64,000 nucleotides of DNA from Rhynchobatus australiae (Eukaryota). Where the stretch lies: assembly GCA_034780895.1 (NCBI GenBank), contig JAUZTB010000076.1, positions 118,325,337 through 118,389,336 on the forward strand, written 5' to 3'. Of this stretch, positions 1-64,000 are shown piece after piece. The translations under genes and the position numbers were made by a program. Numbering within the stretch: the first letter of the stretch is position 1; the number at the start of each line of letters is the position of its first letter. Under the pieces are notes generated by a model. That model ran no database searches. It was not told the origin of the DNA and saw only the letters and a list, made by a program, of their open reading frames with translations.

Positions 1-345
1 CCACCGTCGATGCACAGTAGCAGCAGTTTGTACCATCTACAGGATGCACTGCGAAACTCACCAAGACTCCTTAGACAGCACCTTCCAACCGATGTCCTCT
101 ACCAGATACAGGCATGGGAACACCACCATCTGGAAGTTTCCCTCCAAGCCATGCCCCATCCTGACGTGGAAATACATCACTGTTCCTTCACTGTCGCTGG
201 GTCAAAATCCTGGAACTCCCTCCTCACAGCATTGTGGGGACACCCAGACCTCAAGGACTGTAGCGGTTCAAGAAGACAGCTCACCGCCACCTTCTCGAGG
301 GCAACTGGGGATGGGTTCAGCCAGTGAAGCCCTGACCCTTGATTG
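1..345 (+). mobile_element. 3' end of a CR1/L2-group LINE
   Basis: Decayed ORF end (..CTIYRMH..SPRLLRQHLP) and tail gggtcaaaatcctggaactccc...gggcaactggggatggg; related copies at ~9930-10275, ~13600-13915, ~30150-30570. Confidence 0.6.
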
Positions 346-394
346 AAAGAAAGCAAACCTCATCAGCCTCCCCAGAACCCAGAGAACTGCAGTG

Positions 395-660
395 GTCATG
401 GCATCTGTGGGGGGGAAAGGAACCGTTGGCATTTTGGGTCAAAATCGTGCATCAGGACTGAGTGGAGAAGGAAGATGGCCAGTATAAAGAGGAGAGGGAG
501 AGTGGGGAGACAGGGGCTATCTTCCCTCTCTACTCAGTCCTGATGCAGGGTTTCAACGCGTAACATCAACAATTTCTTTCCTCCCCACAGATGCTGCTCA
601 ACCCACTTGAGTTCCTCCAGCAGGTTGTTGCTCCAGATTCCAGCATCTGCTGTCTCACAT
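395..660. mobile_element. Penelope-derived fold-back element
   Basis: Inverted arms tgcatcaggactgagt / actcagtcctgatgca; tail gatgctgc...gagttcctccagca...ccagattccagcatctgc shared with other copies. Confidence 0.6.
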
Positions 661-1019
661 GTTCCCTGTGATGATACAATTAAAATGAAACAATCCAACC
701 TGAAGAAATGTCCTTAATGTGATTTCCCCAATTGCTTTAGTCTATGTTATTAGATTTTAATCCCTTTAATGTGATTTTATTACTAAAAAAAATGTGCCGG
801 GTGAAATGAATGGAGCCACGCTTAATATCACCTACTGGGCACTCATATCATTGCAGTCAACCTGCCAGCCAAGCTTTTGTTCCATCCCTCCTTCCACATT
901 CTGACTGGGTTGAGTTTTTTTATTCCAAAATAAACTTCATTATAAAAAAAAACAAACTATATACAACAATAAAACAGTGCAAACCTTTACATTCGTGTAC
1001 GGATCAATCATTGGTGTTA

Positions 1020-2700
1020 CCCTTGAGTTGGATTTGGCAATGGGCGGTAGGATGGCTTATGAAAATCATGGGATGGGTGGGAACCTCTTTTGTTAGAGCA
1101 GGTACAGCCGCATCTTGCTCCAGCTGCCTGTTTAAGAGCTGCTCGGCAGTTTCCTTCCAGTGAAGGCTCATTTCTACACCTTTGCCGATTGAGTAGTGTG
1201 CCCCTAGTGGACTGGCCCTCATAATGTCGGGAATGGCGTCTCGGATCAAGAAGTGCAGGGAGCGAGCGGCCGGGATCGGCACCTGGGAGCAACCTGTGAA
1301 ATTCCTGAAGCAGGATTATGAAGCGCTCCGACAGCAGTGCTTGGAGACGGGAAGCCTGTTCTGTGACGAGCTTTTCCCTGCTTGTCCTTCAGCCTTGGGC
1401 TACAATGAACTCGGACCCGACTCGTACAAAACCAGAGACGTGGAGTGGAGACGCCCGAAGGTGTGGACCTTCCTTAAAATAAATACACGGTTGCAATTTA
1501 ATGCCTTAACTTGTTTTAGTTATCTTTTCTGCTGTTTTGCAATGTAACTCTATAGGACGAGTAACTTGTTTTATCTTATTATGCGTAATCGGCGCACCCA
1601 GGCAGTGAGTTCCTAGGCGATGTGCAAATCGTAGGTGTGAGACCTCACCATCGAGCTAAACAGAGATTGCCGTACCTGCAAACGCTTTGATTTGTATTTA
1701 TTTAAAAACGAGATTCGATCCCTTATCAATACCTGAGTAAAAGGTTTTGACGTGTACTATGGGATTTCATATTAAAGTATATTCTGTGAGCTTCACGCGA
1801 ACGAGGAGTTTCACTGCACCCTGGTGTTCATGACAAACTAATCTGAACATCGTGATAAACAACTGAATGTACAGTTGGCAACCTTGCAGGACTGAGTTCA
1901 TGGAAGCTCAACACTGAACGCTAACCAATCTCGTTATCCAACGAGAGCGGAGCCTCTCCCTGCGCTCAGTGCTTTAATGGGGGGGGCGATAACTACTTCG
2001 GGGAAGGGTGAGCTGGGGAGGGGAGCTTGATGCAAGGTACAACCGCATTTTGTCGTGCAGTCAAACGCCAGTTATTTTATAACGCGCACTTCATCGGTAA
2101 ACCCGGAATAGTTAGACTTCCACTTCTTGTGTCTAGTTTTCTGTGCCTGTACACACATCCCACTCCAAGGTCGCTTTGATGTCATTAGATAAATTAGAAG
2201 CTACAGTCATACTAAGGTCTAGTTTAAAAATTCCTGATTCATTGTCAGGAAAGAAGTATCTTCAAAATTTTCAGAGCTGCCATCGGGAGTGTTTTTATTT
2301 CAAAATATAACTTTAATTATGGTCTGAACTTCGCAAGATGTACAGATAGTTTTATCCACCCTGTGCATTAATTGGGTTACAATGGACTTTGCTTGTCCGT
2401 GTGATTGAAAGTGAAATTTGTTATAAGATTTCTTTATCCTATTAATCGAATTGGTTTCACGTTAGAGATTTTAAAAGCGTGATGAGAGATCACTTTATTG
2501 CATCCGTTCTGTTTTTTCCTTGATGTCTAAAGCACGAAGAATCCTAGTGTGACACTCCCAATTTTGCCCCCCCTTGTCACTGCGATAACTTCTTTGCCCC
2601 GCCGGTTATAGCCGGCACACTTCTCGAATGCATTGAGCTCGGACTGTGGCCCAATAGTGCGCAACGTGGTCCTGCCGCACGGAAATGGGCGCTTCGGCCC
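1020..2700 (+). promoter_or_regulatory. CpG-enriched promoter / exon 1 / 5' intron 1 region
   Basis: Visibly higher CpG density than the CpG-depleted rest of the window; GC box GGGCGG at 1042-1047; TSS not determinable. Confidence 0.5.
1224..1460 (+). CDS. capn2: calpain exon 1 (anchor helix, start of PC1)
   Basis: [20 protein letters not shown]...VEWRRPK; A at -3 of ATG; donor AAG|GTGTGG at 1461. Confidence 0.95.
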
Positions 2701-5700
2701 ATCGACTCCACACTGACCATCAAGTCCCCATTTACACTAATAGCACTTTATTCTCCCCCATCGTCCAGTTCTTTCCCCTCCCCCACCCCTGAAACTACCA
2801 CCTTCCCTAAATACTGTGGTTAATTAACCTGGTTGTCTTTGGGATATTTGGGGTGGGGGGAGACCCACGCAGTCATAGGGAGAACGAGTAAACTCCACAC
2901 TGATGGCACCCGAGGTCAGGCTGGAACCCCGGCCGATGGAGCTGTGAGATAGCCGTCCCACTCTTTCTCTTGTGACAGTGGAAATATTGGACAAGGTATC
3001 TATAAAATATTTGTTTAAACTGACAGACTTATAACCTCTGTTTTGGGCAAATACAGTAGGGATATTTTAACGTGCCATTTCTCCTTTGTAAAAAAAAGTG
3101 CTGAGTACCTTTTTAAACGAAGGCTGGTGACAGGCATACCCAAACAGGTGTGAATTGCCCGGGTGGTGCCTGATGTCTCCTTAACACTTAATGAGCTACT
3201 TGCACAAATCGGGCCATTGCTCATGGCAACGCCATGCCTGTTTTCTGTGCTTTTTTTTTGGGGCGGGTGGGGTTTAAATTAGAAGCTACAGTCATACTAA
3301 GGTCTAGTTTAAAAATTCCTGATTCATTGTCAGGAAAGAAGTATCTTCAAANNNNNNNNNNNNNNNNNNNNNNNNNNNNNNNNNNNNNNNNNNNNNNNNN
3401 NNNNNNNNNNNNNNNNNNNNNNNNNNNNNNNNNNNNNNNNNNNNNNNNNNNATTTTCAGAGCTGCCATCGGGAGTGTTTTTATTTCAAAATATAACTTTA
3501 AGTATGGTCTGAACTTTGCAAGATGTACAGATAGTATTATCCACCCTGTGCATTAATTGGGTTACAATGGACTTTGCTTGTTCGTGTGATTGAAAGTGAA
3601 ATTTGTTATAAGATTTCTTTATCCTATTTTACTGGTGTACTGGGCAAATGATAAGATTTTTTTAAAAAAGCAGGTGTGGTGGTAATGGCCACTTTGTTAA
3701 TGAGCTTGCTGAGGTGTGTATTTTTCTGAGAATTGTTATTGGTATTCAAGATCGCATTGATGAGCTTGATTCTATTGAACCTGCCCCATCCAGAATTATT
3801 ATTTTTTTTGTTTTGCGGATGAGATGAAGGTTGATCAGGCTGACCCGTCACACTCGGACATCTGGCGAGGTCTCCTGTGGTTCTGGCCTGAGGATTGGTT
3901 CCTGAAACATCCTGATGGATTTTGATTGAAGGCAAAGCTGGAGGAGTGGCCCTAGTCTCCTGATAAAGTCACTGAGGCTTTATTACAACCTTCTAGACAT
4001 TGCTAATGTTCTGAGACACCTTTTTTTTAAAAGAAAAAGTATTGTGATATAATTAACAAATTTAAAAAAACATCAAAACCAAACAAAAACATTTAAAAGA
4101 AAACGAAATGGTCTTGCCTATTCATTAGGCTGAGAATCCTATTGAAATAAATGAAACTTTGGTCTGATTTATGGTCCAGGATTAGAGAAGTAGATACCCC
4201 AGCCGGAGAATCTGTGATGCTGGGCTCTGTCTTCAGACTCCATGGGGAATCCCAATGATGGTATAGAGTGATAGGTGCAACAGTATTCTGTTCAGAACGG
4301 AGAAGGTCTCTGTCCCAGATGTGTATGTGCGAATGGATGGAAGGCCAGGGCACAGCCAGTACAGTTTGACCCAGTGTTGGATCAGAGAATAATATGCCTC
4401 ATGTTTGAAGTCAATTTTGTGTTTAAAAGCAAAGTTGGGATCTGTTTCACTTGGTGTTTCTTAAGTGATATAATAACCCAGAATTCAAATTTGATGGCTA
4501 AAAGATTCCCATTAAAAACAAAATCGGGCTGTCACAGTAGCATTCTTAATGGGTACTAACCTACTTCAAAAATAACTTGTTAATTGCAGAATTGGCAGCA
4601 TAGTTACACAGGATCACTAATGTTGAAAGTGGGTTGTTTTCTGTTGTTAATGTAGACAATGTTCATGTATGCTAAAGTGTTGGCATTTTGTACACTAGNN
4701 NNNNNNNNNNNNNNNNNNNNNNNNNNNNNNNNNNNNNNNNNNNNNNNNNNNNNNNNNNNNNNNNNNNNNNNNNNNNNNNNNNNNNNNNNNNNNNNNNNTG
4801 CTAAAGTGTTGGCATTTTGTACACTAGATGGTAATGCTCAGTAGACTTGATATACTGAAATTATTGGGGGAAAAAATTCTAATGGATAAAATTTGTTTAC
4901 CTTCACAAAGGTAAGGACCAAGCATAGATAGTCAGTATAGCTTTGTGCAGGGGATATCCTGATTCATTAATCTTGAGGTTTTTTTTAAGGAAGTAGCTAA
5001 GAAGATTGATTGAAGGCAAGTTGGTAGATGTTGTCTCTGTGGACTTGAGTGAGGTCCCGCATGGTAGGCTTGTCCAGAAGTTAAACCACATGGGATCCAA
5101 ATTAAGCTGGCTAACTGGATCCAAAATTGGCTTGGTGGAAGGATGCTTTTGATAGAATTCAGTGACCAGTGGTGTACTTCAGTGAGTTTGTGCTGGATCC
5201 CTTGTTTCATATATTGATGATGTGGATGTAAGAGCTGTGATTAATAAGTTTGCAAATGACATGGATTTTAAGCCTATAGCAGGCTGTGGATCAGTTAGAA
5301 AGTTGGGCAGAAAATNNNNNNNNNNNNNNNNNNNNNNNNNNNNNNNNNNNNNNNNNNNNNNNNNNNNNNNNNNNNNNNNNNNNNNNNNNNNNNNNNNNNN
5401 NNNNNNNNNNNNNNNATGTAAGAGCTGTGATTAATAAGTTTGCAAATGACGTGGATTTTAAGCCTATAGCAGGCTGTGGATCAGTTAGAAAGTTGGGCAG
5501 AAAATGGGAAGATGAAATTTAATCCTGACAAATGTGAAGTGATGCATTTTGGGAAGTCGTATAGGAGTAGGACATTTAAGTGGTAGGGTGCTAAGAAATG
5601 CTGAAACTTTGAGGTCCCTCTGTTCACTGTCATAGTTCTTTGAAAGTGGCAGCATTGGTACATATGCATGTGGCATGCTTGCCTTTGTAGATTGGGACAT

Positions 5701-8700
5701 AGAATATAAAAGCTTGGAATGTTATGTTGTAACATTACAAAACACTGGTTATATTGCTGTTCTGGTTGCAACATTATAGGAAAGATGAATTAGCCAGAGT
5801 GCAGAGAGGATTTGCCTGGGTTGGAGGACTTTAGTTATGAGGAGAGATTGGCTTGTTTCCCCTGTTGTGAAGGAGGCTGTGGGATGGCTTGACGAGAGCC
5901 ATGGATGGTTAAAATCTTTTTCCCACAGTAGACATATCAAAACAAAAGGGCATAGGTTTAAAGTGAAGAAGTTTTAGATGGGATTTGAGGACAGAGCTTT
6001 CTACGCACTGGTCAATATCTGGAACATCAGAGGAGGTGATGGAATCAGATACAATCACTTATGTAGAAGAGACATTTAGATAGCAAGGGATGCAAGGATA
6101 TGAATCTGATGTGGGCAAACGGGATTGGTGTAAATGGGCAAAAGGTCAGCATTAATGTGGTGGGCTGAAGGGCCTGTTTCTGTGCTGTATAACTGATAAT
6201 ATAATAACCTACTATTTTGTGCTTTCAATTTGCTTTGCTCCAAAAAATTTGCTTTTCTCCACTTATCTACATCTTTTGTTATTTTTAGGATCTGTGTGCA
6301 AACCCTGAATTCATTATTGGAGGAGCATCACGCACGGATATCTGCCAGGGGGCACTAGGTAAGATACTTCTGCAAATGGTTGTTTGGAATGCACATTTGC
6401 ATATTACTGTATCAAATGTAAAGCTTGAAACTAGTCTGTTTGGTTCACCTTGTGTGTCATTGCTGCACACCCTACTTCATCTAACCTTAATGACATAAGT
6501 GTCTATTCCTTATTTTTATCATGCTTAGCATTTAATTATATTTAGGCTACTTAGTTGCCATGTGGTAGCCTGTCATAGTACATGGTGCTGATCAAAGCCA
6601 TTCATAACCATTCTGTGATTGTGACAAAAGCAATCTATCCCTCCTTGTCCAGCCTGCAGCTGTTGGAATGATTGAATGCAGCATCCTCCCCGTTACCTCT
6701 GTGCCATGAAGATGGGTGGAACTGGTCTTGCCTGTTCCATTCTTGTTTATTTATTCATAGCCAGTGAATCACCAACAATGACTCACTTCTCCCTGTACCA
6801 TTGAGCAAGCAGCGTTAATGGAGGCAAAGGACAGGTTAAATATCGGGTTGTGACCCTGCATCATGTCTCAACCCAAAATTCAGCCTTCCCTTTGCCTCCA
6901 CTGATGCTGCTTGATCTGAGTTCTTCCAGCAGTTTTTTTGTTCCAGATACCAGCACCTGTAGTCTCTTGTCTCCACTCTGCTTGTACTGTTGCTTCTGTT
7001 GCCCCCAAGCATAATTCCTTGCCCCTCTCCTATTTATCATCCTCGTGTTTTACTCGGTGACAAGAATTGAAAACTGTCCATTCTCTAATATTGGGATGAC
7101 TGGAGTCTTTGCCTTTTGGTTCCTTTTTACCTGTTGCCTTTAGACTTGGTAATTCCAGTAGACTCTTGAGTAGCCTCCATTGTCTTATTCTCCAGAAATC
7201 ATGGAATTATCCAAAGCTCTGCTAACCATCTTCCAACCTGCATCATTCTGTTCAAACATTACTTCTGCTCTTATCTGCTCCAGGTAAGCTTGAGTAGGTG
7301 TGCAATTCCACAATGGCAAATTCCACATTCTCACTACTCCCAAGTAAAGCTGTGTCCCTAGAGTTCCCCATAAAGTCTTGGTGTCATAGTTCNNNNNNNN
7401 NNGTTCCCCTGAAAGAGTTTAGGTGGGAATATGTGATTTCATATTTGACTGGGTTTGAGATAGTATTATATCCTTGAGCTTGCTGTTATTTCAAATGAAT
7501 ACAGAGAGTATTAAATACTGATTGTGGAGAAAAGAATAAGATATTTTTCTTTGGGTTTCTGCTTCAAATTTAGCCTTTTTTAAAACCAGACTGAAGATGA
7601 CAACATGGCAGTCAGCTTTCTGAAGTAGAGCAATTTCATTTTAATTAAAAATGTTGTAGATCCCACATAATGCTACTATTTCTGGGTAGTAAAGTAAATA
7701 TGAAAACTCAAGCTTTTACCATCTAATGGTTTTGCATGCACTTGACTAAAATTTATTATCTGAAATGAAATTAAATCATTAAAATACTGGCTTTATCTGA
7801 AATGAAATTATTTAATTTCATTTAAAGCCAGTATTTTAATGATTTAATTTCATTAAAATACTGGCTTTATCTGAAATGAAATTAAATCATTAAAATACTG
7901 GCTTTCTCCCTAATAAAATATGAAATTGCAACACTAGTAAATAGGATGCAAGGTTGCCACAAACATGACTTTTTTGTGTTAACTATCCCCAACAAACAAG
8001 ACAGTCCTTTCTCCTGTTTTCTTTTGTAGAGTAGGCTTATTTTCGGTTGGTTTTCATCATCCATGCTATAAGTTTTGATTTGGGCAAAAAATGGATATTG
8101 TGCAGGAATGATGGACAAATATAAGTTAGTCACAACTGTACTTTTATACTAATTATATGTGATTTAAATCAGACCCAGTGGTTTGTCATCTTGATGCACT
8201 TGAAATGAGGGGTAAAATGGGTATGGAGGAACTGCATTTGTAATATGTGGACAATTGCTATAGGGGTTGTTCTCCTCTTTCTAAGTTTAGCAACTAATTT
8301 GCAAATAAAATGTCAAATTTGAATCATTGGTACAGCTGTGAGGCATCTTATTCATATAACTACAAATTGAAGAGTGAATTCTAAACATTTGCACAGATAG
8401 AAATGTCAGCTCTTGTGAAACTTGGAAAATGTTGCTTGGTTCTCACCAAAATGGATTGCCTAGAACATGCTGATCGCTAAATTGTGGTTTGCATTTGCCA
8501 CTGCACATAAAGAAACAGAAAACAAAGATATTTCGTTTGCCACTCGTTCTTTGTAAAGTTGGCAATTGTGCTTGTTTTCCTCCCCAAAAGCCAATGATTT
8601 TTGTGTGTTTCAAGAGTTAACTTGAATTATACAGTTGGGTGAACGGTTTTCTGAAGACCTGCAGTGATACATCCACTGTCTATGCCTGCCCAATGCCATT

Positions 8701-11700
8701 TATTTCCTATCAGTGTGCTCTTCACTTCTGTTGACTCAATCACTAGGGGTGGGGGAATAAATGTTAGGATAGATGTACTTTAATTTGTGGAATTCATGGT
8801 TTAAAAAGTGTTGTTCCTTTTTTCGAAACACCAATATTTATTATTTCCTTTAGCCTTCCATGCGGTTGTTGAAAGAAATAGTGGTCTGGATATTCCTCTG
8901 TGGTACTTGTTTTTGAGGTGGTAATAAAATGGTTGGTAATTCCTGTCATTTCAAAACTGCCCATCTAATGTTGTATCAAACATAGTACCACCGGTCTCCT
9001 TTTCATTTGGCCCACCCCATCATATTAAATTGGTACTTTCCCAGTCCAGTATTATTTCACAAATATTTCATTTAAAAATGTCAAATATTGACAAAAACAC
9101 TAATGTAAACCTGCAATGAATGCCTCATTGAGATTGCCATTTTATCCTCTTTAACTGAAAGTCTCCAATTCCTTTAACAAATTGGTACAAAAGCATTGCA
9201 AAGCTCCACACTTACTCCTAAAGCATAATCTTGTGGAGTGGCAGGTTTAGATGCTAATTATTTCATTATAACCTCTATTGCTTTTGTATACCTAAAGTTA
9301 TTCCATTCATTTAAAAAAAAATTAACATGGGAGTTGCATGTTTCCAGAAACCAGATTTTCTAGTGAGTAATCCAAACCTGGGCGGGTAAACATTGAATCT
9401 CCTGCAACCTTTATAAAATTTTTGTTGACCTATCTCTTTATGCTAAGGCTGCAAATTACCCTTGCACTTTTAACTTGTAGGGTGGAAGAAATGCTGTCTA
9501 CAATATGCTTTATTAGTAACTGTGAAACTAGGTGAGAGTCAATGTCTATTGTTGCTAGAAAAACTAAGAGAACAGAAAATGTTAGAACTCCCACAGTCAA
9601 GATCAAGATAAATTAATATTTTGGCTGTGGATTTTTTGGCAAAGCTGGAGGTGTCACAATGTTGTTCGAGAGCAAACTCTCAGAGAACCCAAATGCAGCA
9701 CACCGATACAAGACTGGAGTCAGGATACTTCCTCAGGACAAACGNNNNNNNNNNNNNNNNNNNNNNNNNNNNNNNNNNNNNNNNNNNNNNNNNNNNNNNN
9801 NNNNNNNNNNNNNNNNNNNNNNNNNNNNNNNNNNNNNNNNNNNNCACTGCAAATCCAATAGTATTCAACAAACTTAGCATCTTCTTAGGCAATGCACCCT
9901 ATTGTTTGGTATCTCATCCATCATCCTAAACGTTCATTCCTTCCACCTTCACTCTAGTGTATAACATCAGCAAAATGTACTGCAGTTATTCACACAACAG
10001 TAACTCCTAAACCCCTATCTCCAGCATCAAGAAGTACAAGTGCTGCAGGCACATGGGAAAATCAGTAGGCTTTCCACAAAGTCACACAACATTTTGATTT
10101 CCAAATATATTGCTGGTCCTCCATCTTCACTGGGTCTAAATCCTGCAAATCCCTATCCAACAGCATCATGAGAGTACCTTCAGCAGAGGGATTGCAGTGC
10201 AAAAGACTTCAAGGATATTTAGGGATCAACAATGAATGTTGCCATTGGTGGCAGTGTCTGGATCCCAAAACATTAATAAATTAAGAAAAAATTAAATATG
10301 ATTCCTTGAATCTATGCTTTATTATGTGCTTAAATTAACATTACATTTTTTTTTCCAAATACATTTTCAGATTTAAATTATTCTCCTGTTGTGACAATGT
10401 TTGGGCTTGTACTTCATGAACCTCTAAAAACTGCAATGGTTTTTTTTTGGAAACATTCAAGATTCTTTCCTTATTATATTTCTGCTCCAGTTTCTTATAC
10501 CTGTGTCACAATGTTGATCGAGAGCAAACTCACAGAGAACCCAAATGCGGCACACCAATACAAGACTGAAATCAGGATACTTCCTCAGGACAAACACAGG
10601 CAGTAACTGGAAGAAATCTTGCCTCAGAGATCGGAAGAGGAATCCCAACATGAACTGGATCTTCACAAAGGAATAGCGAACACAGGACTGCTCTAGAGTA
10701 AACCACTCTAAGCAACTAAGAGCCAAAGTATACGCAAAGGTAGACCAATACTCTGGCAACTAGTGCTAGAGAAACCCAGGAACTTATGCTAGGCCCCTGA
10801 TGGGGCTCAGGTGAGTGTCATTACACAATCAGTCCAGCAAGGAATCCATGTGCTGGACAAAAAGGCATTGAAGGAGCCAAATTGAGGGCCAGAACTCAGA
10901 ACTATGACAGGAGGAGTTGTACAGAGCTTTGATAGAAGTAGTGGCTTTATGCATAGTTACACCTCCTCAAAGATTTCCTTTGAAGTTGCAAGAAGAGATA
11001 AAGGAAGCACTTGCTGGAGGCACTTGCCGAGTTTGTTGACCATTAATCAGCCACTTGTGTTAATTCCACTTTTTATTTTCCTCATAAACTACCACGTGCC
11101 TACAAACCAGTGGCATCTTATGCTGGCCAATTTTCATAATCTATTGTCGAGTGTTCTGTGGAACATGTACTCGATGTCACCCACCTTCTCCATAGCTATC
11201 TATTCAACTTCTTTTGTGCGGATTTTCAATATCTGCATTTTAAGGAAAAGGTGAGTTGATACATGGTGGTTAAATGATGTGTGTATTTAGGAAGGTGAAA
11301 TATGACAAAGGGAACTTGGAAGATAAATATTTGCAAGGCTTTGAGGTCTTGGTAAAGAATGGACTTGATCTCCAACATTCTGAATTAAATGAACTGCTGT
11401 TTCCTCCAGCTGAACTCTAGGAACACCTAGCAATACTGCAGTCTAATCAAGGACTCCTGTATCACTTTTGGCTGCAGTTTTAGGTGAATTGCAATGTTGA
11501 CATCCAATTAAACTGATGAACTGTACTTTGGCTACCACATAGTTTTGAAGATAAAGACTGCTTCCAATTTGTGCATATTACCTGTTCAAGCCCCTCTAGT
11601 GTTGAAATCTATATCAATCATAAACCACCCATTTGTAATAATGCTACTTTAACCATATATATATTCTCACCACTCTTATCAATTTCCCCCACCACAGATT

Positions 11701-14700
11701 CTACCAGCTACTAACACATTGGTGATTTAAAGCAGCCAATTAACATCAACTCTCATGTTTTTTGGGCTGTGGCAGGAGACTGGAGAAAATCCAACTCCCA
11801 AACTCCATACAGTACCTGAGGTTGGGACTGAACTCTGGTATTGGTTTATTATTGCCACTTGTACCGAGGTATAGTGGAAAAACTTGTCTTGCATACCGAT
11901 TGTACAGGTCAATTCATTACACAGTGCAGTTACATTGAGTTAGTGCAGAGTGCATTGAGGTAGTACNNNNNNNNNNNNNNNNNNNNNNNNNNNNNNNNNN
12001 NNNNNNNNNNNNNNNNNNNNNNNNNNNNNNNNNNNNNNNNNNNNNNNNNNNNNNNNNNNNNNNNNNCACCCACAAAATTCCAGAGGAACCCAGCAGGTCG
12101 GGCAGCATCTATGGAGGGAAATAACCAGTCAATGTTTCCAGTTGAGATCCTGATGAAGTTTCAGGTTGAGCCCTGATGAAGGGTCTTGACTGGAAATGTT
12201 GACTGTTTATTTCCCTCCGTAGGTGCTGCCTGACCTGCTGAGTTCCTCCATTTTGTGTTGAAAAGAAATGGGAACCTTTTTTGAGCAACCTGTATATCCC
12301 ATACCTCTTAGTATTTTCCAAACCATATTCTTTTGTAACTTTGGTTCAAAAGAAATTCACTCTTGAAGGCTTCTACATTATGTCCCAATTCAATAAAGCA
12401 TATTTAATATATCATGTTTGGAAACTGTTTAGACAAAGGGAGTGGTTCAATGACATGTCCTACAATGTGGACAATGTATGATACTATTTAATTAAAACTA
12501 ATAAAGTTAGCCAACGTTTAACATGTTTAGCATAACTTGCCAGCATTTTAATTATCCCTTGAAATAAACTCGTGCTTATTTTGCAGTTTTTGTGTGGCCT
12601 AATCAACTAATGGAGCGACATTTTAATAATTGGTATATTTGTACATGGTAATCCCTTTTTGTTTCTCTATCATGCAGACTTACATTTTTCAAGTGACATC
12701 ACATTCCTGGTCTTCCTACCAAAATGTATTGCCTTGTATTTAGTTGTGCTGAGCTTCATTTTCCAATTATTTGTCCATTCTACAAGCTTATGAATGTCCT
12801 CCTGTAAATTGCTGAAGTCCTGTTCCGTGCTTTCTATGTTTTCCCCCACCCTTCCTCTAGCCTACTAAAATTTGCTCTCATCTACGTTTTATTTTGTTTC
12901 CATAGTTGGTCATGAATGTAACTTGTGAACAGCAGTGGTTCCAGCATGTCCTCATGGAACACCCAACCCAGTGCAAATGGTTACTGTGTGCTCCCACTCT
13001 TTGCCAGCCAAAAGGCCAATCTGCTTTTGGCTCCCTGACTCTGCATTCACTAACCTTTTAACTGCCATTAGGATCAGTAGAAAGTTTGGAACTTGCAAGG
13101 AACAGAATCTGATTGACATTTATGTGGAGTCTTTGCAAATGGCTTTCAAATACTTATTTAGTTCACTTTGTAAATATGCTTTGTGGAAACTTTGTCTTTG
13201 TTTATTTGTGGTAAGAATTCCATCTTCGAATAACTTCCTGTGTTTGAGAGTTGGTGAGTGGAAAGAGTCAGGGTGAATTCTTAAGCCTATGTTCCTCATT
13301 TTTCTAGTGCTAAATGGAGAATGCTCTTGACTCTTGTTTTGGTAAGCATTGTTAGCAATTCCTCCTATGCACTGGTAATTACTGCATTTATTGTTTTAGG
13401 ATAAGTGTACATGTATTTGTCCTCCTAACTTTTATTTGTATATGGCACATGGGGATCTCTGTCATTGCCTATGCCTAATTACACTTGAAAAGGTGGTGGA
13501 GGTATGTAGTGGCTGGATGATTTTCAGAGGATAGTTAAGAGATGCTCTCATTGCTGTGAGCTTTGGAGTTGAATGAAAGACAGTCCAGATAGATGGAATA
13601 AATACTTGCTAAAATGCGTTGGATGGTACCTTCCAAACCCATGACCTCTGCCAGCTAGAAGGACAAAGGCAGCAAAAACATGGGAACACCACCACCTGAC
13701 AGTTGTCCTCAAACCACTTCCCATCCTGACATGGAAATATATCGCCCTTCACCATCACTGAGTCAAAATCCTGGAATTCCCTCCATTACAGCATTGCGGG
13801 TTTACCTACGCCTCAAGGACTGCAGTGGATCAAGAGAGCATCTCCCTCCCACCTTTCGAGGGCAATTGGGGATGGGCAATAAAATGCTGGCTCAGCCTGT
13901 GAAGCTGAGTGAACTTGAGAAATTCCTTTCCCTCAAGGGTGTTGAACCAATACCAATCATTGTTACCGCTGCTAACATTTATTTAGTAGAACTTAAATTT
14001 CAACCCNNNNNNNNNNNNNNNNNNNNNNNNNNNNNNNNNNNNNNNNNNNNNNNNNNNNNNNNNNNNNNNNNNNNNNNNNNNNNNNNNNNNNNNNNNNNNN
14101 NNNNNNCCCCCACCACCAAAGACTAGATTACTAGCACAACCTCAATAACATTTTTTTAAAGTTAACAACAGAATTCTGAATTCATTTCCCTATAAGTTGA
14201 AATGGTGTTTGAATGTTATTTTTAAGCATGATTTGAGGCTCTTTAACATTCTGCAAAATTAATCATAAGATGCCTAGAGATGAAATAACTGTCTAAAGTT
14301 AGTAAAGTCTTGCTTTACTTTTTTTAAAAGCTGATTTGTATTCTAATTGTGGTGGAATTCCATGTAGCACTCTGGCTCCAATAGAATGCATGAGAAACCA
14401 GGCTGGTGAAGTTTCATTCCTGCCCATTCTTAGTGTTTCAAAAGACAGCTGCTTAAATATGCACCATTTATGATTGTACATTTTGGGTGTTGTTGACTGT
14501 GGAACCTTCACATGCCTGAGGGAGATGTTGTTCATACAAAGGCTGAAATGGGGGTTGGGTGAGTCTTAAGGTGGGAACAGTCTGAAACTTGAGCTCCAGA
14601 TTTTGAACTATATTTATATATTTTTTTGAAAAATCTTTGAGGAAAGCAGCCTTGCTTTTGAATGTAGAGCTAAAATTAATTTTTCTTTGACATTTTATCT

Positions 14701-17700
14701 GATTTCCTGTTAGTTTGCATATGCCAGTACTTATGTTGGCTGAGTAAACAAAAATGGTGGTTTAAAGGCTCAGTTGGGGAACATTAGTCCATATTGTCTC
14801 AAGGTAGCCTGATTGGAGTATGTGCCTCCCCCTCTCAGTACCTGAAAAGGCATTGGTGATGTTGATATCCTTGCAGTTTCTTGCTTGGATGATGTAACTG
14901 AGCAGTTGCCAAAGCCTGGAGAAAGGATGTGTGTTTATCAATCTGAAATTGGGTGTTGGCTATGACAAGGCCATAAGCTTATTGTCATAAGGACTCCCTT
15001 GGTGTTTTCCCTACTTCCTCTGTGCCAATTACATTTTTTTTTCCTCAGCCTGACATTAAAGTTGCCCAGGAGGAACAGTTTGTCTGTCTCCCTCTAGGAC
15101 ATGGGCCAGGGTGTTTTTTCTCTCTCCACTAACTTGAAAGAGAAGTCCTTCCGCAGTCGGGCTAAGTGTTCTGATGCCAGTTCTGCATTATGGTGAGCTG
15201 GAGACTGATTAGATGTTTATGTTAAAAGTCCCCTAACTACAATCTGCCAGTGGCTGAGGAACTGCTCCCAAAGTTGCAGTGTAGATATTGTCAATTTAGA
15301 GGCATAATAGATGTGATCTTCACCATGTATCAACTCAGAATTACAGGGAATAACCACCACCATATAGTAATCTTATTTTAATCCCCACTTAAAGACCTTC
15401 CCTCTGATCAGGAAGGACTGTGGTGTATACTTAAACTTGCCTGCCTGCAGAAATTTGCTTCAATATTGTATCTGCTACATGATGGCATGCAAGCATTGAC
15501 TATTAGATAGCTCCACTTTTCTCTGTCATTCATGTGGCTATGTGGGAGGGGAGGGTATTTAGATAGATCTTAGAGCAGGATAAAATATCAGCACAACATT
15601 GTGGGCTGAAGGGGGGGACCTGTACTGTGCTGTAGTGTTCTATGTAAGCCATGACCCTAACCAAGGGATTATAATATTCCCAATCTCCATTCAGGCTGGA
15701 GTCGAGCAAAGGTGCATCATTACCTCAACATTTTGCTCCATCTTTCTTGCTGCAATCCTGCATCTTGCTTGCCTCTGTAGTGAAGCTAACCCTACAAGAC
15801 AAATTGGACGTGGTTCTGGAGTGAGGTGATGTAGGTTGAACAAAGGTCACCTCCACGTGGTTAACAAGTAGCAGTACACAGACGATGCTTGCATGTGCAC
15901 ATGGTCAGATGCTGAACTGCTTTCCCCCCCCCCTCCTCCCCAAGTTATTGTCAATTCATTTACTGAAGCATATGAGAGAATGTCTTGCATTTAACATCCA
16001 AGAAAACAAAGGTCCTCCACCAACTAGCCCTCACTGTACACCACTGCCCTCAACAAAAGGTCCATGATGAGACCCTTGACAATATGAGCCATTTTTCATT
16101 TTGTTCCAGTGGACCCAAAATTGATTTAAGCATGTTCTCAAAGCCTCCTTGGGAAATATTGAGCAACAATGTGACTTGTGGAAATTCCAGGCCTATTTTC
16201 GCTCAGAATGGAGCAGAACGAACACTTCAACCATTCATTGGGAGTGCACCCCTTCACAATGTACGTAGAGTTGTAGTTTGGTTCAGCACAGGAAACAGTA
16301 GCAAGCTTTTAGCAAAGTCTTTTTAACTGTTGATTTATTGGTCTTGTGCCATGGGTAACACTAAGGATTGCATCCCTATTGAGCTTATCAAACCTTTGAT
16401 GTTTTCCTGAATAGGAACCACCAAGTCTTGGGCTAAAAATATATTCCTATAACTCCTCCCCAAAAAAGTTCTGCATGGTTGAAAATCAGCTTAACATGGA
16501 ATAGAGAAGTGGCTCAGTGGTGCCAGTAGTAGAGCTGCTGCCTTGGGCAGGGCCCAGGGGAGTTTTGTAGAAAAGAAGAGCCTTGAAGTTTAAGAACATG
16601 GTTCACTGCAAGTAGAGTTGCAGGTATACAGGGTGGTAAAGAAGGTTTTTGGTATTCTGGCATTGTCGGCATTGAATATAAAAGTTGGGAGGTCATGTTG
16701 CAGTTGTACGGGATGCTAATGAGGCCACACTTGGAGTATCGTGTTCAGTTTTGGTCGCTCTGCTGTAGGAAAGATGTTATTAAACTGGAAAGGGTGCAAC
16801 AAAGATGTGCAAGGATGCTGCCAGGACTTGGGCTGAGTTACAGGGAGAGGTCGGACAGGCTAGAACTTCATTCATTAGAGAGTAGGACACTGAGAGGTGA
16901 TCTTATGGAGGTGTATAAAATCATGGGGGGCCATAGATAGGGTGAATACACTTTTTTCCCTCCCAGAGTTTTGGTATCAAGAGCTAGAGGGCATAGGTTT
17001 AAGGTGGGAGAGGAAAGATTTAAGAGGAACTTGATGGGCAACTTTTTTTTACACACAGTGGCGTGTATGTGGCATCAGCTGCCAGAGGAAGTGATTTGAG
17101 GCAGGTACAACAACAACTTTTAAAAGACTGTTGGACAGGTACATGGATTGGAAAGGTTTAGAACGTTATGGGCCAAACACTGGCAAATGGGACTAGCTTG
17201 AATGGGCCATTTTGGTCGGCACAGACCAGCTGGGCCAAAGGGTCTTTTTCCATGCTGTTTGACTTAATGACTCTCAGCACCAGAGACCTGGGTTCAATTC
17301 TGTCCTTTGGGTGCTGTCTGTGTGGAGGTTGCACGTTCTCCCACAAATGTGTGGGTTTTCTCCCATATCTGAAAGGTGTGAGTTGGTAGGTTAATTGGCC
17401 ACTTTGTGTGTAGATGAGTGGTAGAATCTGAGGGCACTGATGGGAATATGAGGAGAATTTAGGGGGAAAAAATGGAATTTGGTGTAGTTGGGAAGTTGCT
17501 TGGCACGTTTCCATGGTATGACTCTACATCAATTTTCTTGACATTCTGGGTGTCTTGGGGTCTTTTGGGAATTTGTTAATGAAATATTCATTCTCTCTTT
17601 GGGTGTAAAAGCTCTCTAATTACATTACCACTCTAGTACAACAGGTAAAATTCTCCTGCAGTGAGACACCAACTTAACTGGTCTGCAAGATGACAGTTTT

Positions 17701-20700
17701 TACTTATTGACAGAACAGCCAGCTTTCTCCAACCTCATTTCTTTGAAACCGTGCTATATAAATGGCCATTTGTCAAACTGCATTCATTGTCTCATTGAAG
17801 TCTATGTCCTCAAATGCAACCTTGCACATGTGCCTTGGTAGCTTTGCCCATGTTGGTCACCTTTTGGCTACTCTACCATGGGATCATTCTGGGCTGCTGC
17901 TGCTCATCTTTGGCCCATCTCACCATTTGTAGTTCACTGCTTCTTTAGGATTTAGCCCAAGCTCCAAGGAGAAGAGTTCATCAACTTTCTTTGGCTCGTG
18001 GGAGCAAGCTTGACCACTTGCCTGCTATGCAGGTGTTCAGAGTCTGTGCCCTTGTCCTTGCAGCCAATTGCCAGGAGTTGGGCCACTAACCCTGGAGGAT
18101 TGGTGTGCCTCCCATCCCCCCCCCCAATACAATGAACCTGGCTTGTGGGTACTGTTCTTCACCAGTCAAAACCCCTTCAACATCTTGGGAGTGTAGTTGT
18201 CCACACATCAATTGCAGCATCCATTCATTCGGTAGCAATATTCCCTGTAGCTAGAAGATTGCTGCTTATATCATGGTATGTACCTTTAACAGCTGGCTGC
18301 AAATATTTCACCTGCTGAGCTGCATGAGAAATTGGTAACAGATCAACAGGAAATGCCTTGTTGAAACCAAAAATACCAGATTCAGTGTGGCTTTGTGGAG
18401 CAATACTTAGTGCTGTATTGTGAACCTCTCAATTGAAGGTCTTGCTCCTTTGACTTTGACAGAGTGTCAACTTAAGTTTTCAACTCCAGCAATATCTGTA
18501 CAATAAGCTTCCTCTACACTTTCTATACAATTTAAAATATTATTTAAGTGCATTTTCTTTAATGGTATTTCTGTAGGTAGATGTCTCTTACATCTGTCTT
18601 CTGGGATTCGCCTGAAATTATCCAGATTGGATAGTTGAGGCTCAGCACAGTAAATCGTGGCAAACACCACAAAGTAACTACAGGCACTACAAATAAGACA
18701 AGATGTTATATGAAACTACTGAATATGTGTATAATATTTTAATTTGTGTACACCTCTGTACCTTACTCAGCTTTAGCTCTTAACCATAACTATGACCTGC
18801 ACTCGTGTGCTTCTTTTCAACTCCTTTCTCTGAACTCGACTCCCTCCAATGATTACTCAAAGGGAAACAAATACAATTTTCAGATACTAGAATCTGAAAC
18901 AAAAACAGAAATGCTGGAAGAACTCAGCCAGTCGAGCAGTATCTATATGTTTTGGGCTAGTGATCCTTCCTCAGAATGGGGGAAGAATGGCGGTCTTTCA
19001 GTTTGCAGAGTGGAGTGAGGTGTCAGGAAGAAACTCTAAGGAGCCATCTCCCATTGTTGGTGATGACTCCTGTCTGCAGTTTGCTTTTTAAGGTGCCTTC
19101 TAACTTTAAATATTACTCTCAGTTTAACTTAAATAATCTTGAACATAACTCACACCAACAGTTTTCTGATGGAATGCATTTCCATTTTGTATTTCAATAG
19201 ATATACTTAATACATTAAAATATTTCAGGAAATTCAATCCATTTATTGTGTCAGCAGAATCAGGTTTATTATCACTGACGTATGTCATGAAATTTGTTGT
19301 TTTGTGGCAGACATAGACTTAAATTACTATAAGTTACAAAAATAGTGCAAAAGAGGAACAATGAGGTAGTGTTCATGGGTTCAAATCAATACGTTCCATT
19401 TATTAAAGTGTTTAGTCACAAATGATAATGGGACAGGCTACAAGCCCAAAACAAAAATAAGAAGTTTCACTATGAAAGGTATAATAAACCAGTTCTAACG
19501 GCAACTGCACATATACTAGTTAGAATACAGAGTATATCTATCTTTTTTTTCAAACATAAAGATACTCTCTGAAGCTTCCTGTAAATTGCTGAAGGTTGCC
19601 AAGAACCGACCTTATTTTGTAATCCAAAGATCTGTGACCATTTGCGTGACACAGCCTCTCCTTTTAGTTGTGTCATCTCCATGCTGTTTTCCTGCTGTCA
19701 GGCCTTTGTCTGTTCACCATTAGCAAAGATGCTTTAATGGGGAAAAGTCTGAGTTTTTTTTTGCACTCCTGAGAAATTGGTGAATAGGTCTTAGTTTAGT
19801 GGTGATCTAATGCTTTCCACTTTCAAAGGCGTTTGGGGTCAGGTCCAGTCTTGCTGGCACCATCTTTGTCACTACTGTGTTGACTTGTAAATGTTGGTAG
19901 AACACCTTGGTAATTTGGAGCAACCTGTTTGCCTAAACAGATTCTTCAGCATTTTGTCTGTTCTCGTAATCTGTTTGAAAAGTTCATTACAGAGCTAGTT
20001 AGTTCATCATGGCTGAAATATAAATTCTGATAATTTGAATGTTTTGGCCACAGTTCCTTCCAAGATAAATTTATTTCTCTATATTGAATTGCATATGTCA
20101 CATATGCCCATTCTGTTAGCCTCTGTACATTTTCCACCAACCCCAACCCCTCGGTCCTTTCTGGACTAGGTTTCCAGTGCTCCCAAAATGTTAAGTGAAT
20201 TTTGTCACAGCCCCCTTAACTCCAATTAGATAATTCTTGTTGACATTATCATTTTCTTTTTTAAAGTCCTGTTTGTATATAATGAGTACTACGGCATTTA
20301 TAATTCTATGGACAATCAAGTTTTATTCATAGTCATAGAAGCACAGGGATGCAGCGTGGAAACGGGCCTTTCAGCCCACTAAGTCTAGGCTGAGTATCAA
20401 CCACCCATTTTTACACTATTCTACACTAACCCATTTTATTGTTCCTGTGTTCTCATCAACTACTTCCCAGATTCTATCTCTCACCTACACTCTAGGGGCA
20501 ACATACAGAAGCCAATTAACCTACCAATCCACACATTTTTGGGATGTGGGAGGCAATCCATGCCATCACAGGACGAACATGCAAACTCCACATAGACAGC
20601 ACTGGAGGTCAGGATCGAACCTGGGTCACTGGAGCAGCAGCTTCACTAGTCACTGCCATACTACTAGACCAATTCCCCTCAAAGAGATGAGACAAGTTAA

Positions 20701-23700
20701 ATTTGAACCTGGGAGCTAAAGCACCTCAAGATACAGATGCAGGTTACCCTTAAATATTGCATGTGGTCATCCCATTTTTCCCAGGTTATGAACACCCGAC
20801 TTATGGGCAGCTTGTACATGTGGGATGGATGGGGATGGATTTGCCGGCTTCTGCGGGGCTGCAAGGTGGGAATGGGGCATTTCCATGTGTCTTCTCTCCC
20901 CACCAGCACCCGAGCTGTATCATTTGGCGGCTGGATTGAGCCAAGCTGAGCAGAGCTGGGAGCACTGAGCACTGCTCACTGAATCAGTGAGACTGGCTAT
21001 CAGCTGCTCTGCTCCCTCTCCCATCACAACTGTTTCTGCACATTTCCAACTTATTGATAGTTCCCAGGAACAGAACCTTGCCATAACCTGGGGACTTCCT
21101 GCATATATAAATATTACATTAAGAAAGTGGCCAGAGAGGTCAAATCAACTCATGGTTAGATCATGAGTTGAGTGGAAGGTCCAAATATATAGACATTTTT
21201 ATTAGTCACATGTAGTCAAAACAGTGAAATGTATCTTTTGCGTAGAGTGTTTTGGGGTCAGCCTGCAAGTGTCGCCACTCTTCCGGCACTGACATAGCAT
21301 GCTCACGACTTCCTAACCTGTACGTTTTTTAGAATGTGGGAGGAAACCGGAGCACCTGGAGGAAACCCACACAGTCACAGGGAGAACGTACAAACTCCTT
21401 AGACAGCGGCTGGAACTGAACCCAGGTCGCTGGCACTGCAATAGTGTTACACTAACTGCTACACTACTGTGCTTGGCAAATTATTGTATTTCCTGATATT
21501 TGCATAGTCTGTTACTTTTTTTGGCTTGTATGAAGTCTATTTAGTTATCGAACAGGAGTAGGCCATTCAGCCTTGGATCCTGTTCTTTCATTCAATGATA
21601 TTTGAACGGTAATCTACATTCATATATCCATCTTCTTCCCAGGGCCCTTGATATTTTTAGGTAAACAAAGGTGTATTTTAAAATCTAACCATTGACCTGG
21701 TTAGTGTAACTTGCTATTTGTAGAAGAGTCTTAAACCAGACCCACTCTTCTCCAACCTGTGAAGAGAGTTTCTTGCTGTCTACTCTGTTAGTCACACTTA
21801 ATCATGGTAAAGTAGGAATGGCATTTGTTTCTATCCCACCAGAATAATCACCATAAATAAATGTGGGTGTAGTTTCTAATCAATTTTCCTTTATGCAGAA
21901 TGCAGAAAGAATTTTCTGAACATGTCTGAACAGGCAACCTGCTACTTGAGGTGTGCCTACTGGAATTGAGCAAATGAGCTGGAGCTGGTTGGGAACTTGG
22001 TGGGTTATTTTGCAGATGTGATTCAGAGTGCCAAATGGTGCAACGTTTCCAGCTACTTGGGTAACAGTCATCACTGAGTTGGTGTATGCCTGGAATGTTG
22101 GGCAGAGGAATGTTTTGGGATTCTGGAACATTGGGATCATATTTGCAGCCAGGATTTCCTGTGCATTTGAATGCAGTGAGCAAGAGAACCATCTCTCTTG
22201 CAGATGCAATAGAGAAAGATTTAAACTGAAAATGAAAATTAAAAAAAAAACTACAGATACTAGAAATATTATAAGCATTCTTCCCTAAAGAGCTAAAGAG
22301 CTCTGGCAGTTGATGGGACACTGGGGAGAATAAACTGGAATTAGTGTAAATGGGTGGCTGTTGGTGTGCTGAGGGGTCTGTTTCCATGCTGACTGATTAT
22401 GGATGAAAAGGGCAAAGTCTGGATCAGTGCCCATCGGGTCAGGCAGATTCTGTGGAAAGAGAAAGTTAATGTTTCAGTTCTTGAGAAGAAACCACTGAAA
22501 ATGGTTTTTATCACAAAAAATCAGATGTACTGTTAAAACATTGTGCCAATTTTGGATCTAATTTTGCACATTCTCTTAGAAGTCATGTACTTCTATTCTT
22601 GACCAGTCTTCCATACAGGACTTTATAAAAAAGGCTTGCTAAAATTTATATAGATTACATTAGATACCCTCATCAAACTTCCTTGTTACCTTTTCAAAGA
22701 CTTCAATCATCTTACTCATTATTCTACTTTCAAAGAGACTACACCCATTAATATTACTTTTTCAATTATGTTTGTGTGGTTCAGTATTTTGCATATACTC
22801 GCCTATAACCACAACATTGGTATCAATTCCCTCTCTGAAGGGAGTCACAGAATTTTTATTGAGACTCTTACCCACATTCTTCATCATCACCCCAACACTT
22901 TCTGTTTTATATTTTGGACTTTTTAGCTTTTTGTTAATTGTGGTTAGAGCCGCATCCTACTGAATGAAAATATAGATTTATGTAATTTGATCCAGGCAGG
23001 CCTAATGTATATAACAGTAGGTTGATCTATGGCAAACAGGTTTGACCTGTTGCTGTCAAAAGAGGATGTACCTGGCCTTTTTGTTTGCAGGCATATTACT
23101 TCATTGGATCCTTTTTAATATCAAGAATAGGCACTGATCCAGATTTTGCCCTTTGTAATATGTTGCCACATGGCATGGAAATGGGCCCCTCAGCACACTG
23201 TACCAACAACCATCCATCTACACTAATTCCCGTTTATTCTCCCCAGTGTCCCATCAACTGTCAACAATTTAGAGAAGGGTGTTCATAATATTTTAAGTAT
23301 TTTATATAAATATTGAAAGTGATGTATTTCAATCTGAAACCAGGGTCTTAACTTTAAAAGCAATCCGTCAGGCATGCGATGGCTAGGGTAAATAGGGAAC
23401 TTTGTTTAAACGTTAGCCCCTGCTTGTTTACTCAATGCAGTTTACAGCAGATTAAGTATATTGCCTTGCCTGTTGCAGTTTGTATATATAAAATGGCAAC
23501 AGGTAAAGTGTTCCAGCTTAGAAAATTAAAAAAAGTTAAAGCCAGTATCGGGTTAAAGGGAAAGGTCAACAATATTGCCAAAAGGAGCAGTAAGTCAGAA
23601 GATCAGGAAATTAAAACATTTGGCAATATTGTAGCAACCTTTTCCTTTAATCCTTTTTAAAGTTCTGGGATCCATGTCTGCAGATCAATTCACTTTCTAT

Positions 23701-26700
23701 CCAGGAGTTGCTAGACTAACTTTCAACTAGAAATCCACCTGAAGCTCATTTGGCTGAGATTCTGGGTTATTAAAAATTTGAAATGCTCCAGTAAATATAC
23801 TGCAGGTTAAATGGCCCAAAGGAAACAGAACAATTGCTGGGAATTTACAAAATTAGCTTGTTCATCTGTGAATCCAAATGAATCAGTGCTGGGCAGATCA
23901 GATTTCTTTTTGGAGGGTGGTGTCAGGAGGCTGTCAGTGAGGACAATGGAAACTTAAGGATACCTTGTGGACTATAATATGGGCTCCAATAATTGTGGAA
24001 TAAAATGGAGCTGGGGATGGATTGTGGTGGAAGTGATCTTGGTACTGAACAGGATATGGAGTTTAAAGTGACAGCTTTGAGTCAAGCAAAAGCTTAAAGT
24101 TTCTTGCAGTCCAGTTCAAACAAAATACCATGGGACCTCTAACATTTAAAGCACTCCTGCTTAAACTCTACTAGGTGCCACTCCTTGCAGAGCCACTTAC
24201 TATTGATTGCATATGGTTGTTTTGAGGGCCCATTGGTACCTCATCCTCAATGTTGATATGTGGGTTAGCCACACTGGGGATAAATATTAAAGGGTGGAGA
24301 ATAGAAGGGAATGATGATTAGAAAGTGAATCTGCCTTCAGTAATGAAAAGGTTGAAATACTGACAAGGTTCAGGCAACTTGAGACTTCCTGTGATCCCAC
24401 AAGTAGGCTAGGACCAGTAATATGGTTGGCTTTTGGGTATCTCAGCAGAAAGTGTTTTTTTTAAAAAAAACACAGATTTATTGTCACCGACATAGGACAT
24501 GAAATTCATTGCTTTGTGGCAGCAGTACAGTGCAAAGACATAAAAATCTGTAAATCATAAAAATAAATAGTACAAGAAAAAAATAATTGAGGTGGTGTTC
24601 ATGGGTTCTCAGATCATTCAGAAATCTGGTGGAGGGGAAGAAGCTGTTCCTGAATTGTTGAGTGTGGCTCTTCAGGCTCCTGTACCTCCTCTCTGGTAGT
24701 AATGAGAAGAGGGCACATCCTGGATGGTGTGGGTCCTTAATAATCGATGCCACCTTCTTGAGGTGCCACCTCTTGAAGATATCCTCAATGGTGGTAAGTG
24801 TTACAGACTAGGACTTAGTGAGTGTTCCTTTAAGATTGTGTGTGTGGCGTGCTTATGTCAACAGAAGATAACGTCATGACGTTGTTGTTGAAACAACCAG
24901 TCGGAGTCAGTCTGAAGGAGAGAGAGAGAGACCTGCCTGCTTGTTTTCTCTATCGATGGATGAGAAACAATAACTGTGACTGTCACTGCAATCCACGTAT
25001 GGATTGTTGNNNNNNNNNNNNNNNNNNNNNNNNNNNNNNNNNNNNNNNNNNNNNNNNNNNNNNNNNNNNNNNNNNNNNNNNNNNNNNNNNNNNNNNNNNN
25101 NNNNNNNNNCAACCAGTCAGAATGCTCTCCACTGTACATCTATAGAAATTTGTAAGAGTCTTTGGTGACATACCAAATCTCCTCAACTCTTAAAGAAGTA
25201 GAGGTGCTGGCGTGCCTTCTTTGTGATTGCATCAATGTGTTGGGCCTAGGATAAATCCTCTGAGATGTTGGCACCCAGAATCTTGATGCCCAGAAATGTA
25301 TCATGTTAATATGTGTACACTAGAATTACTTTGTAATAACTAATTTTCAAATGAGTTCCTTCAGAGCCCTTCTACTGAACCATTCTCTCTTTAAGCAGAC
25401 TTCTGACACATAACTAAGGGAACAGCATATTGTGTTGCTTCTTCCTTTGGTATGATCTTGTTCTGCATTTTCCCTTTCAGTTCTTTTTCTTCCTGTTCTG
25501 CTGCTTATAAGGATATGGGACATTACAAATTAGGGTTCTTGATAGAAGGATGTGAAGAATAGGAGTACCACATCTGAAATTGCTGAAAATTAATAAAGAA
25601 TTCTGAACAGAACATCTGAGGAACTTTGTAGTTTCTAACTGCTTAATCAAAACTGTTGGATGAATAAATGCTGTGATTCAGAGACACTGAATTCCGTCTA
25701 TACATAGCCATGTTCCATGCTCAAAACAACCCTCTTCTTCAGGCACAATATCTGCAACATGTATCTTTACAGTAACTCAGTCTGCATTTTAGTACAGATA
25801 TAAATGTATGCCTCACTATCCACCCAGATACCATTTAATCATTTATATTTCAAAAGCAATTGAGAAACTTCTAGCCCATTGGCCTTAATTCTTGCCACCT
25901 CAGCTCCCAATACCTGAGCCCATTCTGGTAACTGCAAAGCCNNNNNNNNNNTGCTCTCTTCTCGTGCAGGATGTGTAAACAGTGCCCACAAAGAAATTCC
26001 ACCAGCTGGATATTGCCATTTAGATTATTGAATGGCACAATGTGACTGCAATGGCAGAGAGGTAAATGAGCTCCAATGAAAGAAATTCCTTTGAAGCATG
26101 CAGCTCGGTAGAGGAGCTTATGTTGACTGCCTATTTGTTTTCAAATACATTAAATACAGAGGTTTTGACTCCCTACTGTAAAGAGCTTTGCTGTTACCTT
26201 TCTAAAGGATGGTGTCCTTGGGGTATCCCAGGAACTTTACCAGATATTTCTCCCTTGATGTTTGAAGAGCTGGTAGATTTAATGTTAAACTGGTTTCTTC
26301 TATTCTCACCCCTGCCCAAAGAACTCAAGTGCAATTTGCAAACCTGAATGTAGTTTTCCCATAACCAGATCTTCCAAGTTACTGGACTGGCAAGTGAATA
26401 TCATTGGAGTGAGATTTTGTTTCTTCCTCTTCAGTTTTTTTTAAACTTCTAAATTTTATGATGCTAACTTTTGTTTTCAAGTACATTAAATACAGAAGGT
26501 TTAGCCTGTACTTAATCTCTGCTGTTACACAAGCTTCTAATACAAAATTTATGTCCAGCTTAGAATCTCTTTTTATGGTAGGTTAGTTCAATATTAACTT
26601 TCCAAAATAACTGGAAACATGAAATATTTTTGTATCAATGGACAATCTTTCACTCTGTTTCCTTCTGGAACAATTTCTGGTGTGGGATAAGGAGGCAGTT

Positions 26701-29700
26701 TAGGCCCCTTTCTTTGAACAGTAGTTTAATTTGAGCAGTTTGCTTATATTGGATGATGCCACATATGCTGAATGTTACACTGCTTTAATTTATAAATGAA
26801 GCCTTTTTTTCCCCCCACTATCCCATCCCACTTCATTAAATCTTCTCTCCTTCATCAGTAATAGAGACTTCAGTTCCCTCAGCCTGACTCAGTTCTGTCT
26901 CGAACTGTACTGTTTGGCCTACTCTCCTACACCCATATCTCCTCGAAGTAATTTTGTTTAGCTAGACTATCACTTCAGTTCTTTCATTTTTGATATCCAC
27001 TATCTTCCATACAACATTGACACTTTTTAAGTCCTGGTCCATAAGAGTTGCATTTAGCAGTGTAGCCTCTCTCTCATGCACACATACACACACTTATGTA
27101 ATTGCTTGAATTTAAAAAGGGAAAGAGCTTGTCATGTTGATGATAACCATAAAACTACTGAACTTTTGTTAAAAACTCATCTGGTTGATTAATGCTCTGC
27201 AGGGTAGTAAATCTGCCATCCTTGCCTGGTGTGGTCCAAATGTGACACCTGATGTACCAATGTGGTCGATTCTTAACTGCCTCCCATTTAGGGACAGCTA
27301 AGGACAGACAACAAATGCTGGACACTGTCAATACCCACAACCTGAGTAAATAAGAAGAAAAAATATCAACTTCTGTAGCTAGCTCAATGTTACTGGGAAA
27401 AGTCATGAGATGCAGCTGTGACAGAAATCCTTCCTCTTGTTTCAGAAGCCCAGCCACCTCATTGACTTGTGGTCTTTTGCCTGAAAAAGTAAAAGTCGTT
27501 GACAATGAAAACACAAAAAACTAAAATCAGAAGTAGAATTACATCAAAATCTGCTCTTTGTGAAAATGGTCTGCATTGGAAGGACAGAATTATGGATTAA
27601 GTTTTAGAATTAATTGATTTAAAATTAATTTTTGCTTTTGCTGTGTATGTACTTGATAGAAGAGTTGTTCAACCACTATGATTGCTTTCTATGATGTTAC
27701 AAGGAAGTTCAAGAATCTACTTGCAGCTTTGGGACAACGTGCACACAGTGTACATGTTGCATGCTGTTGCATCTCCACAGTCTTTAATTGTCTTTTATGC
27801 CATGCAAACCCTTCCCTCTGTCCTCAGCACTTACCCCAACCTCACCCCATAGGTTCTCCCACCTCAGTCAACTGTGCATACACAAATGCTGAAACGCTAT
27901 TGTTTTGCACGGGGACATTTCTAGAACTTTGGGACAAATAAAGTTGACACCTGAGTGTGCATGTGCATTGACAATGGAACATAAAATTATCTCTGGTTTT
28001 CTATACAGGTGACTGCTGGCTTTTGGCTGCTATTTCATCGCTGACCCTGAACAATGAGGTTCTAAACAGAGTAGTTCCAGCTGGACAAGACTTTGGCTCT
28101 GATTATGCAGGAATCTTCCATTTCCGGGTAAATCAAAGTACTGCTGCTTTTAAATGTTATTGTAAGGGAGCGTGGTGAATTGAAGGATCTTTCTTAATAG
28201 GAATATAGACTAACATGGCGCTTGTCCATTCAAAGTACATATCAAGATTTGGGTGCCCGTGGTGGGAGAGATAAGGAAAAGGATGGGGAAGGGAAGGCAA
28301 TGGGGAGAGGAAGGGCTGGGAAACCATCTTGAATGAGGGTTGAAAGGGGAGGTTGATAATTGGGGGCCTACAACAACTTTAGGAATTTTTGATATATAAA
28401 AGTTAGAATATTGATTCAGGGTGAAGTGGTCAGTGTCACTTTATCCTCCATGTAACATTGTTCTGGCATCTGTCCCAGTTTTCACAATTTTACTACTTTA
28501 TCTGTATACTTCAGTCTTATCTCTTGATTACTTGTATTAATTCTGTAATAGTTTTACACACTGAAAATTCTTCCTACAAAACCACCTCCAATGTGTGGTA
28601 AAGTGAAAGTTATGATTGGAGACCTGTTTTTTAAAATTTGAATTTATTTAAAATTCAGATTTTTCGCTGCTCTTGGAGTTGTGGAAGGCCCCTTGCTTGA
28701 AGTAATCTGTTGGTGCTCACGGTAGAGTAGCAGTTAGCATAACACTTTACAGCGCCAGTGACCCGGGTTCAATTCCGGCCACTGTTTGTAGGGAGTTTGT
28801 ACGTTCTCCCCACGTCTGTGTGGGTTTCCTCTGGGTGCCCCAGTTTCCTCCCACATTCCAAAAAGACGTATGGGTTAGGAAGTTGTGGGCATGTTATGTT
28901 GGCGCTGGAAGTGTGGCGACACTTGTAGGCTGCCCCCAGAACACTCAGCACTAAAAGATGCATTACACTGTGTGTTTCGATATACATCTGACTAATAAAA
29001 GATACCTTATCTTCTAGTTCTGGCAGTATGGAGAATGGGTGGATGTGGTGATTGATGACCGGTTGCCCACGAAGGACGATAAGCTGATGTTTGTGCACTC
29101 AGCTTCAGGAAATGAGTTCTGGAGTGCTCTGCTGGAGAAAGCTTATTCAAAGTAAGTCTGCAATTTTACCATGAAAATAGCACCATGAGAAAACAGTATT
29201 TTCAACCATAATGTATTTTTCTTTTATTTTAATATATGCATAACTCATTTAGTAGGATGCTTACCACTGAGTCGGAGAGTTGTAGATTAAATTTGCAGAG
29301 TTGAGCACAAGAATTTATTTTCACACTGCATTGTGGTACTGAGGTGGAATTGAAATTAGTTTATTATTGTCACTTGTACCGAAATAGAGCGATAAACTTC
29401 TCTTGCATACAGATCAATTCATTGAGTTAGTACAAGGTAAAACAATACAGAATGCAGAGTAAAGTGTTACAGCTGCAGAGAAGCTGCATAGCTACAGAGG
29501 TACTGCACTGTCAGAGATAGCGTTTGAAGGAGATGTTAAACCAAGGTTATGCCTGACCTCAAAAGTGGCTGAAAACAATCTCGTACAGAACCATTTCCAA
29601 GACCAACATTGCCCTATGATTAAACAGATTATGCAATTATTTGTTGAAGTTTTTAGTGCACAAATTGGCTGCTACATTTCTTGTATTGTAACACTTGCAA

Positions 29701-32700
29701 AATGCATGAGCTTCCCAGGTTTACAAAAGCCCCAGAGTAAATCAATGGCATTCTGTCTTTCTTCCAAAGATTAAGTTCACAGTGTGCCATTCTACTACGC
29801 CAAAACCAAGGACCCTTTCTGTTGTTGCCAGCACTCCTATAGCTCTCCTATATAGAGAGAAGAGAAAGAAATCCATGCAGTCACGGGGAAAATATACAGA
29901 CAGCGGCGGGAATTGAACACCAACCACTGGTGCTGTAGTAGCATTACGGTAACCACTACGTTACCATGCTGCCCTCTTTCACATTGAATGGCAATGCCAA
30001 ATTCCACTTCCCCAATATTCTGGGGGTTCCTATTGGGGGGGAAAAAAACCTAACTACTGTGGGTGGAAAAAGAGGGCACAGATTGGACATTCTGTATTAA
30101 GTGATTTGTTTTATAAATCCCCAAAGCCTTTTCTCCATCTAAGGGCACCAATCAGGGTATAATGAAATACTCTCACCTTACCTGGATGAGGTGGATCTCC
30201 AACATCCCTCTAGAAGTAATGTCCAGCAACATCCAGGCACCTCATTCACCACCCAGAATANNNNNNNNNNNNNNNNNNNNNNNCGATCTCTAGAGTGTTC
30301 CATCTGTAGTGGATTACTACTGAAATTCATGAAGGATCCTTCATTAGCACTTTACGAGCCTATGACATCTGTGACCTAGAAAGACAAGATCTGCAGCTGA
30401 AAGATCCTCTACAACTCTCAGATCATCCTGACTTGGAAATATATTTTCATTCCTTCCCTGTTGCTGTATCAGACTATATAATGGAAGTTACCTTAGCACA
30501 AACATTTCAGCAGCTCAACACTACTTCTTGGGGGCATTTAAGTAGTGGCATTAAATGCTTTCCTTGCCAACAGTGCAGTTTCAGTGCATAAGGATGGGGT
30601 TGGCAGGAGTGCGAGTAAATCCAGTCAGATCTTCTATGGGGGCAAGAAAGAAATGGTAGAGATGTTCAGGGAGAGAGAGCTCCAGAAACCATGGCATTGT
30701 GGTGAAGGAGGAATGAAGAATGATCTGTATACTGGTTTCTGAATACCATGAAGAGACACAAAGGAGTGGGCAATTATTGAGGTTGAGTGAGGTGAGATGG
30801 ATGAGAATTGAAGGCAAGGATAATACATTTTGTAATGAACAAACTGAGCTATGATGATAATTGGGAAGGACGTAGGTGCTGGGAATGCAGGACTTGGTTC
30901 AAATGATAATTCATTAGGCTCCTGATGTTTTCCTTCTGTCTAAGTTGCATCTGAATGGTGGAGGGCAAAAATATTGTTAAAAGAATTTAGTTTCATGGAA
31001 ATAAACATGTTGGAATTTAGCAACGGGGGAGATTAATTTGTAATGTGGCATGTTGTAGAGATGGAAGAAAGGCTTCACTATGATCATTTACAGGGGAGGA
31101 AAAATAATATGCTGTGGTTATCCAATTCTGGACTCTATTTAAGCTTGTAGCTGAAAAATTACTGAAATTTTGCTGCTGGTGTGAACTGAAGAGGATATCT
31201 TCCATTTTTGCTTATAGAAAGAGGGTGGGAATTTATGCTCATCCAAATCTTGTCAATGGGAAAACCTGGAATTGATAAAGGATACATTGAGTTTGGGTGT
31301 CGTCAGCACATGAGCAAAATCCCATCCCTTGCTTGTGCTGAGTTTGCTATGTGTAGATAGGTTGTTGAGAACAAAAAAAATGAAGGTTGCAGGATTCTTA
31401 CCATTGACTGTTATCAAAAGTCAATGTTGCCCTCGGTAATGTTTTCGTGGCCATTGGTGGTATGTGGACATTGCTGATATGTCCATCCTTAATTGCTGAG
31501 GAAGCTGTTAGGAGTCTACTACACCGGTGTATTTAGAGTCATATTTATGCNNNNNNNNNNCAGGTTTCTGTCTGTGGAGGGCATAAGTCATCGAAGTGAG
31601 TTTATACAATAATCTGTCAGTTTCATAATTACCATTATTTATTCCAGATGTATCTAATTCCCCAGCTGCTGTGGTGGGATACAAATCTGTGACACTCAAT
31701 CACTGATTCACCATTCCAGTAACCTGCACCATTTTACCCTACCATGATGACTATATCCTTCCCCATCTAATTTCACTTTGTATTTCAACAATGATATAGA
31801 AGGAGGCTATTTGTGCTATTGAGTCAATGCTGGTTTGCAGAGCAGTCCCATTCCCACCAACTTTTCCCTTTTTGATCCATCTGCTCACCTTCCCATCAAC
31901 TACCCCACTGTCCCCTTCCCTTCTTACTCTGTCCCCCAACCCAATTCTCCTACCACCACTTACACCAGGGGTAATTCACTGTAGCCAAGTAACTCATCAA
32001 CTTGCATGTCTTTGGGGATGTGGGAAGAATCTGGAGCACTTGGGGGAAACCCATGTGATCACAGCGAGAACATGGAAACACTACGCAGGCAGCACCAGAG
32101 GTCAGGATTGAACCTGAGTCTCTGAGCTGTGAGGCAGCACTCTGCTGGTGGTGCCATCAGGCAGAGTTAAAATTACTTGTCCCATTTTGGAGATGTTGGG
32201 AACAGACCATTCTGGATTTGAAGCAGCTGAAATAAACAGTCACAAAGCCACTTGCCAAAAGCCACAAGATCGTTTGTTCCACATTTGAATGTCTGGTCCC
32301 AATTCCAATTTTAATTCAGAGGCCTGAGCTGGGAGTGCTAGCAGCTTGCCCAAGAGTTGAAACCAGCGGGAGACGTGATGAGGCCCAAAGAGACATTGTT
32401 ATCAACTTTCAAACTTCCCTTCAGGGACAGGAACCACAAGTGCTCCCCGGGGCCCAACAAGGCAATGTGGACCTCTCATTACTGTAGACTTCTTGCCACC
32501 CCCTCTCATGGGTATAAAGGCCTGTTTGTAGATGCCCCCTAACCAAACCAGTGTTTTTTTTTCTGCTGTTTCTCCTCAATAAGAAATTTGTTTCTATTAC
32601 TGGATTGAAGATTGCAAATGAAGTACTCAGTCTTAATTATTCAACTGGCATAGAAGAGGAGATGAGTCCTGGGGCAGATCAGTGATGATCATGTTGAATG

Positions 32701-35700
32701 GTGGAACAGGTTTGAAGGGCCAAGTGGCCTCTACTCTATTTTCTCATGAAGGACTAATTATTATGTATCCATTTTTCAGGTTAAATGGGTCCTATGAAGC
32801 ATTGTCCGGGGGATCTACAACTGAGGGGTTTGAGGATTTTACAGGAGGAATTTCCGAGTGGTATGAATTAGATAAAGCACCAATCAATCTCTTTAAGATC
32901 ATACAAAAGGCATTAAGATCTGGGTCACTACTTGGCTGTTCTATTAATGTGAGTATCATCTTAATCCAGAGCTCATCATCCTTGGTTTATATTTTGGCTC
33001 AAAGTTTTTGCTAACTCTAGCACTATCTGGTAGATTGTTACTAGTGGAGAGAATTAGATCATTGACATCTACCAAAATTGGTCCTCATTTCTATTGTAGT
33101 GTAAACACCAGTAATTTGAAAGTCTCCATCTGTCCTTTTTGCAGATATCTCATACATGTGAAGCTACTCAAAAGTCATGCCAAGGGGTAGTCATCCTTGG
33201 TCACAAGACACAGTATAGGAGTAGCTGTACATTGAAATATGCTCTTAAAATTTGGTTTTACTAACCTCAACTGAACCAAATTTTGGCAGCGATATGTAGC
33301 CAGTACTACACAACAAACAATCTGCTGTAGGAACTCAGCAGGTTGAGCAGTATTTGTGGTGGTGGGGGGAGGATCCGTTGATGTTTTGGGTTGAGATTCC
33401 AGCATTTGCAGTCTCATGTCTCTCTGCAGCCAGAACCATGCTACATATTTAGCACCAGAGGTCAGCTGTGAAAAGTCAGTTTCTGTTTAAGAACCTACCC
33501 TAGAGATGATCAGAAAATGCTGTAGAGGTGAATTAGGAACTTTGTCGATTTATCTGTGAATGGTCAGCTTCCAGCGTGTGATACAATAACTGTGCAAGTG
33601 ATAACATTAGCTAGCAGAGATCTTCCCACCAGAACCCCTTGAAAATCTACCTTGTAGAAAGGATGGACTCACCAACTTGCTTATAAATATAGTGCTGCTT
33701 ACTTAAGCTATATTTTAATACAAACTATCCAAACACTTGACCTTTTGAATTTGGTTAGAATTTTTAAACTTCCTGATTGAGCACAGTACATAGTCACATG
33801 CTGAGGGGTGGGGTGAGGGAGAGGAGTACATCTGCCAAACTCTCTCTCCAATTTATTTCCATTGGACAGATACAGGGTCAGGTTCTTGTTATGTGTGTGC
33901 GGTCCTCCCTGAACAATTTATCTTTATTTGCTTTACAACCAGTAAGGAAATCTATATTAGATTCAATGGGAATTATTCAGATAGCAGGATAGAGTCCATT
34001 GCTTAGAAGAGCTGATTGTGACCTGTTTTCTCTATAAAACTCCTGAGGTTTCCATTGAAAGAAGACGTGCAATCTGCCCCTGAGAAGATGAAGAAATAAA
34101 TTTACTCAGTCAATGGGCGATGGAGAATAAAAAAAAGTTAATTGACTTGTGCATTATTGCTTAGTTAAAAGGAGGCACATAATTATGTTCTGTGCATCAA
34201 TATTTAGGACTTTGATTAAGGGGCCTGACTATATTTGCGTGTTTTGTGTTTGGCATCTGTGTAAACAATGTGGGTTGTGCTGTTTTATTACACTATTTCG
34301 TATACAATTATTTTGTGGGATTCCTTGCTGCTTTCACTTTTTCCTTTTGCAATCTAATGTACAAACCTTAAAGCTCGGGTGTAAATCAGATGACCATCTA
34401 TCAGTTTACCTCACAATCTAGGCATGTAATATGTATCTTGATGATTAACTTTACGAATACAAAACCTGCATTGAATAAAATTACATGAAACAATAAAGTT
34501 GCACAGCAAATTGTGCATTGTATGACTAATATATACACGTAACTGACCTGCATGATAAATGAATGTTGACTATTTAGTGCTGACTTATTTGACTATTTCC
34601 TACTGTTTTTTTATGCATTAGATCACAAGTTCAGCAGAAACAGAGGCAATTACTTCGCAGCAGCTGGTCAAAGGTCATGCTTACTCTGTAACTGGAGCAG
34701 AAATAGTAAGTCTGAAACCAAGTGTTGTAATAACCTGTACTCAATTTTAAATTTGTGTTTCCTGAAAGGGTGAGGCACTATTTTTCTGCAGTTTTCAATG
34801 GAATCACCCTTTTGTCTTTTAACAGTTGTGAGTCATCCTGAATGAAGCAATTGGTTATACAGGTAAAGCAAGCCTGTGACATGTTTTGTTGCCCAGAACG
34901 GTCAGGCACAGCTCTCCTGGCAAACTCTCTCATCTGTTCAGCCTTTGGCCCTCCTTCCTTCCTCACTTTTGCTCAAATACTCCTCTGCATCTGACATTTG
35001 GATCCCTCTCCCCAGAAAAACCTTTACATTCTCCCTGCCTGGTTATTCATTCCTTTGGGTCTAGCTGTCCCAGACTTGAACATACTTGTTGCTAGATCTG
35101 GCCGGATCACATTCTAGGATTATCCTGGAATGAAACATAATAGTAGCTGTCTTATCTCTGCTATCAAGAGTAACCATAAACACTTTGCCTCTGGCACTGA
35201 TATCCTGAATCTGCCTATCTTTCAACTGGTACCACCTTAGACCAAGTAAGAAGATTGTGAGTTTAAATTTCACTTTAGAGGTTTGAGTACAAAATCCAGA
35301 CTAATCTTTCTTTGCAATACTGAGAGCACATTACACTATCAGAGTGCTGTCTTTAAGATCAGATGCTAGGTCTAGGCTGAGGGTAGGGTACTTTCTGAAA
35401 AGAGTATAAATTGCACCGTTTTGAAGATGACTAGTGGAGTTATCGCTGGTGTCTTGGCCAATACGCATCACTTAAACAGTGTTGCTAGTTGGTGCCACAC
35501 TGCTGTTTGAGGAAGTTTGGTGGTAATACAAATTGCCTTCAGAGTTTAGACAATAGTGAGTACATTCAAAATGTACTTCATTAGCAGTAAAATGCTCTGG
35601 GATATAGCTCCCTGAAAGTGGAAACACGAGTAGATAAGGTGGTAGAGCAAGGCATCCGGTACGCTTGCCTTTGTCANNNNNNNNNNNNNNNNNNNNNNNN

Positions 35701-38700
35701 NNNNNNNNNNNNNNNNNNNNNNNNNNNNNNNNNNNNNNNNNNNNNNNNNNNNNNNNNNNNNNNNNNNNNNNNNNNNGAAGATAGATCTTGGTCCAGTGTT
35801 CATTGGCGGTGAGGCTGTGGAGAGACTCTCCAGTTTTAAATTCCTGGGGGTTTCCATCACCGAGGACTTATCCTGGGCATTACACACCTCAGTTGTCATT
35901 AGGAAGGCACAGCAACACCTCTATTTTTTTGAGGAAATTGAGGAGAGCCAGACCGTCTCAGAACATTCTGGTGAATTTCTATCGGTGTGCGGTGGAGAGC
36001 ATCCTGACATACGGCATTACTGCCTGGTATGCCAGCTGCACCAGGAAGGAGCAGAAGGCTCTGCAGAGGATCATCAAGCCGGCCCAAAACATCATTGGGA
36101 CTCAGTTATCAGCGATGGAGGATATCTATCAGGCCCGATGTCAGAGCAGGGCTTCAAACATCATCCGAGAACCTGCTCACCACCTCTTTAAACTACTCCC
36201 CTCCAGCAGGCGATACATGCACACACCACAGGACTGAAACAGTTTTTTTCCCCCAAAGCTGTTAAATTGTTGAGTGCGCACAGAGAGAGAGAGAGTCTTC
36301 CTCCCTTCACTGGCTGGACTCACCATGGTGTTATTTAATGATTTATGCTGCTGATTATCATGGTTCACTTACACACTGCCTTTTTTATACCTTATATTTG
36401 TATAAGTATGTTTGTTTTATTTTATAGTCATAATTTCTCTTATCAATTTACTGTTCTGGTTTTTTATTAGGCAAGGGAGTGTCGTCATAATTTCATTGTA
36501 TTGTTGTGCTGCAATGACAAATAAAGAAATCTTGAATCTATATCCTGAGGTTGTGGAAGGTGCAACATAAATGCAAATTGATCTCCATTAACAAATCCAA
36601 AGGGTTCCTAGATTTCTTAACTACCAAGATTGAGACAATCAGTACAGCTTCCTTCCACCTCTGTTCATTTACTCAATAAATCAAACTTTCTCTTTTAGTT
36701 TCTGCATTTCTCAATATTAAATCTAAATTTCATATATTTAGGAGCAGGAGTATTCCTCTTAGTCCTTTTAGGTCTGTTCCAATAACTAATAAGATCATGG
36801 CTAATTTGATTGTAACCTCAACTCTCCATTCCCATCTACCCTCAGTAAAGAATCTACTGACCTCTGCCTTAAAATATTCAGTCTGCTTTCAACGCCCTTT
36901 GAGGAAGAGAGTTCTGACTCATGAACATCTGAGAGAAAAATCTTGTTTTCTGTTTTAAATGGCTAAGCCCTTATTTTTAAACAGTGGCACCTGGTTCTAG
37001 ATTTTATTTCCCAAGAGAGAACATCCTCTCTGCACCTGCCCATCTGTCCCTTCCTCATTAGAAGCCTATTCCTGGTACTGATCTAGTAAACAATCTCTGC
37101 ACTACCTCCAATACATCAACTTTCTTCCTTAAGTAAGGAGCCCATTACTGTACATAGTATTCTAGATGTGGTCTCTCGCTAATTCCTTTATAATCAAAGC
37201 ATAAACTCTTTATTCAATTCCCCTGGTTTGCAATATGTTAGCTTCCTTACTTGCTGTACCAGCATTGTGGACTTTTAGTGAATCATGCACGAGAACATTA
37301 CAGCACAGTACAGGCCCTTCAGCCCGTGATGTTGTGCCGATGTTTTATCCTGCTCTAAGATCTATCTAACCGCTCTCTATATTTCTCCTCCCAANNNNNN
37401 NNNNNNNNNNNNNNNNNNNNNNNNNNNNNNNNNNNNNNNNNNNNNNNNNNNNNNNNNNNNNNNNNNNNNNNNNNNNNNNNNNNNNNNNNNNNNNNNNNNN
37501 NNNNNNNNNNNNNNNNNNNNNNNNNNNNNNNNNNNNNNNNNNNNNNNNNNNTACTGACTTCAAGGAGTACTGGAAAAAGGAAAGTAAAGTTATACTGAAA
37601 GAGAAGTAAGTACATTTTAATGTCTTCATAACTTTATTTCTTCCATTATTAAATAGTAAAGTTGACTCGCACTTTCCATGTTACCTTATTGTTGCTTTTC
37701 ACACTGCATTAGAAGGACCAAGCAATGTCCATTGTCATTTTACTTAAGAGGGAATGAAGGTTAGTCATTCAAATCCTTCATGTATTTGCTTGCATCTAAC
37801 TGAGCCAACAAACTCGTGAGATATTCAGACTTGGGCCTGATCCATCAAGTGCTTCAATGTGGGTTTCAGGAATACAATTGTTATGTAACATTTAAAAATG
37901 AGAAAAATGGTTGAATCTCAACACTGCACATTTGACAAATTCAAATACTATAAATGATGGAAATCTTAAAAATACATAATATTGGAAATACTCTGCATGT
38001 CAGGCAGCAACTGTGAAGAGAGAAGCAATAACTGTTTAATGTTCTTATGAAAGTTCTCTGACCTGCAGTTGCCATATCTGTGCCTCTCCTCACCCCTTCG
38101 CCTCACCTACTAACTGTTTCCAGTGTTTCTATTACTTACACATTGGGTCCTAATCAGATTGCCTTCACATCACTTCTTGTTCTTGAATTTTTATGACCCC
38201 CATTTGTCTCATAAATTCTATTTTGGGTTGAGTGGCCTTATCCACATGTGGGGTATTCCTAATTAAGTGTTTTATTTCTTTCATTCCTCCTCCTTGATTT
38301 ACCTCTGCCCCTTCCATGGAAAATTGTTTATTTTATTAGTGTCGGTGTCATTGATTTGTCAGAGAATCACTTTGCAGTTCCCTTCAAGTCCTTTGGCATG
38401 TGCTGATCTAGATTCTGCTACCTGCATTAATGGACCAAGATGAATTGGAAAAAAGATGAAAAACCTCTGACCTATCACTCTGGTTCCCACCCCCCTGCCA
38501 AACTAGTTTAAACCCTCCCCAACAGTTCAGGCAAATCTGCCCGCAAGAATATTGGTCCCCCTCCAGGTGTAACCTGTCCCTTTTATACAGGTCATACCTT
38601 CCCCAGAAGAGATACGAATGATCAACAAATCTGAAACCCTGCACCTCCTCAGCCACGCATTCATCTGCCAAATCATCCTATTCTTACCTTCACTGGCGTG

Positions 38701-41700
38701 TGGCATAGGCAGCAATCCAGAGATTACCATCCTTGAGGTCCTGCTTTTCAGCTTACTACCTAACTCCCTATATTTCCTCTTCAGGACCTCATCTCTTTTC
38801 CTACCTATGTCATTGGTACCAATATGTACCACAACCTTTGGCTATTCACCCTCCTCCTTCAGAATGCTGTGGACCCAATCCGAGATATCCTTGACCCTGG
38901 CACCAGGGAGGCAATGTACCATCCAGAAATCTTGCACATCCACAAAATCTCCTGTCTGCCCCCCTTACTATGGAATCCCCTATCATTACCGCCCTCCTTT
39001 TCTTCCCCCGCCTGTTCCCTTCACCACACGACCTGGTCACTGTGCACTGTGGCTTTCCCCAGTAGGGCGTTTTCCACCCCCCAACAGTATCCAAAGCAGT
39101 CTACCTGTTATTGAGGGGAATGGCCACAGGGGTACTCTGCACTACCAGCCTATTCTCCTTCTTCCTTCTCCTGACAGTCACCCAGCTACCTGCTTCCTGC
39201 AGCTTTGGAGTGACTGCCTCCCTGTAGCTCTTATCTGTGTACTTCTCATTCTCCCATTGGAGCCAAAGGTCATCCGGCTGCAGCTCCAGTTCCCTAACAC
39301 GGTCTCCCAGAACTCCCACATCTCACAAGGTGAACATACCACTGAACCTGGAGCCATTCTAACTACTCTAGTCTGGCACTAAAGGAAAAAAAATAAGAGA
39401 AAGAAAGACAAAGAAATTGCACCTAGTTACCCAGAAAACGATCAAATGGGAAGTTGAATCAAAAAAAAATCTAGAATTCACTCAACTGATCAGGAAAAAG
39501 GTGGTAGTATGATCTGACAGAGATCAGAGACTATTATTAAGTGCTTTTCTGGGTCCCTGATAATAGTTATTGGTAAGTCATAGAGCCATAGAGTGGTACA
39601 GTGTGAAAACAGGTCCTTTGGCCCAACTCATCTATGCTGACCAAGGTGCCTTCCTGAGCTAGTCCCATTTTCCTTCATTAATCTTAGTAAACCTCTATAA
39701 GGTTGCTCCTCTGCTCCAGGGAAAACAGTCCCAGTCTCTGCTTGTAACTCAAGCCCTCCAGTCCTGAAGACATAGTTGGGAATCTTTTCTGCGCACCCTC
39801 AGGATTAATGACATTCTTCCTATAGTATGGTGACCAGAACTGCACACAGTATTCCAGGTGCAGTCTCACCAACACCTTGTACTGGTGCAATGTGACTTCC
39901 CAACACTTGTATTCAATGCCCTGTCTGAGGAAGATCTCATCTTTTGTCCCATGGCTCGACACATGGACGATCACACTGACATTTCAGTCTTGTACCTGGA
40001 GAATTAATTTAGCCTGATTAGCCAAGGTTTTCCTCATTAAGCTACCATCATGTGCCCCTTTAGGATAGGAAATATGTTAATTTCCAATCCTCGTTTCAAG
40101 CTATCATTCTCTGCTACTCTAAATTGTCAGTCTGCTTGTTCATCATTAAATAGGTAGGTCAGGAATTTTCTCCAACTAAATAATATGAAGCCACTATCTT
40201 TAATTCCTGCAACAAACTCAGTCCTAGCCATTGACTCAATCCCTCTCCTCAGCATCCCTAAGGCTGAACCAGCCTTGGTGTCCTTTTTGACCACAGTACC
40301 ATGTCAGCTTCCCACCTCCAAAGCACTTCCAATGCATTCCTGGTCGGCTTTCCATGTACCATCCTCCATAAACTTCAGGTCAACCCATACTCTTCTGCCT
40401 TTGTCTAACCATCAGAAAGTTCCGTTCACCTATCACACCTTTGCATAAAATCTATGATTTGGCTCCTGATTAAATAACACCATATTTTAAACTTTTTTTT
40501 CCCAAATTCCTCCACTGACATGCCCTTCCCCATCTTTAGTATCATCCAGTCTGACAAGCAGCTGAAACAGAAGTTTTTCATTAATTCTTGCCTCTTAAGC
40601 TTTCCCAATGTTGAATGAACACCTGTTTGGTAGCCATGTTTTCAGCTGTCGTGTTCCAGAGCTCTAATTCCATGACTAAGCCTTCCTGCCTCTTGTTCTT
40701 TATTTTCCTCCTTAAAATAATTTCCTCCTTAAAGAAGACCACCTTAAAACTTGCCTCTGTACAAGCTTTTGAATGAATGCCATAACATCTCCTTTGTCCG
40801 TGCCAAATTTAATTGCTAAAATTCTTGAGGAGCACCTTGGGACAATTTGCTCTATTAAAGTTGCTTTATTTTTGCTGTGTATGCACTGAATATCTATGGC
40901 CTTAGAGATGAATAATGTAGAAGAAAATAGAGAATGTAGTTTTGTTGTCATTTAATCCTGTAGGTGAACTATCAAGGTGATGAGGAGAAATTGATCCGGA
41001 TCAGGAACCCTTGGGGTCAAGTGGAGTGGACTGGAAGCTGGTCTGACAAGTAGGTTCTTTTGTGTAATTTTGTTGTAATGGTTACTAAATGTTTATGACC
41101 TTTAATGCATTCTTCAGAATCCTGCTGTCCCACATCAGTAGATGGTTATCTGTGCAACAAGCCTCTTCCCAAAGGCAGTGACTTTATTGAAGCATTTATC
41201 AGGTGAGCAGTGCAGTGTACCTGCCTCAGGTTAGTTATCAAGAGGATCTTTGGGGTCTTGGAGTGAATATTACTGTGCTGAGGGTCAGGTGGAAATTCTG
41301 GATCACGTAACCTCCCAACCCTTTGTGGCAGACAATACCAGAGACTCACTACACTTATGCCAAAACTAAATAGATGACTAAATGTTAGCATTAACTTAAT
41401 GCATCATTTTCTCTATATTTGCTGGGTTATGGAAGACCTGAATTATGGAAATCAGATTTTATGCAAATTCTCCCACAAATTTTTGAAAAATTTTTCAAGA
41501 TAGGAAAGTTAGTTAAAGAAATGCAAACAACTTCAGGAATTATGGAATAGGAGCAGCAGCTAGTTAATTGAAAAGACAACCAGTCATTTTTAAAAAAAAC
41601 ACTGCTTGCATTTAACTTCCCTACAGTAATCAGGCACCATTACAGTAATCAGAATGCAGCTGCTGGATCACAGCGTATAAGGGACTTGCTTTGTAAACTG

Positions 41701-44700
41701 ACAAGGCAGTCTTTTCTATTGACATTTGTAAAATACTTTATCAATGGGTGTTACACTGTTTGATACTTTTTCAGGCCATTGAAAGTCCCCATTGAATGTA
41801 GGACCTTCTGACTTGGCACAATTGTAATTACACAGGGAAGACTGCAAATGTTCATGTTAATCAACCCTCATTGAAATTGGTCATTTCTGACATGGAAAAT
41901 TGATTAATGGACAGTTCTCAGGATCGGAACCTTTACATAATCCGGGGACTGCCTGTATTTTTAAACTGCATGCATGTTGAAGTACAACACATAGATTACC
42001 TTCAATAAACTCCAAAGTGAACAGCGGCAATCTTATATTTTCTGTGCTCTGCCCCTAAGCACATCCTTTCTCCTGTTTCTCCCAGTTGCAAACTGAGAAA
42101 CTGCCTTTGAATGACGTTAACTGGCTTAAAAAATATATAATAATGTTTTGTTATAAAATTCCAGTTATACCTTACAACTAAACTAAAATCTGATTCTTGG
42201 CTTTAAAAGGAACTGAGTGCATTGCTGGGAGTACTCCAAGATTGGTTATGTTGTTTCCAAGTGTTTAAGGTGTTATGCATATCACTAGGTCAATTTGAGA
42301 TTTTAGAACATAACAAAGCTCCCTGTAATGAAAGATGATGTTTATGTTCATGTGCGACTCCTGTAAATAGTGACAACATAACTGCCTTTTTACAATGTTT
42401 TTCATTTCATCCCAGTGCACCAGAGTGGAGATGTATCCCTGATGAAGAAAAAGAGCGCCTTTGTGACCGATCAGAGGATGGAGAGTTCTGGTAAAAAAAT
42501 AAATTCCTTCCTCTGGCTGCCTTGATTTTTATGACTAGTTTTGTGGCAAGCAGAGCAAACGGGTAGCTGGAAATCTAAAGTAAAACTGGAAATATTATAG
42601 GACTCAGTATGTCAGCTTGTGGAGATAGGTGTAAGATTAAATGATTAGATCCATGAACCTCCTGTTAGAATTGGAAGATGTTATGGTTGAGCAGGCTATA
42701 ATGAGGAATATAACAAGACAGTGCAACAATGGAAAAGATACTGACCATATACACAGAAAGGGAAGCTGCTACTGCACTGGTTTGTCTCCACATAATTAGT
42801 ATAAAAACAAGAGGTTGAGAGGTTATGTTGCAGCTTTACAACACGCTGGTTAGGCTGCACTTGCAGTACCATGTGCAGTTCTGGTTACCACACTATTGGA
42901 AGGATGTGGTTTGCACTGGAGAGAGTGCAGAGCAAATTCACCAGGATGTTGCCCGGATTGGAGGACTTTAGTTATGAGGAGAGATTGGATAGGCTGGATT
43001 TGTTTTCCTTGGAGCCAAAGAGGTTGAAGGGTGACCTGATAGAGGTATATAAAATTATGAGAGGTGTAGATAGCCAGAATCTTTTTCCTATGGTTGGGGT
43101 ATCAAAAACAAAAGGACATTAGTTTAAAGTGAGAAGGAGTTGTAAAGGGGGTTTGGGGAGAAAGTCTTTTACACAGAGAGTTTATATTTGGAGTTTGCTG
43201 CTGCTGATGGAATCGGATACAATCACCATTTTGTGGAGAGATTAAGACAGGCACTTAAAGTAGGCAAGATATAGATCTAATGTGTGTAAATTGGTTATAG
43301 AGTCGTACAGCACGGAAAAAGGTGTTTTGGACCATGTGTGTCCATGCTGCCCAAAATGTACATCCAAACTAATCCCATTCCCCAACACTTGGCCCAGGTA
43401 GGCAAAAAAAGTCAGCGTGTATGTGGTGGGCCAGAAGGCCCATTGCCGTACAATTCTATGACTCGATAACTGGGGTGGACAAATGTGTTTCAAGTTGCAG
43501 AGGAGAGAGTGGAGAGAACAGGGAATGTCTGTGATAGGGTGCAGACCAGAGTTACTTCAAAAGCTGCCAGTTGGAGACAAAGGGAAAAAATGAAACAACT
43601 TGAAAGCTACATCCACCAAGAGAAATAAAGGGCCTTACTTGATATAGCTAAATGGAATCTGAAATTCCTTCTTGTTACAACACAGGAGGAGGCTTGGTTA
43701 GCCCATCTCAGGTTCCCATGGGACCAGTTCTACTGGTCCCACTTCTTCTTATTTCTTTGCCTATTTTCTCTGAGATGTCCATTCACTCCTCTTTTGCCAC
43801 TTCCTACNNNNNNNNNNNNNNNNNNNNNNNNNNNNNNNNNNNNNNNNNNNNNNNNNNNNNNNNNNNNNNNNNNNNNNNNNNNNNNNNNNNNNNNNNNNNN
43901 NNNNNNNTGTCCATTCACTCCTCTTTTGCCACTTCCTCCATTGTGTACTTAGCAGCTGCCAGTTAACCGACCTGCACGTCTTTGGGATGTGGACGGTGGA
44001 CCCAGGGGAAGCCCATGCAGTCACAGGGAGGGTGTGCAGGCTCCACTCAGTCAGCACCTGATGTCAGCATCAAACCCATGCCCCTGGAGCTGCAAGGCAG
44101 CTGCACTAACAACTGCACTAGTGTGTTGCCTTGGCATGAAATGTCCCAATGCCAGGTCGGAGAGTGGGGTGGGGAATTAAAGTGACTGGAGACTGGAAGC
44201 TTGGGGTTGCCTTTGCAGCCTGCTCTGCAGAGTGGTCACCCAAACTGTGTTTGGTTTCTCCATTGTAGAGGAGGCTGCACCATGAGTACCAAACTGGAGG
44301 TGACAGAAATTATGGAGGGTGATCCACTGAATGTGAAAGCTGGTGGGGTGAAGGTGAGGTCGAGGTGAACCCAGTCCTTGTTCTGGCTGAGAGGGGGTGA
44401 GGGCAGAAGTGTGGCAAATAGAAACTGGGTTGATAGTCCTGCCAACAATAGTAGAGGGAACCACAGTTAAGGATAAAAGGAAGGCATCCTGAAAACACTG
44501 GTGAGAAAAACCTTGTCACTGGAGCAAAAACAACGGAGATAGACAAACTGAGAGATTGGAGTCCTGACGGATTGCAGGGTGGGAATTGGTCAGCTTGAAG
44601 AGCATCATATCGGTGGTTTATATGATTGTTGAAATTAAGAAATAAGGAACAGAATGGGGAACATGGGATTAAATCAATTGCCTATGTGGATAATAAGTAC

Positions 44701-47700
44701 AATAACAGATGGATGAAATGCCTGTCCCCATGTTGTAATTTATGTGCATCAATCCACTTTGTTTAATGCTATAACAAAGAAGTCCATTCACAAATGACTG
44801 CCACTCTTTGACAGTCTAAGGATTATTTGTCCTGAGAGGGCTTCAGTTTTTTTTGTTATTCCTCTGCAATCCAGGATGGCATTTTCCGAATTTCTAAGGA
44901 ACTTCTCTCGCGTGGAAATCTGCAATCTCACTCCCGACACACTTGCCAGTGACGATGTTCGTAAGTGGAGCATGGTTGTTCACAATGGGACCTGGAGAAC
45001 TGGATCTTCTGCAGGGGGATGCCGAAACTACCCAAGTACAGAATTGCAATTTTCTCCATCTTTGCCATTTTCTTGTAGAATCCAATGTACTCCTTGGTAA
45101 TGCTATCCTGGAGTAACACTATCACAAAGCCTTCTATTCTGCTAGTGTGTTCTTTGCTTCAAGTTAAAGATAGTTTCGTGACAAGTAAACATTCTTATTG
45201 TGTAGTTCCTGCTTCAAGACTCAGTTTATTTATGAATGTTTCTTTTGTCAGCTTTTTTAAATGACATTCTCACCAGCCACATTTTCTCATTAGTAACATA
45301 AATACTTTTATTGTATCATTACCTAGAGTCTTAGAGTCATGCAGCATGGAAGCTGGCCCTTAAGCCCAACTGGTCCATGCCGACCGAGATTCCCATTTAA
45401 GCTAGTCGCATTTGCCCACATTTGGCCCATATCCCTCTAAACCTTTCCTATCCATGTACGTGTCCAAGTACCTTTTAAATGTTGTTAATGTACCTGCCTC
45501 AACTGTTTTCACTGGCAGCTCATTCCATATACAGACCACTCTCTGGGTGAAAAAGTTTTCCCGCAGGTTCCTGTTAAATCTCTTCTTCTCTCACCGATAG
45601 TTCTATTATTTTGGTTCTCTGCATGGCCACTGCCAAGTGTAGCTGTTAACCATTTAAAATTGTTGGCTTATGCTGGTGATAAGATAGCAGATCAAGCAAA
45701 GGCACAACACACACCATGTTCATTCAGTAACATTTCTTTGTTGTTCATAGGAGTAGGATTTTGGGTTGTGGGCATTGTTGGCAAACCCACCAATTATTGC
45801 CCATCTCCTTCTGCCACCAGGACTGAGTGGTTTGCTGAGCTAGTTCAATCATAATCATACAGCATGAAAACAGGCCCTTTGGCCCCACTGTGTCTATACT
45901 ACCCATCAAATACCTGTCTATACTAATCCCAATTTCTAGCACTTAGCCCATGGTCCTCTGTGCCATAGTGTTTCAAGTGCTTATCTAAGTACTTAGTAAA
46001 TATTGTGAGAGTACCTTATCCCCTCTGGCAGTTTGTCCTGGGTTTTAACCACCAGCTAGGTGAAAGAAATCTTCAAATTCCCTTGAAATCTGCCCCTTAA
46101 TCCAGTGCCCTCTACAGACATCTCTACCAAGAGGAAAAGTTCCTCATTACCTGCCCAGTTTATGTCCCTCACAACTTTGTGCATCTTAATCAGGTCACCC
46201 CTGAGCCTCTTCTACTCCCAGGAAAACAAAACCAGGCTACCCAGTCCCTCTTCACACCTGAAATTTTCTGTCCCAGGCAACATCCTGGTGAATCTCCTCT
46301 GCAATCTCGCCAGTGCAGTCACATCCTTCTTATAGTGTGGTGACTAGAACTGCACACAATATTTCAGCTGTGACCTAACTAATGTTTTATATAGTTATAG
46401 TGTATAACTCTTGTATTTTGTGCCCTGGCACTAAGAAGTGAACTATATCGACTGATAAACAGTCACAGATAGGCCAGACTGTGGGATTAACAAATCAATC
46501 ACTGAAATGAGCTTTTTCTTCCAGATTATTTTGTNNNNNNNNNNNNNNNNNNNNNNNNNNNNNNNNNNNNNNNNNNNNNNNNNNNAGATTATTTTGTTTA
46601 ATTAAAATTCCCAGTTTGGCTCTAGTCCAGTTCTTTGGGTTGTATTCCAGTAACATAACCATCATGCTTCCATATCCTATATTACCCAAAAATTTTCATA
46701 CCAGAGTAGAAAAATGAAACTGGTCTGCATTGATCTGACCAGAATGACTTGTACATTCATCTGTTGTTGAATAGCTTAACTTATTAACGTCTATTGTTTT
46801 CCATTCACAGGAACGTTTTGGACAAATCCTCAATTTAAGATTCAACTGGATGAAGCAGATGAAGATCCTGATGATGAAGATGAATTGTGCAGTTTTCTTG
46901 TTGGGGTGATTCAGAAGAATCGTAGAAAACAAAGGAAAATGGGCGAGGACATGCATACTATAGGCTTTGCCATCTATGAGGCAAGTTTTAACATCTTGCT
47001 TGTCTGTTAATTGCTGTATAAACAAAACAGTGAAAAAAGTCCAATAAAGCAGTTTTATGGAAGTTGCACATTCAACATAAAAAAAATTACCATAGAACAA
47101 TACAGCACAATACAGGCCCTTCGGCCCACCATGTTGTGCTGCCCTTCAAACCACACCTGGGAATATCTAACCCCTTATCCCTCTGTCTTAAATTCCTCCA
47201 TGTGCCTATCCAACAACCTCTTGAACTTGNNNNNNNNNNNNNNNNNNNNNNNNNNNNNNNNNNNNNNNNNNNNNNNNNNNNNNNNNNNNNNNNNNNNNNN
47301 NNNNNNNNNNNNNNNNNNNNNNNNNNNNNCCGTCCTCTCTGTGCAGGTCCCACCTTCCCCAGAAGAGATCCCAATAATCCAAAAACCTAAGACCCTCCCT
47401 CCTGCACCAACTCCTCAGCCACGCATTTATCTGCCATCTCCTCCTACGTGGTGCCTTCACTATCACGTGGCACCGAGGCACAAAGGTATTGGTAGTGTTG
47501 ATACTGAAAAATTTAATTTCAAAGAGTATCTTGCCATAAGATCAGCCATGATCTTATTAAATAGTAGAGCAGGCTCAAGCTGCCGGGTGCTTAATTCTGC
47601 ATTTGATCTGTATGTTTGTAAATCATGTGGTGAAGTACTGTATTCAAAAGATTTTCAGTCTGAATTTTGATGTTGAATTAGATCTATCACTTCACTGGTC

Positions 47701-50700
47701 TGTACCTGATTGCTATATCACCCTGCCTCCACCATTTAAAGAAGTGTGCTTTCTCTAATTTCATTGGCTCCTTTGGTTCAGTGATGCAGCATGAACGGTC
47801 TGGGATCTGTTGTTGTCGCTGTACTTAAAAACATGACTAGGACATAATTCAGCACAGCTGGTCAGCTGTGTTTGGTACTCATCACTCCAGAATGAGGTTT
47901 AGAGTTGTATAGTTATACTGCACTGAAACAGGCCTGCACTGGTCGATTTGTACTAACCCCATTTCCCAACTTCCTGGCACTTGGCTCATAGCCACCTCTG
48001 CCATTGTCTTTTGAGTGTTCATCAAAATACTACTTGAATGTTGTGAGAGTACCTCCCTCCACCACCCTCTTAGGGTGGTTTAACTCTACGATCTTCTAAC
48101 TTGAGTGAAGGATCTTCCAATAAATCATTGCTAACAAGGCAATAAGTTATCTTTGGCAGTAACATACTGGTGTGGTATTGGTAATACAAAAGTCTTGATT
48201 ATATCTGTTGTGGAAAATTGTGACATTAACAAACCCAATCATCTCTGAACAAAGCTTCTAAGTGCATTTAAAATTCTAAAAGCTACCAGAGCGAGTACGT
48301 AGGATTCTCTGATCAGCTGTAATGTCAGTGTCAGCAGCACATGCTGGAGATGTAGGGAAGGTGGAATGTTTTTGAGCTTTGATTATTTTGGGTATGGAAC
48401 AAACATGCAGGGCTGTTCTGTCAAGCTATGAAATGACCTAAAAAAAAAGTCATACAATTTTGACTTGAGACAATTTTGTACATGGAGGTTGAAGCTCCTG
48501 TGTACAAAAAAAAAGAGCAACTTCTGGGGACAGGAGGTCACAGATAATTCCATTTGCTCTTAGTGTAAGTGTGTTTGCATCATTTGGTGCTGATATTTTA
48601 CCAGTGTAAAATAACATCTCAGTTTGCAGACCTGTCTTGATATCAGAAAGCTGCCTCTATGGATTTTGTTAGTACTATACTTGAAAACGTGACTTTAGTT
48701 ATGCTCAAATTATACAGTTCATGCAGTTTTCGTTAGCCGCCTTGTAACATGAGCCTAAAAGCTTTCACTTTCTTTTTATTTTGTAGGTTCCTGATGAGGT
48801 ACGTTGGATTATAATCCAGATATACACATTTAATCAGATTTTTACATGCAGGCAGTATCAAGCCAGTTTCCAAAAACTCATTGAATATTACATAATTGAT
48901 CTTCAAACTGGTCCTGAGAGGGCTATCGAACAAATGGCAAGTGTTCTTTCAACTATTATTATGTCTCGTATTACACATGATACTCTGGATGGAGGATCAG
49001 GTAAGTGGCCTTCTTCCAGTAACTCTCCTTGTGTCACTGGCCAGATGGTGCATGAGGAGGGATTTGATGGAAAGATTCTAGTTAGGTGGGTGAAGTAAAG
49101 ATAAGGGGTATTGTGTTATGAGGGGTATGGGAACTTGCAACTTGTATCCTTTGAAGGGCAAAGAGGAAACCAATGAGCTGGAGCTTCTGTGTTAAAGTGG
49201 CAAATGTGCATCTACCTTTATCTTTTTGTTCTAAAGTTAGGGTTAAGTATTCAGAAATCACTGGGAACTAGAACTCTGCTTTGGGCAAAATTATGCCAGT
49301 GGAATCGTGCATCAGAGAAAGTGGATGATGGACATCTGTGATACTGGCTTTTTTGCTTTGCCATCCAACATTATGTTCCACATTTCACTTTTATANNNNN
49401 NTTAATAGTATTACACACTTTGCTGTGATCTATTGAAGCTTTATTGAATTCAGAACTTGCTATGTTTCTTTAAACTGCTTTGCAGCCTCTTCCCTCTGTT
49501 AATACAATGAGTACAATTCAGAAGTATTTTGTAGATTGTAAAGTGCTTTGGGATGTCTTGATGAAATAAAGTGCTTTATAAATGCCATTTTTAAAAAAAA
49601 ATCCAGTATTCCACGATAAAAGCCCATTCCTTAGCCCATGACTTACTAAGCCAGTTTAGTACATGCATTTGAAAATCAAGTTGGGTGAAGAATGGCATTC
49701 TTTTCCATTCCTAATTAAACTTTCCAATGCTACTCGAGGGAGCTAAACAGTAAGGATGAGGATATGGGCAGTATTCTGTGCTGTTCTGTTTCTTGCTTGC
49801 TGGTAGTGCTGTCATTGTGGACAAATGTATTAATTGATGACTTGCAGATTGTTGCCCATACCTTAGATATATTTTACATGATGTGCTGAAATCGTATTTC
49901 AAAAACATAGACACATTTTTTTTTTGTTTTTATGAATTAGTATAAAGACCAAACTAATATTCAGCTGAGGAGAGATTTTTTCATGACCCATGCATCCAGT
50001 GCAAGATCAGAAACCTTCATCAACCTGAGAGAGGTCATGAACCGGCATGCTCTTCCACCTGGACAATATTTCATTGTACCATCCACTTTTGAGCCAAATA
50101 AAAATGGAGACTTTGCCATCCGTTTGTTCACGGAGAAACAAGCTGATGTACAGTAAGTAGTAAAAGCACAAGTCAAGGAATTGGAAATTAGCAGGTATTG
50201 TAATGGGTGGTAACCAATAATGGTAATTTGTCTTTAAAAGGGCAAGTTTGAGAAGTGATGCTGCCATTTTGTATTTCATTGTGATAGCTTTATCTGTCAT
50301 TCTACCAATCTTTTTAATCATGTCTTGACTTGGGATGGAATTGTTCTCAGAGCTGTTCTAAGAACATAATTACATTAATGCACACTTAGATAATTCAAAA
50401 ATATGTAGAGCAGGGTCTCTTTTTAAATGTGTAGGATAGAATTAAATAGCATGCAATGAATCCATCTGGTTCAACTTCCACCCCTTCCTTTTTCAATATG
50501 GAGTTGCACTTGATAACATACAAACCATGGATGAGGAATTTCCATTCATTGCTGAATTAGTTGATCCCTACAGGATAGTCCTTATGGTTAATCTCTGCAG
50601 CTGTAGAGTAGGCAAAGGTTGGCATAGGCTTCCTCCTTGACTAGCCTCCCACATCCTGGCTGAATACAGAATTTGTCATGCCTGAACTGCTACTAAGGTG

Positions 50701-53700
50701 AAGTAGCCTTGCAGGCAGTTTTTGACAGAACTGTTCTTGAGCGAAATGCTGGAGAGTTGCTAGTGCCTGTGGAATCAATCCCAGCATTTGTTAGTGCACA
50801 GCTTCAAAACATGAAAATGGGAGAAAGTTGGAGAGAGAAACAAAAGCCAAAACTAATTAATTGTGTTGTATTATAGTTTATTACCCATGTGCTTCTGGAC
50901 AGCCAATTGAAATGATCTTCATGTTTATTATTATTTCAGAGTGATAGATGTTCAAGTTGATGCAAAACTGGAAGATGAAGAGGTAGGTGACTAACTTTCT
51001 ATCCATTTGCTGGGAGGTTTTCAAACCATCTGCTCACTTTGCTTGTCCTTCCATGTCACAAGGGTTGTTGTTGTCACAATCCCTTGGTTCTTTCACTAGG
51101 AAGAACTGGAATGACCATGAGGACCACATGCCTGTCTTCCCCACCTGGTAGCAAATCCTTGGATTTTCAAATTCTTTAAATATTTGGTGCCTCTTTAACT
51201 GTTACTGGGTTTCCCCTATTATAGTACTGAGTACTGAAAATCCTGCCAAATATATTAAATGGGTGGCATTGATCCCTGATCAAACAGTAGTTTGTTCCAG
51301 TCTGGTTGCAGCTTGGGTAAACTCTCCAGTCCTGGCTACTGATGCATTCAACCATAAGAGTGCAAACATGAGCCAGCCATGTACCTAATCCAAAGTTCTG
51401 GGTCATGATGAACACGAGAACGTCAGTTTTCAGTCTTGAAAGTGGGGACCCAGGAGCAATTTTATAATTGTGTGTGTGTGTATATATGATGTAAAACCAA
51501 TACAAAATCTAAATAGCTTCTAAACCAAGTTACAGGAGTGGGACAAAAGACTACTTAAAAGGTAAAAGGGAATTAATAATATGGATTAGACTCCCATGAA
51601 GTAAAGGTGAAAACTCCTGAATAACTTAAGAACTAGGTGGATGGTTTTGAGGAGCTGTGGACCCTGCAGGAAGGTGATCTTTCAATGACATACTGGATGA
51701 AAAATGATGGAGCAACCAAAGATCTTTAAATTGATTCTGAGTTTTAATTATTTTAAATGAAGTTTCATTTAGTTTCTAAATATTTCAAAAGCTCACAAAC
51801 ATTTCAATGTTTTTGAAAGTTTTGGCTATGTCTGAGCGAGGTGTGGTCATCTGTGAAATAAATTTGACTCATTTTGTGGGCAGCGCTTGTTTGGGCAACC
51901 AGGGCTTCCCATGTGATGCCCTCTGGTGCAGTGAGCCCTTTGGTTGTACAGGTATTTGTACAGAATATGCTCTCAGCAGTTTTTGCCGGAAGGTGCACCA
52001 ATGGTAAATTGGTATTTCCACCCTCTCCCTCCAAAAGTATGCAAAATCTACCCCAAATAAATGTGACAGATGTTTTTCTGTTTTCAACCCCCACTCTGAG
52101 GTTTCAATGAGGATGGTCCCAAGGTTCTAGACATAAGTGGATACCCTTCTGTGGAGCATAAGCATTTTGTACATTTAACACTGTAAAATGATGCTGCACT
52201 AATGTCACATAAGTTGTTGCATTGTAAATTATAAATTCCCTGATATGCAACTCTATAAAGTAAACCTGTTAATATTCTCTCTCTGCTATATTGGCTTATA
52301 AGTGCACTTAATTATTTTCTTTTCTGGAAAAAAAATCCCACAGATCGATGAAGACGATATTACTGATCACTTCAAACATTTGTTTGGTCATTTGGCAGGG
52401 GAGGTAAGAAAAATGAATTACTACTAAAGTTATCTTTAGTGACTTCAATCCTACGCATTATTAAACATTCCATGAGTATGACCTAAAATAGCCAGAAATG
52501 TGTTTGGCAAAAACAAAAGTGGTTTTCATAATTTAGTCAAGAGGCCTTTATTGAATGGCACAGTGCACAAATATAGTGAAGATACAGAGCAGTTTCAGAC
52601 TATGCAGTTAAATAACAGCTGATCTGAGGCCCAGGAGAATAGAACCATAGAACAATACAGCACAATACAGGCCCTTCAGCCCACCGTGTTCCGCTGAATA
52701 TTTGGGATATAATGACAACACAGTGAGGTTTATAATCAAACTTTTAAATAAACACAATTTAGCTGAAAATGAAATAATTTCAATAGGTTAAACAACAGAC
52801 CACCAGGAAACTTTTCAAATATGAGACAAGGACAGTAAAATGCATTCTAATTCATAGTAAAGTGTTATTTGTACATGAGTGAGAACAGCATAGGCTATCT
52901 GGTCCTTTGAGCATTTGGTGAAATTCACGTTTTCTCCACTTTCCTGCATTATCCTTGTTTCTCTTGTTTCCCTTAATATCCAGAAATGCAGCAACTTCTG
53001 TTTGAATGAACTGATTGTCTGAGTCTCTACAGCTCCCTGGGATAGAAACTCACTGCCCTTTGGGTGGAAGAACTTCTCTTCACCTCGGTCCTAGATGGTA
53101 TATCCCTCATTCTGTGAATGTGACTCCTGGTTCTAGACTCCACAGTCAGTTGAGACTCTCAAAACCTCTTGTAGAATTGTACAGCACAGAAATGGGGCCC
53201 TTTCAGCCCAACTTGTCCATGCCAACCATGTTGTCTATCTACATTATTCTCATTTTCTCACATATGGTCCTTGTGCCTTTCCTGTCTGTCCAAATGCATT
53301 TTAAATGTTGTAATTGTATCTGCCTTTACCACCTTCTATGGCAGCTTGTTCCTGCTAACTACCATCCTCTGTGTGGAACAGCTTAACCCTCAATCCTCTT
53401 TAAATTTCTCCCCCCTCACCTTAAATCTATGCACTCTGGTTCCAGAGTCCCCTATCCTGGGTAAAAGACTGACTAAATATCCTATCTATGCCCCCCATAA
53501 TTTCTATATGGTCACCCTTCATTCCAGTGAGTATAAACCCAGCCTATGCTCGTGACTACACCCCGTAGCATGAACTTGCATTTTTTTTCATTCTATACAC
53601 TTTGAGGCAAAAGATTGATCTTGGCATTTAGATAGGGGCAGGTTTTCTGGAAATGATGTGGCAGCTGTTTGAACTTTGTTTCTCTTTCCTCTCTTAAATT

Positions 53701-56700
53701 CAGGATGCAGAGATTTCTGCCTTTGAGCTGCAGAGAATACTGAACAAAATTGTATCTAACCGTGAGTAAAGGAACTCATTCATTATATCGGCTCTTTCCA
53801 CTGACTGCTGACACTGATGTTCAAATTTGAATTTGTTACCTGCATGCCAAGTGGATTTGCACCCGAGCTTCCCACGGCGATGCAGTGAAATAGTACGCTA
53901 ACCTTGGTGCCTCTGAAGCCTAGATTCAACCATGGTCAGTGTTCCATTTGCTGATCTCAGATGGATTGGAAATAGAAGAGTGAACATAATGGATCCAAGT
54001 TGGGGAGTGGTAGAATAAAACGTCAGGTTTCCTGTGTGATCAGTGCATGTGTACAACAGAACCAGTTTAACATTGCAAAGTCACGTCAGGGTTTCTTCAG
54101 CTAAGTGAAGTCAATGAATTTTCACTTTTCAACCTGACAGGAAGAAAAGTTTCCTGCTGCAGACACCAAGCTCTTACCTTTTCCCTGAATTTGCTTACAT
54201 TTATGGATGAGTGTAATTCAGCAAGAATTCTAGAACCCAGCTTCCAGATGATTAAAACAATTTCCTAATGGTCATTAAAGATATAAACACACAAGAGTTT
54301 CAACTTCCTGTACTATATGAAGTAATCACCCATGGAAGAAATGAGTGTCTGGCAATGCTGTTTGCCTCTGGCTTTAACAAAAAGCTGTAAATATTAACAC
54401 CTGTCATATTGAACATTTTACTGAAAGGAAGGATGGCTCTTTTCAAGTCATTTGGATGGAAATAAGATTGCATCTATATTGTTGTATAAATATTTTTATT
54501 TTAAATAATTCTCTCAGCCTCTTTCCAAAATATATTTTCTCTTCTAGGTGAAGACATTAAAACTGATGGTTTTAGTTTGGAGACCTGTCGAAATGTAATC
54601 AGTCTAATGGATGTATCCTTTTAATGACTCTTTGTATAGATGAGAGAAAAATCTGATGCCATAATTTGCCCATCAAACACAAAATTTTTCAGTTATTTGA
54701 AAATCCACAATGTAAACTTTATTAATATCCTCTTACCAAGCAGGTGTTCTGTAGCTACAGTGCTTTACAGGAACAATTAGTTAGCTTTTTGTTTCATGTC
54801 TCTGGGGAAGTTCCTTTTCTTTACATGCTGTCCTTTACTGACATGACCAGGTAGAGACTGAAGTGATTGCAAGAGGAACTATATCTACCGTTATGACATG
54901 TGCTGATGAATCAATACATTTGTGTGTGTCTCTCTCACTTGCAAATACCAAATAGCCCCACCAAAAGCAGGTCTTGACCCAATCTTGCCCTAGATGAGCA
55001 TTCACCCAGAATTAACATTGGCTCTGAAGATTGGCATGGAAGGTAGGATTCAAAGGAATTAAAACTAATTTGTTACAATTTCTGCTGTTTGAGATATATA
55101 AACGACTTGGATGAAAATCTAGATGGGTGGGTTAGTAAGTGTGCAGATGATACAAAGATTGGAAGTATTGTGGATAGTGTAGAAGACTGCCAAAGGATAC
55201 AGCAGGATATAGATCCGTTGCAGATATGGGTGGAGAAATGGCAGATGGAGTTTAATTCAGACAAGTGTGAGGTGTTGCATTTGGGAGATCCAATATAAAG
55301 GGACAGTATACAGTTAATGGCAGGATCCTTAACAGTGTTGATATACAGAGGGATCTTGGGGTTCAAGTTCATAGCTTCCTGAAAGTGGCTGCACAAGTTG
55401 ATAGGGTGGTAAAGAAAACATGGCATGCTTGCCTTTATTAGTTGAGGTATTGAGTTTGAGTCAGGAAGTTACGTTGCAGCTTCATAAAACTCTGGTTAGG
55501 CTGCATCTGGAGTATTGCATTCAATTCTGTTAGCCCCGTTACAGGAAATAATGTGGAGGCTCTGGAGAGAATGCAGAAGAGGTTTACCTGAGTGCTTCCT
55601 GGANNNNNNNNNNNNNNNNNNNNNNNNNNNNNNNNNNNNNNNNNNNNNNNNNNNNNNNNNNNNNNNNNNNNNNNNNNNNNNNNNNNNNNNNNNNNNNNNN
55701 NNNNNNNNNNNNNNNNNNNNNNNNNNNNNNNNNNNNNNNNNNNNNNNNNNNNNNNNNNNNNNNNNNNNNNNNNNNNNNNNNNNNNNNNNNNNNNNNNNNN
55801 NNNNNNNNNNNNNNNNNNNNNNNNNNNNNNNNNNNNNNNNNNNNNNNNNNNNNNNNNNNNNNNNNNNNNNNNNNNNNNNNNNNNNNNNNNNNNNNNNNNN
55901 NNNNNNNNNNNNNNNNNNNNNNNNNNNNNNNNNNNNNNNNNNNNNNNNNNNNNNNNNNNNNNNNNNNNNNNNNNNNNNNNNNNNNNNNNNNNNNNNNNNN
56001 NNNNNNNNNNNNNNNNNNNNNNNNNNNNNNNNNNNNNNNNNNNNNNNNNNNNNNNNNNNNNNNNNNNNNNNNNNNNNNNNNNNNNNNNNNNNNNNNNNNN
56101 NNNNNNNNNNNNNNNNNNNNNNNNNNNNNNNNNNNNNNNNNNNNNNNNNNNNNNNNNNNNNNNNNNNNNNNNNNNNNNNNNNNNNNNNNNNNNNNNNNNN
56201 NNNNNNNNNNNNNNNNNNNNNNNNNNNNNNNNNNNNNNNNNNNNNNNNNNNNNNNNNNNNNNNNNNNNNNNNNNNNNNNNNNNNNNNNNNNNNNNNNNNN
56301 NNNNNNNNNNNNNNNNNNNNNNNNNNNNNNNNNNNNNNNNNNNNNNNNNNNNNNNNNNNNNNNNNNNNNNNNNNNACGCTGGATAGTTTAATTACTATTA
56401 CTGATAAAATTATCAAAACTCATCTAAAATTTACACACTTGCGCACTTTTCGTTTAACAGTGACGTCACTGGCGTAAACACACGGTAAATAAGCAATATT
56501 ATTAAGGCACACCAACAACATCAGTCTCTGTACCACTACCGTGCACAACAGAATAGTAGTTAGTAGTGAACACTGCTGACTACACAAATTGAATATTAAG
56601 TGGCAGCTTACCAGAAGGGAACACTGTCTAAGTCTCGAAGATTGTCGCCTGCATCAGAGAATAGATATGGCCGATTTTCTAAGTAGTGGAAAACTGGAGC

Positions 56701-59700
56701 AAGCAAGTAAACTACATCTTTGTAACAGGTCGCTTTTCCATTTTTTTTCTTGGCTTGCTCGGGGACTCCCAGGCAACCCGCCAGGGACCCCCAGGGGTCC
56801 GCAGACCACTGGTTGAGAACCTCTGCAATAGAGGCCTTTAAGAGGCTCTTAGGCACATGACTGCGCAGAGAATGGAGTGATATGGACTTGTGAATGCAGA
56901 AGGGACTAGTTCAGTTAGTTTGGTACAACATTGTGGGTTGAAGGGGTTGGTCTTGTGCTGTATTGTTTTATGTTCTAATACCATTTCCAAGCAGTTTTCC
57001 TGAATGAGAATGGTAAAACAGAAGGATGGATCGGGAAAAATTGGACTGGTGGAATTCAAGCTGTTTTGGAACAAGTTACTTAAGATGCTGGTAATTAATT
57101 TTTTTTAAAAAGAGACTTATTTCCTGATCAAAATCTTCCTGTNNNNNNNNNNNNNNNNNNNNNNNNNNNNNNNNNNNNNNCACTTCAGCTATCAGGCCCC
57201 ACTTTTGACTCCATCGGGCTGAGTTTACTTTTAACAGGTGTTGCAATGGATAGCCATCTGTTTAATTCTGTGAAAATTAGCTCCATGTTCTGCGCTATAC
57301 AGTGGCTGTGATTATGTGCACCTCTTGATTGAATGACTAATTTAGACAGGTTCGTAGAACAAGTGAATGTGTAATTGTAAATTAAAGGAAGGTGTAAGGC
57401 AAGTGAAATACATGGGAAGGGACTCTTCCCTAATTTTAGGCAGAAGTGTTAATTATATGAGACAATTGTTTTATAAAGGCTCAATTTGTGCTATTGCTCG
57501 GATTGTGACTCCTGGCTACCCAACCTCTCCTGCCTGATGAAACTCTGCTCAGCTGATGCCCCGTCATTCTTTGATGCCCCTTTCCCCTTTAGGTTTTTCA
57601 TTGCACCTATACATACGTGTACTTGTGCACATCACAATAAACTCGACTTTAGGGAATCCAGAATTTGGTTTCATTCTAAATCTTTGATATATAGTTAAGA
57701 TTAGAAAAGTAACATGCAACTTTTTCTCCATTTAGGGAATTTTCAAGAAGCTGGATGCTGACGAATCTGGTACCATGAATTCACATGAAATACGACTGGC
57801 ACTTGAAGCAGCAGGTAATTTTAGAATACTCTGTAGTGCAGGCAAATGTACTTTTCCAAGACTAATTCACAGAGTTACTTATTTCCTCCAGCTTATAAGA
57901 TGCTCAGTACTTGGTTAGCTGCCATTAACTCAAGGTTTTTGGAAACAGTATTTCCTTTACTGGAAATATTTAGCACAAAAACTTGACATTTGACTCAACC
58001 ACCCCAAGGAGGTGTTTAAGCCCTCATCCTCAACCATTACAAACCTATTTCCTTGATGTGCAAACCTTCAATATATCTATACTACTTGTTGTCTGGCCAT
58101 ACTCTGGGATGGGGGGGATGAATAAATTCCCCATTTGATTTCTTGGTGACTATTTTCAACTTGACAACTTTGTTTTGATCTTTCCCACTGGAAGAGAATG
58201 AGGAGGAATACTTTGTATTAAGACCTTCCAATATTTTTAGTTTTAGGCTACCCATCAGATCCAGCCTGTCCTTTCCATCCTGATATTCTATATCTAATGT
58301 TTTTAGATCCACTCCAGTGCTTCTATCTTCAATACAACAATATGACCAGAACTATATGCATTACAAATGTATGGTTTAACCCTGATTCAATGCAAGTTTG
58401 GCATAAATTTTTGAATGCATATTTTGAGTTGACTTTATAATTTTGAGTGACTTTATTACCAGAAATCTGTTCCTTTAACTCCTCTAGATTCCTTTCCAGG
58501 AAATATTATGCTTCACTAATCTACATTGAAATTTGCTGGTCATTTATTAATTCTATTAGTTTATTGTTGTCCTCAGCATTAACTATCCCACCAGCTTTCC
58601 ATACGCCATTCAGAAAAGGTGGTGTTAACTTCAAATTTAAAAGGCTAACTCATTATTGTAAATTATGAGCAAATGGTCCTACCAGTGACCCTTAAGGGAA
58701 CCCACTTTCCAACTTGGGTAGTCTGAATTGTTATACTTCTACTCTTAGTCTCTGCTTTTTGTCTTGAAGCCATTCTGTGACCTGCTGCAGACTCTGCATG
58801 TTCTGATTTTCATTAGTTTATTATGTGGTACCTTATTGAAAAATTCAATGAGATTAGTCAAGCAGCCTTTCATTACATTTCATTGCCTTATCTTTTTCTT
58901 CTGCTTTTCTTAATACTAAAGAACATTAGTATGCTAAATATGGGTAATCAATATTCTGCAAGTCATTTTGCAGTAGGTTTTTCCAACAAAAATACATAAA
59001 TTGTGCCTCTGCTATTTTTCCCTAGATGCTATCAAAATGCACAAATATAATCCAACCAGATCAGAGGTGCTCCCTGAAGTCCAATCAATCAATTTCTTTC
59101 AAGCTTTTACTAACTAATCTGAGCCATCATCCTTTTACAACTAATTTTCTAAAGAGTAGGGCAAATCCTCACTCGATGTTTTAGCCTAATAATTTAGCTT
59201 ACAGAGAACTGCTCACCCACATAAGAGGTGAGATCATTTTTTTTTAAAAAGGCACCATCATGCCAGCCATTACAACAGGATGGATAACCACCTTTTCCTC
59301 TGCAATGTTGGATAAAAGCTCAGTGGTTGGTGCAAAGGGATCAACAAAGTTTAATTCTCAATTTATATGTGAATGAACTGACTCAAAATAACCTATATTG
59401 TGTGCCATTTTTCTAAGTATTATGGAATTCTCATTGGCATATCCTTGATCTTTCTTGGAGAAAGATCTTTGCCATGCAGTCCTACTAATTTAGAGCATAA
59501 CTAATATGTATCAAATTCCGCTTGCCTAGTTTGAATCCATATCTCTTAAAGCTCCAACGTAACAAGACTGTGTTTGAGTTCACTATGCTTGTACCTCCAC
59601 ACAAAAAGGCAATTCTTGGGAATGCTCCTGAGATCAAGGCACCCTCAACAGTCAAACATAATGTAATATCTCCACAAACACATTCATCCCTATACTTCAG

Positions 59701-62700
59701 TATTTCCATGATTATCAGCTTCAGACCTTGATAAATGCGATGCTTATATATGTAATAAGTAGACACATACATACAGAATGAATTGTCAATAAAACTAGAT
59801 TAATATAAATGTGTTTTCCTCCCCAGGTTTCACTCTGAACAATACATTGATTCAGAACATTGTTGCACGTTATGCAAACTCCAACTTTGTCATTGACTTT
59901 GATAACTTTGTTGGCTGTTTGATCCGATTGGAAACCATGTTCAGTAAGTTATTTTTTTTAAACTGTCCTATATATTCCACCCATATATACATTGAGAGCC
60001 AAATTCATTTAACGATGGGCTACTGACAAAGTGGAGCAGAGCGAAATGACTATCCACTCCTGGATATTAATCCATACCCTCAGCATATGGATGATTCAGA
60101 TTCTCATGGCACATAATCTTTACCTGCTTGTCCCAACAATCTAGAAGAAAAATCAGAGCAGCTATGTTACACCTATATGAAATAGCAGCCTGGGGTGGGC
60201 TAACAAGCAAGAAGTGATCTTTTGAACTTGCTTATGACCATAGTTACTTTCTAACCCTCTGAGTAAGAGCTAATAACACATTGTACTGAATTACAAAAGT
60301 AGCCAAAGAACTTCCTTCCAACATGCTCCAAATTAGGCTCATATTTGCTTTGGTTTTGCTCTGGTTGTGCAACCTCAGGATGTACTCTTAAGCCAAAATC
60401 TCCTGGGTAATACTCCAAGAGCAGGGGTTTGGCCCTCCCAGATCCTTGCAATTTTATGATCAGTTCAAAACAATTATGAAAACCTAAGAAAATAAAGTCC
60501 ATCGAACAAAATGTCGATGGAAAGTGGAATAGGCTGCTGGGTTACACTGATTGCTTTATTCACAATGCAAATTGTGGGGCTCCACATCCAATAATGCAGG
60601 GAGTGTCCACCTAATGTTATTCAGTACAACAGGTGCTAACCTTTTGAGATTATTAGCAGTATTTCTTCATTATTCGGGTGGCACAAGTAAACCACTGCAA
60701 GTAATCCCCTAAACTAAAATTATCATGTTTAGTTTGTGTACAGATTTGGATGGAAGCTTTCATTCCAAATGAATTTCTCTAATAGAGATTTTATCCCTCT
60801 TTGAGAGTGTATTCAATTACTGTACATGGCTTAGAGAATATAATTCCACAAACATATTAAAATATTTGTATACACAATTTTCTTTCCTCCAGCACATTGT
60901 CACACTCCCGTCCCTCCACCTTGCTCCATCTATCATTCACCTGCCAATCTTCCAACTCCATCCCTCCTCACCTCCCCTACCTGCCTGTTGTCTTGCCAAC
61001 ACCCCACCCCCTCTCTATTTTCAGTCCTGATGCAGGGTTTCAACCCAATATCTTTCCTTCCACAGATTGTTTGTTGCTGAAAATATTGGATGTTTAGAGA
61101 AAAAATATAAGACTCCCATTCAATTGAGCAAAAGAGACAGTGTTTTTCATTAAGCATGGTACTATGATGCTGGAGGAACTCAGCAGGCCAGGCAGCATCC
61201 GTGGAGAAAAGCAGGCGGTCAACGTTTCAGGTCAGGACCCTTCTTGAGAAAGGGTCCTGCCCAAAATGTTGACTGCCTATTTTTCTTCACAGATGCTGCC
61301 TGGCTTGCTGAGTTCCTCCAGCATCATGGTGTTTTTCATCTAGATTCCAGCATCTGCGGTCTTTTATTTCTCACAGAGCCATGCTTATACTCTTATGTTC
61401 CTGCTTTTTCAGGAATATTTAAACAACTAGAGCTGAATGATGAGGGAGAGACAGAGATGGATATATTTATGGTAAGTATCTGCCATTACATATTATAACA
61501 GTACCAATTCTCATTCATTATCCTATACTTTTAAAAACATACCATGTTTTTTGACTTGCAGTCAGAAGGAATGTTTTGAATATTCCATACACAATTTCTG
61601 GAGCTTTGGGTGGATGTGAGAACAGAATTTGGCTTCCCACAACCAGCAACCCAGCTCCATTGGAAGTTTTGGAGCAGCATATTCTAAATATGATAAATAT
61701 TGCATTTATCCATTTCTAGCACTATTCAGATGTTCCCATATTTTCAGGGGGATATTGCAACAGAATCAATGTTAATAAAACAAGAACTACTACTTTTGTG
61801 ATTATTAGCTGACTTCTAGTTTCTTGATCTCTCCACTTCCCTATGAAACCTGCAAACTTGGGATAAAAATTTCCTTATGATCATTTTACTATCATCTATC
61901 AAACTTTTGTTAGGCTGCAAAAGAGCTGCAATCATGTATATGGCTGAATTGTCCTGAATTGTCCCAAATTCCCCTTTAACCTGGATAAACAGTTCTTTGA
62001 ATTGGCATCTAAAATTGCAGGGGCTTCCTGCNNNNNNNNNNNNNNNNNNNNNNNNNNNNNNNNNNNNNNNNNNNNNNNNNNNNNNNNNNNNNNNNNNNNN
62101 NNNNNNNNNNNNNNNNNNNNNNNNNNNNNNNNNNNNNNNNNNNNNNNNNNNNNNNNNNNNNNNNNNNNNNNNNNNNNNNNNNNNNNNNNNNNNNNNNNNN
62201 NNNNNNNNNNNNNNNNNNNNNNNNNNNNNNNNNNNNNNNNNNNNNNNNNNNNNNNNNNNNNNNNNNNNNNNNNNNNNNNNNNNNNNNNNNNNNNNNNNNN
62301 NNNNNNNNNNNNNNNNNNNNNNNNNNNNCAGGAATATGCCTACTTGAACTTTTTTCCTCTCTTATTTTACTACTTCCCTTATGGTGTTGATCCTGATAAA
62401 TTGCAGTCATCTCTTTAAATTTGCACTTTGTTTTTCATTTTCAGAAATCTACTCTCAATCTGAAATGAAAACTGAATGCTGTACCACTTCAGAAAGAGAA
62501 ACACCTGATGAGGGATCTTTGGCCTGAAACATCAGTTCTGTATCTCTTTCTGACCTGTTGTTTCCAACATCTGCACTTACTGATTTTTATTTATTTTCTA
62601 AAACCACCATACACAAAATTGGTGAAAATATTAATTTTAATCTGACCAAAAATCCACCCATTTAGAGAGTCAAAAAGTGTTTGATTATTACTTCAAAATG

Positions 62701-62910
62701 AAGGTTAACATTCTAATTTCATATGGATTTAGTATTAGAGGCAAAACTGTGTTTGTGCACAGCTATGAAATCCTGCGTTGCAAAGTTTATTGTACCTTTT
62801 CAATTTTGTTGACCTAAAAATGCTATTAGTTTACATAAATTGCAAGAGTACACTTACAATGGATTGTCTTATTTCTGTTTCCACAGTGGCTGCAGCTGGT
62901 ACTGAATTAA
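1224..62910 (+). CDS. capn2: Calpain-2-like catalytic (large) subunit gene, 21 coding exons, 700 aa (span includes introns)
   Basis: Exon sizes 237,70,119,134,169,84,86,75,161,170,12,212,43,60,58,65,69,79,117,59,24 = 2103 nt, in frame. Motifs QGALGDCW (C105), KGHAYS (H262), RNPWG (N286). Short N-terminus and 700-aa length match CAPN2; the close paralogue CAPN8 cannot be excluded without phylogeny. Confidence 0.9.
2675..2960 (-). mobile_element. tRNA-derived V-domain SINE (HE1-like)
   Basis: Reverse complement of V-domain core (acccacgcagtcatagggagaacg..aaactccacac) plus CR1-like tail. Confidence 0.65.
4960..6195 (+). mobile_element. CR1 LINE 3' fragment (decayed RT + 3'UTR)
   Basis: Remnants of VPHGRL, KFAND(KFADD), [12 protein letters not shown]; tail gggctgaagggcctgtttctgtgctgtat. 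Confidence 0.8.
6289..6358 (+). CDS. capn2: calpain exon 2
   Basis: ttttag|[23 protein letters not shown](G)|gtaaga. Confidence 0.95.
6985..7280 (+). mobile_element. old L2-type LINE RT fragment
   Basis: Degenerate PQGSILGPLLFLI-like and RLDYSN..LELIQNSA-like blocks. Confidence 0.45.
7756..7905. repeat. 37-bp unit in direct/inverted/direct arrangement
   Basis: ttatctgaaatgaaattaaatcattaaaatactggct repeated, with an exact reverse-complement block at 7824-7854. Confidence 0.9.
10504..10909. mobile_element. LTR (TG...CA, 406 bp); second partial copy at 9652-9744
   Basis: Terminal inverted repeat TGTCA...TGACA; 93-bp match to 9652-9744 with 7 mismatches. Confidence 0.75.
12067..12260. mobile_element. 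Penelope-derived palindromic element with hammerhead-like core
   Basis: ~68-bp inverted arms; CTGATGA 12173-12179, GGGTC-tt-GAC stem, GAAA 12193-12196. Confidence 0.7.
16555..17265 (+). mobile_element. CR1 LINE 3' fragment nested in a SINE
   Basis: ORF 16695-16940 [18 protein letters not shown]...[12 protein letters not shown] is the CR1 ORF2 C-terminus, followed by 3'UTR. Confidence 0.88.
17270..17525 (+). mobile_element. V-domain SINE body (its head lies at ~16505-16545)
   Basis: B box ggttcaattc; gctgtctgtgtggaggttgcacgttctccc V-domain. Confidence 0.75.
20340..20660 (-). mobile_element. V-domain SINE (HE1-like)
   Basis: gaacatgcaaactccacatagacagcactggaggtcaggatcgaacctgggtc; CR1-like tail. 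Confidence 0.75.
20775..21105. mobile_element. possible Tigger/pogo-like MITE
   Basis: cccaggttat... / ...ataacctggggacttcctgcata inverted ends; similar end at ~41910-41957. Confidence 0.35.
21190..21475 (-). mobile_element. full-length V-domain SINE
   Basis: Reverse-complement homolog of 28712-29013 over its whole length. Confidence 0.85.
24475..25280 (-). mobile_element. Rex1/Babar LINE 3' portion, interrupted by an LTR-like insert and a gap
   Basis: [24 protein letters not shown] and [37 protein letters not shown]. Confidence 0.85.
28009..28127 (+). CDS. capn2: calpain exon 3 (catalytic Cys105)
   Basis: tacag|(G)[39 protein letters not shown]|gtaaat. Confidence 0.96.
28712..29013 (+). 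mobile_element. full-length V-domain SINE abutting the exon 4 acceptor
   Basis: tRNA head (B box gggttcaattcc), V-domain ggagtttgtacgttctcccc...ttcctcccacattcca, tail gactaataaaagatacctta. Confidence 0.88.
29018..29151 (+). CDS. capn2: calpain exon 4
   Basis: ctag|[44 protein letters not shown](K)|gtaagt. Confidence 0.96.
29260..29705 (+). mobile_element. Deu-domain SINE (SacSINE1/AmnSINE1-like), split by a Rex1 tail at ~29355-29495
   Basis: gtactgcactgtcagag..ggagatgttaaaccaagg..cacaaattggctgc Deu-domain blocks. Confidence 0.6.
31790..32160 (-). mobile_element. V-domain SINE
   Basis: ggggaaacccatgtgatcacagcgagaacatggaaac...gtcaggattgaacctgagtctctgagctgtgaggcagca. Confidence 0.7.
32780..32948 (+). 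CDS. capn2: calpain exon 5
   Basis: ttcag|[30 protein letters not shown]...GSLLGCSIN|gtgagt. Confidence 0.96.
34622..34705 (+). CDS. capn2: calpain exon 6 (catalytic His262)
   Basis: ttag|[28 protein letters not shown]|gtaagt. Confidence 0.96.
35255..36575 (+). mobile_element. Deu-domain SINE interrupted by CR1 and Rex1/Babar insertions
   Basis: Deu blocks at 35255-35606 ending aatgctctgggatat; the tail resumes atatcctgaggttgtggaaggtgc..ataaatgcaa at 36540. Confidence 0.6.
35777..36539 (+). mobile_element. Rex1/Babar LINE 3' portion
   Basis: [28 protein letters not shown] / [30 protein letters not shown] (frameshifted); tail caatgacaaataaagaaatcttgaatct. Confidence 0.9.
36735..37395 (-). 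mobile_element. CR1 LINE 3' fragments
   Basis: Reverse-complement CR1 3'UTR and ORF2-end motifs (actgtacatagtattctagatgtgg); tail matching 15530-15645. Confidence 0.6.
38465..39385 (-). mobile_element. CR1 LINE ORF1 (coiled coil + SGNH esterase) remnant
   Basis: RVRELELQ.., [34 protein letters not shown] across frameshifted ORFs. Confidence 0.88.
39575..39930 (-). mobile_element. CR1 LINE 3' fragment
   Basis: [27 protein letters not shown]. Confidence 0.85.
40130..40870 (+). mobile_element. L2-type LINE 3' fragment
   Basis: Decayed ORF2 end and tail ccttaaaacttgcctc...gagcaccttgggacaattt..ttaaagttgctt; minus-strand L2 relic (ADDTQ) at ~30560-31350. Confidence 0.5.
40964..41049 (+). CDS. 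capn2: calpain exon 7 (catalytic Asn286)
   Basis: gtag|[28 protein letters not shown](N)|gtaggt. Confidence 0.96.
42416..42490 (+). CDS. capn2: calpain exon 8
   Basis: cccag|[24 protein letters not shown](W)|gtaaaa. Confidence 0.93.
42795..43460 (+). mobile_element. CR1 LINE 3' fragment
   Basis: [49 protein letters not shown]. Confidence 0.88.
43670..44132 (-). mobile_element. V-domain SINE (spans a gap)
   Basis: gcacgtctttgggatgtgg...cccatgcagtcacagggaggg...ggagctgcaaggcagc. Confidence 0.6.
44135..44585 (-). mobile_element. Penelope-like element ORF remnant (RT C-terminus + GIY-YIG endonuclease)
   Basis: Minus-strand [40 protein letters not shown], and [19 protein letters not shown] (YIGET motif). 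Confidence 0.8.
44875..45035 (+). CDS. capn2: calpain exon 9
   Basis: ccag|[23 protein letters not shown]...[14 protein letters not shown]|gtacag. Confidence 0.94.
45325..46430 (-). mobile_element. two CR1 3' fragments (~45325-45600, ~45855-46430)
   Basis: Reverse-complement CR1 3'UTR (atatccctctaaacctttcctatccatgtac..) and ORF2 end (gaactgcacacaatatttcagctgtg). Confidence 0.8.
46811..46980 (+). CDS. capn2: calpain exon 10 (C2-like domain acidic loop), GC donor
   Basis: cacag|[56 protein letters not shown]|gcaagt. Confidence 0.93.
47090..47475 (-). mobile_element. CR1 tail and CR1 ORF1 fragment flanking a gap
   Basis: [31 protein letters not shown] (ORF1 esterase C-part) right of the gap; CR1 3' tail left of it. 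Confidence 0.75.
48787..48798 (+). CDS. capn2: calpain exon 11 (12-nt microexon VPDE)
   Basis: long pyrimidine tract, ttgtag|GTT CCT GAT GAG|gtacgt; equivalent to VPEE in CAPN2. Confidence 0.88.
49941..50152 (+). CDS. capn2: calpain exon 12
   Basis: attag|[32 protein letters not shown]...[26 protein letters not shown](Q)|gtaagt. Confidence 0.95.
50940..50982 (+). CDS. capn2: calpain exon 13 (linker)
   Basis: tttcag|[14 protein letters not shown]|gtaggt; restores frame between exons 12 and 14. Confidence 0.85.
52344..52403 (+). CDS. capn2: calpain exon 14
   Basis: cacag|[20 protein letters not shown]|gtaaga. Confidence 0.92.
52880..53560 (-). mobile_element. CR1 3' fragments
   Basis: tacagcacagaaatggggccctttcagcccaacttgtccatgcc...ctcaccttaaatctatgcactctgg. 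Confidence 0.7.
53704..53761 (+). CDS. capn2: calpain exon 15 (EF-hand 1)
   Basis: ttcag|[19 protein letters not shown](R)|gtgagt. Confidence 0.94.
54548..54612 (+). CDS. capn2: calpain exon 16
   Basis: ctag|[21 protein letters not shown]|gtatccttt (U12-type donor). Confidence 0.94.
55080..55603 (+). mobile_element. CR1 LINE RT fragment inside the U12 intron
   Basis: [39 protein letters not shown]; tail probably at 56835-56975. Confidence 0.9.
56376..56825. mobile_element. hAT (Charlie-like) DNA transposon/MITE right end
   Basis: Terminus gaccactggttgagaacctctg (rc CAGAGGTTCTCAACC, typical hAT TIR); left end lost in the gap. Confidence 0.55.
57022..57090 (+). CDS. capn2: calpain exon 17 (EF-hand 2)
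   Basis: aacag|[23 protein letters not shown]|gtaatt. Confidence 0.93.
57736..57814 (+). CDS. capn2: calpain exon 18 (EF-hand 3)
   Basis: tttag|[26 protein letters not shown](G)|gtaatt. Confidence 0.95.
59827..59943 (+). CDS. capn2: calpain exon 19 (EF-hand 4)
   Basis: cccag|[38 protein letters not shown]|gtaagt. Confidence 0.95.
61164..61375. mobile_element. Penelope-derived near-perfect palindrome
   Basis: ~80-bp inverted arms spanning 61164-61327, plus shared tail tagattccagcatctgc. Confidence 0.8.
61413..61471 (+). CDS. capn2: calpain exon 20 (EF-hand 5)
   Basis: ttcag|(R)[19 protein letters not shown]|gtaagt. Confidence 0.92.
62887..62910 (+). CDS. capn2: calpain exon 21, coding part
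   Basis: ccacag|WLQLVLN*; completes 700 aa. Confidence 0.88.
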   Translation, partial: WLQLVLN

Positions 62911-63268
62911 AATGCTACTCTGCTACAAGAAGCCAGGCTTTGATTAATCAACAGAAGCTACAATGGACATCTCCTAAATTATAAAGGAATAACATCAGAA
63001 CTAATATAATTCAATTTATGGGGTATCATGAATGGGCATAGAGAATAGGGTTTTGTTTTTCTAGTGCATTGCTGTCCTATCTTTTATACAGAAATTTGGG
63101 TGTTCTCTAACCAGAACTGTGTATCAATCCATATCATATTGAACATCAAATATTCCTTAAAGATATCTTAAATCACAGTTACCACATTACACAGTTTATA
63201 CTTCTAGCAGTCCACATTGCATTACAGATTTATTAATCTGTTCATTTTCTTTTGTGATTTAAAAAGAA

Positions 63269-63274
63269 AATAAA
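63269..63274 (+). terminator. candidate polyadenylation signal
   Basis: AATAAA about 360 nt after the stop codon; ATTAAA alternatives further downstream (~63610, ~63710). Confidence 0.35.
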
Positions 63275-64000
63275 GATTCAAAATTTAACAAATCCCTCTC
63301 TTTAGTTAAATCTACAAGTATGGGCACAATTAGATCACAAAGATGGTGCTCAGAGAATCATGATTTGGAACCTTGATTTATAATACAAATATAATATTCA
63401 AACTGGATTGGCCTTTAAATTTAGAAACAACTTGCTTTGTGCTATACAAGCGTTTTCCCAATTGGTTACTGAAATAATAATCCCTAAAACTAATGCATTT
63501 TCTATTGTGGTGTTTTAATTATGTTTGCTGGATGCTTTTGGTACAGATGTTTAGTACAAATCAAAAATATGCTTCAAGTTTAAAAACTGCTTTTATTTGC
63601 ACAAATGTAATTAAAATTCAGAAAGTGGGCAACTTTGATTCCTTTGCTTATGTTTCTAACTTGAGCCTTTCCTAAAAAATTTACCAAACCCTTTCCATAG
63701 ACAGTGGTGATTAAAGTATCTCCATCCACCTCCAGGTAAGATAAAAAAAAAATCAAAAATTAAACCATCACATAGGAATAGGACAGAAATCCTATTCACA
63801 TTACACAAATGGGAGCATGAGGAGGCCATCTGTTTCTCCAAGCTGCTGTGCCAATGATTTTCCACCTCAACTCCATTACACAGCCTATACCCATATCCAG
63901 AAATCTAGCTATCTTTATTTTTTGACCAAACTTAGAGACTACCCTAGAATGTGTGGAGGCTCAGAGAATCTAAATAGTCTTTGTCCTCCAAGTGAAGAAA

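Follow-up and report, generated by a model that had tools for sequence, protein, structure and literature searches.

Endonuclease-bearing (EN+) Penelope-like elements (PLEs) insert as compound units. In the excerpts of the literature drawn on here, such a unit comprises a pseudo-LTR (pLTR), an adjacent inverted and 5'-truncated copy, a tail of 30-40 bp at one end and a TSD (PMC8557442), and head-to-head junctions with palindromes and a TSD have been reported as well (PMC3846280). A CX2-5CxxC linker between the reverse transcriptase (RT) and the endonuclease is a Neptune/Nematis trait (PMC8557442). Hammerhead ribozymes of PLEs occur as opposite-strand pairs 100-700 bp apart, with widespread single motifs derived from truncated PLEs, and the minimal forms are reported to need a same-sense dimer; we did not find sharks or rays named in the portion of that paper available to us (PMC4209133). 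For PAc, a Poseidon element of Anolis carolinensis, cleavage and extension take place on both target strands, reverse transcription in vitro begins at two internal sites, by which the tail is defined, and ribozyme mutants insert normally (PMC11167929). In Penelope of Drosophila virilis, the end of an intron has been placed at the 5' end of helix I (PMC4209133), and a start site lies just upstream of that end (PMC2377424).

Here we analyze a family of short repeats in a 64,000-nt stretch of the Rhynchobatus australiae genome (the window; C76:118325337-118389336 of a 2.23-Gb assembly). An earlier note on this DNA had listed eight sites as related, several of them as head-to-head inverted duplications. 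All eight belong to one repeat family: self-BLAST of the window links them, and profile HMMs derived from copies elsewhere in the genome match 8/8, the main profile recovering seven and an older-subfamily profile the eighth (62505-62572, E 7e-9), while reversed-sequence controls gave no match in any of the three scans. The duplications were also rightly described, as self-BLAST returns inverted self-matches at four sites (401-594, 6803-6916, 12071-12257 at 77.5% and 61161-61330 at 84.2%). We conclude, with a probability of roughly 85%, that the repeats are 5'-truncated pLTR ends of an endonuclease-bearing Penelope-like retrotransposon, each fold-back likely being made anew when the autonomous element inserts, and not derived from a pre-existing fold-back. 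Like the published EN+ units, they show head-to-head inversion, a tail on one arm, TSD-like flanks and heavy 5' truncation, and their pLTR and tail overlap the start of the coding region (compared with the parts of PMC8557442 and PMC3846280 at hand). Unlike the units in those accounts, they are present, by extrapolation, as tens of thousands of units of 130-260 bp whose ends and junctions gather at the 5' edge of the ribozyme.

Positions within the element are numbered from the C of CUGAUGA (+1). In the copy at 12067, the left, inverted arm (12067..12151, minus strand) covers +8 to +92 (nhmmer E 5.5e-20), and the right arm (12169..12258, plus strand) covers -3 to +89 (E 1.7e-29) and has the short, tail-less type of end. 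The arms join head to head on a common 3-nt CCT, and an imperfect tandem duplication of 24 + 23 nt, read from the sequence, spans the junction (12134..12180, with halves 12134-12157 and 12158-12180). The outer left end and TSD of this copy are unreadable because a 100-N gap (11967-12066) cuts its left end; among the contigs of other runs that we searched, none spans the gap. Immediately to the left of the gap lies an unrelated, very high-copy short repeat (11836-11966); contigs and RNA reads of relatives contain it in abundance, and one RNA junction, at 11836-11871, is strongly one-stranded.

Two further fold-backs, each with the tail on the right arm, represent different subfamilies: that at 401..665 is of the CTGATGC type, with arms starting at -52 and -24, and that at 61161..61371 of the CTGAAGA type, with arms starting at +4 and +2. 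A decayed fold-back occupies 6803..6971, its tail again at the right arm. The remaining sites hold a decayed single arm with a tail, matched by profile (18868..18983, minus strand); an arm covering +12 to +94 (33303..33425, minus strand), followed on the plus strand, as judged by eye, by a tail-only piece; a 5'-truncated copy with pyrimidine-rich UTR, a CTGATGC core and an internal deletion (60920..61067, plus strand); and, within 62445..62590 (plus strand), the old-subfamily arm 62505-62572 with CTGATGA and GAAAC and, by eye, an inverted tail remnant at its left. The profiles also matched copies absent from the earlier list, namely one at 9538-9592, decayed minus-strand arms at 22406..22481 and 42563..42676 (E 5e-4), and an old fold-back at 37942..38128 (E 2.6e-13 and 1.9e-3). 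Around the six window copies at which TSDs were sought, no clear ones were found.

Other features of the window are worth recording. A motif scan identified exons of a calpain-like gene at 32637-57915 (plus strand) from the motifs GHAYS, RIRNPWG and NPQF and an EF-hand, and located none before 32637; the copies at 33303, 37942 and 42563 sit between these exons. An AT-rich nested palindrome at 7756-7925 has near-perfect arms (92% over 91 nt) and is unrelated to the repeat family. Near-identical direct duplicates occur at 2190-3628, 4670-4827, 5226-5505, 9651-10595 and 43776-43937; most adjoin 100-N gaps, and they are likely assembly artefacts.

The earlier note had also quoted a hammerhead-like motif for these elements. 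The motif is indeed present at 12173-12200, but CTGANGA and GAAA occur together at only two of the eight sites (12173 and 62505). The copies at 395 and 60920 read CTGATGC, which is a subfamily trait (C at core A9; window positions 533-560 and 61027-61053), and the centre of the 61164 copy lacks CTGANGA. At 12168..12205 (plus strand) we recognize a decayed minimal type I hammerhead with a broken closing pair of stem II. Its stem I is formed by 12168-12172 and 12201-12205, its core by CTGATGA (12173-12179), GAAA (12193-12196) and the NUH triplet (12198-12200), and a bulged A (12180) precedes stem II (12181-12192). The conserved closing pair of stem II is here a G opposite a G, and three of the five stem I pairs are kept, so that this copy does not show the G10.1-C11.1 pair together with paired stems; its hammerhead fold is predicted at -1.4 kcal/mol versus -10.2 for an intact copy. 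The whole fold-back, in turn, is predicted to form one long hairpin of -132 kcal/mol, which in this model would mask the motif. That every copy in the window is decayed, as had been stated, is correct (0 intact).

At the level of the family, the attribution to hammerheads is well founded: we found 81 exact intact copies of the 38-nt motif (control, 0), and the subfamily majorities keep its layout. This consists of a 5-bp stem I, CUGAUGA, one bulged base, a G-C-closed stem II, GAAA, a palindromic ACGU and GUC; the family consensus thus has CUGANGA, GAAA, NUH, both stems and the palindromic 15.2-16.2. Compared with the metazoan PLE minimal type I hammerheads in the available part of PMC4209133, the motif shares a stem I of 4-5 bp, a bulged base between 9 and 10.1, the G10.1-C11.1 pair, the palindromic 15.2-16.2 and the absence of helix III; it differs in a stem II of 4-5 bp and in a large subfamily whose core position 9 is C. 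The inner pair of stem I covaries across subfamilies (C-G 29, U-A 16, mixed 6+6; p=5e-5, with controls at p 0.03-0.6), which counts as one event because the change was inherited by a subfamily. When two intact copies are cofolded, they are predicted to pair, in a structure that does not display the active form.

Intact ribozymes are nevertheless rare among copies taken at random (0/70 sampled arms intact versus 9/70 with a full core). Within subfamilies, core letters are no better conserved than tail letters (505/560, 0.902, versus 666/733, 0.909). In the large subfamily in which C replaces core A9, stem I is also shortened, and this form accounts for 628 pattern matches versus 854; under the run-off reading considered below, the near-equal spread of a subfamily whose catalytic base has changed would mean that the ribozyme need not cleave in vivo. 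An Rfam scan yielded no hammerhead match in the window and none at six loci, three of them with an intact motif. The blank result for the window is therefore uninformative, since Rfam misses intact copies too. MicroRNA hairpins drew sub-threshold Rfam matches only and were rejected as chance.

The Penelope origin proposed for the family is supported by the longer copies, in which RT and GIY-YIG coding sequence lies in line with the repeat end. These copies extend into a Penelope-like ORF with RT pieces (L002, L054, L081), a Neptune-type cysteine linker and a GIY-YIG at the C terminus, and the mini-elements are on this ground the pLTR end of a Penelope-like element. At locus L274 the order is RT piece, thumb, GIY-YIG, UTR, hammerhead and tail, and RT followed by a C-terminal GIY-YIG in line with the repeat end is found at L274, L269 and L278. 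Copies that reach further 5' have ~300 nt of pyrimidine-rich sequence and, upstream of it, GIY-YIG coding sequence (L024, L056, L081, L028). The RT pieces were identified from DKG and YIDD-type motifs and gave no Pfam RT match. Among eight coding pieces from the genome itself, Pfam GIY-YIG matches two (E 0.02 and 0.0024, both below the cutoff) and the scan returned nothing for the other six; it matches all four of the related proteins scanned (P0001, P0002, P0005 and P0006; E 1e-4 to 2e-3). A coding piece of the element is 63-73% identical to stingray and devil ray proteins in 7/8 matches, in line with a ray as the likely host. Three predicted proteins of stingrays and devil rays that are named as host genes (P0003, P0004, P0008) contain the GIY-YIG piece of the element and probably represent insertions that were mis-annotated or exonised.

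The repeat end lies ahead of the coding region as well. At L289 (C87:66001308-66004459), UTR is followed by an N gap, by +35..+128 of the repeat, and then by coding-region sequence common with L300 (78.6% over 529 columns); because the same end here runs into the coding region that it precedes, we regard it as a pLTR. A 5' pLTR-to-coding junction of this kind was present at one of 30 loci in a second walk (L289), a first walk over 30 RT loci having revealed no 5' pLTR, and our search for an intact full-length element found none. An ATG at +51 of L289 opens a frame through the tail, and the ribozyme itself falls within the N gap. The likely start codon at +51 thus lies behind the cleavage site, whereas in the PAc account available to us the ORF starts at stem II (PMC11167929). 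The linker reads CX4CXXC in L024, L081 and P0001, which is again unlike PAc and is the Neptune/Nematis trait; we use the name Neptune provisionally, on the strength of one linker motif common to Nematis.

To gauge abundance, we sampled 140 evenly placed 10-kb stretches from 13 large scaffolds (1,158,061 non-N bases, 1.16 Mb) and counted 201 arms reaching the 3' part (reversed-sequence control, 0). This amounts to ~174 per Mb, which extrapolates to roughly 300,000 arms genome-wide. Their 3' ends are bimodal, at +85..+99 and +115..+134, so that two end sites lie ~35-40 nt apart. The two 3' ends and the tail would fit the layout of PAc as given in the available portion of PMC11167929. Seventy of the 201 arms pair up tail-out within 1.5 kb, giving 35 pairs, 25 of them with a gap of at most 40; the other 131 have no detected inverted partner, and some of these have a decayed one by eye. 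Copy sizes grade from ~130 bp up to kilobases with ORF pieces.

The 5' ends of the copies peak at the edge of the ribozyme. Sixty-eight single arms cover the edge with an N-free flank, and in 26 of them the flank is something other than the pyrimidine-rich UTR; 24 of these 26 short copies start at -8..+3. No such peak was found at the cleavage site (+29), where N-free solo arms number 4 at +21..+33 versus 32 at -8..+3. A secondary peak, at +35..+45, arises in part from how the older subfamily aligns. In 75,333 contigs of a relative, likely DNA, the 5' loose ends among those listed pile up at -4..-2 (373, 284 and 242 contigs listed, with mixed flanks), and 11 of 13 opposite-strand joints have one side at -5..+1 (among 15 of 110 joints listed). 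Inverted arms next to long coding copies start at -5..+1 in 4/5 cases in one set but in only 2/8 in another. We did not find this 5'-edge hot spot described in the literature that we searched, a search that excluded Repbase, Dfam and most subscription journals. Some 5' junctions repeat short pieces of the ribozyme start and flank (the L003:1501 region, L017 and window 12134-12180), which we take to resemble templated insertions of microhomology-mediated end joining.

The architecture of the fold-backs bears on how they were made. A strict pattern retrieved 277 short fold-backs (control, 0), and we parsed the junctions of the first 50, a set in which the pattern favours one subfamily group and in which palindromic stems blur the parsing. 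Both arms could be resolved in 47, of which 41 pair a long with a short arm, 6 are short/short and none long/long; the longer 3' end, or tail, is therefore on one arm only in 41/47. The 50 fold-backs contain 39 distinct junctions. The recurrent ones (one in 5 copies, one in 3 and five pairs) sit on microhomologies of 6-9 nt that the acceptor-like sequence preceding stem I shares with stem II in reverse; the commonest, in 5 copies, has a built-in 9-nt microhomology and is found in two subfamilies with different outer ends. After 11 fold-backs were dropped for N, flank matches of at least 9 nt were seen in 13/36, versus 5/1260 swapped pairs; the remaining 23/36 are without a 9-nt match, which decay may hide. 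Partner arms are 79.8% alike versus 76.8% across copies, and the own partner is closer than the best arm elsewhere in 1/29. Given the varied junctions, the one-arm tails, the TSD-like flanks and the finding that tandems are gap duplicates (see below), each fold-back is best read as a separate insertion.

By analogy with PAc, we envisage the following course of events. The protein of the element would nick both target strands, and two cDNAs would be primed inside its own RNA, at about +130 and about +95. Both would end early, often at the 5' edge of the ribozyme, and might then be joined head to head through short microhomologies supplied by the ribozyme's own stems. The inserted copies would afterwards decay neutrally, with the ribozyme as a passenger here. 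As for the early stop, the edge reads as a splice acceptor (a pyrimidine tract and CAG) and, we presume, also as an initiator-like motif. It is conceivable, at somewhat less than even odds, that the 5' edge of the hammerhead is where the template RNA has its 5' end, in which case two run-off, strong-stop-like cDNAs of 95-135 nt, primed on both target strands, would be joined head to head. If this is true, run-off together with twin priming would account for the inversion and the tail as well as for the 300,000 or so stumps. Alternatively, the new cDNA could fold on itself at the edge.

Among the competing explanations, the one that fares best keeps the same parent element and has a single cDNA fold on the ribozyme stems and copy itself; self-priming on the antisense strand has been proposed before, in the part of PMC3846280 available to us. 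We consider it unlikely as the general route. The clustering of junctions on the inverted repeats of the ribozyme, with their 6-9 nt of microhomology, is what such folding would leave, and both arms of the 12067 copy have two stem II changes in common. Partners also share more non-majority letters than random arms do (1.88 versus 1.12), but common letters are also expected from one subfamily RNA. Self-copying would be expected always to put the tail on the arm that extends further 5'; that arm is tail-less in 23 of the 34 fold-backs that could be resolved, so that one arm has an additional 5' extension and the other an additional tail, and 11/34 are compatible with self-copying too (ties, 7/41; p=0.058 for 23:11 against 1:1). 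At least these 23 need an RNA template for both arms, as self-copying of a single cDNA cannot give them. Folding and self-copying may act in a minority of cases, as a variant of the twin-primed insertion that we prefer and yielding the same object.

A different proposal builds on the non-autonomous, ribozyme-bearing palindromic family inferred in the earlier note and has the fold-backs, as a retrozyme- or SINE-like family, transcribed, cut by their hammerheads and re-inserted as a unit by the Penelope protein. Several observations made this attractive. The copy number is very high, the sharp 5' edge at the ribozyme makes short copies resemble a defined unit of 95-135 bp, a few junctions recur, and family-derived reads are abundant in the RNA of a relative. 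Furthermore, the repeats are like the non-LTR retrozymes in the consulted part of bioRxiv 10.64898/2026.07.22.740005 in being non-coding, PLE-derived, type I hammerhead-bearing and largely dispersed as monomers. However, those retrozymes consist of units repeated head to tail, at least two consecutive ones having a complete ribozyme, and we found no such array among the intact motifs and sampled arms here. The 81 intact motifs include three same-strand pairs, all of which span gaps; these apparent tandems (L047/L048, L251, L252) were rejected as assembly duplicates across 100-N gaps. In the sample there are seven same-strand neighbours, with no intact arm among those tested. The arms of a fold-back lie on opposite strands and cannot form a same-sense dimer, and the long hairpin predicted for the 12067 fold-back RNA would hide the motif. 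Nor do the copies behave as a unit. The 50 fold-backs comprise as many as 39 kinds of junction, with no fixed junction and fixed outer ends common to many of them, sizes are graded, and most arms lack a detected partner. The relative's RNA-seq, which is fragmented and in which small circles are poorly visible, has family reads on both strands and no pile of starts or ends. A one-strand A-to-G (ADAR) scar was detected in 0/51 fold-backs at p<0.05, a test of weak power at ~135 nt per copy. The near-equal spread of the C-for-A9 subfamily also argues against this proposal. As an account of the fold-backs, self-spreading by units is largely refuted and, in our judgement, very improbable; the single-arm mini form may still be copied again in trans. 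We give very little weight to an origin of the palindromes as errors of assembly or as later rearrangements involving two inverted copies close to each other: 100-N gaps flanked by duplicated sequence are numerous in the assembly, and one of them directly adjoins the 12067 copy, but the arms are only ~80% alike, the tail is on one arm, TSD-like flanks enclose the arm pair, and opposite-strand joints are also seen in reads and contigs of other species.

The small mirror-image repeats are thus likely to be ordinary by-products of Penelope insertion rather than a self-spreading ribozyme family. The object itself is ordinary, being made of the decayed ends of retrotransposons belonging to a known class, together with a known ribozyme, and in annotation these repeats should not be labelled as MITEs, microRNA hairpins or retrozymes. 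Their value lies in their numbers: so many short insertions amount to a naturally kept record of the points at which Penelope reverse transcription begins, stops and joins, and such a record bears on the origin of the inverted repeat and the tail, and on the purpose of the ribozyme.
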